From Caecitellus pseudoparvulus (lineage: Eukaryota; Protista; Bigyra: Bicosoecida), in assembly GCA_965644315.1 (NCBI GenBank), contig CBFFRQ010000096.1, positions 248,001-312,000 of the forward strand: a stretch of 64,000 bases of DNA. Reading direction: 5' to 3'. Below the pieces are notes generated by a model. The model saw only the letters and a program-made list of their open reading frames with translations, was not told the origin of the DNA and searched no databases. Made by a program: the position numbers and the translations under genes. How positions within the stretch are numbered: the first letter of the stretch is position 1; the number at the start of each line of letters is the position of its first letter. Positions 1 to 64,000 of the stretch are shown here, in pieces.

Positions 1-1098
1 GTAGACGTGCACACGCACGTGTACTTGCCACGATACTTGGAGATGCTCCGGTCTCGGGGCACAGTGCCCAAGGTTCAGACGGTGGGCGGGGAGGACCGCC
101 TCATCATCTTGCCTGGTGAAGATTCTGTTTCCACCACGGCAGCTGGCAGGCCAGTTGGCGGGGAGTACCACGACCCTGCCCGCAAGCTTGCTTTCATGGA
201 CACTCACGGCATCGATATTTCGGTGCTTAGCTTGGCAAACCCCTGGCTGGACTTTTTGCATGCTGGGGAGGCCGTTCCGCTGGCCAGCCACCTGAACGAC
301 GACCTGGACGCTGCTTGTGCGGCTTCAGGGGGCCGCTTCTACGGATTCGGAGTGCTGCCCATGCAAGATGTAGACGCTGCGTGTGCGGAGGTGGAGCGCA
401 TCGCTGCGTCTCAGCACCTGCGTGGGGTCATCCTCAGCACGCACGGGCGTGGCCAGTGGCTGGACGACCCTGCGCTGCTGCCGGTGTACAAGACGCTGGC
501 CACGCACAACATGCCGGCTTTCATCCACCCCCACTTTGGCGTGGGGAATGCCGAGTTTGGGGAGGAGTACGGCCACACGCTCTTCCTTGCCCTAGGCTTC
601 ACGTTTGAGACCACCACCGCCATCTGCAGGCTCGTGTGCTCTGGCCTGCTCGATGAAGTGCCAGACTTGAAGCTGCTGCTGGCCCACGCAGGGGGCACGT
701 TGCCGTTCCTTGCTGGTCGCCTGGACAGCTGTGTGGCGCACGACCTGACCATTGCTGATCGCCTCAAGCATGAGCCCTCTCACTACCTCAGGCAGTTCTA
801 CTACGACTCTCTCGTTTACCACCCTCCGGCACTGGAGGCCACAACTGCCTTCGTGGGGGCAGAGAACCTCATGTTCGGCACAGATCACCCTTTCTTTCCC
901 GCTCCTGGCGTGTCCAGGGAGCCCATTGGCCCAGACACGACGGTCACCAAGCTGGACACCGCCAAGTGGATGAGCACGACGAAGAACCAAGATATTCTGA
1001 CGGGGTACATGTCCGAGGCTCGGGGCTCCGCAGTGGCTGCCGGCGTCGCAGGCGGCAACGCAGCACGCATCCTGAACCTCACCATGCCTTCTGCGTAG
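1..1098 (+). CDS. Amidohydrolase-2 family decarboxylase, uracil-5-carboxylate (isoorotate) decarboxylase-like; 5' partial
   Basis: Frame open from base 1 (VDVHTHVY, metal-binding HxH). Motifs SLANPWLDF, FIHPHFG, LALGFTFETT, LAHAGGTLPFLAGR and MFGTDHPFF match fungal IDCase as I recall it. Confidence 0.85.
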   Translation, partial: VDVHTHVYLPRYLEMLRSRGTVPKVQTVGGEDRLIILPGEDSVSTTAAGRPVGGEYHDPARKLAFMDTHGIDISVLSLANPWLDFLHAGEAVPLASHLNDDLDAACAASGGRFYGFGVLPMQDVDAACAEVERIAASQHLRGVILSTHGRGQWLDDPALLPVYKTLATHNMPAFIHPHFGVGNAEFGEEYGHTLFLALGFTFETTTAICRLVCSGLLDEVPDLKLLLAHAGGTLPFLAGRLDSCVAHDLTIADRLKHEPSHYLRQFYYDSLVYHPPALEATTAFVGAENLMFGTDHPFFPAPGVSREPIGPDTTVTKLDTAKWMSTTKNQDILTGYMSEARGSAVAAGVAGGNAARILNLTMPSA

Positions 1099-1247
1099 GC
1101 ACGGGGCGAAGTAATGTGCCATAGCATCACGTGGCGGTGTGCTGGCCTCGCAGAGCAGGAAGCACCACAGCAGTCAGGGCGGGTGGCAGAAAAGTGCATT
1201 TCAGTGGAACAGCAATGCAGTAAACAAACGACAAGACGCGGTCCCCC

Positions 1248-4200
1248 TTACCCGATGACAGTCACCTCCTCATCCTCATCGTCCTCGCTGCCGCCCTCCA
1301 GCGCCTCCTTGAGAGCTGAGAGCAGGCCCTCCACGTCGTCATCGTCACTTTCGTCGGCAATGCGGTCGCCGTACGCCGCCATAAAGCGGGTGAACCCTTC
1401 ATCGACGTCGTCAGCATTCTCGCGCTCCCGCTCGATTTCAATAGCCACGTCGATGGTGATGCCGACAAACACCTGGCTGAACAGCACCGCCACCAAGGCA
1501 ACGTATGCCATGAAGTAAAATGCCGGGTTAATGCTGTTGGAAGCATCTACCAACGCGTACATGATGTCATTCCAGCTCTCAGCCAGCATGAGAACGTAGA
1601 GCGTGCTCATGGCAGACTCGAACGTGTCGAAGTTGGCGTTGCGCATGATCCCCACGACAGAGGGAGGCAAGTCTGACATGAGCCCGGCAAAGGCCCAAAT
1701 GCCAAGCACAGCGAAGGCATACATGACAAGCAACAGCAGGGCAAGGATGGAGAGGAACTTGTGAGCTTGTGCGATCAGCCCAAAGACCAATGCACGTGTC
1801 GCATGTACGACAGAGAACAAGCGCAGGACTGGCAGGACCATGGACAGGCGGGCCAAGTCGTTCACTTGCAGTGTCTGCAAGGAGTCCGCGTCCACAGAGT
1901 CGAGGCGAGCTTGGAATCCACCTGTGCTGGAGGTGGTCACGAAGAGACTTGCCAGAGCCACGATGATGGTCAGTACGATGATGAAGAAGTCGTAACGGTT
2001 CGCAGCGGTCTGGAACGGCGCCTGCTTCTCCTCTGGTGCATCGTCACTGGAGCCAGCGCTCGCTGCGGCGGCTGCGGCGGCTGCGGCCGCCGCATTCATC
2101 CTGGACGAACCAGCTGCTCCGCCGGACGAAGGGATGCGCCGCAGCGATCCAGTGCGTGCCATGTGGACAGCGTGGGAGGACCCTGTTGGCGAGGGCATGG
2201 ACTCTGTGCTGCGGGTTCTGCTGAGGGCTGCGGCGACTGCCGCTGGGTTGGAGGCGCCCGTGACAACCTGACGTGTGGCTTTCTTCTTTCCGTACCAGAA
2301 TCGCTTCCAGCCCACTGCCGCGATTCGCAGCAGGAGCTCCAGAGCGTACAGCAGAACGAAGATGGGCAGGACAGAGTCGATGAAGGGGCCGAGCTTGGTG
2401 CCAAAGAGGCAGATGGCCCACGTGTTGATGATGACGACACCCAAGATGAAGGAGTCAAACTTCACGTCCAGTTCGTTGTTGAAGAAGCGCTGCAGCCATT
2501 GCTGGCTTCGCAAGATGCAGCCCAGCAATGCCAGGCGACGCAAGCCATCGTTCATGGACTTTGTGACCATTGTGAAAATGAGGCGCTCTGACTGGTAACT
2601 GCGGCGTTCAAAGTTGAAGTTCTTCTTCACAATCAAGTACTCACACAGGTGGACGAACTCAGGAGGCCCTAGGCGATCTGGCAGCTTCTCATAGTGCTCC
2701 GTCTTGACCCCCGAAGAGGCTAGGAAGCGGGCGTACTCCTTGCGCTCCAAGCACCCCGATCCATCGTCATCGAGGAGGGAGAACGCAAGCACCAGGGCCA
2801 GGCGCCGCTTCTGCGTGCGGGCTTCCCTTGTGCGAGACTCGGACTCCGAAAACCGCTCCTGGAAGTGTGCGATGAGCAAAGACACCAAGATGAACAAGCC
2901 GATGAAGGAGATGACGATGAACATGGGCTTGAACAGCACCGCCAAGCGTCCGCCTGCGACCGAGGAGGTGTCGGACGCGCGGTAGACCACTTCGTTGTAG
3001 TTCTCGCCGGTTGTCACGAACACAAACATGGTGATCCATGCCGACTGGAACTCGGAAAACCCCCGTCCCGAGCCGTCTCCCTCTGTGCTGAGTGCTTGAG
3101 GCAGTGACACCGCCCGTTGGAAGCCACTGCCTGCAGCAGAGGCCACGGCGCCAGCCATGCCTGCTGCGTTGCTGGCGAGGGCAGAGAGCGCGGAGATCGA
3201 GGCAGCCAGGGTCGCGTCGGCTGCAGAGGCGACAATCACCGCATCATCCCCGGAGGATGCTGGGCTGTCTTCATTCGCCCCTCCAGCAGCCGCCGCCACC
3301 GCGGCGTCATCGGTGAAGACAGGGAACCGTAAATCTGACCTGGAGGATAGCAGTGCGATAGAGACACCGGCTGTCACAGCCAAGAAAGATGCGAACAGGG
3401 CCAACACACGCCTGGCCAAGATGAGGGTGGAGGAAAACGACCCCAAAGCCGAGCGGAGCGTCGGAACCCGAGCGATGATGTACAGGGGCCGCAGGATGGC
3501 CGTGACAGGCAGCAGAGTGGAGGTGCGCCCGGTGCGGTACCCGACAAACACGCGCGCACACCAGTCCACGACGAAGATGAACAGCAAGACGACACGCACG
3601 AGAAACAGCGTGCGCAGCTGGCCCTCTCGCTTGACTGCCCGTGGCTTGCCGTCAGCTTCTTCGTAATACTTGGCTCGGCGCCGAGCGCCACATGTGGCCA
3701 GGCCGTACAGGACATCGGCGACACGGGCTGAGCAGGTGCCAATGGCAGCGTCAGCAGCATCCTCTTCATCCAGCAGCGCTGCCTTTGCAGGAGTCATGCC
3801 CGAGTCGCCTTCTGCGCCGTATCCATCCATTCCCAGCGCCACAGCACCATGGTGCATGGACTGCCACTTGGCGTAGCGGCGGCACCAGGGTGCTGCCGCA
3901 TCGAACAGCCGGACGTAGTGCCGCCGCACTCCTCGCGCATACCAGATGAGCAGTGTGTCAGCAACTAAGATTAGCAAGCAGAGAAGCTCCACTCGCAGGA
4001 CTCCACCCCGCAGCCACTCATCTTCCCTCTGCACACCAAACTGGTCCACGCCAGAGCCCCCAGACAAAGGGCTGGATACGTCCCCTGCGGCGTACGACTC
4101 CTGTGTTCCGGGAACGCCGTTTTCCTGGGCCGCAACGTCAATGGAGTCACCCCAACTGCCTCGGTCCAGAATACCCAAGCTCCACGCATACGCCTTCTGC

Positions 4201-7200
4201 AGGTACCAGCCAGACACGATGCCGCTGTCAGCCTGGGCGCCGCCGAACGACCGCATGCGCAGCGTGGCAAGTCCGGTCCCTGCAGATGCAGTGCTTGGGC
4301 TTCCAGCTTGCAGGTTGGAGCCTATGGTGATGAGGGTGTCCTCCGAAGCAGGGCTGGCAAAGAGGACATTGCCGCGCCCCACTTGGCCATCCACTGTGAC
4401 GCCGGGCGGCAGGTCAGTGACGCTCTGCACCATGTCCACACCTTCAACGCCAACGACGAGGTCGCCTGCTGCCCCAACCGCAGCGGCGGGCGTGGTCAGG
4501 GGGATGGTGCCTGCAAGGGATGCAGTTGGGCCAGCTTCCCAGAATGCCAGCCCCAGGAACAGCACGAGGAAGATGTACACTGTCACAGTATACGACTTGG
4601 TTGACACGACCCGGTTAGACCACTCCCGCGCCCAGTGGGAGCGCGCTTCGAAGTACAGAGTCTCAAGGGGGTGGGCATCAGAGACGTAGTAGTGAATGAA
4701 CTGCCGCGCGCGACGGAAGAGCGTCTGTTCACGGGCGCTGAGCGGCAGCACGGTGCCGCCCGCGGTGGACGTGCGGCGCAGGTTTGCCATGGGGTTCTTC
4801 ACAGTCGCAGCGGGTGGCGTGGACAAAGGGTTCATGGTGGTGGCTTTGCCCTTGCCCAGGCTCTGCGAGGACGCCGAGAAGGACTGCTCCGCCGCGGCAA
4901 CTCGCGATCGGTACATGTCCCACGCACCCCCCTCCATGACGATGCCACGCACAACTGGGTACAGCATGCGGAAGGTCGTCCAAATGCCCACATCAAACGT
5001 CTCCTCTGTCTGGCCGGGCTTCTGCCCAGCGGCAGCTGCAGCTGACACCACCGCGGAGCTGCGCATCATGCCGCTCGCAAGCGGGGAACTCATGGGCGGC
5101 AAAGATGCGGATTTCCTAGGGGACAGGGGGCTTGCCAGTGTGCTCATGCGTTTGGCTGCCATGATGGAGGCAGCAGCACCCCGCAGACGCGCAGCTGGTG
5201 AGCGCAGACTTCCGCGGCCCGACGACCGACGCGAGTCTGGGTGGTCTGCCGCAGATGCCGCGCCCTGCACGTCCACAGAGAGGCCTGACCCTCGCTTCGA
5301 CTTTGAGCTCCGACGACGAGCACGGCCGGCAGCACTCAGCTTTGACTCTGCGATGCCCGGCGAATCCTCTCCAACGGACTCTAGTTTGGGGAAGCTCCGG
5401 CCCGCTGGCGTGGCCAAGGCGCCCGTGCCCGACTTGAGCACCTTGCTCATGCGCACCATGCGGACGATGTCGCCTGCCACCTTGCTCATGCGGCCCTTGC
5501 GGGGACTGAGCGGGCCCTTGACAATTGCCCCTGGCTGCGGACTGGCAGCTGCAGAGCTCACTGGCGAAGTGGGCAGGGGGCCAGCCTTTGCCTCCCGCTT
5601 CATCGAGCGGGCATCTCGCACTGCCTGGGAGATGGAGGAAGCTGCTTGGTCCTTCTGCACCTGCTGAAGTGTCTTGGACAGCAGGGGCTGCCTGGCAGGC
5701 GCGGCACCGGCGCCGGCTGCCTTGGCTGCACGCTTGCCCTCCAGACTGGACGACAGCACTGCCAAGTCCTGCTGCACTGCCAGCCCAGAGCCACCCGCCG
5801 CATCGGGGGACAGCACGCTCATCTTCTGCAGCGCTTGTCGCACGGCAGCGAGCTGCGCTTCAAGGCGCTCGGCGCGCACCTTCCGCGCATGCTGGGCCAG
5901 GGCAGTGGTGATGGTGGCTGTCAACACCACCGACAGCAGGATAGCACCGACAGCGACAATGAAGGCAATATTGGTCCACAGGTCGCTCTCTTCGTTCAGG
6001 GGTGCTCGGTGCACAGTGCAGTGCACGATGAGGTCCAGGCTGTTGCCCAGGCGCAGGGACGCCCAGTCGCCCAGCGCCAACGCGCCGACGGCTTGCATGG
6101 CCCACGTCTGCAGCTGTGTGAGCACAAAGCCAGCATGCTGCTTCTCAGCACTGGTGGCGGTGACAGGCCCTTCATAGCCAGACAGCGCCTGCAAAGACGC
6201 GGCGGCAGCCGTTGGGGCAAGGCCCACCACTCGCGCCAGGGCGGGTGCAGACAGGCCTGTGCTGGAGACACTGCTGCCAGAGGCCAGTGTGGCCCAGGAC
6301 GCGGCGACACTGAGAAAGGCCGCTGTTGCCTCCGCGCTGATGTGGGCAGTGCTGGACGACACGCCTCCCGTGAGGGTGGACGAGTGCACCAGGGCACGGC
6401 GGGGGCCGAGCCCGCCAGTAGCAATGAAGGGGGAACCGCGGCCCATGGCGAGGGACGCCAGTGTCTGCGTACTACTGACGTTTAGCGCGGCAGACACCAT
6501 GCCGAACACGCCCCCCACGGAGGCAATGTACACGTCGTCGCTCTCGGTGGGCAGCAGCCGCTGCAGCAGGCCTGAGCTGCCGTCAATGCTTGTGGAGGCG
6601 CCATGCGAGGAAGCCACCATGAGCCCGGCAGGGATGAGAATGTAGCCTTCCCCCCTTGAAGCGCTGGAGTCGGTGAAGAGGGCTGCGGCCGGCCCGCCTT
6701 GTGCAGTCGGCGTGGATGGTGGGGAGTCAGACAGCTGGTTGTCAGAGTACGTCGGGAGCGGCCTGCCGTATGCCGCTGGCGCCAGTAGCGGCAGCAGGGC
6801 TTGGGCCTGCTGCGTGGACAGCACAGTGGGCGGCGCAAAGGGAGACACGCTGGCTTGCCGTACAGCGAACAGTGTCGCCTCCAGGGAGTAGAACAGGCGA
6901 GGGAGCCACAGGCCAGCGCTGGCTGCCGAATACAGTCCACGCTCAGCACTGCCCGCGACAGGGCTGGTGCCCCCATAGTACTGCTGTGTGGATACCATGT
7001 CAGCCAGTTGCAGCGCGGACGTTTGGGAGGCGAGCGAACTTGCCATGCTCGTCAGCACTGCGCCACTGCCAACGTTGGCCACGTCTGCTGCGCCAGCAGT
7101 CATGGCAGAGGCGAATGAGCCTGTGAAGCGGCTGGCCAGAGTGTTGGACGCCTGTGTCGTCGCGATGCCTTGGGAGTAGGCGAGCAGGCGGGAGAGCGTG

Positions 7201-10200
7201 ACGGCACGGGTGGACAAGGAGCGTGCGAGGCGTGAGCGGCCCTCAGTGATGAGCACACGATTACCAGGAGGCAGGGAGATGGAGGCAACTGTGCTGGAGC
7301 GGCTGCTCTCTGCGTCCTGCTGCGCCAAGGCGGCGAGCTTCCGCGCTGGCGTGGCGCACTCCGACCCAAACAGCTCAACGCAGATGCCGCCACGGGAAAT
7401 GCCGGAGTACAACTCATTATCGGGGTGCCCGTTCAATGACGCAGCGTGCTTGGATGCGACAGCTGCGAGGTGCTGCACCCCGACTTCGCTGCTGAACACC
7501 AGCCCCTGCGCTGGCAGGGACGACGACACGGCCGGCCACCAGGCAGCTCCAACTGTCGGATTGGGCTGCAGCATGGCAGCCGTCGCAGCCGCGCTGTTCA
7601 CGGCATCCCCAGCTGCAAGCAGAGGTAGTAGGGTGGACGTGGCGGGTGCCGGTGGCAGCAGCCGCAGGGTGTGGTGCTGCGCCGGGGCGGAGGCTTGCAT
7701 GGCCGCAAAGCTGCCACGCTGAAGCTGCACACCATGATGCACCAGGGCCGCGGCAAGACTGTCAGTAAACACAGTCGCCGAGGAAGGAGTCCAGCCTAGC
7801 ACCTGCATCTCCCCTGCCGTCGCTGCCAGGGTGACAATCGTGGCGGTGCCAGATGAAGAGTTCACCAGCAGCGCATCTGGGACAGACGGGGCCGGGGCTG
7901 TTCCAGCGGAAGCCCACCCTGCCCGTCCCCACTCCTGGGCGCCTCTGCATGCAGCAGCTAGAGTGCTCGCTGAAGCATTTGGCTGCACGGCGCTGCCCAG
8001 TCCCAAAGCGAGCGCGAGCCTGGATGCGTCCGGGCCGAGGCCGTTCGGTGTCGCGGTGTTCAGCAAGGACGGCATATTTCCAAGCAAGCTGCTGGCTGCA
8101 ACGGCATGCACAGCAGCCCATGAGGCCGCAGGCACCTGCCCCGTTGCAGCCCCGGCGAGGGTTGTAGATGCGGCCACGTGCAGGTTGGCACCAGATGTGC
8201 TCTGTGTGCCTTGCCCCAGCAGACTCGTGTGACTGCCCAGGCGGCGGGACATGAGGCGCATGCCAACTTGCTGGGAAGGCGTCTGCAACGCGGACGCACC
8301 AATTGACACGCTCCAGATGGGCACCAGCACGGCAGAGGCATTCACAGCCCCCCCCCCCGAAAGAGCCAGCGATCCCGAAGACGAGGCAGTAGCCAAGGCG
8401 CCCGTGGCGGTGGCTTGCACGCGGGAAAGGACAGTGACTGCGCCTTGAGTGAAGGTGCTACTGCGGAGAGTGCCTCCCATGGCCCCTGCACTGGCCACAT
8501 CTCGCTGCATAGTGCCTGGGAAGGACGTGACGGGGCCCCAGCGTGGGGGATCTGCGCTGCCCGCGGATGCCAGTGCAGCAGCAGTGGCATGCATCGGAGA
8601 CAAACCTGAAGCAAGGGAGGCAGCCTCCCACGCCAGGGCAGTGGCAGCCATGTCTGCAGTGCACAAGGCTGACTGCCCAGACGCCGGCTGCCGGGCCAGT
8701 GCGAGCTCTGCAGCTGCCCCGTTCGCGCCCCCGAACGGGCCGTACACCGCCGCCATCGTTTCAGTGGCAGACACGTACCAATCTCTGTCCACGTTGCCTC
8801 GTGCAGAGGGGGTAGTGAAGTCTGATCGGGTCGAAGACAGCCCCAGTGGGCCCACCGGTGAACTCCACATGGCTTGGGTAACCTTGCTGGCGCGCTCCCT
8901 CAGTGGGCGTGGCACTTGTTCTGACCATGACAGGGCAGTGGAGGTGGTCACACCCAGGACCGACGCCAGTGTCAGGACGAGGTGAGAGGATGACATGGGG
9001 GAGGCTGACGTGCCGTCTGACAAACTCAGCACACCACCACCGACACCCCACGCTACGGTGCGCTGCTGCACCGGCGAGCTGCTGGCCACAGCGGCCGCCG
9101 CTGCCTGGACATCTGCTGCAGCCATGAACGGCATGTGCCCAGACTGAAAGAGTAGTGTTGGAGGCGCTGCCGTGCCGCCACTCGTGAAGAGGCCTCCGTC
9201 GGAGACGTGCACTGCCAGCGCCCCGCCAGCCGCGACCCAGTGCTGGGGTGGGCCCGCGGCGGGAGTCACGACCAGGCCAGTTGCAGCCACAGCAGGGGAG
9301 ACAGTGACACTCACTCCCTCCGCAGTGGAGGCTGCATCCGGTTCATGGAGGAAGGTGGAGCTCGCAAGCGGGTCCTCCATGTCCACGGCAGACAGGGTGA
9401 AGCGCTGCGGCAGGCCGACGCCAACCTTCAAGGCGGAGGCAGCTGAGTCCAACGCACAGGCAAGGAAGCCAGCTGTGCGGGTGGCGCCCGCAAGCAGTGC
9501 TTGCAGTGCCACTGCTGCGTTCCCTTGGGCCTCGCTGTCAGGTGGGGGCGTGCTGGCGGGCGCGGTGGCAGCCAGCAGACGGCGAAGGAGGGCTGACCTC
9601 CCCACTGCCGTCGTGTTCAAAGGCGAGGCTTTGGCGTCCAAGCGCTGCTGCATAGAAGCCTGGGCTGCCGCGGAGCAAGCTGAGCTAGGCGCAGTGCTCG
9701 CCCACGCGCCATGAGTCCCATTCACACACTCAGACGGAGCTAGCTGTGCAGGACTTGAAAGGCTAGACAACGCAGCTGAGAGGGCAGCGGAGGAGGATGC
9801 GATGCCTGGGGCTCGGCCAGAACTGGGAAGCGTTTCAGCAGCACGCGAGGCAGCAGGTTGAACTGCCAGGTGTGCCACAGCATCAGTCAGGGAGGCTGCT
9901 GAGGATGGCTGAAGTGGTGGTGCCAGGCTCGGCAGGGACATGCCCAGCATGCGCTGTGTTAGTGCGTGCAGGGCGACAGGCATGGCTGCTGCCCACTGGA
10001 CGGCGCGTGCTGCTCGGTACCCCTGCACCTCCACCACTGCTGTGTTGAGATCGCCCACGGCAGACGACCACGCGCTAGTCCACTGCAGGTACACGACCAG
10101 CACCAAGCCAAAGGTGACGAACATGACTGCGAGAGTGGTGCGCCCGATTCCACCGTTCTGACCAGCCAGTTCCTCTTCGTCTTCCTCTTCTGCAAGCTGC

Positions 10201-13200
10201 ATAGCAGCGTCGCTGCTCACACTCTCACCCACTGTGGCTGCTGTGGCAGTGGAGGCGGTGGACATGGCTGCAGATCGGGCACTGCCCAGCAGGTCCACAT
10301 CACGACGCTTGGCCAAGGCCCCCAAACTCTCCCTCCGGCGATCAGTGTGGGCGGGAGATGGAGTGCCACCCGCAGACTGCTCATCAGGCACCACGCACAC
10401 GTGCGCCTTGCCACCCTTGCCGACGACCACAGACACACGCCGCCTGGGTCTCGGTGGTGCGTGTGGGGATCGAGGCCCGTCCTGCTGTGGGTCAAGCATG
10501 CGGTCAGCCATGGTCTGCAACAGGTTCGTGGTCCACTGACGCCCTGCCGTGGACTTTGCCCTGGAGCGGGCTGACGGGCCAGCCTTGCTTCGAGGGCGGG
10601 ACACGGGCCCTGCCTCAGAGCCGGCGCGTGACGCTGGCTCCTCATCCTCAGTTCGCAGGTCATGGCAGCAGTCTACACACGCAGCTTTGGCGTGGGTGAA
10701 CATCTTATACTTGGCTTGGGCCACCACCAGCAAAGTGGTGACAAGGATGACGAGCGTGAGCACCGTGGGCACCAGAAGCGGATACCACAGGTATCCCGCA
10801 AAGGCTGTGCGCGACACGGCAACCGTGACAGTCCATGGTGGCATGACATGACTGCCCGTGGTGTTGGCGCTTCCGCTGGCAGGCGCAGGCAGCACAGACA
10901 TGTCGTCACAGTGCCACACCTGGTCTGTCGCGGCAGCTGGCAGCTCCCACATGCCTCGCAAGCTCTGCCACGGGTCTGCATCGGGTGCCGGGCGGGCAAA
11001 GGCCTTGGCCGAGCAGCGGCTGTGGGAAGCATACCATTCCTGCCACGCTGCCAGGGCGCTGGTGGCTGGGAGTGGGGCGGAGAAGGAGGAGGCTTGACCA
11101 TCAGGCAAGGAGGCTGCACTGGCGGAGCCCCCTTCCCACCACAGCGCAGCATTCTGCCGACTTGCCCTGTGAGCCGTGTACGCGAGGGGCTCTGACAAGG
11201 GGTGTGCAGCGGCAAAGCGGTCAGCCTGGTCCGCCGTTTGCCACGGCAGGCGCAGCAGCGCGGGCTGCGACGAGTCCAGGCCATTTGCCAGCACTGTGCG
11301 GGTGAATGGCGTGGCGATAGTGCCTTCGGCTGCGAGGGCAATTGAGTCCGTGGCTGGTCGGCGGTAGCGGGACGTGCCGGCGAATCGCCTGCGGGCTTTG
11401 GACAGCACTGCTCCACTGCAAGCAGGCAGCGGGTAGAACTCGCCTGTGAGGATGCCCGCTGAAGGTACAGGGCCTTCCATGCCCCCTGCCTCGGAGGGCG
11501 CAGCGAAGGCTTCCCTTCGGCGTGCTGCGGCAGCCTGCACGCCTGAGCTCTTGCCCACGGCGGTTGCGGCGGACGCCTGGCCGAGGATGCTCCCCAGGGA
11601 CCCAGGAAAGTTTAACTGAGCAGATTCCAACCACTGACCTGCTCGTGCAACGGACAGCTGCCACAGGCCATGCAGGGTGGTTGCGTCCACGACAGTGCCT
11701 TGCGCCGGATCGGGGGCGCCTTGGCCCAAGGCCGCGCCATCCGTCATGCTGGATCGAGCAGGTGCATGCAGCAGTTCGTTCACTTGGGCCATGGAGCCTG
11801 GTGCGCCGAGGGAAGGGGAAGACGCATCGGCCGCGCTAGACTGGGCGGAAACGAAGCTGCCTGTGGACAGCCCCACGCACATGTCCGTGTCTTCTTGCCC
11901 GCGCTGCCCGGCTGAGAGGAATGCAAGGGAGGAGCCTGAGGCAAGCACGTCATCTACGTACTGTGCAGCACCTTCCCCTGACACTGTGTGCAAGCGATCA
12001 GACAGCACAGACAAGGGGATAGCCAGGGACGTCACCACCACAGAGCTGCCGCTGCAAGACGCCTCCTGCACTGCTGGTCCCCCAGCGCCCGCCAGTTCCG
12101 CGGCCTCTGCGAGGGTAAAGGCGGCGCCCAGGTGCGCGGGAATGCGATGACGCAGAGTCAGCACGGCCACGAGGTCGTCTGGGCTGCCAGTAATGTTGGG
12201 CGCTGGAGACGCGACTGTAGCCCCAGCGCTATCTCTGCCCCACCCTGCCACTTCCGCCAGGCTGTGCACAGACCAGAAGGAGGCAGGCAAGGCAGCACTA
12301 GAATTGTGCAGGGACGCTGTGGATGAGCCACAACCCCCTGCGGCGTCATTAGGGCGCAGAACACCGGCCAGGTACGGGCGTGCAGCAACCATGGAGCGCA
12401 GCCAGGCATGTGGCTGCGAAGCAGGGGCACACAGGCAACCACGCTGGCGCACTGCAGCGTTAGGGTCGAGCGTCGTGGGGACAGTGCGCTGTAGAATGCG
12501 CCTGGCAACTTCCTGTGGCTCCTGCCCGCTCCCTTGAAGCGTTGTGTTCATGCTACCGGCAGCCTTGGTCGCCAAGGGCAGAAACGCCAGGGGATCATCA
12601 CTGGCACCCGGGCCACCCAGTGCACCACCCTCGTGGGCCCGACTGGAGGCAGCAGCCAAGAGCTGCGCCGCTGGCAGCCTGGTCGACGGCCTGCCCTCGC
12701 CGGGCTGCAGCAGGGCGGCGTGGTACCAGATTGGCACCTGCGTCCATGGGTGGGCAGCGTCGTCATTGGCACACAGGAAGATGCGAGAGGCCAGTGCGGC
12801 CGTAGATGCGCTAGCTTGCCACCACCAGCTGGGCTGAGCCCAAGGCTGTGCAGGCGCGGCACCCCACCGGTCTGCAGCGTGGCTGGGGCTGTGCAAGGTG
12901 GAGGCCGTGCCCGCACCTGCTGGCGAGAGTGGTTCATGTGCAAACGGGGCGGGCGGCGTCCAGTCTTGTTCAAAGAAGCAGGCGCAGTTGTCACCCGTGC
13001 TGGCAGGGGGAGCGGACATCTGGGCAGAGCCATGTGAGTGCAGTGCACCACGCACCGGCGCCTGGAGGTCCTCCCACAGCTGCTGCTGTGCTGTGAGAGG
13101 GGGCGCGGTACCAGCGGGATCGAAGCGAGGCGCCACCGAAGCCCATGAAGACACGTAGGAGGGCGATGCTCCAGGAGCCGCTGAGCGGCGTGCTCCTCCC

Positions 13201-14873
13201 AGAAGCGTGCCCGACGACACATCCAGCACCTCGCCCCACACCGCGTCCCCCCGCCGCCACAGCTCAGCGACAAGCCCAGTGCGGAAGGACCGCAGGCGTG
13301 CTCGAGAACTGTCAAGTGAGGCCTGCGGATCGGCCAGTCGTTGCAAGGCTGCGAACATACTGGTGTTCATCCCTGCGCCGAAGGTGTCGAAGGCATCGTC
13401 ACGCAGACTGCGCGCGATGGAGTCCGCCCCCACCGCGCTGGACAGAGCAGAAAAGGCAGCTGCCTCATGGACGCCAGCCCGCGTGCGAACCCAAGCCCTG
13501 CCCTGCAACTCGGCCCACAGACCTGCTTCCAGCGACCAGCGCTGGGTCTCCTCGGTGACGAGAGTGGCTGTAGAGTTCACGAGGTTCTCCGTGGCAAAGT
13601 CCACGGAGAACGCGCTGCCTACCATGCACACGACAGAAATGAACACAACACCAAGTGTCATGACTGTCAAAATGCATGACAGTTGGATGCAGCGAAACCA
13701 GTGCGACCAGCAAGACGTGCGCACCACCTCAACTTCCGTGGACTTGGGGCGCTTCAGGCTGCCAGGTTTCTCAGACTTGGTGCTGCTTGCAGGGGTAGGC
13801 GGAGCCTTGGACGCCCCCGTGGCGCCCTTTGGCGGGGTACTGGAGCTCTTGACAGCAGTTGGCCGGGCTGCAGGAACTGAAATGCTGCTTGAGCGATCGA
13901 CGCCTTCGCTCCCCTGCAGTGGGTTCGCCACAGTCCGGACGCCTGACGATGTGCCAGATCGGACTGATCGTGCTCCACCGCCACCATCTTTTGGCACAGG
14001 TGTGCCAGCTGATGCATCTTCTCCACTTGCGCCCGATCGCTTCAGTGCGGTAAGAAGTGACCCCATGACTTTCTGGCGCCGATCAAGAGGAAGCGTGGGT
14101 TTGGGCCGCTGGGCCGCTTGTGATTTAGGAGGGGCACTTGCACCAGCTGAAGCAGCATGCTCTGATCCGAGAGCTGTTGACGACCGCAGTTCGGGGCGTG
14201 GAAGCCCTTGGGCAGTGCCAGCAGACTCTGGGCTGGCCTTGGCGGACAAGCTTGACGATGTCGGGCCCGCGCCTCGTGCACTCTTGGAGCCCCCGGCGCC
14301 CTCCTTGGGTGATGTGGGCGGCAGGATGTCTTCTTCTACGCTAGCAGATGCCATCCCTTTCGTCTTGCCTTTTGTAGGTGCAGGCTTGGCTTTCACCGCC
14401 TCTGGCGTTGGGCCAGAGCCACTGGCGCTGGGCTGTCCTTGCTCCTTCATCGCTGACAGCATGGAGCCAAGGATCTTCTTTCGCCGGGAAACGGGAATGG
14501 AGACAGGGCCGCCCTTTGCCTTGCTGGATGGTGCCGTGCTGGGGCCGGGGGAGGGAACTGCGCCAGGCGCAACTGCGCTTGGCTTGGGTGGTGGCCGTGC
14601 CGCCTGGGGAGGCTTGGAACCGGCGTCTTTGTCTGCCGGCCCGGACGGCTTGGGAGACATGACAATGGCACCAACGGACAGTCTGCCAATCTTCCCCTGC
14701 CCAGTCTTACTGATCTTCGCGCTGGCTGGCTTTGGCTTCTCCAACGAAGCTGGCCGTGGTTTGTGCGCGGATGGCGTTTCGGGGGAAGTCTCCTCGGCAG
14801 CTGTTGCCGCTGAGCGGGTCTGTGGATCCGGTGAGGAGCCCCTACACCTTTTTACATCACTGTCTGACTCCAT
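1248..14873 (-). CDS. Giant 4541-aa membrane protein: two TM-luminal domain-TM (Cache-like) modules fused to a C-terminal two-pore (2x6TM) cation channel with EF-hand
   Basis: Uninterrupted ORF. The C-terminal ~1100 aa carry two S1-S6 repeats, pore helices FSEFQSAWITMFVFVTTGENY and NFDTFESAMSTLYVLMLAESWNDIM, and linker EF-hand DDDGSGCLERKEY. Four extra hydrophobic helices lie upstream. The channel call is strong; the Cache call is tentative. Confidence 0.85.
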   Translation of the reverse strand: MESDSDVKRCRGSSPDPQTRSAATAAEETSPETPSAHKPRPASLEKPKPASAKISKTGQGKIGRLSVGAIVMSPKPSGPADKDAGSKPPQAARPPPKPSAVAPGAVPSPGPSTAPSSKAKGGPVSIPVSRRKKILGSMLSAMKEQGQPSASGSGPTPEAVKAKPAPTKGKTKGMASASVEEDILPPTSPKEGAGGSKSARGAGPTSSSLSAKASPESAGTAQGLPRPELRSSTALGSEHAASAGASAPPKSQAAQRPKPTLPLDRRQKVMGSLLTALKRSGASGEDASAGTPVPKDGGGGARSVRSGTSSGVRTVANPLQGSEGVDRSSSISVPAARPTAVKSSSTPPKGATGASKAPPTPASSTKSEKPGSLKRPKSTEVEVVRTSCWSHWFRCIQLSCILTVMTLGVVFISVVCMVGSAFSVDFATENLVNSTATLVTEETQRWSLEAGLWAELQGRAWVRTRAGVHEAAAFSALSSAVGADSIARSLRDDAFDTFGAGMNTSMFAALQRLADPQASLDSSRARLRSFRTGLVAELWRRGDAVWGEVLDVSSGTLLGGARRSAAPGASPSYVSSWASVAPRFDPAGTAPPLTAQQQLWEDLQAPVRGALHSHGSAQMSAPPASTGDNCACFFEQDWTPPAPFAHEPLSPAGAGTASTLHSPSHAADRWGAAPAQPWAQPSWWWQASASTAALASRIFLCANDDAAHPWTQVPIWYHAALLQPGEGRPSTRLPAAQLLAAASSRAHEGGALGGPGASDDPLAFLPLATKAAGSMNTTLQGSGQEPQEVARRILQRTVPTTLDPNAAVRQRGCLCAPASQPHAWLRSMVAARPYLAGVLRPNDAAGGCGSSTASLHNSSAALPASFWSVHSLAEVAGWGRDSAGATVASPAPNITGSPDDLVAVLTLRHRIPAHLGAAFTLAEAAELAGAGGPAVQEASCSGSSVVVTSLAIPLSVLSDRLHTVSGEGAAQYVDDVLASGSSLAFLSAGQRGQEDTDMCVGLSTGSFVSAQSSAADASSPSLGAPGSMAQVNELLHAPARSSMTDGAALGQGAPDPAQGTVVDATTLHGLWQLSVARAGQWLESAQLNFPGSLGSILGQASAATAVGKSSGVQAAAARRREAFAAPSEAGGMEGPVPSAGILTGEFYPLPACSGAVLSKARRRFAGTSRYRRPATDSIALAAEGTIATPFTRTVLANGLDSSQPALLRLPWQTADQADRFAAAHPLSEPLAYTAHRASRQNAALWWEGGSASAASLPDGQASSFSAPLPATSALAAWQEWYASHSRCSAKAFARPAPDADPWQSLRGMWELPAAATDQVWHCDDMSVLPAPASGSANTTGSHVMPPWTVTVAVSRTAFAGYLWYPLLVPTVLTLVILVTTLLVVAQAKYKMFTHAKAACVDCCHDLRTEDEEPASRAGSEAGPVSRPRSKAGPSARSRAKSTAGRQWTTNLLQTMADRMLDPQQDGPRSPHAPPRPRRRVSVVVGKGGKAHVCVVPDEQSAGGTPSPAHTDRRRESLGALAKRRDVDLLGSARSAAMSTASTATAATVGESVSSDAAMQLAEEEDEEELAGQNGGIGRTTLAVMFVTFGLVLVVYLQWTSAWSSAVGDLNTAVVEVQGYRAARAVQWAAAMPVALHALTQRMLGMSLPSLAPPLQPSSAASLTDAVAHLAVQPAASRAAETLPSSGRAPGIASSSAALSAALSSLSSPAQLAPSECVNGTHGAWASTAPSSACSAAAQASMQQRLDAKASPLNTTAVGRSALLRRLLAATAPASTPPPDSEAQGNAAVALQALLAGATRTAGFLACALDSAASALKVGVGLPQRFTLSAVDMEDPLASSTFLHEPDAASTAEGVSVTVSPAVAATGLVVTPAAGPPQHWVAAGGALAVHVSDGGLFTSGGTAAPPTLLFQSGHMPFMAAADVQAAAAAVASSSPVQQRTVAWGVGGGVLSLSDGTSASPMSSSHLVLTLASVLGVTTSTALSWSEQVPRPLRERASKVTQAMWSSPVGPLGLSSTRSDFTTPSARGNVDRDWYVSATETMAAVYGPFGGANGAAAELALARQPASGQSALCTADMAATALAWEAASLASGLSPMHATAAALASAGSADPPRWGPVTSFPGTMQRDVASAGAMGGTLRSSTFTQGAVTVLSRVQATATGALATASSSGSLALSGGGAVNASAVLVPIWSVSIGASALQTPSQQVGMRLMSRRLGSHTSLLGQGTQSTSGANLHVAASTTLAGAATGQVPAASWAAVHAVAASSLLGNMPSLLNTATPNGLGPDASRLALALGLGSAVQPNASASTLAAACRGAQEWGRAGWASAGTAPAPSVPDALLVNSSSGTATIVTLAATAGEMQVLGWTPSSATVFTDSLAAALVHHGVQLQRGSFAAMQASAPAQHHTLRLLPPAPATSTLLPLLAAGDAVNSAAATAAMLQPNPTVGAAWWPAVSSSLPAQGLVFSSEVGVQHLAAVASKHAASLNGHPDNELYSGISRGGICVELFGSECATPARKLAALAQQDAESSRSSTVASISLPPGNRVLITEGRSRLARSLSTRAVTLSRLLAYSQGIATTQASNTLASRFTGSFASAMTAGAADVANVGSGAVLTSMASSLASQTSALQLADMVSTQQYYGGTSPVAGSAERGLYSAASAGLWLPRLFYSLEATLFAVRQASVSPFAPPTVLSTQQAQALLPLLAPAAYGRPLPTYSDNQLSDSPPSTPTAQGGPAAALFTDSSASRGEGYILIPAGLMVASSHGASTSIDGSSGLLQRLLPTESDDVYIASVGGVFGMVSAALNVSSTQTLASLAMGRGSPFIATGGLGPRRALVHSSTLTGGVSSSTAHISAEATAAFLSVAASWATLASGSSVSSTGLSAPALARVVGLAPTAAAASLQALSGYEGPVTATSAEKQHAGFVLTQLQTWAMQAVGALALGDWASLRLGNSLDLIVHCTVHRAPLNEESDLWTNIAFIVAVGAILLSVVLTATITTALAQHARKVRAERLEAQLAAVRQALQKMSVLSPDAAGGSGLAVQQDLAVLSSSLEGKRAAKAAGAGAAPARQPLLSKTLQQVQKDQAASSISQAVRDARSMKREAKAGPLPTSPVSSAAASPQPGAIVKGPLSPRKGRMSKVAGDIVRMVRMSKVLKSGTGALATPAGRSFPKLESVGEDSPGIAESKLSAAGRARRRSSKSKRGSGLSVDVQGAASAADHPDSRRSSGRGSLRSPAARLRGAAASIMAAKRMSTLASPLSPRKSASLPPMSSPLASGMMRSSAVVSAAAAAGQKPGQTEETFDVGIWTTFRMLYPVVRGIVMEGGAWDMYRSRVAAAEQSFSASSQSLGKGKATTMNPLSTPPAATVKNPMANLRRTSTAGGTVLPLSAREQTLFRRARQFIHYYVSDAHPLETLYFEARSHWAREWSNRVVSTKSYTVTVYIFLVLFLGLAFWEAGPTASLAGTIPLTTPAAAVGAAGDLVVGVEGVDMVQSVTDLPPGVTVDGQVGRGNVLFASPASEDTLITIGSNLQAGSPSTASAGTGLATLRMRSFGGAQADSGIVSGWYLQKAYAWSLGILDRGSWGDSIDVAAQENGVPGTQESYAAGDVSSPLSGGSGVDQFGVQREDEWLRGGVLRVELLCLLILVADTLLIWYARGVRRHYVRLFDAAAPWCRRYAKWQSMHHGAVALGMDGYGAEGDSGMTPAKAALLDEEDAADAAIGTCSARVADVLYGLATCGARRRAKYYEEADGKPRAVKREGQLRTLFLVRVVLLFIFVVDWCARVFVGYRTGRTSTLLPVTAILRPLYIIARVPTLRSALGSFSSTLILARRVLALFASFLAVTAGVSIALLSSRSDLRFPVFTDDAAVAAAAGGANEDSPASSGDDAVIVASAADATLAASISALSALASNAAGMAGAVASAAGSGFQRAVSLPQALSTEGDGSGRGFSEFQSAWITMFVFVTTGENYNEVVYRASDTSSVAGGRLAVLFKPMFIVISFIGLFILVSLLIAHFQERFSESESRTREARTQKRRLALVLAFSLLDDDGSGCLERKEYARFLASSGVKTEHYEKLPDRLGPPEFVHLCEYLIVKKNFNFERRSYQSERLIFTMVTKSMNDGLRRLALLGCILRSQQWLQRFFNNELDVKFDSFILGVVIINTWAICLFGTKLGPFIDSVLPIFVLLYALELLLRIAAVGWKRFWYGKKKATRQVVTGASNPAAVAAALSRTRSTESMPSPTGSSHAVHMARTGSLRRIPSSGGAAGSSRMNAAAAAAAAAAASAGSSDDAPEEKQAPFQTAANRYDFFIIVLTIIVALASLFVTTSSTGGFQARLDSVDADSLQTLQVNDLARLSMVLPVLRLFSVVHATRALVFGLIAQAHKFLSILALLLLVMYAFAVLGIWAFAGLMSDLPPSVVGIMRNANFDTFESAMSTLYVLMLAESWNDIMYALVDASNSINPAFYFMAYVALVAVLFSQVFVGITIDVAIEIERERENADDVDEGFTRFMAAYGDRIADESDDDDVEGLLSALKEALEGGSEDDEDEEVTVIG

Positions 14874-15408
14874 GGGCAGCTAGCTGGTCCCGCAACCTCT
14901 CTCAGCGCGCACGTCAGTGAATCCAAGATGTCGCAGCGACACGCAGCGCTGCCTCACGCTCGGAGTGCGTTGGCTGCCCTCGGCACGACTGTTCGGGCAC
15001 AGGCAAGCGAAAACCAGGCCAAGGTACCTTATCGAGTGTCTGCGCCAAGCAGAGGGAACCGCCCAAGGCTGCAGCACTGGAAAACTGCGTGCGCTGGGTG
15101 GACTTGGCAACTTCCTGGCCAGGCCAAGGAAAGCTTCCGAGCTCTCCCGACAAACGTTGGTGTAGAACTTGAAGCCACGGGAGTCTGTAGCCTTTCACAC
15201 AAGGTGCACCGTGAGGGACGCACGCTTCGCGCAATGTGGCGTCCGTTCTATATTGCATGCCTTGCAATCCAGCCTGCTGCAAGGCTGGAGAACCTGACAC
15301 CACGAACTGCACTCTCCCTGTCTAACCCCGCCTTGCTGACGCGGAGCGTTTGGTTCAGGCGGGTCAGTGCAAAGTGCAGGTGTGCCGCGCCTCCAAGCAG
15401 CGTCCACC

Positions 15409-18297
15409 ATGGCCACTCTGAGAGAGCGCATCGCCGCCCAGCGCACACAGTACATCCTCCGAAAAACATCAGCATCAGCCCCAGGCTCAGAAGATCATGC
15501 GAGAAGCATGCCTGCGCCAGCTGGGTTCAGCAGCACCAATTTCCGCACACGGCGAACTTTCCAGTGGGACAGCTCCTCCAGTGACGATGAGGCGGAGGTG
15601 CAAGAGCGAAAGCAGCATTCACGCAGTAGCACAGCACGTTCCCAGCGGCATGGGCTGCAGCCATCCTTGAGTGGAGCGCCCAGCCCTGCCCATCCAAGCG
15701 AGCGTCACAGCTGGCGTTTGGGCCAAAGCTCACCGGCACTCGCAGCAGGTGCTGAGGCTCCCCAGCGCGCACCAAGGACGCCTGGATCCCATGTTCTTGA
15801 TAGTGGCAGCTCGAGCCCAAGGTCTAGCCCCTTGAGTGCCTCCACTGCCGCCGAGGCCAGCAGGGCCGCGTCTGAAGTGCTGAGCGCTGCGCTGACCCCA
15901 AGACAGGTGCGGCGCGCGGCGCTGGAGGCCCACACTGCAAACATGCAGGGGGAGCTGTCCCTGGCCCACCAACTCATAGACAAGCTCAGCAGCGAGTTGC
16001 TGCGTGCGACTGCTGAAGCCGAAGCACAAGCCAAGAGCGCACAGCAAGTCCGCACTGTGTCGGCGCCCGCCACGCCAGCCGCCCCCCCTCCATCTCAGCG
16101 CACAGACAAGAGCAAGCTCCGAGCTGCGGAGGCGCTGAACGCCAGGCTGCAGCAGGAGCTAGATGTGGCCCATGACACCATCGCAGACTTGCGCACGGGC
16201 TTGCAGCGGGCAGAGGTAGCAGCTGCCTCTGCAGTCCAAACTGCTGCAGCAGCACGCGCAGAAGTTCGGGGTGCCGTGGCTTCTGACGAGCGAGTGCAGC
16301 GTGAGATCACCCGCCTGCGCCGAGTCTTTGCTGGGCGGGTGGAGGAAGTGTCCGCAGAGCGGGACACAGCCCTGCAGCAGGTGCGGTCCCTCACAGCCGA
16401 AGCTGCCCTGCTTCGGGCACAGGCTGGCGCAACCTCACAAACCGCCACCTCAACTGCCCAGCAAAGTAGCATTCTAGAACAGCGACTTTTGCAGGCACAA
16501 AGTGAGCTCCGTCAGACCGAGGCACAAGCTATGCAGCACAAACAGTGCGCTCAGGACACGCAGCGCCTCCTGGACGAGGCGGTGGAGCGGAGCCGCAAGC
16601 TGGAGTCACAGCTCCTGGAGCAGCGGAGTGTGGCGGCCAAGGCCCGAGAGGACGCCGCGGCCGCGAAAGCCGCCTCGGACGACACGTCTCGGCGAGTCTC
16701 TCTGCACATGTCGCAAGCGGTGCAAGCACAAGCCTCTGCGTTCACTGAGGAGGCCATTTTGCTTGCGCTGCAAGGCACGTTCACGTGGGATCAAGTCCGC
16801 CAAGCTGAAGAAAGCGCTGAACGCAACATTAGGCGGGAGGTGGACTCTGTTGTTCGTGATTTGCAGCTCAGTCTTCAGCAGGCGCAAGACCAGCTGGAGG
16901 CTCAATCACTTCGCGCAAACTCCCTAGCGCAAGAGCTACAGTCAGCGCAGCTTGAAGCACAAGCGTCATCAGCTGCCCTTGAGGAGCTGCGAAGCCATGG
17001 TCTTCGTCAACATGCTAGCCAGGACAGTGCAGTGCTGGATGCGGTGCAGAAGGACAAGGCAGAGCTGGCGGCGTCCCTGGATGCGGTGCAGAAGGACAAG
17101 GCAGAGCTGGCGGCGTCCCTGGATGCGGTGCAGAAGGACAAGGCAGAGCTGGCGGCGTCCCTGGATGCGGTGCAGAAGGACAAGGCAGAGCTGGCGGCGT
17201 CCCTGGATGCGGTGCAGAAGGACAAGGCAGAGCTGGCGGCGTCCCTGGATGCGGTGCAGAAGGACAAGGCAGAGCTGGCGGCGTCCCTGGATGCGGTGCA
17301 GAAGGACAAGGCAGAGCTGGCGGCGTCCCTGGATGCGGTGCAGAAGGACAAGGCAGAGCTGGCGGCGTCCCTGGATGCGGTGCAGAAGGACAAGGCAGAG
17401 CTGGCGGCGTCCCTGGATGCGGTGCAGAAGGACAAGGCAGAGCTGGCGGCGTCCCTGGATGCGGTGCAGAAGGACAAGGCAGAGCTGGCGGCGTCCCTGG
17501 ATGCGGTGCAGAAGGACAAGGCAGAGCTGGCGGCGTCCCTGGATGCGGTGCAGAAGGACACGACAGAAAGTGTTGAAAAGGGGATGCATGAGAGCCTTGT
17601 GTCTGAACTGAAGCAGGAGATAGCTGATCTGAGCTCGCAACTTCAGGCAAGCAAGGCAACTGTTCGAGACTTGGAAGGTGCTGTAAGCGCTGCCAAGGGC
17701 AGAGCACAGGTGGCTGGCACACGTGCAGATGAACTCCATGGACAGCTTTCTGCCGCAACGACTGCCAAAGACCAAGCAGAAGAAGCTCTCAAGACTATTC
17801 AATCATCCCATGAACATGCCCAACAAGCTCTTCAAGGCAAGGAAGCTGCTTGTCGTGCACTGGAAGAGCAGGTGGTATCGTTGAAGTCTCAGTTGGCTGA
17901 GCTGCGCGCCACGAAGTCACCAGCGGCAGCGCCAGGTCCACAGCGGCCTGCCGCCTCAGGCATCAGACCTGTTGGTGGAGCTGTGCCCGCTGCACTACCG
18001 ACAAAGCCCGCGCCTACAAAAGGTGGCACATTCAAGCCACGTCCTCCCCCTGCAGGTCCCCCGCCCGGGCAGTCGTCCAAGTCAGGGTCTCCTCCTCCGG
18101 CAGATGCAGCCGCTGCCGAAGCCATGCTGGACGATCTCCCGGACATTGATGACTTTGGCTCTGGCCCCCCCACGCCCAAGACGAAGCCCCCACCCTTAAG
18201 AAAACCCAAACTCCCTGGCTCTGCAAAGCCTCTATCGTCAGCATTGAAGCCTGGCCCGGCAGGACCACCCGGGCCACGACCTCCACCGCCAAAGTGA
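15409..18297 (+). CDS. Long coiled-coil protein with 14-aa tandem repeat and Pro-rich C-terminus, function unknown
   Basis: ATG at 15409 (context CCACCATGG); A/E/Q/L heptad-rich sequence; LDAVQKDKAELAAS repeats; poly-Pro tail. Confidence 0.75.
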   Translation: MATLRERIAAQRTQYILRKTSASAPGSEDHARSMPAPAGFSSTNFRTRRTFQWDSSSSDDEAEVQERKQHSRSSTARSQRHGLQPSLSGAPSPAHPSERHSWRLGQSSPALAAGAEAPQRAPRTPGSHVLDSGSSSPRSSPLSASTAAEASRAASEVLSAALTPRQVRRAALEAHTANMQGELSLAHQLIDKLSSELLRATAEAEAQAKSAQQVRTVSAPATPAAPPPSQRTDKSKLRAAEALNARLQQELDVAHDTIADLRTGLQRAEVAAASAVQTAAAARAEVRGAVASDERVQREITRLRRVFAGRVEEVSAERDTALQQVRSLTAEAALLRAQAGATSQTATSTAQQSSILEQRLLQAQSELRQTEAQAMQHKQCAQDTQRLLDEAVERSRKLESQLLEQRSVAAKAREDAAAAKAASDDTSRRVSLHMSQAVQAQASAFTEEAILLALQGTFTWDQVRQAEESAERNIRREVDSVVRDLQLSLQQAQDQLEAQSLRANSLAQELQSAQLEAQASSAALEELRSHGLRQHASQDSAVLDAVQKDKAELAASLDAVQKDKAELAASLDAVQKDKAELAASLDAVQKDKAELAASLDAVQKDKAELAASLDAVQKDKAELAASLDAVQKDKAELAASLDAVQKDKAELAASLDAVQKDKAELAASLDAVQKDKAELAASLDAVQKDKAELAASLDAVQKDKAELAASLDAVQKDTTESVEKGMHESLVSELKQEIADLSSQLQASKATVRDLEGAVSAAKGRAQVAGTRADELHGQLSAATTAKDQAEEALKTIQSSHEHAQQALQGKEAACRALEEQVVSLKSQLAELRATKSPAAAPGPQRPAASGIRPVGGAVPAALPTKPAPTKGGTFKPRPPPAGPPPGQSSKSGSPPPADAAAAEAMLDDLPDIDDFGSGPPTPKTKPPPLRKPKLPGSAKPLSSALKPGPAGPPGPRPPPPK
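17035..17560 (+). repeat. Perfect coding tandem repeat, 42-bp unit x12.5
   Basis: Unit CTGGATGCGGTGCAGAAGGACAAGGCAGAGCTGGCGGCGTCC repeated 12 times plus 22 bp, no visible variation. Confidence 0.97.
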
Positions 18298-18764
18298 TTT
18301 GAGCAGGCCTCGGTGGGTTACTTGAATTGGAATGCATCGGGGAACTCGAGCGAATCCTATGCAAGACTCAGGAAGAAAAAACACTCAGGCTGGCAGTGCT
18401 GCTGCCTGGGGTCTAGTGGCTTGTGACTCGGCTCAGTGCACGGTGCGTCTCTCCGGCATGTACGTCGACGCCAGCGCCACCCCCCCTCAGCGGTGGCTGT
18501 TGCCCCCCTGCAGAATGTAGCAGAAACCCTCTGACGGCACTATCAAAAACAACGCACAAACTTCAAGGGCTACGTTCACGCACCTATTTGGGCTGAGATG
18601 CGGTGCATGTCCTTGGCATGCGCGCATCCCGCCAGATGAGGGCTTGGAGAAGTGCAGTGCACTTGGCTGTCAGTTGCGGCCGCAAGACCTTTCGCCATCC
18701 TGCCCCCCCGTGATTATCGTGAGTGCCCGCAGCTTCAGCAATGCGTGTCTAGTCCATGTGTGTG

Positions 18765-18883
18765 TGAGCAGTGACGATTCGATGACGAGACCGACCGGGA
18801 CTCCTCAGCGTTATGTTGTTGTGTTCCGCATGCCCCTCGGGGCATGCTATGATGCATATTTTGAGGCATTTGTCTGAGCCACA
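18765..18883 (+). ncRNA. SNORD15: Box C/D snoRNA, U15 (SNORD15; snR13/snR75 targets) homolog
   Basis: C box GTGACGA at 18771; guide GATGACGAG + D' CCGA; guide GAGGCATTTG + D box CTGA at 18874. Both guides complement LSU CAAAUGCCUCGUCAUC. The D+5 rule gives yeast Am2281 and Gm2288 equivalents. Confidence 0.9.
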
Positions 18884-19047
18884 CCACACTACAGCGGTTG
18901 AACAAGTGTGCATTAGTTGTGCATAGCAGTGTCATCACTTCCACCCCGCCCTCTTTCCCAGATCACGCTACACCTGTTGACAGGCTGAGTGGGAGTGGCT
19001 GGTGTGGCTTTGAAGGTGAGTGTGGAGGCCACAGGCCCCAGCAGCAG

Positions 19048-19122
19048 CAGCTGTGAGGACAGTATTTGCTACTCTTGATTCCATAAATGACGACATTTAC
19101 AATCACCAAGATCTCTGAGCTC
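19048..19122 (+). ncRNA. SNORD24: Box C/D snoRNA, U24 (SNORD24/snR24) homolog
   Basis: C GTGAGGA at 19053; guide TATTTGCTAC + D' TTGA; C' ATGACGA; guide CACCAAGATCT + D CTGA at 19115. Complements LSU AGAUCUUGGUG and GUAGCAAAUA (yeast Cm1437, Am1449). Confidence 0.9.
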
Positions 19123-19292
19123 CGCCCTCGAAACGGATGCCAGGATCGCTTCCCGAGTTTGAAGCCATCCACACCTCTTGCCCTTCTCGACACAGGCGCT
19201 GAGAAAAAGCACCTGCACGCTCACTGCGGCCCCGACACCCCCTTAACTATAATAATGTGAGTCATGTGGTCCCTCGTTTCTGCCTCCTTTGC

Positions 19293-19394
19293 CAGCGATG
19301 ATGAAAACGGTGGATGGGCACGGCTCGCCGCTGTGCTTCTCGAGGCTTTTGCCACTGAAGACCATAACGAACCACCTGCCTTCCTCCAGAGCTG
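19293..19394 (+). ncRNA. Candidate box C/D snoRNA guiding SSU Am420-equivalent (snR52/SNORD83-type target)
   Basis: Terminal stem CAGC/GCTG; C ATGATGA at 19298; guide CTGCCTTCCT complementary to SSU AGGAAGGCAG; non-canonical D box CAGA at 19387. D+5 falls on yeast A420. Confidence 0.55.
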
Positions 19395-19664
19395 TGTGTT
19401 GTTTGCTTGTGTCGTGCAGCGGCGATGTGAGTCGCTGATGTTCTCGGTTGAAACGCATAGTTCACTCTGTAGGGCCGCACGCCCGCTGCGGAGAACACCA
19501 ACCTTCGACTGAGACTCTGCATGTCCTGCTGTGCTTGTTGGGGATGCCTATGACGAGTTGACGTTCCTCTCCATGATGGATATCGTGATTTCACATACGC
19601 ATAGCGGGCTGGCTCAACCAAGCCATGTCCGCGCCCCGAGGCGTTGTCCCCCTGTGGTTGTGCT

Positions 19665-19746
19665 GGCTCATGACGAATTGTGAACCGGGAATCTCTCTGA
19701 TCTATAATGATTATTAAAAATCACGTGTCATCTTTGAACCGAAGCC
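19665..19746 (+). ncRNA. SNORD79: Box C/D snoRNA, U79 (SNORD79)-like
   Basis: Stem GGCT/AGCC; C ATGACGA at 19670; guide GGGAATCTC-T + D' CTGA at 19697 (complements LSU GAGAUUCCC); C' ATGATTA; D CCGA at 19739. Confidence 0.8.
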
Positions 19747-19861
19747 GCCTTCCACCCCCTTTTTCAGGTACTTTGCAACTCTCGCATCCAAGGCTTGTTG
19801 TTTTCCCCGAGCTCAGTCGATCAAAAAGGTGTGTGCATGTCACTTGGCAGGTCTTTCGAAG

Positions 19862-19954
19862 CAGAAAATGATGATTCGCTTAATCGCGATTCGACTAGAG
19901 TCGCTGAAACTTCTTTCTATCATGTTGATATACACCCTTGGCTGTCTGATCCTG
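19862..19954 (+). ncRNA. SNORD53: Box C/D snoRNA, U53/snoR37-like double guide
   Basis: C ATGATGA at 19868; guide GACTAGAGTC + D' CTGA (LSU GACUCUAG, yeast Um2421 site); C' ATGTTGA; guide CCCTTGGCTGT + D CTGA (LSU ACAGCCAAGGG). Confidence 0.9.
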
Positions 19955-20062
19955 CTACTGCCTGCTGCGCCAAGCGACTGCCTCATTGCGCGGCGATGAA
20001 CCATACCCCCCCACCCTTTGCAGAGTGCGTGGTTCTGCCCTCATGACCTGCTGTCCTCGGCA

Positions 20063-20146
20063 AGCGTGTGACGATATTACGGAAATTCAACGCTTAGCTT
20101 CGGCTCTGATGAATTGTTCCAAATCGAGCTTTTTAATTCCGATGCT
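20063..20146 (+). ncRNA. SNORD36: Box C/D snoRNA, U36 (SNORD36/snR47 SSU target) homolog
   Basis: Stem AGCG/TGCT; C GTGACGA at 20068; C' CTGATGA; guide CGAGCTTTTTAA + D CCGA at 20139 complements SSU UUAAAAAGCUCG (yeast Am619). Confidence 0.85.
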
Positions 20147-20164
20147 GTGCCGTGCCCTTGGAGG

Positions 20165-20247
20165 AGTGCTGAGGTGTGATGATTGTCGTTGCCGCCCCAG
20201 TCTGACTGTCGATTGAAGAAAGGCAACATGTGTCTGACCCCAGCACT
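20165..20247 (+). ncRNA. SNORD31: Box C/D snoRNA, U31 (SNORD31/snR67) homolog
   Basis: 7-bp stem AGTGCTG/CAGCACT; C GTGATGA at 20176; guide TGCCGCCCCAG + D' CTGA at 20202 complements LSU P-loop CUGGGGCGGCA (yeast Gm2619, E. coli Gm2251); D CTGA at 20234. Confidence 0.9.
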
Positions 20248-20347
20248 TCCCCCACGCCCGTCTTGTCGGCACACTCACCCTGCCTCGCGGAGCCCTCACT
20301 CGCTTCTCTCTTATTCCACAGTTACAGCCATGAATGCACTTGTTGTC

Positions 20348-22560
20348 TCAAGAGTCACCCATGAACATACTAGCAACTTTGCACGCTTCATGATCCTTGT
20401 GCCCGTGAAAGAGGTGCACACTATGAGCAGCAAGCACATGGGCAAACCCTTCTGCTTTCGTCGGCGCCTGAAATGCGCTTGGGCTGAAGCCACTGCGGAT
20501 CACGCGGTGTGGCACATGCCGCCGATCTGCTATGTTAACGAGTCCCGGAAGCTCAAAAGGGCAGGTTGCACGAAACATGTTCAAGTGGGTTGCTCTTGCT
20601 ACCGAGCCGGGCAGCACGACAGCAATCGCAGTGGCGCCATGCTGCTGCGCAAGGGTCAGCCAGTCGTGGCGAACTTCCACAGAACGGTTGGTTGCGTCAA
20701 TCACAACACTCCCTCCTACCTGTAGAGCATTTGCTGCAGCCTCAATGCACTTCCGCTTGCTGCCTAGTTTGTCTTGGTTCACAATGGTCATGCTGGAGCC
20801 GTGCAGGCGTGCCCACGTGCTCTTGCCGGAACCTGGCGGACCCACCAGCACAGTCAACGTGGGCCCTTCATGCGAGGCACAGATGTCATGAAACACCTGA
20901 TCCATCGCTGCTGAAGTGCTGTGAGTGCTGGCGTTCAAGTCTCGGTGCGGAACAAAGCCCAGCGCACGGTCCACAAGCTTTGGCGCATCCAGGGGCGACC
21001 CGTGCACTCCAGTGCAGCACCCGGCAAAGAGTGCGTTCGGCGTCAGGAAGGGAACGCCTACATTCAAGGCTAGTTGTAAGTCACTGCATGAATGGTCTGC
21101 TTTCGGGGCTGCAGCTCGCTTTCCACTGGCCGGAGGCACGTACCCTCCCGCAGCAACCTTGTCCTCCTTCGACCTTCCAGCTGCGTCACCCACGAACGCA
21201 GCCATGGGAGGTGGGGTCAATGGAGAGGGGGGTCTGCGGGCAGCGTAGCACAACTCCTGTGCCAGCATCCACATCCCAGGTCGTGGCTTGCGAAAGAAAT
21301 CGGCTCCGTGTGTCGCTGCGAGGGTCAAAGTTGGGACTCCGGCGGCTTCGAGGGCGGCAGAAATACCGGCGAGGCGATCGCGCAGTAGGGGGGCTCGTGT
21401 GGCAGCCTTAGCACCACTGGCACCGCTTTGGTTGGTCAGGAGCACGATGGGTATGCCTGCTTCGTGCACGCAGCGCAGAACTGAAGGAACGCTGCTGTGC
21501 CACCACCCCCAATCGTCTGCACTGCTTGGGAATGCCCGGCCAGACTTCACAACTCTGACCACCGTGTCATCGACGTCCAAGGCAAGCATGGGCCCAGAGT
21601 CATACCCCTTTGGCGGTTCCGCTTGTTCCGGCCACCCTTGCCAGCGTGGGCTGACGAGCACAGCAACGTGACCCCAGTGCTCGTACTTGTGCAGTGGGGT
21701 GACGGGGGGCAGCACAGCCTTTGCGGCTGGACAGACATCTCCCCCCTCTGCAGCTGCAGTGGACACATGCTTCTGGGCTTGTGGCTTCTTCGAAAACATG
21801 GCTGCCAGGCCAGATTGTTTGCCAGACGTGGAGGCGGCCGAAGCTGCTGGCACGCACTCACCCTCTACGCCGGCAAAACCAGGGACCCACGCGCCGTCTC
21901 CCTGGAGGGAGATCCACTCGCCACGAGGTAGAGATGTGCAGCTACCACCCTCCGGAGTCTCCTTGCGCCACGGCAACCGGAGTTGGGACGGGACGTGAAA
22001 GCAGCTGTCCTGTGCAGCAGCTTGCAATGCCCGCTGCAACGCGCTTGGCATGTTAGGATCACTGGATGCTTCCTGGGCCTTCTGTGCTGGCCGTTTTGCC
22101 CTTGGCTCTGACGCGGTTTGCTCAGGTTGGCGGGTGCGCTTTTGTTGGCCCCCACAGGCTCCTGGACCCGCCATGTGTGGCACGAGGTACAGCCCGATAT
22201 CATCAGGGTGCCCTTTGCTCAAGGCGTCCAGCGCCCAGTCCACGCGCAAAACAGGACCTGTAAATTCACCCTCGTCCATCACGGCGCGAAGGACCTGGAC
22301 AGCTCCAGCTGATGCGTCTGCCTCCACCAATGCCGCCGTGCATGCACTCGGAGGGAGAGCCTGAGGCTCAAACAGCACCTGTGCCCCGGCACCCCCAAGC
22401 AACGAGCTCAGCCCCGCGATGCGCTGCAGAGACAGGCAGATGAAGTGGATAGGTGCAGATGTAGCGTTTTCAACGGAGAGTACCTTACCGCCTCGCTGAA
22501 CACCTTTCGATGCAGAAGCAGATGCCAGCCATGTAAGGCTTTGCCTGCGGCTTTTGCCAT
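20348..22560 (-). CDS. PNKP: Polynucleotide kinase 3'-phosphatase with N-terminal BRCT-like domain
   Basis: HAD motif LDVDDT, TNQSG, FRKPRPGMW, FVGDAAGR, DHSCSD; kinase P-loop GPPGSGKST, VVIDATN. Predicted ATG at 22560 and phase-0 intron 22488-22424. Confidence 0.88.
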
Positions 22561-22938
22561 GCTCTTGTTGCGTATGGATTAACGGAAAGACGGATGCACA
22601 AGGTACGGCTTGAAATGGTGGCCGAGAAAAACCAAACCAAGTAGGAATGAAGAATAAGATTAGCGCTGCGCTGGTGTTCGGCTTGTATTGTATGGCGACG
22701 GCTGCATCTCTCTGCCATGGCGTGGTGCATTGCGGAAAGCCCGGCCACAAACAAGTCCTTCAAGGTAAAAAGCATGCGCGAGCATGTGTCACAGGTAGAG
22801 CATCCGTTTCATCTAGACTCTTTGCTCCATGTCTGCGCGCCGCTGCTCGTTGGCACTCACCCAGCAGAACAAGCCACTGGCTAGTGTGCGGAACTTGGGT
22901 TTGAACCAGCTGCTCGGTGCAGGCGTTTTGAGCCGAGC

Positions 22939-25201
22939 ATGGCACAAGAGGACTTTGTTGATGAAACGCAAGAACTACTTCGAAACATAGACAGCAGCGA
23001 ATCAAAGGTGCAAGGTGGGTGGCAGCGGAAGGCGACGGCAGTCTGAACCTGCCGCTGCCGCAGGTCTGGCTCACTGCCACGCACCCCTGCCTGCCTTGCA
23101 GAGGCCGCCGCGCACTTTTCGTTCCACATCAAGCAAGTCTCAAGCTTAGTGGATGTATGGGAGAACGAGTACACGGGGGAATACGGTGCGGCAGCGTCCT
23201 CCGCGGTGCTCATGCAGATGTCACATTCTTATCCCCCCACCCTGCACAGTATCGGACGACTCTCGCAAGGCGCTGCTGTTCCTGGCGAATGAAGTCTTGC
23301 GCGGCGCGCGCCGCGATGAAGATGCAGAGACATTTGCGGATGTGCAGCGGGCGTTCGAGGGGCCATTGCAGCGTGCCGTGCAGAACATGTTCAGCGAAAA
23401 GTCCCAGCTGCTTGGCAAGGCTCGTGATCTGTGCGATGTCTGGCGCAAACAGGGGCTGCTGAGCAGTGATGCTCTGGATGACCTACAGCGACTGCTCAAC
23501 CAGGACTCCGTCGGCGCTGCAGATCCTGACGGTGATGAGACAGCGGCTGCCACTGCAGCTGTTGCTGTTGGCCTTGCAGAAGCATCTCCACTGAAGCAGT
23601 TGCATGAGACGCTCCTGGCGCCTGGGGCGCCAAAGGATGTATCCGGCACTGCTGCAGTGCCCAAGCACACTGTGCGTGCCGCCAACTCCAGGGTCGCTAC
23701 ACAGGTACAAGTGCTACGGCAGTTGGTGGAGCAGTCCGAGGCCGCAGCCGCTGCCGACACACTGTGCCGGGATTCGACCAACGAAGCCCAGCGCCTTGCC
23801 AATGTGGTGGAGAGCTTTTCCCTTCAGCGCTCTGCATCCGCCTCTTCCCCGCCGAGCCTCCCCTACGACGCTGACCAAGCTGCCGCGGCGCTGGCGGCAG
23901 GCGTGGCTGCACTGGAGACTCAAGCCAAACGCACAAGAGGCTTCATTGCCTCTTTGAAGGCAGCTCAGACGCAGTTGGAGGAGGAGGAGGGCCCCGAAGT
24001 GCACGCTGCCGCTGAAGAAGTGCAGGAGCTGTGCAGCTCGGAAGCCAAGGCGCTGGCCCCCGGCTCCAAAGGCGGCCGGGGCAGTGACGCAGCCGCGGCA
24101 CTCCGCGTGGCATCTGGCAAAGTGCGGGGGGCGTTGGCTGCTGAAGAAGGCACCATTGCCTCCAGCTGCATGGATGCGCTGTATGTCCTCATGCGGGCCA
24201 AGTGGAGTGCTGTGAACGAAGCAAAGTGTGCCGTGCCTCCTTCCAAGCCTGTGGCTGAGTTGGTCCGGCCCTCTGCAAGGGTTGCCCACCGGCGAGAAAA
24301 GTCGGGAACATCAAGCTCATCCGACATACATGAAGAGGCTGCGCGTCTCGGCTTTGCCATGGTGGGGGGTGGCATTTCTGTGGCCCTTCTGCGAGGCCTT
24401 GCTCCGCTCGTCCGATCTCCGACACACCCTCCGCCCACTGCCCACGGACCACCCAAGATGATGAGCCAGGGCACTCATGCTACTCACCCGCGTGGGAATC
24501 AGCGTGAGCCTCAACCTGTTTCGGATCAACACCTCCACGCCCCAGCTGCTTCGACGTTGGGAGCCACAGCTCCCCCGCTCATGAACACCTCCAACGGAGG
24601 TGGTGGTGGAGGGTACGGTGGCGGGGGGCCGCCTCCCATGGGCGGAGGTGGAGGGTACGGTGGCGGGGGGCCGCCTCCCATGGGTGGTGTTGGAGGGTAC
24701 GGTGGCGGGGGGCCGCCTCCCATGGGTGGTGGTGGAGGGTACGGTGGCGGGGGGCCGCCTCCCATGGGTGGTGGTGGTGGTGGAGGGTACGGTGGCGGGG
24801 GGCCGCCTCCCATGGGTGGTGGTGGAGGGTACGGTGGCGGGGGGCCGCCTCCCATGGGTGGTGGTGGAGGGTACGGTGGCGGGGGGCCGCCTCCCATGGG
24901 CGGAGGTGGTGGTGGAGGGTATGGTGGCGGGGGGCCGCCTCCCATGGGCGGAGGTGGAGGCGGCAGGCCACCCAGCACAGGCCGTGGCCTGCTAGGTGCT
25001 CCTCCAGGACCAGGTGCATTCCGTGGCCCACCTCCAGGCCGGGCACCACCGCCAAGCATGGGGGCAAGGGGCGGTCCGGGCCAGGCATTGAGCCGGGGCC
25101 GACGTGACATCACGCCCCACTGGATGACAGCTCCGCCACAGCACCATGAAGGCAGTGTGCAGGGCCACAGTTCCGGGCAACGCAAGCGCCCTTTTCGTTA
25201 A
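22939..25201 (+). CDS. CID (Pol II CTD-interacting) domain protein, RPRD/Rtt103-like, with Gly/Pro/Tyr repeat tail
   Basis: The spliced N-terminus (two short introns inferred) gives ...LVDVWENEY...RKALLFLANEVLR...LCDVWRKQGLL, a typical CID pattern; low-complexity C-terminus. Confidence 0.65.
24595..24960 (+). repeat. Coding tandem repeat, 42/48-bp unit x8, (G5-7)YGGGGPPPM
   Basis: Eight near-identical units with variable GGT triplet number. Confidence 0.95.
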
Positions 25202-25219
25202 AGTGTTCACATGCATTCT

Positions 25220-26240
25220 TCAACGCTCATCTCCCAACAGCGCGCCCTGGGAGCGCCACCGCCGCATGGACGCCGACCGGGACGCTGCCTGTGCCTCTTC
25301 CTCCTCTAACCGCGCCATTGCGCTGGCCTGGGCATTGGACACGGACTGGTTGGACTCGCGTCCTTGCGCCATGCCTGCTGCTCGGGCTGCTGCGAGGCGG
25401 CTCTCCTCGTGCGTATCGGAGGAGGCCATGGACCACAGCATGTAGGCGAGGATGGCGCCGGCCACCGCCACGAGAGCCGGGGTGATGGCCATGGACATCA
25501 TGGAGGAGCGCTGGCTGGGCACATCAACACGGGTGCGGTGAAGGCGCTTGACGCGGCCCCTCACGTACGCGTCTTCGCGAATGCGCCCCAGGGCGTTGGT
25601 CATGGCCCCCCGAAAGACAGCGTCGGCTGCTGCTGCGCTGGAGGCTGCCGCGGCGCCCTCCCCGTACCGAGCATAGGCAGCGCCTCCTCCTTTGGCATAC
25701 TTTTCGTTCTTGCTGGCGTGGGTCTTTTGCTCCTCGTGCACTTTTTCGTCGTACCGCATGCGCTTGTGTTCGTGGGACAGTGTGGAGTAGGCTTCAGCAA
25801 TGACTTTGAAGAAGGCCGGGTCCTGTGGCATCGCGAGCGGGCCGATGCCTTGTAGCAATGCAGCGCGCACCAAGGCATGCAAGTATGCTCACACTGGTTG
25901 CGTTGCCCATATCAGGGTGGTGCTCCTTGGCTGAGTAGCAAAGGGTCGAAAGTGCGGCAGTCAGCGCCAGCCATGCAGTCGTAATGCGGCGCGCCTCACC
26001 CAACAAGCGGAAGGCTTCTTTGATTTCGTCGTGGCTGGCACTGGGCTCCACGCCTAGGATCTTGTAGTAATCGAGGAGGGGCTCTGAAACTCCTTGACCA
26101 CCTTTCCCTGCCCGTCCTTGCCCAGCAGCGAAAGCCGGCGGAGTTACGTGAAACGCGGCCGAAGGCACACCACGCCTCACTGCTGCAGGCAGCGATGCAG
26201 ACACCCTGGTCATGAGTGGTCGGAGGTGTGTGCTTGCCAT
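25220..26240 (-). CDS. DnaJ (J-domain) protein with predicted mitochondrial presequence and one TM
   Basis: Arg/Ser-rich N-terminus; DYYKILGV...IKEAFRLL|AKEHHPD...|FKVIAEAYSTLS (HPD motif) across two introns; TM ITPALVAVAGAILAYMLW. Confidence 0.85.
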
Positions 26241-26690
26241 TCTGCCTTGATTCAAGTGCCACTCTTGGCCGCTTGGTTCTCTGGCTCTCACGACAAGGGC
26301 CCGCGAGCTGATGCTGCGCGGAATTTGTGATCTGCAGACTAGGCGACTGCTCAAGTGATGCTCGGTTGCGATGATTGTTTGCAACGCAAGGGTGACCAGG
26401 TGGTGAATGGACATATGGAACCTTTGTTCATGTCAGCTTTTATTTTGTTCTCCGCGAGGGTCTTCTTGTTGCTGAGAGAGTCTGCACCAAAGCTGACAAA
26501 CCGGGCACTCTCGTTTCACAGGCTTGCCACAGCAGACTGTCGACCCGGTGCCTTCACATTCCAAAAACACCAACCACGGTGCAGGGCTGTGCTGGACGGT
26601 TCCCTGCAGGACTATCTGCACATCTTGGCTGAAGACCTTCACTCTTGCCAGCGTGCAGGGGCCACAGGCAGCGATCGTGCAGGAGGAAGC

Positions 26691-28122
26691 ATGGCCAGCA
26701 CCAAGCTGCAGGAGTACGTGGAGGCTGCGACGTATGCGGTGGAGCACGAGAACGGAGAATTATTAGCACAGCTCATCACATTGAAGCACGACGATGAGTA
26801 TGTTGATAAGGGCTTAGCAGACTTAGCTACATCGGTATGTGCGTCAGCTGCGTCGCCGCCCGAAGCGATTTCCGCAGTCGCCTTGCTGCTCGTGCAGGGT
26901 CACAAGCCGTTCAGGGACGTGGGCGGCAAGTACCCCGAGATTCTGGAGGCACACTTCAATGCTATCCTAGCCATCTGCGAGTGTGACTGGCCTGGAGCAT
27001 ACGCAGCACAGTGCACTGCGCTGACGTGAGTTGAGCGGAGGCGCCCAGCAGCACGCAGGAGGCAAGTCTTACGCCCTCGCCTTCGCAGCGGACTAGCGGC
27101 TGAAGCAGGGCGCTGCAGCTCTGCCTGGCTTGTAGCGCCGCTGCATGCAGTGGTCAGGGATGCTTACACGCTGTCGTTGGCAGCCGAGGCCGCGGTGCAG
27201 CAAGCAGGCACACAAGAAGCGGGGACACTGACGAAGGAACTGGTCATGGCACTACGCATCACGGCGTCGAAGATCAACACGCGGAAGGTGCCCAAAGACG
27301 AAGCACACTTGGGCATGGGGGTGGGCTTGCTGTACGTCCTGAACATGTGGCTCAAGTGTGTCTTCAAGGTGCGAGCATGTTTCCCCAGCGTGCGGCCGCA
27401 GCGGCGTCCGCCAGCACTGCATATCGCACGCCCCTCCACAGCTGGGCATGGTGGACCAGGGCAGGTTCATCAAGATCATCCGTGAGAGCTCCCACTTCCC
27501 TGCTGCAGAGCACTTCCCGCTGAGCCAGTGGGTCACGTTCAAGTACTACACAGGGCGCCTGGCCTTCATCCAGGGAGACATGAAGGAGGCCAACACCCTC
27601 CTCTCCTTCGCACTCAAGCACTGCCCAGCGTCAGCCTCTCAGAACCTTCGCCTCATTCTGAAGTACCTCGTCCCCGTGCGCATGACCCTCGGCTACTTGC
27701 CCCACCCCAGCATGCTGGCGAAGTACAACTTGCGCGTGTACAGCCAAGTCGCTGACGCCATGCGGGAGGGTGACTTGCGCACCTACCGAGAGGCCATGGC
27801 CAAGCACCAGCTGGAGTACATTCGCTCGGGGGTCCTGCTGTGCATGGAAAGCCTGCAGCTCCTCGTGTACCGCCGGCTGTTCATGCGCACCAAGTTGCTG
27901 CTGAACCACAACAATGTGCCCTTCCGGGCGCTGTCGGCGGCAGCGGCCGCGCGTGGCGACGACAGCAGCCAAGAGGAAATACTGTGCATTATGTCAAGAC
28001 TCATCTCCAGGGGCTACTTGCAGGGGAAGCTGTTTTTGTCAGAGGAGATGTGGGTCATCTCCAGCAAGGCAAAGCCGCTGGCGCCGCTGACCAAGCTCCT
28101 GAAGCTGCGGAGCTTACGATGA
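26691..28122 (+). CDS. PCID2: PCI domain-containing protein 2 (PCID2/Csn12-like)
   Basis: [35 protein letters not shown] and winged-helix end [14 protein letters not shown]; about three short introns inferred. Confidence 0.85.
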
Positions 28123-28837
28123 GGAGGACCCGCCTTTGGCGTATGTGGCGTCCACCATCTTTGCAAACTCGTCTTGGTTTGCCCACAGAGCGGCCGCAGC
28201 TTGGTTGAGCGGGTCGTCGTTGTTGGGGTCTGCGACGGGGTGGGCCAGGTGAAGTGCCGTTGGCCGCTCGGCGTCGGCGCGCCAAGCCGTTGCGCGCTCG
28301 CACGGGGGTGCGCCGCGGTACCCTGCAATGTAAACTCACCTGCCAAGAGGCTCTGAATACTGAGCAATACAGTGCGCACGTTGTATGTGGGGGTCCATTG
28401 GTCCTGTGCAGGAAGAGTGCGGTTCGTGTCAGCGCGGTGTCGGTGCGGAAATTGAGTGCACCTGCCACGCATCCCACCTTCAAGATGTCCAGGCAGATGT
28501 TGCCGGCCTGGTCCACATTGGGGTGGAATGTGGGCGTCGTGAACTTCACCACTGGTGCCTGGTGGGGGTACGTCTCGCTGAAGGAGATGCTGAGCTTGAA
28601 CGTCTTTCCCTCGTAGACCGAGGCGGGCGGTCCGGTGATGGTGCCGGCCCACTCGAGGATGCTCTCTCCGGATGGGAAGGCACTGATGTCCTTGCTGCCT
28701 GACATCATCAGGCCCATGAGCTCCTTCTGCAGGCGCTTGGCCACGTTGCCGCTGCCTCCGCCGCTGCCAGCTGCTGGCGCCTTGGCACCGCCCGGTGCGG
28801 CAGCCGACGCTCCCGTAGAGTTTGCCACCGTCGCCAT
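28114..28837 (-). CDS. UBE2C: Ubiquitin-conjugating enzyme E2 C (APC/C E2)
   Basis: [35 protein letters not shown]|[20 protein letters not shown]|DPNNDDPLN; two introns; TAA at 28116-28114. Confidence 0.92.
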
Positions 28838-29069
28838 GGCTAGTGTGTCTTGTGTGGGCGAGAGGCCAGTGATTCTAAGCTACTTGGCAGAGCCAGGTGG
28901 GAATGCGAGGTGAGTCAGTCAGTTGTGTGTAGTAAAACTGAATTTGCACGGGCTGGTTTGTCTGCGAGGAGTCTCAGGAAACAGATGTTCACCAAGAAGT
29001 GGCAAAGGGGCTTGTGGAGCAGCCAACAGCCCCACACGTCCGCCTCCTTGCATCTCCTTCCAGCAAGCC

Positions 29070-30965
29070 ATGATTGGCACGACGGTGGCGGAAGCCGGCT
29101 CTCGTCGACGCAGACGGGAGCCTCAGCCCGATGCCGGATTCGTGCCTGCGACGTTCTCCTCATCTCGGACATCCCGTGGAAGTAGAGCACAGCAGCGGCC
29201 AGAGGACTTCATGGATGACTCGGACTTCACTGCGTTTGGCGCGACACTAGCCGCTCAGGGGCAGTACACGGGGGCTCGGGGCAGTGCGGTATTTGCGCAA
29301 CAGGCAGGCACACACGCTGAAGGCGCTCTGAACCGCGGACTTGCCGCCAGAGGTATAGCGGGCGTGTCTGATGCTGTGGCATTCTCCCCGAATGTGATAT
29401 CGTCACTGTCTGCTCCCCAGCTCTCGCTAGGTGAGCGCATGTTGCGGCAGATGGGCTGGCGTGCGAAGGCCTCTCAGCGAGCAAAGCTGGCAGAGCAGGC
29501 CAAGGAGGTGGGCCTGCACGCTGGCGCCTTACTGCCAAAGCTGGACAACGCTGGTATCGGGTATGTTGGCAGCACTGGCGATGCCACCCTGGATGCGCGG
29601 GCACAAGCCAAGCGGGCAGGGCAGCTGAGCCACGTGACGATGGCTGGCAGCGCAGCACACGAGCGCGCCACAGCTGCAGCCGCCCAGCTGCGCAAAGGCC
29701 TCTTCCAGCCCCATGATGATGAAGACGACATTCATGCTGGCGTGGACATGTCCCAGTACGACATTGCTGCCACAGTGGAGGAGGAGGTGTCGAGCCGCCT
29801 GGCCTTGCCTGACAAGGCAGCGCCGCCGCGGCTGACGGGGCCTCCAGCTCAGCCTGGGCGCAGGGCAGGCCACGACGGGCTGCCTGCCCTGCCCGGCTTC
29901 CTCATTTCCCTGACTCCGCTCCGAGTGGCGCTGTCAGTGCCGCAGGGCACGCCACTGCTCACTCCAGCCGCTGTGCCGGCGGGCTTCCAAGGGTTGCACA
30001 CGTTCCGTGCGCCCCCCCCCGTTCCCTTGGGCCAGGAGCGCACGGCGCCAACACCGGCGTCGCGAGGGGCAGCACTGGGAGAGCAGCCCCCGAAACCCCC
30101 ACTTGCACTGCCATTGCCCCCCCCACCGCCGCCCACGCCGTCCCAGTCGGCAGGGTCCACTGGGCAAGGCGCCAGCACCCAGCGCTCAGCCCGCCTGAGG
30201 TCGCAGTTCGTCTCTGCAGGGACTTCCAAGGGGGGTGCCGGGCCCACGACTGCAAGTGGTGCTGATGGCGCCCCCACACCCAGCACCTCCTTGGCAGGGC
30301 ACCCCATCGTGTCCGCACGTGAGTTCACGCCTGTCATTCGGCGCAGTGCTTGGGCGCCGCACCGGCTTGTGTGCCGCCGCCACAACGTCCCTGAGCCAGC
30401 CACCACCCAAGCAGCCCCACAAGGGCGAGGTGCCCTCCCCAGTGCCCCTCACGCTCGTGTTTCGGCGCAAGCGGCAGCCATTGCGGAGGTCATGACTTCG
30501 TCTGCAGTCGTGGAGGCGGCCGGAGACGCGGAGGATGAGGAGGCGGCGCCCTTGCCTCCCCAGGTGGACAGGAGCCTGCTGGCCTCTGTCTTTGACTCCA
30601 GCGACTCCAGTGACTCGGAGGATGACGATGGCGGGGAGGCGGCTGAGCCAGCCCCCGCCGCACCCACACCCAGCCCTGAAGCACACACAGCCAAGGCAGC
30701 ACCAAGTCCTGCCCCCCCTTCAGCTGTGCGCCAAGTGCCGCCCCGCGATACCAGCGCCCCCTCCTTGCATACAGCTGTCCCGGAAGCCATCTTTGGCCCC
30801 CCACGCCCACCACCACAGCGTGCCGCAGCCAGTGCCGCAGCGCCGCCTGTGGCCACCTCATCTGACTCCGAAAGCGACGAGGATCGCCGCCGACGCCGGC
30901 GCAGGCGACGAGAGCACAGAGACCGCGCCAGGCACAGTGAGCGCCGCAAGCGTCGGCGGCAGTAG
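29070..30965 (+). CDS. GPATCH1: G-patch domain protein 1-like (GPATCH1/TGH)
   Basis: FVPATFSSSR..RPEDFMDD, G-patch LGERMLRQMGW, WAPHRLVCRRHNVPEP, Arg-rich tail. Start uncertain. Confidence 0.75.
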   Translation: MIGTTVAEAGSRRRRREPQPDAGFVPATFSSSRTSRGSRAQQRPEDFMDDSDFTAFGATLAAQGQYTGARGSAVFAQQAGTHAEGALNRGLAARGIAGVSDAVAFSPNVISSLSAPQLSLGERMLRQMGWRAKASQRAKLAEQAKEVGLHAGALLPKLDNAGIGYVGSTGDATLDARAQAKRAGQLSHVTMAGSAAHERATAAAAQLRKGLFQPHDDEDDIHAGVDMSQYDIAATVEEEVSSRLALPDKAAPPRLTGPPAQPGRRAGHDGLPALPGFLISLTPLRVALSVPQGTPLLTPAAVPAGFQGLHTFRAPPPVPLGQERTAPTPASRGAALGEQPPKPPLALPLPPPPPPTPSQSAGSTGQGASTQRSARLRSQFVSAGTSKGGAGPTTASGADGAPTPSTSLAGHPIVSAREFTPVIRRSAWAPHRLVCRRHNVPEPATTQAAPQGRGALPSAPHARVSAQAAAIAEVMTSSAVVEAAGDAEDEEAAPLPPQVDRSLLASVFDSSDSSDSEDDDGGEAAEPAPAAPTPSPEAHTAKAAPSPAPPSAVRQVPPRDTSAPSLHTAVPEAIFGPPRPPPQRAAASAAAPPVATSSDSESDEDRRRRRRRRREHRDRARHSERRKRRRQ

Positions 30966-30981
30966 TGCATTGACTGTAGGG

Positions 30982-32391
30982 CTACCTGCCAGCGCCCCGG
31001 CGGCCTTTCTTGCTGCTGCGCACACTCGCCTGCAGCCGCGAGCGCTTGGCCTGTGACTCGGCTATCACGGCTGCCGCTGTGTCCTCCACATCCATGCCCC
31101 CCCCCCTGCCGCGCTTGGAGCCTCGTTTGGCAGCCTTGGCCTCGGCCACCTCCCGCATCTCAATGGCTGCGATGCGCTGCGCCTCCGTCACGCGTTCCAG
31201 CAGCAGGAGCACGGTGGCTTCCTCGGCGGGGAAGGCGGGCAGCTTCTTGCCGATGAGAGCCTCGATGCGTGTATACATGTCGATGTCGTACTGGGTGACG
31301 AGGGTCACGGCGCGCCCCGCCCGCCCAGCGCGCGCAGTGCGGCCCACGCGGTGCACGTAGTCCTTGCCATTGGTCGGCACGTCGAAATTCAACACCAAGT
31401 CCACGGATGGGATGTCCAGCCCACGCGAGGCGACATCTGTCGCGATGAGGATGTTGCGGCTGCCGCCTTTGAACTTGTTCAAGGCGCCCAGGCGCTTGGA
31501 CTGGCTCATCTGCCCGTGCAAGGCTGTGGCGCCAAAGCCCAGGTTTTTGAGCATGAGCGTGATGCGCTGTGCTGCGGCACACGTGGCGACAAAGACGATG
31601 CCAGTGTGACCGCTGAACTCGTTCAGCACGTACGTCAGATACGTGTCCTTGTACTTTGCAGGGATGAAGAGGTACTGCTGCACGAGGGTGTCCACGGTGG
31701 AGTACTTGCCAGACACTTGTACCTTGACGGGGTCCACGAGGGACGCCCGCTGCAGCTTGGCCACCTTGGAGGTCATGGTGGCAGAGAAGAGGTACGTCCG
31801 GCGCGCTGTCGGCACGAACTGCAGGATCTTGTTCAGGGCCTCCTCGAAGTCCATGCTCAGCATGCGGTCGGCTTCATCCATGACCAGGTACTTGATGCTG
31901 CGCAGGGAGAAGCCCTTCGTGTTCTCCAAGTGGTCCACGAGGCGCCCAGGAGTGGCCACCACCACGTGTGGCTTGCGTGCCAGCGCCACTGCCTGTGACA
32001 TCATGTCCACGCCACCCACCACCACGGCGGTCTTGACGCCGATGCCGCTGCCCAGCGCGTCGATTTGCTCCCCGATCTGGAAGGCCAGCTCACGGGTGGG
32101 CGCCAAGATGCACGCAAACAAGCGCTGGGGAGCATCCAACAAGGCCTGCAAGATAGGCAGGGAAAAGGCACCCGTCTTGCCACTGCCGGTCTCCGCCAAG
32201 CCGATGACGTCCTTGCCTTCCAGAGCAACAGGAATGGCTTCTGCTTGGATGGGAGTGGGCGCACTCCAACCCAGCTCTTCACAGGCCTCACACAGGCCAT
32301 CCACTAGACCCAGACTGGCAAAGGTTGGCTTGGGCTCCTCGCCCCCCGTGGCCTCAGCGCCGGTGTTGGACGGGGAAGCGGCGGCAGCCAT
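30982..32391 (-). CDS. DDX47: DEAD-box RNA helicase DDX47/Rrp3
   Basis: [31 protein letters not shown]; family-specific [12 protein letters not shown]. Confidence 0.95.
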
Positions 32392-32777
32392 CGTGCGGAA
32401 ATTGCTTCAGATGTTCAGCACCCAGGCTCCTTCGACCTTCGTGCGAGCAGGGAATCGGGGAGAAGGCGCGCAGTGCATGGAATGAAAACATGTGGCACCG
32501 TGCGCCAAGATCGGAATCCGCTAAGCATGGGAATTTTGGAGGGCCACTGGCCTTCTGCCTTGCGTTCAATGGCAGACCACGACACGCGCAGCGGCCACCA
32601 CCACGACGCGAAAACCTGAATTGTCAACGGGCTGTATGCAGGGCCTCAGCATTCCTCTAGTTGCCCCCGCACGCCCGCAGATTCTGGCTGGGCAGTCCAG
32701 ATACCCAACCCTCGGCCAGCCCTTCATCCGCACGTGTGCACGCTGGCCATCGGAGCACATTGCCCTGAGCAGTGTTG

Positions 32778-33605
32778 CTATCCGCGGGTAGTGCTCCTGT
32801 TGATGGCGTCAAGCAAGTTGTCCAGGCCGTCACGCAGCGCAGCGGGCGTGTCTGGGGACGTCTCGTACAGGGGGTAGGACATCATACCCTTGGGGGCCGT
32901 CACTGGCTTGGCGGCCTGTGTGGCATTGTGACGATACGCAAGCACCACCACACGGCGCTCGTCGAAGCCAGTGTCCTTCACAAACCACTGGTGCCTGCAG
33001 CGCGCAAGGAGTGGGAATGTGGGCATGCAGCCCACGGAGCCTGGGTGGTCAACGCTGCGGGCAGGACGCACCACAAGTTGACTTCATTGGCCTGTGCACT
33101 GTCCATGGGATTATACATCAGCATGACCCCGTCGGCCTTGTGCTTGATGGCGGGCCAGCCAGCCTCGAACCTGCAAGGAGAAGCTCCAGCAGCTTCGTGT
33201 CGTGCGTTCGCAAGGCGTGCAGTGCGCAAGGGAGCTGCACACCTCTCATTGCCTGAGACGTCCCACAGCTCCACTTTCAGCGTTCCCAGCCCGCTGATGG
33301 TGCGGTCAAACTTCAGGATGCGGGCTCCAACCGTCGCTGGCAGCTCCCCACTAGCCTTGATGGCCAGCTCAGATCGCTCGCCAGCAAGGAAATTGGCCAC
33401 GACCGTCTTGCCAGCCTGTACGAGTGAGAAGCAGGGTGTTGCTGTTCCTTGGCGCCGCAAGAGGTGCTGGGCACCGTTGAGCATGGAGCTGCGAGCGCTT
33501 CCACTGGGTGTGTGAAACGGCAGCAGAAACGCCGCGCACCTTCGAGGGGCCCACGAGCACCACCTTCAGGCGCTTCTCTTCGCTGACAGGTTCCGCAGCA
33601 GCCAT
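32778..33605 (-). CDS. IFT22: Intraflagellar transport protein 22 (RABL5)
   Basis: Four exons give LKVVLVGPSK|AGKT..PATVGARIL..VELWDVSGN|RFEAGWPAI..LW|HQWFV. Confidence 0.88.
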
Positions 33606-33838
33606 GGTGACTGAGTCGCTGTGCTACCCTTGTGCAAGGCTGCCCACGCTACGTGGATGCCTTCAGCGTCGAACGGATGCGGCGTGGTGTATGTGCCGCC
33701 AGTTGGCAGGCTAGCAGAGAGTTCAAAGCGACACAAACACGAAGCCCTGGTGCACTGCAATGATTTAGCGCTGTTGGACATGTGCCGTGTGCCTTGCAGT
33801 GTTCAAGGCACATTCAGAGGCCCCTTTCTCCCCTCCAC

Positions 33839-34244
33839 ATGGCTGCGGAAATTGATGGCTCCTCCCCAGCGCGAGCCTCGACTGGAGACAGCGAGCTGCC
33901 CCGCCTTCACTTCCCAAAGCGGTGCATACATCGCCTCATGGCTTCCTCGGCGGCTGTGCTTCAAGGCGAGAAGGTGAGCCTCTCCGCTGCTGTGGCTGCA
34001 GTGCGAAGGCGTGCTCCACATGCGCTCCTCCGCGCCGCAGATGAACCTCGACCCAGAAGCGTGTGCCGCCATGAACTTCATTGCAGGTGTGTTCCTGGAA
34101 GACATATCTCTCCGAGCAGCGGCAGCGTGCCCCAAAGGCCGCACCCTCTCCGCCAAGCACGTCTGCTCGGGGCTCAGCTCCGCAGCGTACCTGGACTTCA
34201 CCGTGGACCTGCAGCACGCAGTGACACACCTGCGGTCACGGTGA
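33839..34244 (+). CDS. Small histone-fold protein, NF-YB/POLE3(CHRAC17)/DR1 family
   Basis: Exon 33839-33973, intron GTGAGC..GCAG 33974-34040, exon 34041-34244: LHFPKRCIHRLM..LDPEACAAMNFIAGVFL..GRTLSAKHV..L...YLDF. Confidence 0.7.
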
Positions 34245-34257
34245 AGGGTGGGGCACC

Positions 34258-35942
34258 TCAACGCATGGCAGCCAGCGATCGCTGCGGGGTGCCTGGCGCA
34301 GGCACTGCGGAGATTGTCGTCGCGGTGACCCGGGAAGGGCGCGCGGGGCTGCTGGCCACCATCGTGTCTGCCAGCGTCTGGGAGCCGTCGGGCAGGGCGG
34401 TGGCATCCCCCTGGCCGGGGCCGGGCGGAAACACGTGCCAAAATCGAAGCGTTTCATCCCCTGCGCCAGTGACGGCCGTCTGGCCATCGGGAGACAGTGC
34501 CAGGTACAGCACCCGAAAGGTGTGCCCCGTCAAGGCTGCCACCTTGCGCATGTCCTCGTGCCGCCACACTGCGATCTCGTTGGCACTGAAGCCGTGGGTG
34601 GAGATGAGCTCGTCCACATTGGTGCTCCACCCCAGCGCACACACCTGGCTGGCAGTCTGCACGCAGCGCGTCTCCGTCCCCCGCAGCACATTCCACAGCC
34701 GAATGGTCTTGTCGGCAGTGCCACCACCAGACGCCAGCACGCCTGCCTGGTGTGGAGACCAGGCAAGTGCCTTCACTGCAGCGCGGTGTGCTGTCAGGTC
34801 TAGCAGAGCATCCCGCCGCTTGGTGAGGGTGGTGGGGGACTGCCCCGCCCTGCGCAGGGAGCAGGCGTCCCACAGCAGCAGGCGGTTGTCGTTGCCGCCA
34901 GAGGCCAGGAACCGGGAGTCTGGCGACCAGGCAAGGCCACACACTTCCTGGGCGTGCGATTTCAGCTCCTGGAATGCGCTTGTGGGCGACCTGACATCGC
35001 GCAGGCGAATGCTGCCGTCTTTGCAGCCTGTCGCGAGCGTGGTGGCTGACCACGACGAGACGGCCACTCGCCCCTTGTGGTCCACATACCGACGCACTTC
35101 CTGGCCTGTCTCTGCATCTCTGAGACTGACGACACCCCGCGTGGTGCCCACAGCCAGCAGCTTGCCGGAGCGACTCCACTGTACGCTGCTGACGCTGCCG
35201 AAGCCCTGTGTGTCGGCGACTTTCTCCACACTGGCACTGTTGGCATTCCAAGAGTACACGATGTTACTGAGGCCCACAGCGACGCAGTTCAGGCTGGACC
35301 AGTGCACCAAATTCAAGTAGAAGTCGTCTGCCAGCCGAGGAGCATCCAGCACCTTCACTGGCGCTCGTGGAACGCGCCTGATCCGCTTGGGAGACACGGC
35401 GAGAGCTGCCGTGCTCGTGGGAGACAGGCAGGCTATGCTGCCGACATCTGTCACTGCTTTAGCAGCTCGGCGCCGCTTCGGTGGCGTGTGGAAGCCAAGG
35501 ATGGGCGCAGTGCTGCTGGCTTCAGCTGCCGCTGCACTGGCCCGAGTGACGATCGGTGACGCAGCCCGCGGCAGGACATTCTCATCTCCACACAGCTCGG
35601 TGGAGAGGACCTCCAGCTGTGTGGGTGTCACAGCAGACTTGGCGGCCTTTCGCTGTTGCTGACGGGACGGCCTGCGGGTGAAGCAGCGCCAGAGTGCAGG
35701 CAAGAGCAGCGACTGCGGCAGGGCAGCCTCGGCGCACTCACTCCGAGACTGGAGAGGTCAGCAAGGTGTTGCCGTGCATGATGTGTCCAGAGCTCCGCTG
35801 AGGGATGAAGCGGTCATGCCTGCGTCGAGTGGTGTGGTCGGGGAAGGCGGGCAGTGTTTCGGTGGCGTTACGGGACGAGCCCCGCAAGCCCTCCTCACAT
35901 GCGCCGAGGGCTCGGTGGAGCAGGTGGGCGGGACGCCGCCAT
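34258..35942 (-). CDS. FZR1: APC/C co-activator Cdh1/Fizzy-related (WD40)
   Basis: C-box HDRFIPQR in a small second exon; VLDAPRLADDFYLNLVHWS; GHTFRVLYLALSPDG..GAGDETLRFW; ends in MR. Confidence 0.88.
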
Positions 35943-36162
35943 GCTTGCTGAACCCCCTCCCTATCTCGTCCGATCGAAGCAGGAGGGAAGACCCCACCAG
36001 TTCCTCAGCGCAGCCTCGAACGGGTGCGCGCAGCGTGGCGTTGGCGCCGACGTGCCCAACCCGCTGCGCATCCACCTTGCTCAGGCACATCTGACTTGCG
36101 ATGCGGGCGCAAGACACGTCGCAACATCATACATTTGACAAAACCAGGCGAATCGCCCCCTC

Positions 36163-37414
36163 CTACTTCTTGCCTTTGCCCCCCTTCTTGCCCTTCTTGC
36201 CCTTCTTTGCCTGGGCATCTGTCACGGCGCGCCAGCGCTTGTACCGGTCCTCACGCTCCGCCTCGGCGGCGGCGTCGGCCTCTGCAGCAGCCGCTGCAGC
36301 GGTGCTTCGCTCTGCCTCTCGTTTCAGTCGCTGTGCCTCCAGCCAGTCTGCCTCGAAGGCAGCTGCGGCATCGGCAGCCGCCTTCTCCTCCCGCTCCCCT
36401 TCAGCTCGCCGGGCGTCGGCTCGGCGCGCCTTGACACTCCGCCTCTGCTCCTGCAACAAGGCCTTATTCGCTGCCAGGCGATCTGTGATGAAGCTTTGCT
36501 GCTCCACGCTGATGCCATCAATGTGAGACACCTGCACTGTGCGCAGGGTGGAGTTTGCGGCCAGAGCGCCCACCAGGGCCTGCCCGCCCTCCTGCCCCAA
36601 GCCGCACTGGAACAGACCCAAGTGCACCAGGGTGGAGTTTCCCACCAGCGCATCGCCCAGGGCCTGCACGCCTGAGAAGTCTTTGCCCTTGTTGGTGAGG
36701 GGGTTGCTGTTGAGGGACAAGCTCATGAGGGACCGGTTCGCGCTCAGCGCCTCTGCCAGCATGCCGGCAGTGGAGGCAGTGAAGGCGTTGTCTGACAGGT
36801 TCAGGCTCATCAAGGCGCTGTTCACCCGCAGGGCGTCGGCGAGGTAGCGGCCCACGTCGTCACGAAGGCGGCACCGGGACAGGTCCAGCGTGCGCAGGGA
36901 GGTGCAGGGGCCCAGCACCTTCACAAAGGCGCGCACGCCAACTGGAGAGCACCCCTGCAGCAACATGTCAGGCGGGGTTTTGTTGGCCTGTACTAGCTGC
37001 ATCCAGAATGCCAGCTTGGGGTCGTTGCGCACAGCGTCTGCCTCATCAGCCAGCTGCCGCTCCAGCTGCCGCTTCTTCTTTTCGGCTTGTTCGGCAGCTC
37101 TCCGTCTCGCCAGCTCCGCCTCGCGCTCTTTCTCGCGCTCTGCACGGGATGCTTCCCACTCCTCGTCCAAGATCTGCGGCGGGGACGCAGCGCGGGGACT
37201 CCGGGTGCCTCGCAGGGCTTCCACACACTCGCCGACTTCACATCGCGCTCACCCTCTGCAGCTTTGCTTCATCCTCAGCTGGAAATCCTGACGCTTTCTC
37301 GCCCCGTTCCACCAACAACTCAATGCGTTTATTCTGGCTTATGAGCGATACATTGATCCTGCCGTCTTCGTGGGTTGGCAGGCCTGCCAAACTCCCACCC
37401 CAGCCAGCTGCCAT
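36163..37414 (-). CDS. RNI-like leucine-rich repeat protein with coiled-coil and Lys-rich tail
   Basis: Repeats LRTLDLSRC, LMSLNLSDN, LMSLSLNSN, LVHLGLFQC. One intron inferred near 37180-37250; start uncertain. Confidence 0.75.
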
Positions 37415-37868
37415 GTGGGACCAACTTCCGCAGTCCACTCGCCAAAGCTGCTACCTCCCGCTTTGCTCTGACCAGTTCAGCAATAGAGTGCTGAACCACG
37501 GAAACACCCTCACGTGGACTGGGCGCCTGCTGGACGGAGTTGGTGTGTGTTTTGCATGAGGAGGGGTTGGTGACGGGCGGCGCAGATGCATGCACCTGCG
37601 GGCGCACATGCGGACCTGCCGCGCAATGCGCTGCATGACCACACTTCCCGAAAGATGCACTCTTCTTCTTGGTGCAGCAAGGACTATATGCCTAGGAACT
37701 TGGTCACGAAGGCTGGGTTGGCTGCCTGCGACCGTGCAGTCAGTGGCGGTTGACTTCATCTCCTGTCGTGCGTTCATGCTGCAAAATCCGCTCGCTCCCC
37801 ACTACCGGCGGCGTGCTCATGCGCGCAGGTATAAGCACACCAACAAAAACCCCCTCCACAGATAAGTC

Positions 37869-39864
37869 ATGGCCATGCAACGTCTGCTCTGTGCAGCCTG
37901 CCTCGTGTTGCTCGCTGGCACGATTCGAGCAGGCTTTGCTCCGGCTGTTAACGCCAACACGAAACCCCCTTCCAAAGAGGAAGCGGGGGTCGCCCACACT
38001 CAGAAAGGGCTGCATGAGGCACCCCCCACAAGCGAGGCTGGCAGCGACTCTCCGTTGATGGCTGTGCGTTTTACGCCGAGTGCTGTCACTTGCGGGTGGT
38101 GCTGACATCGCTTCACCCGCCCTGCTGCGAAGGCGGATCTCATGACAGACAGTCTGGCTGAAGGAGAGGGGACATGCAGCGAAGCATGCGAAGCAGAGAG
38201 CCCCCGTGAGGGTGAGTGCCCAGTGCTGCCTTCCTCGGGGGTGTGGGCAGGGAGATGGCCGGCCACGCTGCTCACATCGCACTCACACAGAAAAGGACGA
38301 ACTCCAAGCGGTGGAAGCAAGCATTGGGGCACCAGAGGTCAGCAAGGTGTCAACTGAGCAGCTTGACTCTGTGAAAGAGCATGCTACTCAGGAGGAATCA
38401 GGCAGTGTGGAGCGTGTGGATGACATCCTGGCCGGTGAACAGGATGCTTCCCACGAGAAAGAGCCAGAGGCATCGTCGGATGCAGGTGGTGACGCAAGCG
38501 ATGTAACCATTTCTGATATGCAGGAGGCAGGAGTTGAGGTGGACTCAGTAGAAGTTCCGATGCCGCAAGAAGGCGTCGACGCAGGAGAGGTGACAGATCA
38601 GGAGCAACTGCACATTGAGGGCACCTCCGCATTGGACCCACAGGGGAGCCCAACATCGCAGTCCACACAGGACACGATCCAAGACACTCCAGTCGACGCA
38701 CAGAGCAAGCCAGCAGCCACTGATGAGCTTCCGAACCAGGAGGCAGACGTCCCTGCGGCGGAAGCTAACGCGCCGACGAAGGATCCAACTGCCGCCACGC
38801 CTGACAGAGCCGACCACACCAGCACTCAGCAGAAAGCCCCTGCAGTTCTTGAGGAAGATGCAGCTTTTTGCGGGGAGCGTGGCCTTAGCGCACGTGCAGA
38901 AGGGCGGCGGAGGCTGCTTGCGGGACTCGTCAGCCTTGGAGAGTCCGACGAGATGCTGCTGCACACTGCATTGCGGGAGCTTGCAGGCGTCGCCGCTTTC
39001 GTGGGCATTTCGTCACCTTCACACAGCCTGACCCAGGGCCAGCCTCGTAGCTCCATCGTGCAGCGTCTTGCAGCGGACTTGAACGCCGCAGGGACTCCGT
39101 TCGCCTTCCGCCAGGCGAACACAGGGAACACGACGCTTGAGGATGTCCACGAAGCGTTCAGCGTCCAGATGACGGAGCAGGCAATGCGTGAGGCGGGGTA
39201 CCTGGAGCTTATGGCGGCGCACACGAGATGGCGCCAGGTGTGGGATGACTTGGTAGCTTTCGCCCCGATCGCATCCATGCAGGCCTCTGACCTGCTGCTG
39301 CTGGGCAGGGTCAACGAGATCCCGTCAAAGACTGCCATGCGCATTGCCGTTGCATGTGATGTGCCCACACCTGTGCACTTCGAAACACAAACGTACCGCT
39401 TCCGCATGGGCTGCAAGCAAGCCGGTGTGTGGGCCCGCCCTGAGGTGTACAGCTTGCAGGAACTGGCCGGCACATCGATCTCCATGGCGCGACTGTCCCG
39501 CAAGGGTGGCAGCGAGGAACGGAGCACTGGCGGCTTCCCGACCTCATATACTGCCCCGCCCCATGAAAACGTAGAGCTAAAGGCGCCCGGACTTGTGGTG
39601 CAGGATGCAGGGTGGCACTTGGACTTGTTCGGGGGGGTCTCTTCAGCAAACAGCACAGTGACTGAGCACTTGCTGCCGTCGGACCTTGCTCAGCTGTCGC
39701 AGCGCATCCCTGATGCACTTGCGCAAGCCATGGCCGCTGGCCATGACGTGCTGTTCCCCAGCGACGAAGAATGGCTTGGCGAGGCGTGCCGCGGCGAGGT
39801 GCTGGTCTCAGAGCTGCCCACAGCCTTTGCAGAGAACACTGAGGCGTATGCTTGGGCAATTTAG
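37869..39864 (+). CDS. Secreted or signal-anchored protein with divergent glycosyltransferase family 17 (MGAT3-like) domain
   Basis: Hydrophobic N-terminus, acidic stem, then RELAGVAAFV, DLLLLGRVNEIP, DAGWHL resembling GT17 motifs; two short introns inferred near 38065-38290. Confidence 0.55.
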
Positions 39865-39889
39865 CCCTATCCCCAATACACAGCACACA

Positions 39890-41280
39890 TCAGGCCCATG
39901 AAAGGTTGTAGATCTCCAGCTGAGCTTCGTAGCAGCCGCCGCCAGTGGCAGGTGTGCCTGCCTCGCGCAAGCTGTCCTTTCCACGCCCTTGCTCCATGGC
40001 CAGGTGCTGCTGCTCGATAAGGTCCTGCACGAGGCCAGACGGGACTGGGGTGCGATGTACTTGAAAGCCGCAAGCCACTGCTGCGTCTTCAAAGAACTTC
40101 ACGCCCCAGCGAACGTCCGCAGGTGGCAGCATGAAGTAGGCCTGGCCAGAGGGCGCCAACCACTGGGACACCGCGCGGGCAACGTGTTCCGCATCTTCCC
40201 TGCTGCAGATCATGTCACTTCCGATGACGACGTCGAAGCGGTCCACCCCATCCAGCTCAGGGTGAAGATCAGCGAGGTAGTGGGGATCCCGCACACAGCT
40301 GCCCCGCACACCGGCCTCCCCTCGACCTGAGCTGGATGTGCCGGGCGACTCCCGCTGCACATCCCGGGTGTTTTCTCGGCTCCAGTCCAGCCGCCTCACG
40401 AGCACGGTATGGTCAGCTGGGAAGGGTGATGGTGTGGCACAGACTGGGGGGTCACCTACTGGGAGAGCAGTGCTGTTGCAGTTCAGGACTGCGTTGTGCA
40501 AGCAGTTGCGCAGGACCGCCGGGTTGAAGTCAGTGAGAACCACATGTGGGATAATGTGGGCTGCTAACAGACCTGTCAAGCCCATGCCAGCCCCCATCTC
40601 CAGAAGGTTCTTGACTTTGCCACACCAAGTCGGCGCCAACTCAGCTGCAAGCCAACGACCCATGATCTCCGCAGCCGGCCACAGCACCATGCCCACGTCT
40701 GCTTGGGACTCCATGCGCTTGGCCCACTCATGCCGCAGCACCAGCTGGGTGGTGTCTGTACCCTTCTCGTGCTGTGTGCTTGCGGACATGGTGAATGTGA
40801 ATGTTGAAGGCCGGACATCGTAGGCATCGGGAAGGGAGGGCGGCATGGGAAAGCTGTAGCCGGCTGGCAGGCCCGCACTGCACACTCCAATCGCGTCCCC
40901 GACCAAATCGCCCCACTCATCCCCTTCTGGTGTCGCGGGACCCGCCCAGGACATGCTACGGGTGAGCAGCTTCGAAAGGGCTGCGTGGCCTCCGCGCATG
41001 CCGAACTCCAGCGCACAGTCCATGTCCAAGCACACGACCCCAACCACTCTCAGAGCTTGCACGACATCTGTGCCGCTTGAGGGTGTGGCCTCCTCCAGTG
41101 CCTGCACAAGCGCTGCCAGTCCACCCTCTGCGAAAAGAAGGGAGAGTAAAACGTGTACGAAACGCAGGCCTCCCTTCCTTCGCTCGCAGGATTCGACGCA
41201 CTGGACCGAAAGACCAGGCAGTCAGCAGGATGAGTAGACACTCCTTGGAGCAGCTCCAGCGCGTCACTGTCGCTCGCCAT
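39890..41280 (-). CDS. SAM-dependent protein methyltransferase, family 16 (METTL21-like)
   Basis: VGMVLWPAA, LLEMGAGMGLTG, VVLTDFN, LDW, FDVVIGSDM; ATG at 41280 with one intron. Confidence 0.85.
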
Positions 41281-41741
41281 AGGGCCTTGTCTGGATGTAT
41301 GCGTGCACACTGAGGAGGCGTGCGAAGGTAGGCGTCTTCCCGAAAGCTGTGTGGCTTCGGCGAAGCGGACAGGGTGGCGAAACCGACCGGCAGAACGGAA
41401 CAAAGTGCCTCGCGGTGTACGAAGCGAGAAGTTCTCAGTTCTTTCAATGTATTGCGCCAAGCCTTATGCGTGCCCTGTTTGTGATCCTTGAGGGACACGA
41501 CGGGTGTTGCACGCACCAAGCTCGAGCCAGGGCTGCAGTCTAGAGGCGGGCCACAAATGCAAGCTCGGCAAAAGTGACACCATCATGGAGATACGTGGTG
41601 CGTTTGGTGCAGTGTTTGGAGTGCTCCACGGGCATAGTGCCTTGCAACGTGGCCACCTTTGCCCTGGCCATCTGTTGCTGAAAGCGCGACCAGTGGTAGG
41701 GGCGCGAAGCGATTTCCGCAGCTGGGCCGTCCCACAGTGTG

Positions 41742-43490
41742 ATGTTCAAGCGCGGCGCCGACGATGGGGGCATTGACAAAGCCAAACTCCGGAAGAAAGT
41801 GCGGAGCATGAACCGCCGTGCGGAGCGTCGCCGCATCCGCCAAGAGGAGGAGCACCGGCGGCAGGAAGAAGCGCTGGCTTCGGCAGTGCTGGACAAGACC
41901 CAAACCATCATCGGGCTCCGAGGGGAGATCGGGACAGTAGCTCACACAGCAGCAAAGGCTGAGCGTGACGCCCTGCAAACACAGTTGTCACAGCTGCGAG
42001 AGTCCAAGGCAGACCCGACCGGGGCAGCAGCGTTGCATGCGCTGTTTGACAGCCATGCGCAGCAAAGGCGCGAGGCCGCCGTGGCTACTCGGCAGACCAT
42101 TCGGAAGGCAGCTCTCACACAACACCGCAAGCGCATGTCCATGGCAGACACGCAGGCTAAGCACCCAAAGCCGTTCAAGAACGACTCTGACGTGGTGGAC
42201 GTGATTTCGCGCAGGCCCGAGGGGCTGGGGCCGAGCCAGCCCAGCCAGGAGCGACTGGGGTGGACCAAGATGGATTTCCGGCTGAAGCCTGGTCAGCCTG
42301 ACTTTCGCACACGCTGCGACGAAGGGTCCTTTGGCTACGTTGCACCTGCACGGCAGCTGAAGCTGGGGGGGCCAGGCAGCGCGCCGCCTGAGCCGGACGC
42401 CGCTCGACTGGCCGCACTGAAGAAGTCAGCCAAGCGCCGGCCGCTGTGGGCGGCGCGACACACCGGGCCATGGAAGAGCAGTGTGCAGCAAGACGGCGCA
42501 CCGGCCTTCTCCTCCCTCGCACCCTCCCGCCCTGCCGATGATGACGAGCGGCGCATGGCCTCGCGGTACATCGTCCCGGACCGTGTGCACTACAAGCCTG
42601 CCCTGGAAGGCAAGCCGGAGTGGAAGCCCGTGCGTGCTGACGACTCCGACAAAGACTTCTCGCGCTTCGCCCCCAACGACGTGTGGCTCCGGAACCACAA
42701 TACGCTGGAGGCTGAAGCGTTGCTGGAGAAGTTTGGCATTGACCCCCTGCAGTTCAAGAGCAGCCGTGAAAAGCGGGTGCGGGCAGCCAAAGCGTCAGCG
42801 CGCAAGGCGCCTGCCCTCCTTGGAGATGGGGATGCTGACGAATTCTCCAATCGAAAGACAGTCTCCTCTGGCTCGTATGTCCGCGGTGGCGCCTTCAACT
42901 TCGACGTGACGCTGGCACGCGGCAGCCAAGCCAGCCGGGACGGCGCTCAGAGCCTGCAAGAGGGGCGCGCCGTGGCGTCTGCACGGGCGTTTCAGAGGAC
43001 CATGCAAGGGGGTGCCATTGCTGCGCGAGCGTCGATGCAAGGCACGCGCCCGCAGTCCACTGCCTCTGCCACAGGTGGCCTGTGGCGCAGCAGGGACGCT
43101 CGCGCCCGGCGCCGGCCTGCCAGCCAGGCCGTCGCGCGCTCCGCACTCTTTGACACCATCGCGCGGTCCAAGTTGCCCGCAAAGGATGTTGCGGTGCTGG
43201 CCAGTGGCAACACGGCTGCAGCAGGGCAGGGAGCGCTGCACTCTGTCGGCCGGGGTGGGCACATAGACAGGGAGCGGTATGCCGCGGTGCTCGCGGAGGC
43301 CTCCACTCTGGGAGGCACGTCTTCTACCGCGGTCCGTCCTGGCAGCGCGGGTGATGACCTCCTCGCCTTGACTGGCATGCAGCCAGCCCCCTCAGGGTCC
43401 CCCACTGGACAGCGGCTCGCAGGCAAGAGCGTGCAGGAGATGTCCAGCATTGGCGCCGGCGTGCGGGCCACTGCTCCAAAGTACTACTGA
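41742..43490 (+). CDS. Hypothetical basic protein with N-terminal coiled coil
   Basis: 582-codon ORF with coding-like codon usage; no domain recognised. Confidence 0.65.
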   Translation: MFKRGADDGGIDKAKLRKKVRSMNRRAERRRIRQEEEHRRQEEALASAVLDKTQTIIGLRGEIGTVAHTAAKAERDALQTQLSQLRESKADPTGAAALHALFDSHAQQRREAAVATRQTIRKAALTQHRKRMSMADTQAKHPKPFKNDSDVVDVISRRPEGLGPSQPSQERLGWTKMDFRLKPGQPDFRTRCDEGSFGYVAPARQLKLGGPGSAPPEPDAARLAALKKSAKRRPLWAARHTGPWKSSVQQDGAPAFSSLAPSRPADDDERRMASRYIVPDRVHYKPALEGKPEWKPVRADDSDKDFSRFAPNDVWLRNHNTLEAEALLEKFGIDPLQFKSSREKRVRAAKASARKAPALLGDGDADEFSNRKTVSSGSYVRGGAFNFDVTLARGSQASRDGAQSLQEGRAVASARAFQRTMQGGAIAARASMQGTRPQSTASATGGLWRSRDARARRRPASQAVARSALFDTIARSKLPAKDVAVLASGNTAAAGQGALHSVGRGGHIDRERYAAVLAEASTLGGTSSTAVRPGSAGDDLLALTGMQPAPSGSPTGQRLAGKSVQEMSSIGAGVRATAPKYY

Positions 43491-44611
43491 ATCCCCTGCT
43501 GTCGCTGTGCCTGCTTGCGAATAGCCTGTGACGCGCTGTGCGCACGGGCTGTGGCCTGGAGTGCACTTTGAATGCTGCTTTGCAGCGCGGCCGTCGCCGC
43601 AGCCTGCTGCTGCCGTGTGCCGGTGAGGTACGCCAAGCGCACCCCACCACTGTCTTTCTGCGCGAGCTTGATGCCGCAGCCTGTGGCTTGTCTGATCGCG
43701 TTGATGCTACGGCCACCTCGGCCTATGACGGCACCGACTGCCGCCGTAGGGATCGCAACGCAGGGAGTGTCGGCTGGTGGAGGGCTGACAGCAAAGGCGC
43801 CTGCCGGGAAACCAACAGCTTCTCCGGAGCTGCTCGCACTCGACGAGCCTGCTGTCATGCTTGAGGAGTGCTCAGGCATGCCTGTGTGCTGCTGAAGCTG
43901 GCATTGACTGAGAACTTGCAGAAACAGCCACCACAACTCGGCCGTGGTGGAAGTTGAGAGGTGCACAGTTGTCCGGAAAGCGGCATCCAGAGCGGCGGGG
44001 TGCTTTTCGATGCGAATGGAGCAGTGTGCTGGCAGAGCCTGCCTGAGTTTGGAGATAGTGCGGCCTCCCTGCCCAATCAGTGCGCCAGTTTGTTTGTTGT
44101 CGATGATGAGCGCAGCTGCCGGTGGGCCGCTGCGCAACGCGCTCACGACTTCCAACACCGCCTGCACTGCACCGTGCTGCTCTGGCTGGGGGCCTGAGAC
44201 AGTTAACACCCGGAATTCACCTGCTTGCTGCGCGTCCAAGATGCGGATGCGGCAAGACTCGAATTGGCCCCGCAGGTCATGAATCGGGCCAGCGCCTCCG
44301 CCGATGAGCATTGAAGCCACTGTGGGAGCAACGCCGAGACGTGTTGCGGTGATGCGCTTCGTGCTACAGTGCAGTGACACGGGCATGGATGTGCAGCTGC
44401 TGTCATGGCTCGGTCGCGATCCATGCGGACTGGGCGCTGGCGTGGTGCTTGGCGTTTCGCTTGCGCTCTGCGTTTCTGCGCACTCAACATGAACTGCTCG
44501 CTTCGCAGTGACTGAAGACAGAGACTCCTCAGCGCCCCAGGAAGTATTTCGGGGACGCTTCCTTCCCCCCTCTTTCAGCCCGTCTGGACTCAGCGAGCCT
44601 TGCGAGGCCAT
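43484..44611 (-). CDS. KH-domain RNA-binding protein (three KH repeats, first degenerate)
   Basis: LIGQGGRTISKLR and VIGRGGRSINAIRQATGCGI GxxG loops; degenerate LIGGGAGPIHDLR. Confidence 0.8.
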   Translation of the reverse strand: MASQGSLSPDGLKEGGRKRPRNTSWGAEESLSSVTAKRAVHVECAETQSASETPSTTPAPSPHGSRPSHDSSCTSMPVSLHCSTKRITATRLGVAPTVASMLIGGGAGPIHDLRGQFESCRIRILDAQQAGEFRVLTVSGPQPEQHGAVQAVLEVVSALRSGPPAAALIIDNKQTGALIGQGGRTISKLRQALPAHCSIRIEKHPAALDAAFRTTVHLSTSTTAELWWLFLQVLSQCQLQQHTGMPEHSSSMTAGSSSASSSGEAVGFPAGAFAVSPPPADTPCVAIPTAAVGAVIGRGGRSINAIRQATGCGIKLAQKDSGGVRLAYLTGTRQQQAAATAALQSSIQSALQATARAHSASQAIRKQAQRQQGIQ

Positions 44612-44990
44612 GGGTCAGATTTGAGCTTTTGATGGCCTGCCTCGATCGCTCCGCAGTGACGCTGCCTCGCGCCTCTCACACCTGGACCGTGGCATACGCC
44701 AGGGCAATACTTTCGTTCACAACTTCGGCAGTTTTCCTGTATTTGAATTGTTTTGACGATTGGTGTCGCTCGGTTTCTCGCCTCAACAGGCAGAAAATTT
44801 TAGCAGTCTCACTCGCCGCGTCCTGCCTCGCTTCCAGATCCCGGCTCGACCCACAATATCAACCTAGATCCTAACCCCAACCTTCCACATGGTCTCATCC
44901 ACCCAGTAGCTTTGGCCCCTCTCTTACCAAGCGCGTCAAACACACAGCTAGTAAAACCGGGGGCTAGCAATTTCCGCTGTAGGCACACAA

Positions 44991-45784
44991 ATGGCAGCTT
45001 TGCGCCGCGTCGCGCTGGTGAAGTTGCCAGTACACAAGACGGGGCACTTTCACAACCTCGTTGCCGCTCGTGTGCTGGACAGCACTTTCTGGCTGCAGTC
45101 TGTTCCGTCTGCCCGCTGCTCCTCGAAAGCTGCCCCAAGTGGCACAGCCAAGACAGAGCCAAGTGGCGCATCAGCGCCCCCATCCACAGATGGTGCGACA
45201 GAGAAGAGCCAATGGGTAAAGTCCATCGATCCTGCCAATGGACTTCCCTTCTGGTACAACAAGGTGACGATGGAGCACCGAGACAAGGAGCCTGAGTTCG
45301 CGAAGTACGATGACCTGAAGGACTCTGAGACCCCGGCAGACGTGAAGCTCGTGCGCGGGACGGACGGGCGGATGTGGGAGTCGTGGGTGATGCTGTGGAC
45401 CCAAGTTCGGCCCCTCGCCGCCGTCACTTGTTGTGCTCCCTCCGCAGGTACCGCACGCAGCCACCACACGACAAGCCGTACTGGTTCCACCGCCCCAGCG
45501 GGGAGGCGACGTGGAAGGACCCCGAAGTCACCCCTGCAGATGCCCTGGACATCGATGATGGCAAGCCTGGCAAGACGTGGCAGTCAATCCGAGCCTTCTT
45601 CGGCTTTGGAGGCGGCGATGATGCCGCCGACGAGCAGCCATCAGCATCCGCCGCAAGCCAGCCCAAGCCAGGACGCCAAAGTCAAGAGACACTGCATGAA
45701 GCATCTCCATCACAGGGCAAGTCATCTCGCATCAAGCCCTCAAACACTAGTCCTCCCAACACCCCTGAGCAGGGCAAGGAATGA
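44991..45784 (+). CDS. Tandem WW-domain protein with possible mitochondrial presequence
   Basis: WVKSIDPANGLPFWYNKVT and, after an inferred intron ~45383-45447, WESYRTQPPHDKPYWFHRPSGEATWKDP. Confidence 0.65.
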
Positions 45785-45955
45785 TGCACCGACACCACAG
45801 GTTGTCAAAGCGCGCCCACTTTATCGCAATTCAAATAGACGGGCAGAACAACGAGGTGTGACTCAAATACAAGTTATTCTGAGTTTCACCTTCATGCCCT
45901 GAAGCAGGCGTGCCTGCACGCCAGTGCCCCCACATCGCCAAGACATCTGCGGAAT

Positions 45956-47798
45956 ATGGCTGAAGTGGTGGCACTCTTGGAGACCGCCAAGGCAGTCGAC
46001 GAGGCCTTCCACGCAAAGCTGAAAAGTGCAATTGGAATCATTCAGTCGGCACTGCATGTGTACAAGGAGTCTGAGCTTGCATTCAGCTTCAATGGCGGCA
46101 AGGACTCCACCGTCGTGCTGCACCTGCTGAGAGCGGCACTGGCCCTGTCTGAGGCGCCTGCCAGCGCCCCCCTGGCTGGGGTGCGCAATGTGTACTTTAG
46201 CACGCGTGACGAGTTCCCCGAAATCTTGGACTTCATCGAGGAGTGCAACGCGGAGTACGGCATGAAGCTGGTGCGAGAGGCAGGCTTCCCACGCGGATTG
46301 CAGGACACCGTCACCAAGTACGGCACCCGAGCGATCCTACTGGGGACACGGTCCACCGACCCCGACGGCCGTGCGTGCCTGCGTGCCTTGAGTCTGGTGC
46401 ATATGTCAACCCCACTTTGTCGCCTCACAATCCTTCCCAGGGCACCTGGAAGCCTTCGCCCCGTGCTCGCCAGGGTGGCCCCCTGTCATGCGCGTGAACC
46501 CCATCCTGCACTGGACGTACACAGACGTGTGGAAGCTGCTGTGGGGCGCCCAGCTGCGCGTCGCACCGCTTTACATGCAGGGGTACACTTCGTTGGGCAG
46601 CACGTGTGACAGCACGCCCAATCCAGCCTTGAGGGTGCCAGCCAGCGTGGTGGCGAGTGCAACGCCAGCACCCGCAGCTGCTTCGACGCAACCTGGCGAG
46701 CACACTCTGCAGATTCCCCTGGCCATGCTCCTTGCAAATTTGGACACAGATGATGAAGCAGTGCAGGGTGTCATTGCCCTGCACCAAGCAACAGGCGGTG
46801 CTGCGGCCAGCACCGTGACAGTTGTGCAGGCAGAGGATGGCTGTCACTACGCGCCCGGGTACTGCCTGACAGACAGTGACAAGGAGCGGGATGGGCGGAA
46901 ACGGCGGTCAAAGCCGCGGGGAAGGTCCGCGAGTTTTGCGGCGCTGGAGGCGCTGTCCACAGTGGAAGGTGTCCTGGACTGCCTCCGCTCAAGCACTTGC
47001 TCGGCAGCTGGAGTGGTTGTGGTGGGGGATGAAGTGCTGGCAGGTCGGACGCCAGATGCAAACGGACCGCACATCATCGCTACCTTGGCGGGGGCTGGCC
47101 TGCGGGTGTCACGCTGCACCATTGTGCCGGACCAGTGTGCGGCCATCGCGACAGAAGTCGCTTCGCTTTCTGCAGCTTGTCGGGTGGTGGTGACTGCAGG
47201 GGGCGTGGGGCCCACCCATGACGATGTCACAATGGCAGGTGTCGCAGCCGGCATGGGCGTGCCACTGACACGCCACGCTGAGATGGAGGCGTTCCTGCGA
47301 GAGTGGCATGCAGCACGAGGTGAGGAGGTGACAGAGGCTGCGCTGCGCATGGCTGACCTGCCACACGGCGCAGTGTTGCTGCGGAGGGGCGACGTGGGGG
47401 GGGCTGCTGCGGAGGGTTTGGAATACCCTGTCGTCGTCATGCGCAACATCATCATCCTGCCAGGCGTGCCCTCCCTCGTGCAGGCCAAGCTGGGCATGTT
47501 CCTGCCTCTGCTGTCCCAGGGCACGCAGCCCCTCTCCACCCTGGAGTTGCGGGTGCGTGAGCCGGAAGCGCGGTTGGCTGGGCCCCTGGCAAGTCTCGCA
47601 GAGCAGTTTTCTGTGGCTCAAGTGGCGCTAGGTAGCTACCCTGTCGACAACGGCCACTTCTCGGCAACGGCCGGCAGCGCTGATGGGTCAGCGTCACCAG
47701 AGGTTGTGCTGGTGCTGAGCGGGCCGCCTGATGCCGTCGCTGCTTCAGGCAGTCAGCTGCAGAGTGCGCTGAAGGAGGCAGGAATCCATTGCATGTGA
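45956..47798 (+). CDS. FLAD1: FAD synthase: PAPS-reductase domain plus molybdopterin-binding/CinA-like domain
   Basis: SFNGGKDSTV, GTRSTDP, MRVNPILHW, LYMQGYTSLG, ERDGR; then VGDEVLAG..DAN, GGVGPTHDDVT, LPGVP; intron 46371-46440. Confidence 0.9.
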
Positions 47799-47828
47799 TG
47801 TGCAGGTGTGCATGCATTGTGGCCCCGT

Positions 47829-50325
47829 CTAGAACAGGTCCTGGTCGTACGAACTCATGATCTCCTTGCGAGAAATGATGCCCACGGGCTCGTTGGCATC
47901 ATCTGTCACAACCAAGTGCCTTATGCCGAGAGATCTGAACAGCGTGAACACTCGGCTGAGAGGGCACTGGCGCTGCACTGCGATGGGCACGGGGTTCATG
48001 ATGGGGCGCAAGTCCAGGTACGCCGCCAAGTCCTCCGGCGCCAGGTCGGCCACGCCATCGGTTGACTGCGTTTTGCTGCTGAGCGTCGTAGCGAAGTCAT
48101 CCACGTGCAGGCGCTGGGCGGCCGTGGGCCCAAAGGCGCGGTGCTTCAGCATGACCACCAGCTGGTTCCGCATGATCATGCCGACGTACCGGTGTGGCTG
48201 TGCTGTGGAAACGACGGGGAAGCCGTTGTGGCGGCACGTCTGCAGCAAGCGCACGACGTCCTTCACTGGCGGCATCTCTGTCAGCATGCGCACGGGGTGA
48301 GCCATGACGTCCTGCGCCGTGGACGCGAACATGTTCCCTGACGGCTTGGACTCCACGAAGGGCATGCACTGCAGCTCAACGTGCAAGTCATACAGTGCAA
48401 TGCCAAACAAGTCTCCGACCCACTTGCTGACGAGCAGCACAAGCATGGTCGGGGTGACGAACGTGATGTCGTTCGTGGTTTCAGTCAGGATGACAGCGAG
48501 AGAGATCGTCATGCGTGCGACGCCACCTAAACTTGCCGTGGCGCCGATGATCGCGTAAGTGCCCGGCACGACGCCTGCGTCGGGGAACAGCATGCGAATG
48601 GCCTCCCCCATAAGCCGCCCGTACGCGCAGCCCATGAGGATGCACGGCACAAAGAGGCCTGACGGCACGGAGATGCCGTAGGTGATCACCGCAAGGAAGA
48701 AGATGACGACGAAGAAGCCCAACAGGGCGCCCATGTCGTACTGTTCCTCGTTGTGGAAGAAACCCTTGATGACTTGCTCCCATGGTGCGAAGAGGATGCT
48801 CGCCATGGTGTTGTACTCGCCGTCGGCGCAGTTGTACCGTGAGAGGAACTCCTTACTGGCGTCCCCGATGATGGGTCGACACTCAGAGAATACGTAGGGT
48901 GCCCAGAACGTCAGGACAGCCGTGGACAATGCAACGAGCATGGCTTCAGTCCACTTCAGGAGGGGCTTGCCTGCCAAGTGCTCCCGGCGCCAGTGGCAAA
49001 TGCGCTCATTCACAGTGTTGAACAGTGCGCCTTGCAAGCCCCCAAACAGGCCCAGGATGAGGAAGAAAGGCAGCTCCCACACACGGAATGGGTCCTTGAT
49101 GGCAGGCGCGAAGGAGATGAGCCCAGAGTAGTTGGAGGAGGGGTCCTCGATGATCTTCCAAATGTTCAGGAAGAACGTGCCCAGCACCGAGCACATGAAC
49201 ACCATCCACGTCAGCTGCGTGGACCAGAACGATGACGCCTCCTCCAAGGAAAAGAGAATGCCGCCCACAGGCGCCCCGAACGCAGCAGCGACGCCAGCCG
49301 CCGCCCCGCCCGACACGAAGTCGCGCTTGTCCTTGTCGTTGCGGAAGCGGTGCGTCCAGCCCCGCAGCCAGGATCCGCGCCTGGACAAGCGCGCACAGCC
49401 AGTGCAGTGAGACACGTTGGCCGCCACCACTGCCCCTGTGTGCACGAGGGGGCCTTCTTTGCCGATGGCTAGCCCCGCTCCAACGGCAAAGACAACCCCG
49501 ACGCACTTGACCAGCAGTGTGGGGATGCGCAGGAAGCGGGCGTAGTTTGTGCCGTTCAGATACCCCTTAATTTGCGGAATGCCACTGCCTGCCGCAACGG
49601 GCTCGACAAACGCTGTCAGTGCCGCGGCGACGGCGACGTAGGCCAAGTCGAAACCCAGGTACACCCCGAATGCAGCTGGCAAGGAGTTGGACCATGTCAG
49701 CGGGTGCACGTTGCTGAACTTGAGCTCTGTGAGGAACTCCACAGCCTTGGCCAGCCCGAAGGCCACCGTGCCTGTGATGACACCGACAATGCCAAACACC
49801 CACCAGCGTGCCAGGTTCACGCGGGAGTTCTGGGCCTGGTCCGTGCCCATGCGGTCACGCCGGTACAGTGCGTTGGCTGGCACGTCGTAGTCCAGGGACT
49901 CATACGAGTACATGAGCCGCAGCTCCTTCTCAGACATGTGGTGTGTGTGGCTGTTCTTGTGTAGCTTCTTGGGTGCATGGTCAACCGCTGCTGCAGCAGC
50001 GTCCGCCACATCCTGAGCAGGGGCGCAGGGCGGCAAGCGTGCACGCCCGCAGCGCCAGCTGCTTGGCTCAGGCACTCACAGCCATGTCCTCCAGCAGCGC
50101 CGTCGCTGCAGCTTCTGCGGCCTTGTGCCGCCTCCTGATTGATTCCTTATCTTCCATTGCTGAAACACTGTCCACACTTGTCAAGGCGATGCCGGTGTCG
50201 CCTGCAGAGAGGTGAAAAGGTTGGCCTCAAGTGCAGTGCACTTCGCACGCTGGAGCGGGCGCCAGCCGAGCCTGGTACGCACCGGATGCAGTCCTCTCCT
50301 GGCGCCTTCTGCCAGCCACGCTCAT
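47829..50325 (-). CDS. CLC-6/7-type Cl-/H+ antiporter with two CBS domains
   Basis: YESLDY, GSGIP, GKEGP, LEEASSFW, SGLFVP, HNGFPV; predicted introns 50282-50202 and 50079-50013. Confidence 0.92.
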
Positions 50326-50546
50326 GCCTGGGTCCCGCGTCGCAAAAGGCAGGTGCGGGAAAGATGGGGAGTCCAAGCAGTGTGCAGGGCTGCCGAGGTG
50401 AGCTGGCGTGAGTCCCTTTCAACCAGCAGCACATGCACCTCCCGCCCGCCAGATGGTGGAGAGATGCGAGATACCAGGATGAAGCTGCGAGGAAGGGCGC
50501 CTTGTGTTGGTACCTTCAATGTGAGGGTGCATTGCCGCCTGCAGGC

Positions 50547-53500
50547 TTACATGGTGGACGTGGAGGGGGGCTCGTACGGCACTGCAGCCTCCGTGACATA
50601 CCAGTCGAAAGCAAACGCCTCAGCAGTGGCGATGCTGGAGCCCTCCTTGGCCTTTTGCACGGCATCCAGGCTGGCCACCTTGGCGACGATTTTCACGCCC
50701 CAGTGCGGCGCGAAGTAGCGCACGGGGTGGTCCACGTGCACCACGTCGTAGAACACGGGCGCCTCTTGCTCCAGGCCGTCGCCGCCCGCCGGCGCGGCAG
50801 GCTGCCCGCCGGGGGCAGCTGCCTTGGCGGCATCCTCTGCCGCCTTCTCCTTCAAGGCATCCATCATCTGGCTCACTGCGCAGTTGACACGGTGCTTGTC
50901 CGCGGTGTCGTCCACTGACGTCAGGGGCAGGGTGAGCTCGCAATGCGGCAGGTGGGGGGCTGTCGTGCACTCGCAGGGGGCCAGCTCGACCGGCTGCATG
51001 GCGATGGAGGTGGAGGAGGTCCCGGAGCCGTACAGCATATCCACAGGGGCCACTCGAAAGCCGCCAGTGACGGCTCGGGCGATGGTGTACCTGCGCTTCT
51101 TGAGCTCCAGGAGGATGCGCCGCATGACGCACTGGTCGCCGACTTCAGGCACAGCTTCAGCCTGCTCTGCCATTTTCTCACCACCCTCCTTCGCAGCCGG
51201 TGCCTTGTCCTCCAGCCTGCGCTGGGCCTTGCCGTCCTTGGCGGGCGGGGCAGCGGCCTGCGGCACATGCTTCAGCACACGCATGATGGCGCCCACCAAG
51301 TCCGCCTTGACCACACCCAGAGACGTCATACGCTGCCACAGGGGGTGGCTCTCTGGCAAGGGCATCAGCGCGTCGTCCTCGCCGTGGTGCAGGGACAGTC
51401 CCGTGTGCCCTTGCAGCATGTCGTCGCCGTCGTCACTGGCTTGGCTGGCAGCCTTGGAGCTGGCTGCAGAGGGCGTGCCTGCCGTGGCGCCAGAGTTGAA
51501 GAACGAACGCGAGCCGAAGCCGTACGCCCCATCGTCGTCTTGCAAGCCTGACCGTGTCTTGAAGGTAGACTCCCCGCGCAGGGTGGACCCCAGGCGCCGT
51601 GCGCCGGGGGCAGGGGCTGGGTCATCACTCACACTCTTCCCATTCTGAGTGGGGTCGGCCCACTTGTAGAAGTGGGGGTCTTTGAACGCAGGGGTCTCCC
51701 CCTCAGGCAGCTCCACGTCGGCAATGCCGCCGTCTCGCATGAGGAAGCCCAGTGCGTCGTCTGTCGCGTACTCGTCCATCTCCAGGGCGTAGGGCACAGG
51801 CGCGTACACCTGGCGCCCCTCGATGACACGCCACAGAGTCTTGCGGGCCAGGGAAGGCGCGACAGCGGACGTGGACGAGTCCAGGACGAACACGGTGGAG
51901 GACATGGCCGGCACGGCAGTCAGGCCTGCGACGACGGCGCGCAGCCATGCGTTGGGCAGCAGAGGGTGCACAGAGCTGTCTTGCAGCACCCCCATGGTGT
52001 CTTGCGCAGGGGGAGTCCACGTGGACGCGTCCTCGCCCCCTGCTCCGGGGTTCGCGGCAGCCTCCTTCCCGGCAGCCTCGGCAGCCGCCTCCTCCTCCTT
52101 CACGCGCTCCTTCTCGCTGGCCCCCGTGGCAGCCTTGTTGGCAGCCAACCACTCCTTGAAGGCCTTGTCCAGCTTGGCACGGTACGGTTTCAAGTGCCCA
52201 CCCAAGTGCGCCAGGAGGGCGGTCTTGGTGCCGGCTGCAGGGGGCAGGTTGGGCACGATGGAGATGTTGAAGTGCACTTGGGGCGTCGCAGCCTCCACGG
52301 CGTCCCTGACACGTTGCATGACGGGGAAGTCCTTGCCCAGGAACTCCATGTCTTCCTCGATGGGCACGATGATGAGTCGCGCAAAGTCGGTGCTGTGGTC
52401 CCCCTTGGCGGGCGCCTCAGCGCCCTGCCCCTCCATGGCATCCACGCTGTACCGTGACGGCAGGTTGGCCACACCCAGGGTGCGCAGGAGGGAGGGCAGG
52501 GAGCGCAAGTTGCGGGCCCGGAAGGGCAGGATGAAGTGCACGATGGAGCGGGAGCCGAATGCGGGTGCGGCGTCCCCAGCCCCCGCCTCGTTGTCGGCGC
52601 GCCGGGGCAGCATGGGGGGCAGGGGCACAGCCGGCGCCGCGCTCTCTGGCGCAGCTGCGTGCTCTGCAGCCCCCAGCACGGCGGCGTCAGACTGCAGCGC
52701 GCGGCCCTTGGCTGCGTCGGCGCCGCCAGGCAGCTTGCCAGGGTGGAATAGGTGGTCGATGGAGGACTTGTAGGTGAGGGGCTGCACCACTGGCTTGGGG
52801 ATCCACCGCCGCCGGAAGCAGGCGGTGCGGACGGTCACCGGCGTGTCGCTGGCGTCCCCCAGGTCCAGCGCGTGCCTGTCCACGAGGGGCAGCTTGGCCT
52901 TGTAGAACACGCCGAAGACGGGGTGCACCGCGAACAGCACGGTGTCACAGCACCGGCTGCTGTCGGAGGCATTGTAGGCCCAGGGTGCGATGGCTGCGCG
53001 CTCCAGGGCCTCGTCCTGCCCCCGCAGCGAGTGCAGGGCCTGGTGCGCGACATGCTGAGCCATGCTGCGCTCCGTGGCCTGGTACATGCGAGGCTCCACA
53101 GCCTCTTCGTTCTTGCCTGCAACGCCCACGCAGGGCTGCGCATGCAGCTCCACAGCTGCCGTGGACACGTCGGGGTACATGTTCACCCCGGCCCCCACAG
53201 GCCAGGACACTTCCCCCTGCTCGTCGGGGCAGAACCAGTTCAGGATGGTGGTTGCGCCGTCCTCGATGAGGCTCTCCTGCATCGCCGCCAGCTGCTGACC
53301 CAGTAGCTCTTGCAGGCCCGCCTCCACATTGGCCTCCTTCTTCGTCACCTGCGCAGAGGAGCGTGAGTGTGTGTCGGCAGCGCGTGCATCGGGCTGTGCG
53401 CCTGTCCACCACGTGGAAGGCCCACTCGCAGCCCCAAACTCACCATGCTCTCCACCTCTGCCTTCTTGGCGTCCAGCTTGGCCTGGAGATCCTTCAGTTT

Positions 53501-54022
53501 CTGCTCGTCCTTGCCTCCACTGGCCCGCTCCTGCGCGGGGAGTCCGAGGCGGCGTGCCGCGTGGCTCGCCAGGCGTGCGAAGGTGAAACGCCGATGGCAC
53601 GCTCAGGGCGGCCCCAGCACTGGCGCAGAACACGCACAGCATCAAGCTGCGCCTGCAGGGCAGCGGCCTCAGCTTCCAGGCTCATGAGGTCAGCAGCGTG
53701 CTGGGCCTCGATTTCTGCCCTGAGCTTGGCCCGCAAAGCCTCAACTTCAGCTGCAAGCGCCGGGTGGTGTGTGCGTGATGTGGGCAGCTTGCCGCAGGTT
53801 TCAGCACTCTGGCAGCAACGCACCGTCCGTGATGGAGTGCGGGCGAACCGGGGCCTGCGACACTGTCCCCGTCTCACTGGAGGACAGCATGGTGGACAGC
53901 AAGGCGAAGCCAACGACCGAGACCAGGGCAACCACCACGATGCGGGTGCGCTCCCCCAGCAACATCCACCGACGAGCCACCCCAGCGCGTGGCAGCCGCG
54001 TGTCCACAACTGCACCACTCAT
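50547..54022 (-). CDS. Type II membrane protein with coiled-coil stem and divergent chondroitin synthase (CHGN)-like domain
   Basis: N-terminal TM IVVVALVSVVGFALL; three introns join a coiled coil to the long exon; HPVFGVFY, IVHFILPF, VFVLD, VIEGRQVYAPV, LGVVKADL resemble CHSY/CHPF motifs. Confidence 0.5.
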
Positions 54023-54394
54023 GTCTGCGGTAGCCTCGTGGCGATGGCAGCGCGGAACACTGGCTTGCTCGCAAGCTTGTGGCCGGACTGCCCTGGCACA
54101 GCCAAGGTTCTGACAGAAGGCTGGGGCAAGGCCTGCAGCGCAGCCTTTCCAGGGCTCAGCGTTGAGCCTTGGGTGCACTGCCGGTGCAAAGAGCCGAGAC
54201 ACGAGAGTGCCGGGGGTGGTTGAATTGTGTAGCGTGCCTGCAATGCAGGCAGTGCCCTGGAGCGCTGGTGCCAGGCACGAGGTGGCACTGCGCGGCTGCC
54301 AGGCACCGGGGCTCCTCATGCGGTGCATAGAAAAAATTACCCAGTCTCAATGCAGCCACATTGATGCCCCCTACAGCCGTGACGCGTTTCCCGT

Positions 54395-55212
54395 TCATGG
54401 CTGCGCGCGAGGGCAGATGGCCTGCCCCCGGGTACCCAACGCAGCGAGGGACTGGCTAATCATGACCGTTTCTCGGTAGGCGTTCACGAGGATGGGCTTG
54501 CACGCAGGCTGGGGAGCCTGCATGGCATTCGCCGTGGCCAGGCTCGGCTGCAAAGCGGCGCTCTGCCGTGCCCTGCGTTTCAGCGTGGACGCCATGGCAC
54601 CACCCCGTGACAGCACCCGGCGCGAGACCTTGCGTTTGGAAAACTGGTCCCCTTGACGCTCTGGAGACGAAGCTGGCGATGCAGAAGCTGAAACAGGGCT
54701 GTGTTTGTGATGCTGCTGCCCTTGGGCAAGGTGCTGTGGGAGCAAGCTGGGTGGCTGGTCCCTGCAGGTGGAGCCACGAGCAGGGAACGAGCTTGCAGGT
54801 GAGTGTCGCATCGTGCCAACGTGGGGGTGGTGGCGCAGGTGTCGAAGCGTGTGCTCAGTTCCACTGCGTGCAGTGGACGGCCCAGAGGCAGAGCGACCGT
54901 GGCAGGCAGAGCCGGACACTCCCGACACCAAGGCATGGCAAGACTGTTGCGAGAGTGGCGCGTGGAGATGTGTCCCTAGCACAGGGTGCTGCCTGAAATG
55001 CGAGGCAGCGCAGCGAGCCGTGAGAGAAAAGCGCTTGCCACAGCCGCGTTGCTGCAGCGTTTCTTGAGCCACATGCACTTCACCTACCTCAGCGCTCGCT
55101 CCGCAAGCAGGGGGGGCACCTTGCTCAGCTCCAGCACGTCTATCGGGAGGCATTCAGGTGTCGTACAGAGGCCCAGCTCCTCAGTGGGGCTGAGCGGGGT
55201 GTTGCTGGCCAT
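54395..55212 (-). CDS. Hypothetical protein
   Basis: ATG at 55212 exon joins the 54395 ORF in frame via GTAGGT..TTTCAG; no domain recognised. Confidence 0.3.
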
Positions 55213-55465
55213 GCTGCGCGGACTGGCAACAAAAGCCCTCGTGCAACGCCAAACCACACGTGCACTGAAAAAGGCAAGTCGATGCCGTGGAAGACGTGAA
55301 GAATGTGGGAGCAGGGTGGTATGTGGGATATGGAGGGTGGGGAATCACCTGGCTGGGTTTTTTGTCCATTATCTTTTCCCCGCAGCAACGCAGTGCGCCA
55401 CACAGCACCGTGAAAGCGAGGCAACTTCACACATGCCGCACGCTGGTGGGTGGGGGGAAGCCAAC

Positions 55466-56928
55466 CTAGTTCCGAGTAGAGGTAAACAGCACGCCAGCCT
55501 CCTGCAGTGCTTGCCGCACCTTGCCAGCCAGGGCTTGCGAGTTGGGAAGCCCGGTGGAGTCCGCCACCACATCAACAAACCGCTCCAATGGCACAGGTGC
55601 AATCATGAGCACATCATGCCACAACTCGGCATCGGCCTTGATGACCGCGCAAATGCCCTCTGTGGTCAGCTGCGTGGTGAACTTCAGGGCAGGGGAGGGC
55701 GCTGCCTGTGGCGCCCACGGCGGGTCAGCCATCACGTCCCTCTGCACGCGCTGCAGCAACGCAATGTTGTCGCTGCGCTTCTTGCGAGGCGCGATGCCCC
55801 ATTGAAGCAGGCGTGCCATGAGCTCCCCAGTCCCCGCACTGTTCAGCTGCGCGTCGCTCCACATGTCAGAGGGCCCGCAGACTGACACGCCATCGCCGTC
55901 GCCGCCGTGGGCCTGCACCGCTTGCTGCGGGGCAGAGGGCAGTTCAGCAGCTGCCCCCCCCTCGCTTTCTGGTGTCTCGAGGCCTTCCAAGAGCCTGTCC
56001 ACGCCGTCTTGGCTTGGAGGGGGGGCTGCCGCCAAGGCGCTGGGCACTGAAGGGGCCGCTGAATCCCGCAGCGCCGAACCAGACCACTCAGCACTGAGGC
56101 TGGGATCAGGGTGGGTTGGAGGGGGAAGGGGGGGTGGGGTGGCAGCAGCGTGCGGCAGCCCGCCGTGACGGTGGAGGCGCGACCGTGGCAAGGCGCTGGC
56201 CTGGGAGGGGGTGGGAGCCAAGCTGCTGGAGCTGGCAGAAGGGGGAAGGAGGGAGGGTTTCGCAGGACTTGGCGTGAGTGATAGGTCAATGAAGCACCCC
56301 TTGCTGGGGGTTCTGTGCACTGGACTTCGTGGAGAGGCAGCGGGGGACGCCGGCACAGGTGTTTGAGCGGGAGCTGCAGCTGGCGGCAACTGCTTTGCGA
56401 GGGAGGGCGCACGGGCGTCCCCCACGCCCCTGAGCCGAAGTTGCACTTCGCCAACTTGAATGACGCTGCCAACACTCCACTTGAGCTTGCGGTTCGCCGA
56501 AATGCGCTTGCCGTCTCGAAAGGAGCCTGTGAAGCAAGGAAGCGGCGCATGCACGCTGCAAGAGGCGAGCAGCGCGCACAGCGAGCCGTCGCACCATTCA
56601 GACTCCCCAGGTCTTTGAACCAGGCAGCAGAGCAGTCAATTATGGTCGGAGGTGTCGCTGCCGTTCCCTCGCCAGCGCTAGAGCTTCGGGCGCGCTTGCT
56701 CTTGCGGAATTTGAGAGACACTTGAGCGTGCCTTGAACTCATTTCCTTGTCGTCCGGAAAGAGAATGCGCGGGTGCGGCAGCTTGCTGGAGCGACCAATG
56801 TGCAGAGTATCCTCCTCATGCAAGCTGACATCGTACCGTCTCCCTGCCGAGTCGCTGTCTGGTCCAACACACGCAAGGGACAGCAACACTGGCCCCGATC
56901 CGAGAGCTTGCGTCGCTGTACCGGCCAT
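55466..56928 (-). CDS. SLX4: SLX4-like scaffold with N-terminal FHA, SAP and C-terminal SLX1-binding domain
   Basis: FHA: IGRSS, SSRHA, DLGSLNG|SF. SAP: ELMARLLQWGIAPRKKRSDNIALLQRV. SBD-like: IKADAELWHDVLMIAPVPLERF...VRQALQEAGVLFT. Confidence 0.65.
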
Positions 56929-57332
56929 GCTCCGCAGGCCTGCCAGTTGCCTGTACCAGTACACGCGGCCTGTACACCATGCAAGCATGCATGCGCGGCG
57001 TCAGCCCTGCTTCCCGTCCCTGTGTCGCCACCCTGCGCGCAGGCTGCAGCTGAGGCAGGCCAGCCACAAGGCCGGCCAGGTCCAGGCTGCACTGCTTGGG
57101 CTGCTGATAACTTGTCAAGGGACTGTCTTCGACCGCGTTTTCAACTTGCTTGAATCACAACTGAGCCGTTGTTTTAGCGCAGGTGTGCAAATGGTGGTGG
57201 TGCGAGAGGAGGCCAAAAATGAAGCTGCGCCGAGCGACAAGTACCGCCTGCGAACACTTCACCATCACATCTGCGACCACCAGGCACTCCCGGAGTGTCT
57301 CCTTGCTGCAATGCTTTCAGCAACGTCGCAAC

Positions 57333-58136
57333 ATGGCGTCTGAGAGCAAGTCGGCGGGTGGGGCTGCTGCCCCAGCTGCCCAGCCAGCAGGCGCCGGCGC
57401 CGGCTTGGACATCACGAGCGGGGAGAAGAACCCCCGAGGTGTCCCAGGCTGCAAGTTCCTTGAAGACATTGGTGCCTTTGTCCGGGAGCACAGCACGACG
57501 ACGGAGGACATCATCGGCGCCCTGCACACGCTGCACAGGTACGGCACTGGCGCACAGCGGCACTGCCGTTGTACGTACCCTGGCCACGCTTCTGCCGGCG
57601 CACCTCCTCAGCAAGTACAAGACAATGGAGTTGCATTTGCTAGAGAACCGCAAGCGCATCCAGATGAAGCTGCCGGACTTGGAGAAGTCCCTGGAGGTCG
57701 TCAAGATGCTGCAGGCCAAGAAGGTGGGCGTCGCCGTTTCACCTCGGCACACACTGAAACGCCACACCCTCTCCCTCGCCGGCGTTGCCCCGCGCAGGAA
57801 GCAGCAGAGACACTGTCCACCCGGTTCAACTTGTCAGACAATGTGTACGCGCAGGCCAAGGTGGAGCCCGACGACAGGGTGTGTGTGTGGCTGGGCGCCG
57901 ACGTGATGCTGGAGTACACGTACACGGAAGCGGAAGAGATGCTGACCAAGCGCGTCGCGGACGCCAAGGCGAAGGATGCGGAGATCGTGGAGGACCTTGC
58001 GTGGGTGCGGGAGAATAAGATTATTGCAGAGGTGAACACCAGCCGCACGTTCAACTACGACGTGCGCCGGCGGCGGGCGGCAGGTGGCTCGGACGGCGAC
58101 GCCGCAGCGCCCAAGACTGTGGCTGTCGATGCGTGA
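57333..58136 (+). CDS. VBP1: Prefoldin subunit 3
   Basis: NPRGVPGCKFLEDI, KYKTME, KLPDLEKSL, RFNLSDNVYAQA, VWLGADVMLEY, EVNTSRTFNYDV; two introns. Confidence 0.92.
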   Translation: MASESKSAGGAAAPAAQPAGAGAGLDITSGEKNPRGVPGCKFLEDIGAFVREHSTTTEDIIGALHTLHRYGTGAQRHCRCTYPGHASAGAPPQQVQDNGVAFAREPQAHPDEAAGLGEVPGGRQDAAGQEGGRRRFTSAHTETPHPLPRRRCPAQEAAETLSTRFNLSDNVYAQAKVEPDDRVCVWLGADVMLEYTYTEAEEMLTKRVADAKAKDAEIVEDLAWVRENKIIAEVNTSRTFNYDVRRRRAAGGSDGDAAAPKTVAVDA

Positions 58137-58156
58137 GACCCAATGCACCCTGAGCG

Positions 58157-61100
58157 TCACTCCTCTGCCGCCTTGCGGCGGGGCAGGGCCCCGCTGTGTT
58201 CCTTGATCAGCAGCTCAATGCCGTGAGCCAGCCATGTCCGCGTGCGTGCATCCGCCACCTGCAGGTCCAGTGTCCGGGAATCCGCCACGATGGACAGCAC
58301 ACGGTCGTCGTCGCGTGGAGAGGCCTTGGACCGCAGCGTCGCGGAGGCGTCGCACCCCCTGCGCACCTCCCGCAGGTCTGACACCTTCAGGCTGCGCTCG
58401 TTATCCCGCAGGGCGCGGGCAGTGAAGGCGGCATCCTTCACCCACACCACGCGCTCACCCGCCTGCTGCTCCCGAATGCCCAGCACGCGGCGCTCCGGCC
58501 CGAACACGCGGCCCAGCCAGCTCTTCTTGGACGTGAACTTCTGCACCTCCAGGCCTTTCTCCATGTGGGCTCTGAAGTGCGCCAGCTCGGCCATCTCACG
58601 CGCCACCGCCTGAGCGTCAGAGTCAGCTGCGGCGTCGCTCGCCGCTGCTGCTGACGGGGCTTCGCGAAGGAATGCATCGTCCCCCTCCGCACCACCGCCG
58701 CCGCCACCGCCACCCTCCTCCTCATCCTCCTCCTCAGAGGCAGAGGCGGAAGGCATGTCCCGCACACTGCGCCCACCCTCGTCCTCCGAGGCACTGGGCA
58801 TGGCGGTGGGGGCGTCCCCACCTCCGCCGGCAGCAGCTGCAGCTGCAGCTGCTGCGGTGGCAGGGACAGGGGCTCTGGGTGGCGGCAGTCCCCGGGGCGT
58901 GGCTGCCTTGCCCTGTGACTTGCGTGCGATTTTCGAGGCCTGGATCAGCGCCACCACCCACTGCGCCAAGGTGCGGAAGACGAGCATGCTGGGGTCGTTC
59001 CAACTGCCTGCCGCCAGGAAACTGGGCATTTGCTGGCCGTTCCACTCGTGCTTGAGCTTCTTCTCCACGTCTGGCGGCAGGGGCCCTTGGGCGCACTGCT
59101 GGATGGCACGGGGGAAGTCGGGCCGCTGCATGATGCGCTGGAACTCGGCCCAGTCGTGCCCTTGTCCCAGCGCGATGCAGACGCTGCCCGCTAGCAGGGC
59201 CTCCATGCGCTGCACAGTCTTGCGATGGAACACATCCGCACGCTGTTCGGGGCTCAGGGCACACACGGCACGGGTGCAGTCCACGAGGCTGGGCACACGC
59301 AGCTGTGACACTCGCAAGTTCGGGGGGGGTGTGCCTGGCCCTGAGCTGGGTGTGCGCAGTGGGGCGTCTGTGGTGGAGCTGAGGGGAGCTGAAGCAGCCA
59401 CTGGATCCGCTCCACCACCTGCATGCGCCGCTGGGGACGCCACCTCCGGCCTGGCAGTGCTGCTGTACCTACGCAGGCTGGGGGAGCCCGGGGACCCCCC
59501 TCCACGTGCAGGCCTCCCTGGCCCTGCTGGCGTGTCTGCCACGGCCCCAGGGTCCCCTGCGCCCCGCTGGGAAGGCGTCGCATGCACCGCACCCCCCGTG
59601 GCTCCCAGCACGGCGCCGGACGGGGCCTCGTCTTCCCCACCCTCCTCCTCCACGCCACCGTAGTGCCGGTGAACGTCGGGGGAGCGGGACTGGCCACTCG
59701 ACCCAGTGGGTGAGCCGGGCGGAGTGGCACTGCGCTGGGGCTGCTTGGGCTGCACCGGGGTGAGGCTGCCCAGCTCCTCCTCAATCAAGTCCTCCTCCAC
59801 CACCTCCTCCGCACCCGGGCATACCTTGGGTGCCAGGCGAGGCGACGTCGCATCGAAGGCTGAGCGAGGGGACACGCCATGGTCGGACCTGCCGCTGTCG
59901 CTACCAGTGGCCGGGCCTGTGCGGCCAGGTTCCCCACCCTGCTTTGCAGGTGCTGCCCAGCTGGGCGTGGGGGAGGGCTGTTGCCAGGCTGGGGGGGCCT
60001 TGCTAGTGCTCAAGGCTTCGTCGGCAGCGCCCCAGGCATTGGCCACCACCCGAGGCGGCGCCTGGTCAGAGCTGGCGGTGGAGTGCGTTGGGTGTGCTGC
60101 TGGGCTGCCTTGGCGCTTGGCCGCCGCACGGCCCCGAGCAGCGTGGGGACTCATGGAGGACCCAGCTGCCACCTCGTACGGCGTCGGCACGGCCTCCACA
60201 GACACCTCGTCCGCCTGGGGCGAGTCGCGGCCTCCCTCGCTGCCCTCCCACCCGCTGTCGCCTGGCGTCCCCGCGTCGTCCTCCCACCCCCCCCTCGGCG
60301 ACGCCTTGCCCAGCGCACGCAAGGGGGGTCGGCCCCACGCTTCACCAGCAGACGCTGTGCGGGCCTGGCCCTTCCTTCGGCCGGCGCTGCCAGTGGAGGC
60401 GGGGGAACGCCGCCCCGGCGACCGCGCCGAGTCAGACAGGGTGTCCTCAAATGCATGAGGCCGCTCACTGCGCGTGGTGGGCAGGGCCCCCAGGAGGGTT
60501 TCCAGGTCTGCGGCGGATGGGGAGGCTGGAGCGTCAGGGCGCCGCCCAGCCTCCGCCCACGCCTGTGCAGCTGAGGGGGGGGGCGCAGCGCGTCCGGCAC
60601 TGTCCCCCGCACTGAACTCTTCCACATCCAGGTCTGTGCCAGCCTCCCGTGAGGAGTAGGCGGTGGGGCCACCCTGGCGCCCTTGTCCACTGCTGTGGCT
60701 GGCTGCCCCCGAGCGCTGGCTGCGGGGTGGCGCGCTGTCCTCGTCACTGGGCGCCTTGCTGTCGCCCCAGTCCAGGCGCATGATGCCGCCGCGAGACCCT
60801 GGGCGGGCCTGGCGTGGGGGGCGGTCCTCCCACCTGGAGCTCGTGCGGCGCCCTGAGTCGGAAATGCTGCAGTCCGAGGCGCTGCCAGGCTGGCCGCCAC
60901 CCACGAAGCCCGCGGCAGAGTGCCGGGAACTGGACCGAGGCAGGCTCCTGCCCCCCGCACTGCTGCCGGGGCGTGGGCTGCCCCGCCCCTTGCGCTTGCT
61001 GCCTGGGGTGCGGGTACGCCCGGCCTTCGCCCCGCTTGGCGCCACTGCCCCCTCCTGCACACTGGCAAACCACTCCTCGTCATCAAAGCCTTCGTCGCTG

Positions 61101-64000
61101 GAGTGGGGGGACAGGGTCACCTTGCCTTCGCCCCCCAGCAGGCCCGTGCGCCGCTTGGAGCCAGAGGTGACGGTGGGGCGAGGGGACATGGAACGCGTGC
61201 GGCCAGACCCTGGCCGGCGCTGTGACGCTGGCCTCGGGCTGCTGCCTTCGTCCCACTCATCCCACTCGCTGGGCTCCAGGTCTTCCTCCACCACCTGCGG
61301 CTTGCGAGTGGAGGCTGCCTCCTGCTTCCGCGCCGAGCGGGGCCGCTCGTCCTCCTCCTCGCTGCCCCCTGAGCTGGCCGCCCAGGCACCTGAGCGTGCC
61401 CTGCCTGGCTCACCCCCGCCCTCCAATGGCCCCACCCCCAGAGCCTCGGGCGTTGGCGGGCCATCCACCACTTCCACCTCCTCCACGCCACTGGCAGACT
61501 CCGTCCCCTGCTGCCCACTGTGACCCCGCCGCAGACGCTCCACGGACTTGGACCGTGTAGCACTCAAGGCCGCCAGCACGCCCTGCCTATCCGTGGAAGA
61601 CGCTGGGCTCAGGGGCGGGGACGGCGCCCGGGAACTGCGCCCAGTCTGCAGCCCAGACACCTCAGGCGCCGGGCACCGAGAGGCAGTCGCCCGTGCCTGC
61701 TTCAGCTGCCGCTCCAGCTCCACCCGCTGGGCACGCACAGCGGCCAGCTCCTGTGCCGTGGAGTCGGCTTCTGCCCGCGCCTCCTGCAGCTGTGCCAGCA
61801 GCCCCGCCTCCCGTGCGCTGCCTTCCTGCGCCATGCTGGCCTGCACCTCGGCCAGACGAGCCTTGGCCGCGGCCGCCTCTTCCCGGGCAGCCTGTGCCTC
61901 CGCCCGAGCCTGCTCCAGCTGGGCAGTCAGCTCCGCCACTTGCGCCTTGGCTCGCGCGGCCTCGGCGCCAGCCACCTCCGCGGCCGCCTCCGCGCTGCTC
62001 AGCTTCAGCTGCAGGGTGGTGGCTGCTTCGCCCCCCGAGGCTCGCGCAGCCGTCGCGGCAGCCTTGTGGCGCTCCACCTCCCCCTCTGCGTCGGCGGTGC
62101 TCTGGCGCGCCTGGGCCAGGGCTGAGGTCAGGGATGTCGTGCGTGCCTCCGCCACCTCCGCCGCTTCCGTCGCCGCGGCAGCCTCCACCCTCGCGCGCCG
62201 CAGGTCTGCCGTGGCGCTCTCCAGACGCCCCTCGGCGTCCTCCGTCGCCGCCTGCGCAGCCTTCAGCCGACTGGCCAGGCGCTGCACCTCATCCGCCGCA
62301 GTCTCTGCTTCCGCCTTCACCTGGCGCAGCTCGGCCCGGGTCGCCGCAGCGCTCTCCTCAGCCGCGGCTCGCGCGGCGGACACCTGGGACAGCTCCGCCT
62401 GCACACTGTGCAGCTCACTCCGCACCGCCTCCAGCTCAGAACGGGGCACGGAAGCGGCTGCAGCCTCGGCAGCCTCCTGCTGCGCCTGGGCCAAGGCCTG
62501 GCGTGATTCGGCCGCCTGCTGCGCGGCAGCCTCAGCCGCCTCCGCCGCTGATCGTGCGCCGGCAGCGGCCACCTCCGCCCTCGCGTGCTGCGTCGCAGCC
62601 TCCTCACGTGCCTCCTCCAGCTCAGCTTCCAGGGCCGCAGCGCGTGCCGCGGCAGCCTCCGCCTCCGCCGCTGCCTCGTCCCTCGCCACCACCAGCTTGC
62701 CGATCTCCCCGCGCAAGGCGGCGGTGCTGGTGGCTGCATCCGCTGCCGCCATGTCCAACTCAGAGCTGGAGGCGCTGCGGGCAGCGTCAGAGGCCGCCAT
62801 GCGACTGCGCAGGGCCTCCACCTCCTCCGCCAGGGCCTGCTCGCGCTGCGTCACTTCCGCCAGCACTGCCAGGACATCCGCCTCATCGCCCACAGTGCCG
62901 TCTGGGAGCGTGATGCGGGCCTTGGGTCCCTCCCCAGTGCCCCCTGCTCTGCCCACCAACGCGTCCGCAGCAGCTTGCACCTCTGCTGCAGCTGGCGCGA
63001 CCTGGGACAGGTCGCCGTCGGCTTCTGCGACCTGCAGGGCTCGCTGCAGCTGCTGCTGTGCCGCACTCATGCGCTGGGAGCTGCCCTGCTCCGTGGAGCC
63101 GTCACTCGGCGCATCCAGGGCGAAGGCAGAGCCCTCCAAGTCGATGGGGCGCTGTGCCGGCTTGCCAGTGGCATCGGGCGAGTGCAGGGTGACGGAGCCG
63201 CCAGTGTGGAGGGGCGTGGAGGCGCCAGTGCTGCTGGCACTGCCGCGCGGCCGGCGGGGGGACACCGCCGCCACCTGCACTGCCAGGCGGCTGTTGTCTG
63301 CTCTGAGGGCGGAGGCAGCCGCCGTCGCCTCTGCTGCCGCCTCCTGTGCCGTCCCCAGCTCCACCTGTGTCTCTGCCAGCTCCCGGCGCACAGCGGCGAG
63401 GAGGCTGGAGAGCTCCCGCTCCCGCTCCGCCGAAGCCAGCATGCGCTCACGGAGGGAGGCGGCCTCCTTGCCTGCCTGCGCTGCGTCAGTGGCGGCCTCT
63501 TGCCGGGCCCGGGCGGCGGCGTCACGCTCAGCCGCCAGCGCATCCCGCTCACGAGCCAGGGAGGCCACTTCGTCCTGCAGGCTGCTGACCTTGTGGTGGG
63601 CGCGGGAGAGGTCGGCGGCGCCTTGTCGCCGCTCCTCGTGCGCAGCTGCCGCGCGCTCCTCTGCAGCGCGCACAGCAGCATCGCTGCGCTGTCGGACGGC
63701 AGCCAGCTCCGCCTGTGCTGCGGCCAGCTTGGCAGCAGCACCCTCGTCGTCCTTGGCCGCCGCCAGCTGGCCACGCAGCTGTGCCAGCTCTGCCTGAGCC
63801 TTGGACAGCTCCTCGCCGGCCTGGTTCTGCGCTGCCAGTGAAGCTTGGGCCTTGGCGGTGTCGAGCTTCGCCAGCCACGCTGCGTCGCTGCGCTGCAGGC
63901 GGCCCTCCAGCTCCATGACACGCGCCTCCCACTTTGACACTGCTGCCTCTGAGGCAGTGGAAGCTGATGCTGCAGCCTGCGTGGCTCGATCCTCAGCCCG
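58157..64000 (-). CDS. Large coiled-coil/low-complexity protein with C-terminal PLC-type PH domain; 5' partial
   Basis: Frame open to the window end; Ala/Glu coiled coil; LKVSDLREVRRG..LSIVADSRTLDLQV..WLAHGIELL PH pattern. Confidence 0.75.
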   Translation of the reverse strand, partial: RAEDRATQAAASASTASEAAVSKWEARVMELEGRLQRSDAAWLAKLDTAKAQASLAAQNQAGEELSKAQAELAQLRGQLAAAKDDEGAAAKLAAAQAELAAVRQRSDAAVRAAEERAAAAHEERRQGAADLSRAHHKVSSLQDEVASLARERDALAAERDAAARARQEAATDAAQAGKEAASLRERMLASAERERELSSLLAAVRRELAETQVELGTAQEAAAEATAAASALRADNSRLAVQVAAVSPRRPRGSASSTGASTPLHTGGSVTLHSPDATGKPAQRPIDLEGSAFALDAPSDGSTEQGSSQRMSAAQQQLQRALQVAEADGDLSQVAPAAAEVQAAADALVGRAGGTGEGPKARITLPDGTVGDEADVLAVLAEVTQREQALAEEVEALRSRMAASDAARSASSSELDMAAADAATSTAALRGEIGKLVVARDEAAAEAEAAAARAAALEAELEEAREEAATQHARAEVAAAGARSAAEAAEAAAQQAAESRQALAQAQQEAAEAAAASVPRSELEAVRSELHSVQAELSQVSAARAAAEESAAATRAELRQVKAEAETAADEVQRLASRLKAAQAATEDAEGRLESATADLRRARVEAAAATEAAEVAEARTTSLTSALAQARQSTADAEGEVERHKAAATAARASGGEAATTLQLKLSSAEAAAEVAGAEAARAKAQVAELTAQLEQARAEAQAAREEAAAAKARLAEVQASMAQEGSAREAGLLAQLQEARAEADSTAQELAAVRAQRVELERQLKQARATASRCPAPEVSGLQTGRSSRAPSPPLSPASSTDRQGVLAALSATRSKSVERLRRGHSGQQGTESASGVEEVEVVDGPPTPEALGVGPLEGGGEPGRARSGAWAASSGGSEEEDERPRSARKQEAASTRKPQVVEEDLEPSEWDEWDEGSSPRPASQRRPGSGRTRSMSPRPTVTSGSKRRTGLLGGEGKVTLSPHSSDEGFDDEEWFASVQEGAVAPSGAKAGRTRTPGSKRKGRGSPRPGSSAGGRSLPRSSSRHSAAGFVGGGQPGSASDCSISDSGRRTSSRWEDRPPRQARPGSRGGIMRLDWGDSKAPSDEDSAPPRSQRSGAASHSSGQGRQGGPTAYSSREAGTDLDVEEFSAGDSAGRAAPPPSAAQAWAEAGRRPDAPASPSAADLETLLGALPTTRSERPHAFEDTLSDSARSPGRRSPASTGSAGRRKGQARTASAGEAWGRPPLRALGKASPRGGWEDDAGTPGDSGWEGSEGGRDSPQADEVSVEAVPTPYEVAAGSSMSPHAARGRAAAKRQGSPAAHPTHSTASSDQAPPRVVANAWGAADEALSTSKAPPAWQQPSPTPSWAAPAKQGGEPGRTGPATGSDSGRSDHGVSPRSAFDATSPRLAPKVCPGAEEVVEEDLIEEELGSLTPVQPKQPQRSATPPGSPTGSSGQSRSPDVHRHYGGVEEEGGEDEAPSGAVLGATGGAVHATPSQRGAGDPGAVADTPAGPGRPARGGGSPGSPSLRRYSSTARPEVASPAAHAGGGADPVAASAPLSSTTDAPLRTPSSGPGTPPPNLRVSQLRVPSLVDCTRAVCALSPEQRADVFHRKTVQRMEALLAGSVCIALGQGHDWAEFQRIMQRPDFPRAIQQCAQGPLPPDVEKKLKHEWNGQQMPSFLAAGSWNDPSMLVFRTLAQWVVALIQASKIARKSQGKAATPRGLPPPRAPVPATAAAAAAAAAGGGGDAPTAMPSASEDEGGRSVRDMPSASASEEEDEEEGGGGGGGGAEGDDAFLREAPSAAAASDAAADSDAQAVAREMAELAHFRAHMEKGLEVQKFTSKKSWLGRVFGPERRVLGIREQQAGERVVWVKDAAFTARALRDNERSLKVSDLREVRRGCDASATLRSKASPRDDDRVLSIVADSRTLDLQVADARTRTWLAHGIELLIKEHSGALPRRKAAEE

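Follow-up and report, generated by a model that had tools for sequence, protein, structure and literature searches.

The window, a stretch of 64,000 nucleotides from Caecitellus pseudoparvulus, raises the question whether a giant reading frame on its minus strand encodes one polypeptide, in which two large outward-facing domains are fused to a cation channel, and what kind of domains and channel these are. The sequence-only reading of this locus had proposed a fusion of two Cache-like sensor modules with a two-pore channel. Of this interpretation the fusion and the extracytosolic position of the loops stood, the Cache assignment found no support and the two-pore channel holds for the architecture only. 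The fusion is real and conserved, and the loops are two very large outward-facing orphan domains.

The gene is a single uninterrupted ORF of 4541 codons with an ATG start, upstream of which the open reading continues for only two codons; the proposed intronless ORF of 4541 amino acids was hereby recovered, and all sequence motifs quoted for it were located at their places. The ORF and its parts up to the channel are as follows.

1248-14873, minus strand: whole ORF, 4541 aa plus stop; intron not required, same length in strain P0006, orthologues collinear
13683-14873, minus strand: N-terminal cytosolic region, aa 1-397; Lys/Pro/Ser-rich, weakly conserved
13614-13682, minus strand: TM1, aa 398-420; from Kyte-Doolittle analysis, 65% invariant in three orthologues
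10788-13613, minus strand: loop 1, aa 421-1362, 942 aa; orphan domain, extracytosolic by composition, 10 invariant Cys
10716-10787, minus strand: TM2, aa 1363-1386; from Kyte-Doolittle analysis and orthologue alignment
10146-10715, minus strand: TM2-TM3 linker, aa 1387-1576; cytosolic
10077-10145, minus strand: TM3, aa 1577-1599; from Kyte-Doolittle analysis and orthologue alignment
5979-10076, minus strand: loop 2, aa 1600-2965, 1366 aa; orphan domain, extracytosolic by composition, 6 invariant Cys
5904-5978, minus strand: TM4, aa 2966-2990; from Kyte-Doolittle analysis, 72% invariant
4590-5903, minus strand: cytosolic linker from TM4 to the channel, aa 2991-3428; rich in Arg, Lys and Ser, net charge +32

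The ORF is intact in four assemblies. In strain P0006 it is 99% identical, of equal length and free of indels, and in the relatives P0001 and P0002 it is intact, collinear and about 50% identical, with orthologues of 4518 and 4486 aa. Comparison with P0006 revealed 121 synonymous and 41 non-synonymous differences and 0 indels, and the pN/pS between the strains amounts to 0.11 in loop 1, 0.25 in loop 2, 0.01 in the channel and 0 in TM1-4. Between P0001 and P0002 the dN/dS of the loops is 0.10-0.18, with dS saturated. TM1-4 are 63-72% invariant among the three orthologues, similar to the channel core. Judged by these substitution patterns, the entire ORF is under purifying selection, which together with the full-length orthologues bears out the single-chain fusion. 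Synteny of the flanks was not seen: tblastx of L001 and L002 against the window gave low-scoring noise outside the gene. Contigs from marine metatranscriptomes with 98-100% identity tile positions 3000-8900 without splice joints; they are short, and DNA carry-over is possible. The N-terminal region (aa 1-397) is probably disordered and contains two copies of a basic motif (RRKKILGSMLSAMK and RRQKVMGSLLTALK). Since the orthologous proteins begin shortly before one single copy of this motif, the actual translation start may be a later Met.

The TM helices were called from Kyte-Doolittle peaks, and strong peaks confirmed the four helices at the positions given in the sequence-only reading. The connection between TM2 and TM3, which had been described as a short basic linker, comprises 190 aa with a net charge of +2 and is therefore neither short nor markedly basic overall. 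Conservation within loop 2 is highest in the C-terminal third (aa 2481-2965). The linker between TM4 and the channel is strongly conserved at its end, the pre-S1 region (aa 3290-3428).

Which side of the membrane the loops face can be read from their composition. They contain 0.4% Lys, 4-6% Arg and 1.5-3.1% Trp (3.1% in loop 1) and thereby match the channel's own outward-facing IS1-S2 loop, unlike the cytosolic linkers of this ORF (5-9% Lys) and of two other giant channel ORFs (3-5% Lys, 8-12% Arg and less than 1% Trp). By this criterion both loops look extracytosolic, as had been suggested. Loop 1 contains 11 Cys, of which 10 are invariant, and loop 2 contains 8, of which 6 are invariant; the invariant Cys are even in number in both loops. 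The N-glycosylation sequons, in which both loops had been considered rich, add up to 6+6 in 2308 aa, barely above chance: loop 1 has 6 where shuffling predicts 2.4 (P ~0.02), and loop 2 has 6 where it predicts 4.9 (P 0.36). Four of the 12 sequons are conserved in the orthologues.

The loops are not a duplicated module, since hhalign revealed no relation between them (probability 0.1%), and internal repeats were not found by self-BLASTP of aa 398-2990. Loop paralogues were not found in the genome. A profile of loop 1 searched against 1.84 billion representative proteins retrieved sequences of the same clade only, plus one fragment of 269 aa, and two scans of JGI metagenomes, one with loop 2b patterns and one with whole-protein patterns, gave no relative. 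NCBIfam did not match the loops or the channel.

The C-terminal part was identified as a channel by Pfam Ion_trans (E 4.8e-37, three stretches), and 12 hydrophobic or amphipathic segments after aa 3429 are consistent with 2x6TM, so the complete 2x6TM channel that had been placed at the C-terminus was found. The channel core measures about 1080 aa per subunit. It is composed of the following elements.

2865-4589, minus strand: channel repeat I, IS1-IS6, aa 3429-4003; from Ion_trans, hydrophobicity and alignment
4008-4529, minus strand: conserved outward IS1-S2 loop within repeat I, 174 aa
3444-3515, minus strand: charge-poor IS4 within repeat I
2988-3014, minus strand: pore motif of repeat I, TTGENYNEV, with the invariant filter residue Glu3957
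2463-2864, minus strand: cytosolic I-II linker, aa 4004-4137; contains the EF-hand loop
2736-2771, minus strand: EF-hand loop DDDGSGCLERKE, aa 4035-4046, after IS6
1455-2462, minus strand: channel repeat II, IIS1-IIS6, aa 4138-4473; from Ion_trans, hydrophobicity and alignment
1788-1853, minus strand: IIS4; two of five Cav gating-charge positions kept
1563-1589, minus strand: pore motif of repeat II, MLAESWNDI, with the invariant filter residue Glu4432
1251-1454, minus strand: C-terminal tail, aa 4474-4541; acidic, Asp or Glu at 26 of 68 positions

In the alignments, the filter Glu of Cav channels corresponds to Glu3957 and Glu4432, both of which are invariant in three orthologues. The pore loops match Cav repeats best, with about 31 bits each to repeats II and IV of Cav1.1, and among PDB sequences Cav1.x matched best (8e-23), whereas TPC1 reached 3e-4 to 4e-2 (15-21 bits). 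The designation as a two-pore channel is consequently apt for the architecture; by sequence, both pore loops are Cav-like. HMMER alignment of the S4 segments with IS4 of Cav1.2 and IVS4 of Cav1.1 showed that one of five gating charges is kept in repeat I and two of five in repeat II. The EF-hand loop follows the canonical pattern D-x-D-x-S-G-x-L-x-x-x-E, and the orthologues agree at 10 of the 12 positions, those of the ligands among them; EF-hand_6 scored 18.9 bits (E 0.0012) on the I-II linker alone, below the Pfam cut-off of 25. A second EF-hand was not evident in this linker. The alignment with AtTPC1 is collinear across pore I, IS6 and the EF-hand. A word-based search with the channel alone retrieved only a 99%-identical fragment and a distant PKD_channel/Ion_trans protein of 1809 aa; a further search of this type found nothing, and no relative of TPC size.

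With TPCs the protein shares two 6TM repeats per chain, a nearly uncharged S4 in repeat I and a candidate EF-hand right after IS6 in the I-II linker, as in the TPC1 type of plants and stramenopiles; EF-hand TPCs have been reported in stramenopiles (PMC11085791). It differs by its Glu-containing filters, unlike the selectivity motifs of diatom and animal TPCs and the Asp-containing TPCL motif (PMC11085791), and by its size of 4541 aa, including four additional TMs and an ectodomain of 2300 aa. The large TgTPC of 1502 aa is extended only in cytosolic parts (PMC8490419). Both pore modules resemble Cav1-3 best, with the filter Glu in a motif of the TGE(D/N)(W/Y)N type, and repeat II is closest to Cav repeats II and IV. 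In contrast to Cav1-3, there are two repeats instead of four, most S4 gating charges are gone, a candidate EF-hand lies in the I-II linker and the ectodomains are fused, in place of a separate alpha2delta. In polycystin-1 and PKD-REJ proteins of about 4300 aa, a 6TM channel-like domain comes after a huge ectodomain and additional TM helices. The likeness to them is one of layout, by analogy: the channel of polycystin-1 belongs to the TRPP family and not to Cav/TPC, its ectodomain consists of recognisable domains (PKD, REJ, GAIN), and no polycystin-type similarity was detected with Pfam on the ORF and the loops. Alpha2delta/CACHD1 and Mid1/FAM155 are large disulfide-bonded, glycosylated extracellular partners of Cav, NALCN and Cch1 channels and offer a functional analogy for a possible role of the fused loops, although they are separate polypeptides with VWA and Cache or Cys-rich domains.

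Beyond the observed ORF, its conservation, TM layout, compositional sidedness and pore and EF-hand motifs, the reading which we favour, and hold to be moderately probable, is one polypeptide that combines a two-repeat Cav-like channel, an EF-hand and a four-TM module bearing two extracytosolic domains as a built-in auxiliary or receptor part. The channel, with its two repeats (2x6TM), belongs to the superfamily of voltage-gated cation channels and would have to dimerize for a four-fold pore. Since each repeat contributes one Cav-type filter Glu, an EEEE-like ring would form in the dimer, and such a pore would most likely conduct Ca2+. The EF-hand, placed at the position of the plant TPC1 EF-hand, would probably provide cytosolic Ca2+ feedback. 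With so few of the Cav gating-charge positions kept in the S4 segments, the channel is probably triggered mainly by something other than voltage. The N-terminal module would display two large lineage-specific domains, probably disulfide-bonded and partly glycosylated, on the extracytosolic side. By analogy it may be an in-cis counterpart of alpha2delta, Mid1/FAM155 or the polycystin-1 ectodomain, with putative roles in folding, trafficking, anchoring and possibly in relaying an outside cue, for which the ectodomains would have to be coupled to the gate. About 2300 conserved outward-facing residues share one chain with a calcium-type pore, and the voltage sensors look degraded. Whatever the role of the ectodomains, the combination of Cav-type Glu filters and a putative TPC1-like EF-hand helps to reconstruct the path from two-repeat to four-repeat calcium channels.

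It is rather unlikely that the protein became giant merely by insertion. On that view the loops would mostly be Ala/Ser-rich expansions, specific to the lineage and under weak constraint, such as have enlarged numerous proteins encoded in this genome; they would play no part in gating, and the channel would be an ordinary two-repeat one under Ca2+ regulation. This genome commonly encodes giant channels with long inserts (other Ion_trans ORFs measure 3750-4125 aa, with inserts of 800-1100 aa), so that size by itself does not set the protein apart. Moreover, the loops are compositionally biased (26-49% of their 20-aa windows are of low entropy), diverge at about the rate of the disordered cytosolic linkers and received low language-model recognition scores (990-1345). 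The inserts of the other channels, however, lie between the repeats and are of cytosolic composition, whereas the extra part described here contains four TM helices conserved like the channel core. The loops themselves are poor in Lys and rich in Trp, carry invariant Cys/Trp/Pro patterns, have accumulated few indels (the alignment of P0001 and P0002 contains 3 and 12 gap columns) and are constrained to the low pN/pS values mentioned above. If the loops were passive expansions after all, they would be an example of extreme channel-protein inflation in this lineage.

A more far-reaching version of the built-in receptor part would make the protein an ionotropic receptor of a novel type within the voltage-gated channel superfamily, in which a ligand, surface or mechanical cue on the 2300-aa ectodomains gates the Cav-like EEEE pore via the four conserved TM helices, the voltage sensors being mostly discharged. 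We regard this as unlikely. If true, the protein would also be an extant two-repeat channel with filters of the Cav type and would bear on the origin of four-domain Cav channels. As far as is known, channels of the Cav/Nav/TPC group sense the outside via separate subunits or voltage. Control of the gate by the ectodomains would mean direct surface-to-calcium signalling in a marine protist and a new ion-channel receptor design.

That the locus yields two products seems improbable. An internal promoter, or cleavage in the basic linker between TM4 and S1, would release an N-terminal membrane glycoprotein from the channel, which would then act in trans like alpha2delta or cleaved polycystin-1. The 438-aa linker is basic, Ser-rich and weakly conserved over its first 300 aa, and none of the short RNA contigs spans the whole junction. 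Against this, the frame runs across the junction without a stop in four assemblies, though synonymous divergence is saturated. The partial protein P0004, encoded on one contig, leads from loop 2 via TM4 and the linker to IS1 and bridges the junction independently, and contigs from RNA libraries at 4674-5340 fall within the linker.

The original proposal that both loops are Cache/PAS-like ligand sensors of the dCache or alpha2delta type, which would make the protein a single-chain chemoreceptor channel, is very improbable, since no Cache family was matched, the loops are unrelated to each other and the Arg of the supposed RxWY-like motif is not kept. In a dCache fold, a long stalk helix is followed by two PAS-like alpha/beta modules, the whole measuring about 250-300 aa and being flanked by two TMs. 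Consistent with such a design, each loop lies between two TM helices like a bacterial periplasmic sensor, conserved segments directly follow TM1 and TM3 and directly precede TM2 and TM4, and a low-confidence model places a strand at aa 1348-1353 adjoining TM2. The loops are three to five times the size of a dCache domain, however, and the first ~120 aa of loop 1 were modelled, with low confidence, as a run of helices instead of one stalk helix followed by sheets. AlphaFold2 with three-sequence alignments gave a mean pLDDT of 30.8 for loop 1 and 28.8 for loop 2 (aa 1766-2965), too low for matches of these models to known folds to carry meaning. Pfam at E<=10 detected no family, Cache and VWA included, in either loop of the three orthologues or in ten tiles of 300 aa, and the alpha2delta domains VWA_N, VWA and VGCC_alpha2 matched the loops neither in Pfam nor among PDB sequences. 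For both loops, profile searches of PDB sequences returned noise only and the feature search of the ESM Atlas gave no usable match to its clusters. The motif VDRDWYVSA is indeed present in loop 2 (8766-8792) and aligns with SGLPWYRSA and AGQIWFRSS of the relatives: Trp2032 alone is invariant and the following aromatic residue is kept as Tyr or Phe, which speaks for the proposal; Arg is replaced by Leu or Gln, which speaks against it. A six-frame search of the genome with dCache_1 (PF02743, cut-off 45 bits) found no match within this ORF and weak matches of 24-36 bits at three other loci.

The giant ORF lies on the minus strand at window positions 1248-14873, as the sequence-only reading had proposed, and comprises 4541 uninterrupted codons starting with ATG, upstream of which the open frame continues for just two codons. 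Pfam matches were confined to the last 1100 residues and consisted of Ion_trans (three stretches, E 4.8e-37) and a weak EF-hand. Transmembrane (TM) helices were called from a 19-residue hydropathy scan, which revealed four strong isolated peaks ahead of the channel. All four TM places proposed earlier match these peaks, and the large intervals TM1/TM2 (loop 1) and TM3/TM4 (loop 2), estimated at about 940 and 1370 residues, comprise 942 and 1366 aa. The verified coordinates of the peaks are:

13614-13682, minus strand, TM1 (aa 398-420)
10716-10787, minus strand, TM2 (aa 1363-1386)
10077-10145, minus strand, TM3 (aa 1577-1599)
5904-5978, minus strand, TM4 (aa 2966-2990)

Twelve more hydrophobic or amphipathic segments after TM4 fit two 6TM repeats in the same scan. 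Among the orthologues 63-72% of the TM1-4 residues are invariant; this conservation is on par with the channel core and suggests specific helix packing instead of plain anchoring. A basic amphipathic motif (RRKKILGSMLSAMK / RRQKVMGSLLTALK), possibly serving for targeting or as a calmodulin-type site, is present in two copies in the N-terminus of the giant ORF, 14445-14486 and 14040-14081 (minus strand). Orthologues carry one copy exactly at the predicted start, a position hinting that the true start of the giant ORF could be a later Met.

Three full-length proteins are collinear with the giant ORF. P0006 (4541 aa) is 99% identical without any indel and derives from a separate ENA metagenome scaffold with the same neighbors. 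P0001 (4518 aa) and P0002 (4486 aa), each from an ENA metagenome contig, share about 50% identity with it over the full length and 62-63% within the channel. Two partial proteins were found additionally: P0003, a 269-aa fragment, covers TM2 together with the end of loop 1 before it and the linker after it, and P0004 (NCBI CAE7870863.1), an entry assigned to Symbiodinium sp. KB8, shares 99% identity with aa 2810-3561 and runs continuously from loop 2 via TM4 and the linker into IS1, the first helix of channel repeat I. The latter is probably DNA of the source protist contaminating this dinoflagellate assembly. The giant ORF and P0006 differ at 121 synonymous and 41 non-synonymous positions, with pN/pS values of 0.11 for loop 1, 0.25 for loop 2, about 0.3 for the cytosolic linkers, 0.01 for the channel and 0 for TM1-4. 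Between P0001 and P0002, where synonymous sites are saturated, dN amounts to 0.16-0.32 for the loops and 0.07 for the channel. Both comparisons indicate that the entire frame is translated and constrained, the constraint on the loops being weaker than on the pore. In two marine metatranscriptome libraries, contigs match the channel, loop 2 and the linker between them at 98-100% identity without a splice joint, which is consistent with one unspliced transcript; none of them spans the junction, and DNA carry-over in the libraries is possible. The fusion of a 4-TM module to the channel is real, unusual and conserved within a narrow clade.

Lys residues are scarce in both loops (4 of 942 and 6 of 1366 residues) compared with the cytosolic N-terminus (36/397) and TM4-S1 linker (24/438). 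The loops are low in Lys+Arg and high in Leu/Trp, like the channel's own outward-facing IS1-S2 loop and unlike the cytosolic linkers that separate the repeats in two further giant channel ORFs of the same genome. Moreover, an even number of Cys residues is invariant in each (10 of 11 in loop 1, six of eight in loop 2), and the four preceding TMs place the N-terminus of IS1 in the cytosol, as suggested before. From these features we infer, with good support, that the loops are extracytosolic. The sequons, described as abundant, number 12 in 2308 aa (loop 1: 6 observed vs. 2.4 expected, P about 0.02; loop 2: 6 vs. 4.9, P 0.36); only four of the 12 are conserved, and sequons are a weak argument for sidedness. 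The IS1-S2 loop, a 174-aa insert of repeat I (aa 3449-3622, window 4008-4529, minus strand), shows the highest conservation of all extracytosolic parts (P0001 vs. P0002: 92% identity, dN/dS 0.02) and might be where the two big loops make contact.

The loops had been regarded as Cache-like. No Pfam family matched the loops of three orthologues or ten overlapping 300-aa tiles at E<=10, and NCBIfam, PDB sequences and the ESM Atlas gave no match. When all six frames of the genome were searched with dCache_1, weak Cache-like matches appeared at three other loci and none in the giant ORF, so Cache modules can be detected in sequence of this organism's style. These sub-threshold matches (24-36 bits; L005-L007) are located within open frames of the source genome G000:

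C64:310067-310414, open frame of 1122 aa
C18:350643-351032, open frame of 549 aa
C79:154023-154301, open frame of 1557 aa

In VDRDWYVSA of loop 2, likened to the dCache RxWY motif, relatives keep the Trp and the aromatic residue and replace Arg by Leu or Gln. The Cache label is thus unsupported, though not structurally refuted; AlphaFold2 models from three-sequence alignments reached mean pLDDT values of 30.8 and 28.8. Loops 1 and 2 are unrelated to each other, no internal repeats and no paralogues within the 30.6-Mb genome (215 contigs) were found, and a loop 1 profile retrieved only the same clade from 1.84 billion representative proteins. Their composition is biased (Ala 19-20%, Ser 12-14%), indels between relatives are few, and the content of order-promoting residues (0.25-0.28) exceeds the 0.13-0.17 of disordered cytosolic parts but stays below the 0.38 of the channel. 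We read the loops as putative folded lineage-specific domains with interspersed low-complexity inserts.

The designation as a two-pore channel (TPC) applies to the architecture of two 6TM repeats and not to the pore type. By sequence, Cav channels are nearest for both pore modules (repeat II vs. Cav1.1 repeats II and IV: about 31 bits each), and both P-loops contain an invariant Glu within the Cav-like motifs TTGENYNEV and MLAESWNDI. AtTPC1 is collinear over pore I, IS6 and the EF-hand region with merely 15-21 bits. HMMER alignments showed that one of five Cav gating-charge positions is kept in IS4 and two of five in IIS4. Based on the invariant Glu and the few S4 charges, a channel dimer would form an EEEE-like ring with weak voltage sensors. 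Following IS6, a canonical EF-hand loop (D-x-D-x-S-G-x-L-x-x-x-E, aa 4035-4046) has invariant ligand positions in the orthologues; EF-hand_6 matched the linker alone with E 0.0012, under Pfam's cut-off. The protein would be a channel permeable to Ca2+ and regulated by cytosolic Ca2+; phosphorylation of its basic Ser-rich linkers would probably modulate it as well. Word-based searches yielded no ordinary-sized close relative of the channel. Diatoms and other stramenopiles possess TPCs with two EF-hands; TPCL, a divergent diatom form, is devoid of EF-hands and carries an Asp in its filter (PMC11085791). The Toxoplasma TPC of 1502 aa has an extended N-terminus and linker without EF-hands (PMC8490419). 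No architecture resembling the giant ORF appeared in open-access full texts on TPC and Cache, two-domain Cav-like channels and receptor-channel fusions.

Elsewhere the genome has no fewer than 14 further Ion_trans matches; several belong to open frames 2200-4125 aa long (of the longest, 3751 aa were read). Giant intronless channel ORFs are located, e.g., at C62:14000-33999 and C67:252000-281999 (loci L018, L021, L019, L022, L023). In two that were inspected, inserts of 800-1100 aa separate the TM clusters; one 4071-aa frame with four TM clusters and 800-1000-aa linkers looks like a four-domain channel. Channel gigantism is therefore a genome-wide trait. Peculiar to the giant ORF is that its additional sequence makes up a 4-TM module of its own, with outward-facing composition. 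The light-harvesting family Chloroa_b-bind had no match across the genome and the DNA is present in marine metatranscriptomes, which suggests a heterotrophic marine protist as source.

By tblastx, with noisy output, no flank similarity to the loci of P0001 and P0002 (L001/L002) was seen. The neighbors are on mixed strands and include ordinary genes:

47829-50075, minus strand, CLC chloride channel with CBS domain
20348-22750, minus strand, PNKP-type polynucleotide kinase/3'-phosphatase

A 1927-aa ORF without Pfam match (58157-63940, minus strand) is located in a stretch with 70-73% G+C, clearly above the window mean.

Follow-up and report, generated by a model that had tools for sequence, protein, structure and literature searches.

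Neurospora is among the fungi for which clusters that combine intronic and polycistronic snoRNAs have been reported (PMC2780460, PMC3596301), and mixed clusters are also known from S. pombe, plants, and animals (PMC12508059). Here we describe a cluster of this kind at approximately 18568-20350 on the + strand of the window, the whole stretch of 64,000 nucleotides analyzed in this study, in an organism that is most likely a heterotrophic stramenopile. With a probability of about 0.88, we read the locus as a non-coding snoRNA host gene that stands alone and presumably depends on RNA polymerase II for its transcription. Since fungi, yeast, plants, and animals provide precedents for the mixed layout, the combination of modes that the initial annotation presented as a novelty is not new, and the architecture is a known kind in an unannotated lineage. 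What look new, as far as sequence comparison goes, are the core order shared with ciliates and the predicted second guide of U79 at U6 A70.

The locus resembles the fungal hosts (Neurospora clusters I-V; snR78-72, snR57-55-61, and snR41-70-51) in being non-coding and multi-intron, in carrying only C/D members, and in its short ORFs, alternative splicing, intronic as well as exonic members, and an order that is kept while introns shift. Unlike them, it has a conserved polycistronic intron, a stramenopile-like host, and a different membership, with only the snR75 and snR78 targets common to Neurospora cluster I. It is also a non-coding host of C/D guides like vertebrate GAS5 and SNHG1/UHG. GAS5 also carries U76 (which has one of the U24 sites), U77, U79, and U80. 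In the largest snoRNA cluster of Tetrahymena, U15 (TtnuCD10) is the fourth RNA, and TtnuCD10 and TtnuCD15 match the window; that cluster is reported to be intergenic and to have no spliced host, unlike the gene in the window (PMC3273799).

Box C/D snoRNAs and predicted target sites

The gap between the two neighboring protein genes holds eight box C/D snoRNAs on the + strand, perhaps nine. U15, U24, U79, U53, U36, and U31, together with a likely Am420 guide, had been recognized in the initial annotation as carrying guides complementary to conserved rRNA sites. All seven are real, as judged from their pairing with the rRNA of this genome and from the match to known methylation sites with consistent offsets, and Rfam matches accompany U15, U24, U79, U53, and U31. 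This first inventory was incomplete, having missed a U77/snR60-type RNA (19432-19515) and a candidate RNA (19545-19643). The RNAs have boxes C and D at their ends and internal D' and C' boxes, including the variants CCGA, CAGA, TTGA, CTGT, and CTTA. Antisense elements before D or D' that fall within the 9-20 bp of methylation guides, with the fifth base (D+5) on the target, were identified convincingly in all of them except the candidate.

Targets were searched in this genome's own SSU, 5.8S, LSU, U6, and U2 by scoring the sequence immediately upstream of every D and D' box. A score of at least 10 was reached by 11 of the 18 box positions, versus 3% of 120 control boxes from elsewhere in the window, none of which reached 12. 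Among the 18, three D boxes had been placed wrongly and were targetless also when corrected, and position 20106 belongs to a box C'. In the rRNA/snRNA pairing scan, no target was found for the elements before box D in the U77-type RNA, in U31, and in the candidate. Taken together, the predicted targets number nine in LSU, three in SSU, and one in U6.

U15 (18769-18880; Rfam SNORD15, 37.7 bits) is a dual guide with duplexes of 9 and 11 bp, in which D' at 18791 is directed to LSU G2142 and D at 18874 to LSU A2135, the equivalents of Arabidopsis Gm2289 and Am2282. U24 (19049-19121) pairs over 13 bp with each of LSU A1354 (D' at 19075) and C1342 (D at 19115). The Am420 guide (19293-19394), with a structured interior and box D CAGA at 19387, forms 10 perfect base pairs at SSU A380, which corresponds to yeast Am420 and human Am468, the snR52/SNORD83 target; it is kept in the related species L135 and L138. 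The U77/U80/snR60-type RNA (19432-19515) has a variant D' at 19467 and D at 19509. Its 12-bp guide is directed to LSU A724, equivalent to Arabidopsis Am826 and the yeast snR60 site, and it is likewise kept in L135 and L138, with an Rfam snR60/Z15 match on the L135 copy.

U79 (19665-19746; Rfam SNORD79, 24.7 bits) pairs over 9 bp with LSU A2180 (D' at 19697), which is Arabidopsis Am2327 and human Am3809, while its D element at 19739 is predicted to target U6. The dual U52/U53 snoRNA (19863-19953) is of the plant snoR37/Z157 type (Rfam snoZ157, 31 bits; TtnuCD15, 30.7 bits) and is directed to LSU U2275 (D' at 19904) and C2219 (D at 19946) by 11 bp each. U36 (20063-20146) pairs over 14 bp at SSU A576 (D at 20139; human Am668, yeast Am619). 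Its second element, before the D' box CUUA at 20093, pairs over 10 bp with SSU 588-597 at G591, the equivalent of human Gm683 and the SNORD19 site, and is kept in L134, L138, and L119; G591 lies 15 nt past A576, as in human Am668/Gm683. U31 (20172-20240; snoU31b, 30.5 bits; SNORD31, 24.5 bits) pairs over 12 bp with LSU G2462 (D' at 20202), which is Arabidopsis Gm2620. The offsets to Arabidopsis sites (PMC8053127) were +147 for five LSU sites (A2135, G2142, A2180, C2219, and U2275), +102 to +105 for A724/A826, C1342/C1447, and A1354/A1459, and +158 for G2462/G2620.

The comparison with Rfam proposed in the initial annotation gave a partial result. Only SNORD24 passed the gathering score (45.1 against 41); SNORD15, snoZ157 (U52/U53 clan), snoU31b/SNORD31, and SNORD79 matched below it, and U36 and the Am420 guide were unmatched by their own models. 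Nevertheless, all 16 of the Rfam matches listed in the gap in an E-value search were C/D families on the + strand.

The candidate lineage-specific C/D RNA (19545-19643) has boxes C (19550), D' (19573), C' (19585), and D (19636) and a terminal stem. It is invariant in four strains, absent from the three related species, and without an Rfam match, and a guide on a target was not convincingly found, the pairings being 9-bp ones to LSU A2874 or to SSU A347, which misses the Gm436 site by one base. Its identity as SNORD100 was rejected, as the register is off by one base and an Rfam match is lacking; in a genome search for a canonical SNORD100-type guide, the one match examined had no box C. An H/ACA reading of 19433-19600 was ruled out by the C/D RNA found there in the relatives. 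A D' guide of the Am420 snoRNA to LSU A2545 lies within a hairpin and is not conserved, and two perfect rRNA matches, of 11 bp at 18965 and 13 bp at 19762, have no C/D context or conservation and were treated as chance.

Selection on the snoRNAs and conservation of their order

Comparison of the window with four further conspecific strains or populations revealed differences at 1 of 796 positions in snoRNA bodies (0.13%) versus 34 of 984 elsewhere (Fisher p 3e-8), the latter divided between exons (20 of 498, 4.0%) and intron spacers (14 of 486). Three related species (L134, L135, and L138) were located via PNKP orthologues with 44-46% identity, and the cluster occupies the syntenic place in each of them, with an identical order and splice layout, although the L134 sequence is limited to the 3' half of the cluster. 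In the cross-species alignment, the snoRNA bodies are conserved and the exons unalignable. Purifying selection acts on the snoRNA bodies and not on the exons. The interval 18298-20347 is also the AT-richest part of the window.

More distant loci were sampled by a scan for dual-guide U24, which covered 120 partly redundant metagenome loci. Most of them share no neighbor with the cluster in the window. In locus L119, which has a GC content of 69%, each of the eight snoRNAs has a counterpart by position, in unchanged order and within three polycistronic introns, with some guides diverged. L079 carries U24, Am420, U77, and U79; L073 carries U15, U31, U24, U80, U79, and U52/53, one per intron; and L035 carries U15, U31, U24, U52, and U80. 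Under a simple model with 60 guide families, as much overlap in members and their order would arise by chance with a probability of about 1e-4 in L073 and 2e-4 in each of L035 and L079, before correction for up to 120 loci.

Taxonomic placement covered L035 and, tentatively, L073, with L079, L105, L119, and L121 left out. The Vps33 neighbor of L035 nests among ciliates (SH support 100). L073 is probably also a ciliate, given the U15-U31-U24 arrangement it has in common with L035, the matches of its RNAs to the Tetrahymena models TtnuCD8, 10, 13, 14, and 15 in numerical order, and its kinase, for which the named matches are mostly ciliates and the tree is undecided. In the Tetrahymena report, TtnuCD7, 12, and 15 are found beside other snoRNAs (PMC3273799); together with the fourth position of TtnuCD10, this indicates, from the names, that the largest cluster there is probably TtnuCD7-15. 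The window itself lies on contig C96 of a eukaryotic assembly of 30.6 Mb. This genome encodes a TPI-GAPDH fusion, which is typical of stramenopiles and also occurs in cercozoans and an apusozoan (PMC6198282). Stramenopiles were among the best named matches of DDX47 by identity (Fibrocapsa, 73%; Nannochloropsis, 72%), and in the DDX47 tree the protein groups with an environmental clade, apart from them.

The recurrence of the order U15..U24-U77/80-U79-U52/53 in distant contigs, together with its probable correspondence to the largest Tetrahymena cluster, suggests an ancestral SAR locus. In its full form, this reading holds that the cluster is a surviving polycistronic locus of the stramenopile-alveolate ancestor, with an order that outlasted changes of layout among all-intronic, polycistronic-intron, exonic, and intergenic forms and with U79 as an ancient dual guide of LSU and U6 A70; we consider the odds for it to be about even. 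Alternatively, common guides might have clustered independently, so that the neighbors shared with ciliates would not descend from one locus. This is the less likely reading. In its favor, snoRNAs are often mobile (PMC3511168), the sampled loci mostly lack shared neighbors, the order differs in part (U31 moved; U52 and U80 swapped in L035), the content of the Tetrahymena cluster was inferred from names, and the flanking protein genes of the distant loci are not syntenic. However, the shared membership and order would be rare by chance at each locus, before correction for the loci examined, and the combined U79 and U6 guide is shared too. A still older origin than the stramenopile-alveolate ancestor, as the U24/U76-U80 adjacency of animal-like contigs and GAS5 might imply, is unlikely.

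Pairing of U79 with U6

The box D element of U79 forms 13 bp, including one G-U pair, with the U6 of this genome and places D+5 on the equivalent of human A70, a known Nm site. Human, fission yeast, and Arabidopsis all carry a methyl group at this site, and guides have been proposed or established for it: sno530 in S. pombe (PMC10484740) and, as a candidate, Snord23 in mouse (PMC11863803). The Arabidopsis nucleotide, U6 A65, is methylated and has no assigned guide (PMC8053127). The element of U79 resembles sno530 and Snord23 in target nucleotide, in length (12-13 bp), and in having one non-Watson-Crick pair, and differs from both in being the box D half of an rRNA guide. U79 probably functions as a guide for U6.

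A pairing that arose by chance or persists as a vestige, directing no methylation, is a less probable explanation. In its favor, the nearest relatives, L134, L135, and L138, retain only 5+3 or 5+4 bp of the element when tested against the U6 of this genome. One domain search did not recover LARP7, on which U6 methylation depends in humans and fission yeast, and the single RRM_3 match resembles La. Against this explanation, none of the 120 control boxes reached the score of the 13-bp duplex against all targets, and the nucleotide at D+5 is methylated in all three of the organisms named above. Moreover, the U79-position RNA of three distant loci (L073, L079, and L119) carries the same guide, with C at -2 opposite the G of canonical U6, and the element in the window has A at -2 opposite the U found in the U6 of this genome. 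Two other 13-mers complementary to U6 were found in the genome and rejected, as they have no C/D context.

Host transcript, splicing, and proposed release of the snoRNAs

Evidence for splicing was obtained from assembled contigs of one environmental metatranscriptome from seawater (X15, a long-RNA library); the other three runs yielded only unspliced pieces and one strand-switch chimera. The X15 contigs contain the direct joints 18718>18962, 19256>19768, and 19256>19390, and their loose ends equal the joints 19015>19196 and 19828>20024. Exon 1 (18568-18718) has an approximate 5' end, at which contigs of X15 and X17 start (about 18568-18573). It is followed by intron 1 (18719-18961; 243 nt, GT..AG), which contains U15 and is the same in L135 and L138; exon 2 (18962-19015; 54 nt), supported by a joint and a loose end; and intron 2 (19016-19195; 180 nt), which contains U24 and has a loose end at 19194 that equals the end of exon 2. 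Exon 3 (19196-19256; 61 nt) and exon 4 (19768-19828; 61 nt) are represented in RNA contigs and flank intron 3 (19257-19767; 511 nt), a polycistronic intron with three conserved snoRNAs and the candidate. Intron 4 (19829-20023; 195 nt) contains U52/U53, and its loose end at 19828 continues into 20024-20051. The last segment (20024-20350), a terminal exon or a slowly spliced last intron, holds U36 and U31. Its 3' end is approximate and meets the stop codon of the convergent downstream neighbor, a polynucleotide kinase/3'-phosphatase gene (PNKP; 20348-22750, - strand; Pfam PNK3P and AAA_33).

Three of the six introns of the initial annotation (18719-18961, 19016-19195, and 19829-20023) were exact. 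The proposed introns 19257-19419 and 19427-19767 are removed together as one, and for 20025-20321 the contigs contain no spliced joint. The mixture of single and polycistronic units stands, but it is intron 3 that is polycistronic and not an intron with U36 and U31. A 7-nt micro-exon (19420-19426) was rejected, being absent from the spliced joint, and the relatives have no splice sites there; internal splice sites of intron 3 are absent in L135 and L138. With an alternative acceptor, intron 3 ends at 19389, within the D box of the Am420 guide; the corresponding joint has a depth of 8.1 versus 9.5 for that of the full intron in X15. Use of this acceptor would spoil the guide in about half of the spliced molecules seen in that run. 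The relatives have CCGA at this position and thus lack the acceptor.

The spliced model comprises five exons of 654 nt in total, of which the longest ATG ORF has 57 codons as counted from ORF lengths. As in hosts of the UHG/GAS5 type, the exons have no coding potential and are poorly conserved, and the spliced transcript has snoRNAs in its four introns. The strictly vertebrate form, with a single snoRNA per intron, does not apply, as intron 3 holds three or four and the terminal exon two. A small peptide from the exons was rejected for lack of conservation. A dedicated, spliced non-coding host with single- and multi-snoRNA units, as originally proposed, is supported by the RNA joints, by the absence of any ORF longer than 57 codons, and by conservation in the three syntenic relatives.

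U36 and U31 most likely lie in the terminal exon, 20024-20350, which is kept after removal of intron 4, with the caveat of a possible last intron; this segment is the deepest unspliced piece in X15 and is partly unspliced in X16 and X20 too. Alternatively, the pair might lie within a true last intron (20025-20321) that follows a 1-nt exon and is spliced late, giving a short-tailed or unstable product that escapes assembly. Good donor-like sequence at 20025 and an acceptor at 20321, a donor-like hexamer directly after the acceptor in L135, the intronic position of the pair in L119, and the complex introns with zero-length exons known in fungal clusters (PMC3596301) would fit such an intron. However, its joint is absent from the contigs, and the 19828>20024 spliced path (about 11.4) and the unspliced one (5.3) explain the depth of 16.4 of the piece 20022-20350. 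In addition, L134 and L138 have no good donor, and L134 and L135 no clear acceptor. As contigs drop rare forms, the late-spliced intron keeps some likelihood, albeit a low one.

The RNA contigs of the upstream neighbor, a coiled-coil/proline-rich ORF (15367-18297, + strand), stop by 18308, and this ORF is therefore probably not the host. A reading in which the cluster forms a spliced 3' UTR belonging to this gene is very improbable, since two runs begin at 18568-18573, the upstream pieces end at 18291-18308, and 18309-18567 is covered by no RNA piece among those listed for four runs, which favors a separate gene although contigs cannot show transcription starts, even if the ORF lies on the same strand with its stop codon only 270 nt from exon 1 and is syntenic in L135.

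U15, U24, and U52/53 end 84, 77, and 74 nt before their acceptors. Such spacing is typical of splicing-coupled assembly in vertebrates. These three, one per intron, would be trimmed out of debranched lariats. Only 25 nt separate the end of U79 from the acceptor of an intron that it shares with other snoRNAs, while U36 and U31 lie outside any spliced intron; therefore, these RNAs need endonucleolytic release. In intron 3, with its three or four snoRNAs, and in the terminal exon, with two, an endonuclease would separate the RNAs, which would then be trimmed exonucleolytically, leaving the spliced exons as a probable by-product. The mature RNAs would direct fibrillarin to methylate the ribose opposite the fifth nucleotide upstream of D or D'. 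Mixed clusters cut by RNase III likewise combine a snoRNA in an intron with further snoRNAs in the exon 3' of it (PMC12508059); unlike in those, a Pac1/Rnt1-type enzyme was not found here in a genome domain search, in which the sole RNase III domain lay in a Dicer-sized frame of 1816 aa. No convincing conserved cleavage hairpins were found in the spacers, where they were not above shuffles. Some contigs end 2-4 nt before box C (19668, 19864, and 20173), which fits 5'-trimmed precursors and is no proof of RNA ends.

With this host gene, a gap in the annotation of a little-studied lineage is closed, and methylation is predicted at twelve rRNA sites. The dual guide for LSU and U6 in U79 offers a place to seek an A70-type guide in lineages to which none has been assigned. 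In a literature search of partial coverage, no report of a cluster shared across lineages was found. If the order shared with ciliates holds, snoRNA gene order has survived a very deep split, which would counter the view that mobility erased the ancestral organization (PMC3511168).

Guide RNAs of intron 3 and a probably chimeric contig

In intron 3 of the spliced, non-coding snoRNA host gene, a single site (window 19387-19390) serves as both box D of the Am420 guide (19293..19394, +) and a used splice acceptor, and in the relatives the box is a variant that lacks AG. Within 19303-19375, hairpins in the interior of this guide covary, and an element on its 5' side is conserved; a target of the element was looked for and none was found. 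The U77-type RNA of the same intron (19432..19515, +) has two elements (19443-19453 and 19487-19496), both kept in the relatives and without a clear rRNA target, which may pair with each other. Additionally, a contig from RNA run X17 joined exon 1 (to 18718) to the opposite strand of 18929-18984, and is probably a reverse-transcription chimera.

Neighboring ORFs and other loci of the genome

A single intronless ORF of 4541 aa occupies window 1248-14873 (-). Toward the C terminus, its sequence resembles an ion channel with two domains and an EF-hand-like loop; a very long alanine-rich region, read as extracellular, precedes this part. The coiled-coil ORF (15367-18297) contains approximately 13 near-identical 42-nt repeats (17007-17561; unit, 14 aa). 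Elsewhere in the genome, U6 (L140 1491-1608; Rfam, 52.7 bits) has a divergent 3' part and an internal stem-loop whose loop carries one additional base. U2 (L141 1501-1695) is divergent too, in part at bases surrounding the region that recognizes the branch point. The TPI-GAPDH fusion gene (L162 1468-3093) served here only as a lineage marker.

Guide neighborhoods in metagenome contigs

An intron cassette is duplicated in metagenome locus L058 (2003-2830), containing U24 copies followed by an Am420 guide. A guide for LSU G2249 follows U24-U80 on the 3' side in L121 and precedes U24 in L079. In six animal-like contigs (L060, L088, L092, L108, L115, and L133), U80 is located 1.0-2.4 kb 3' of dual-guide U24, a layout resembling the U76..U77/U80 neighborhood of GAS5.
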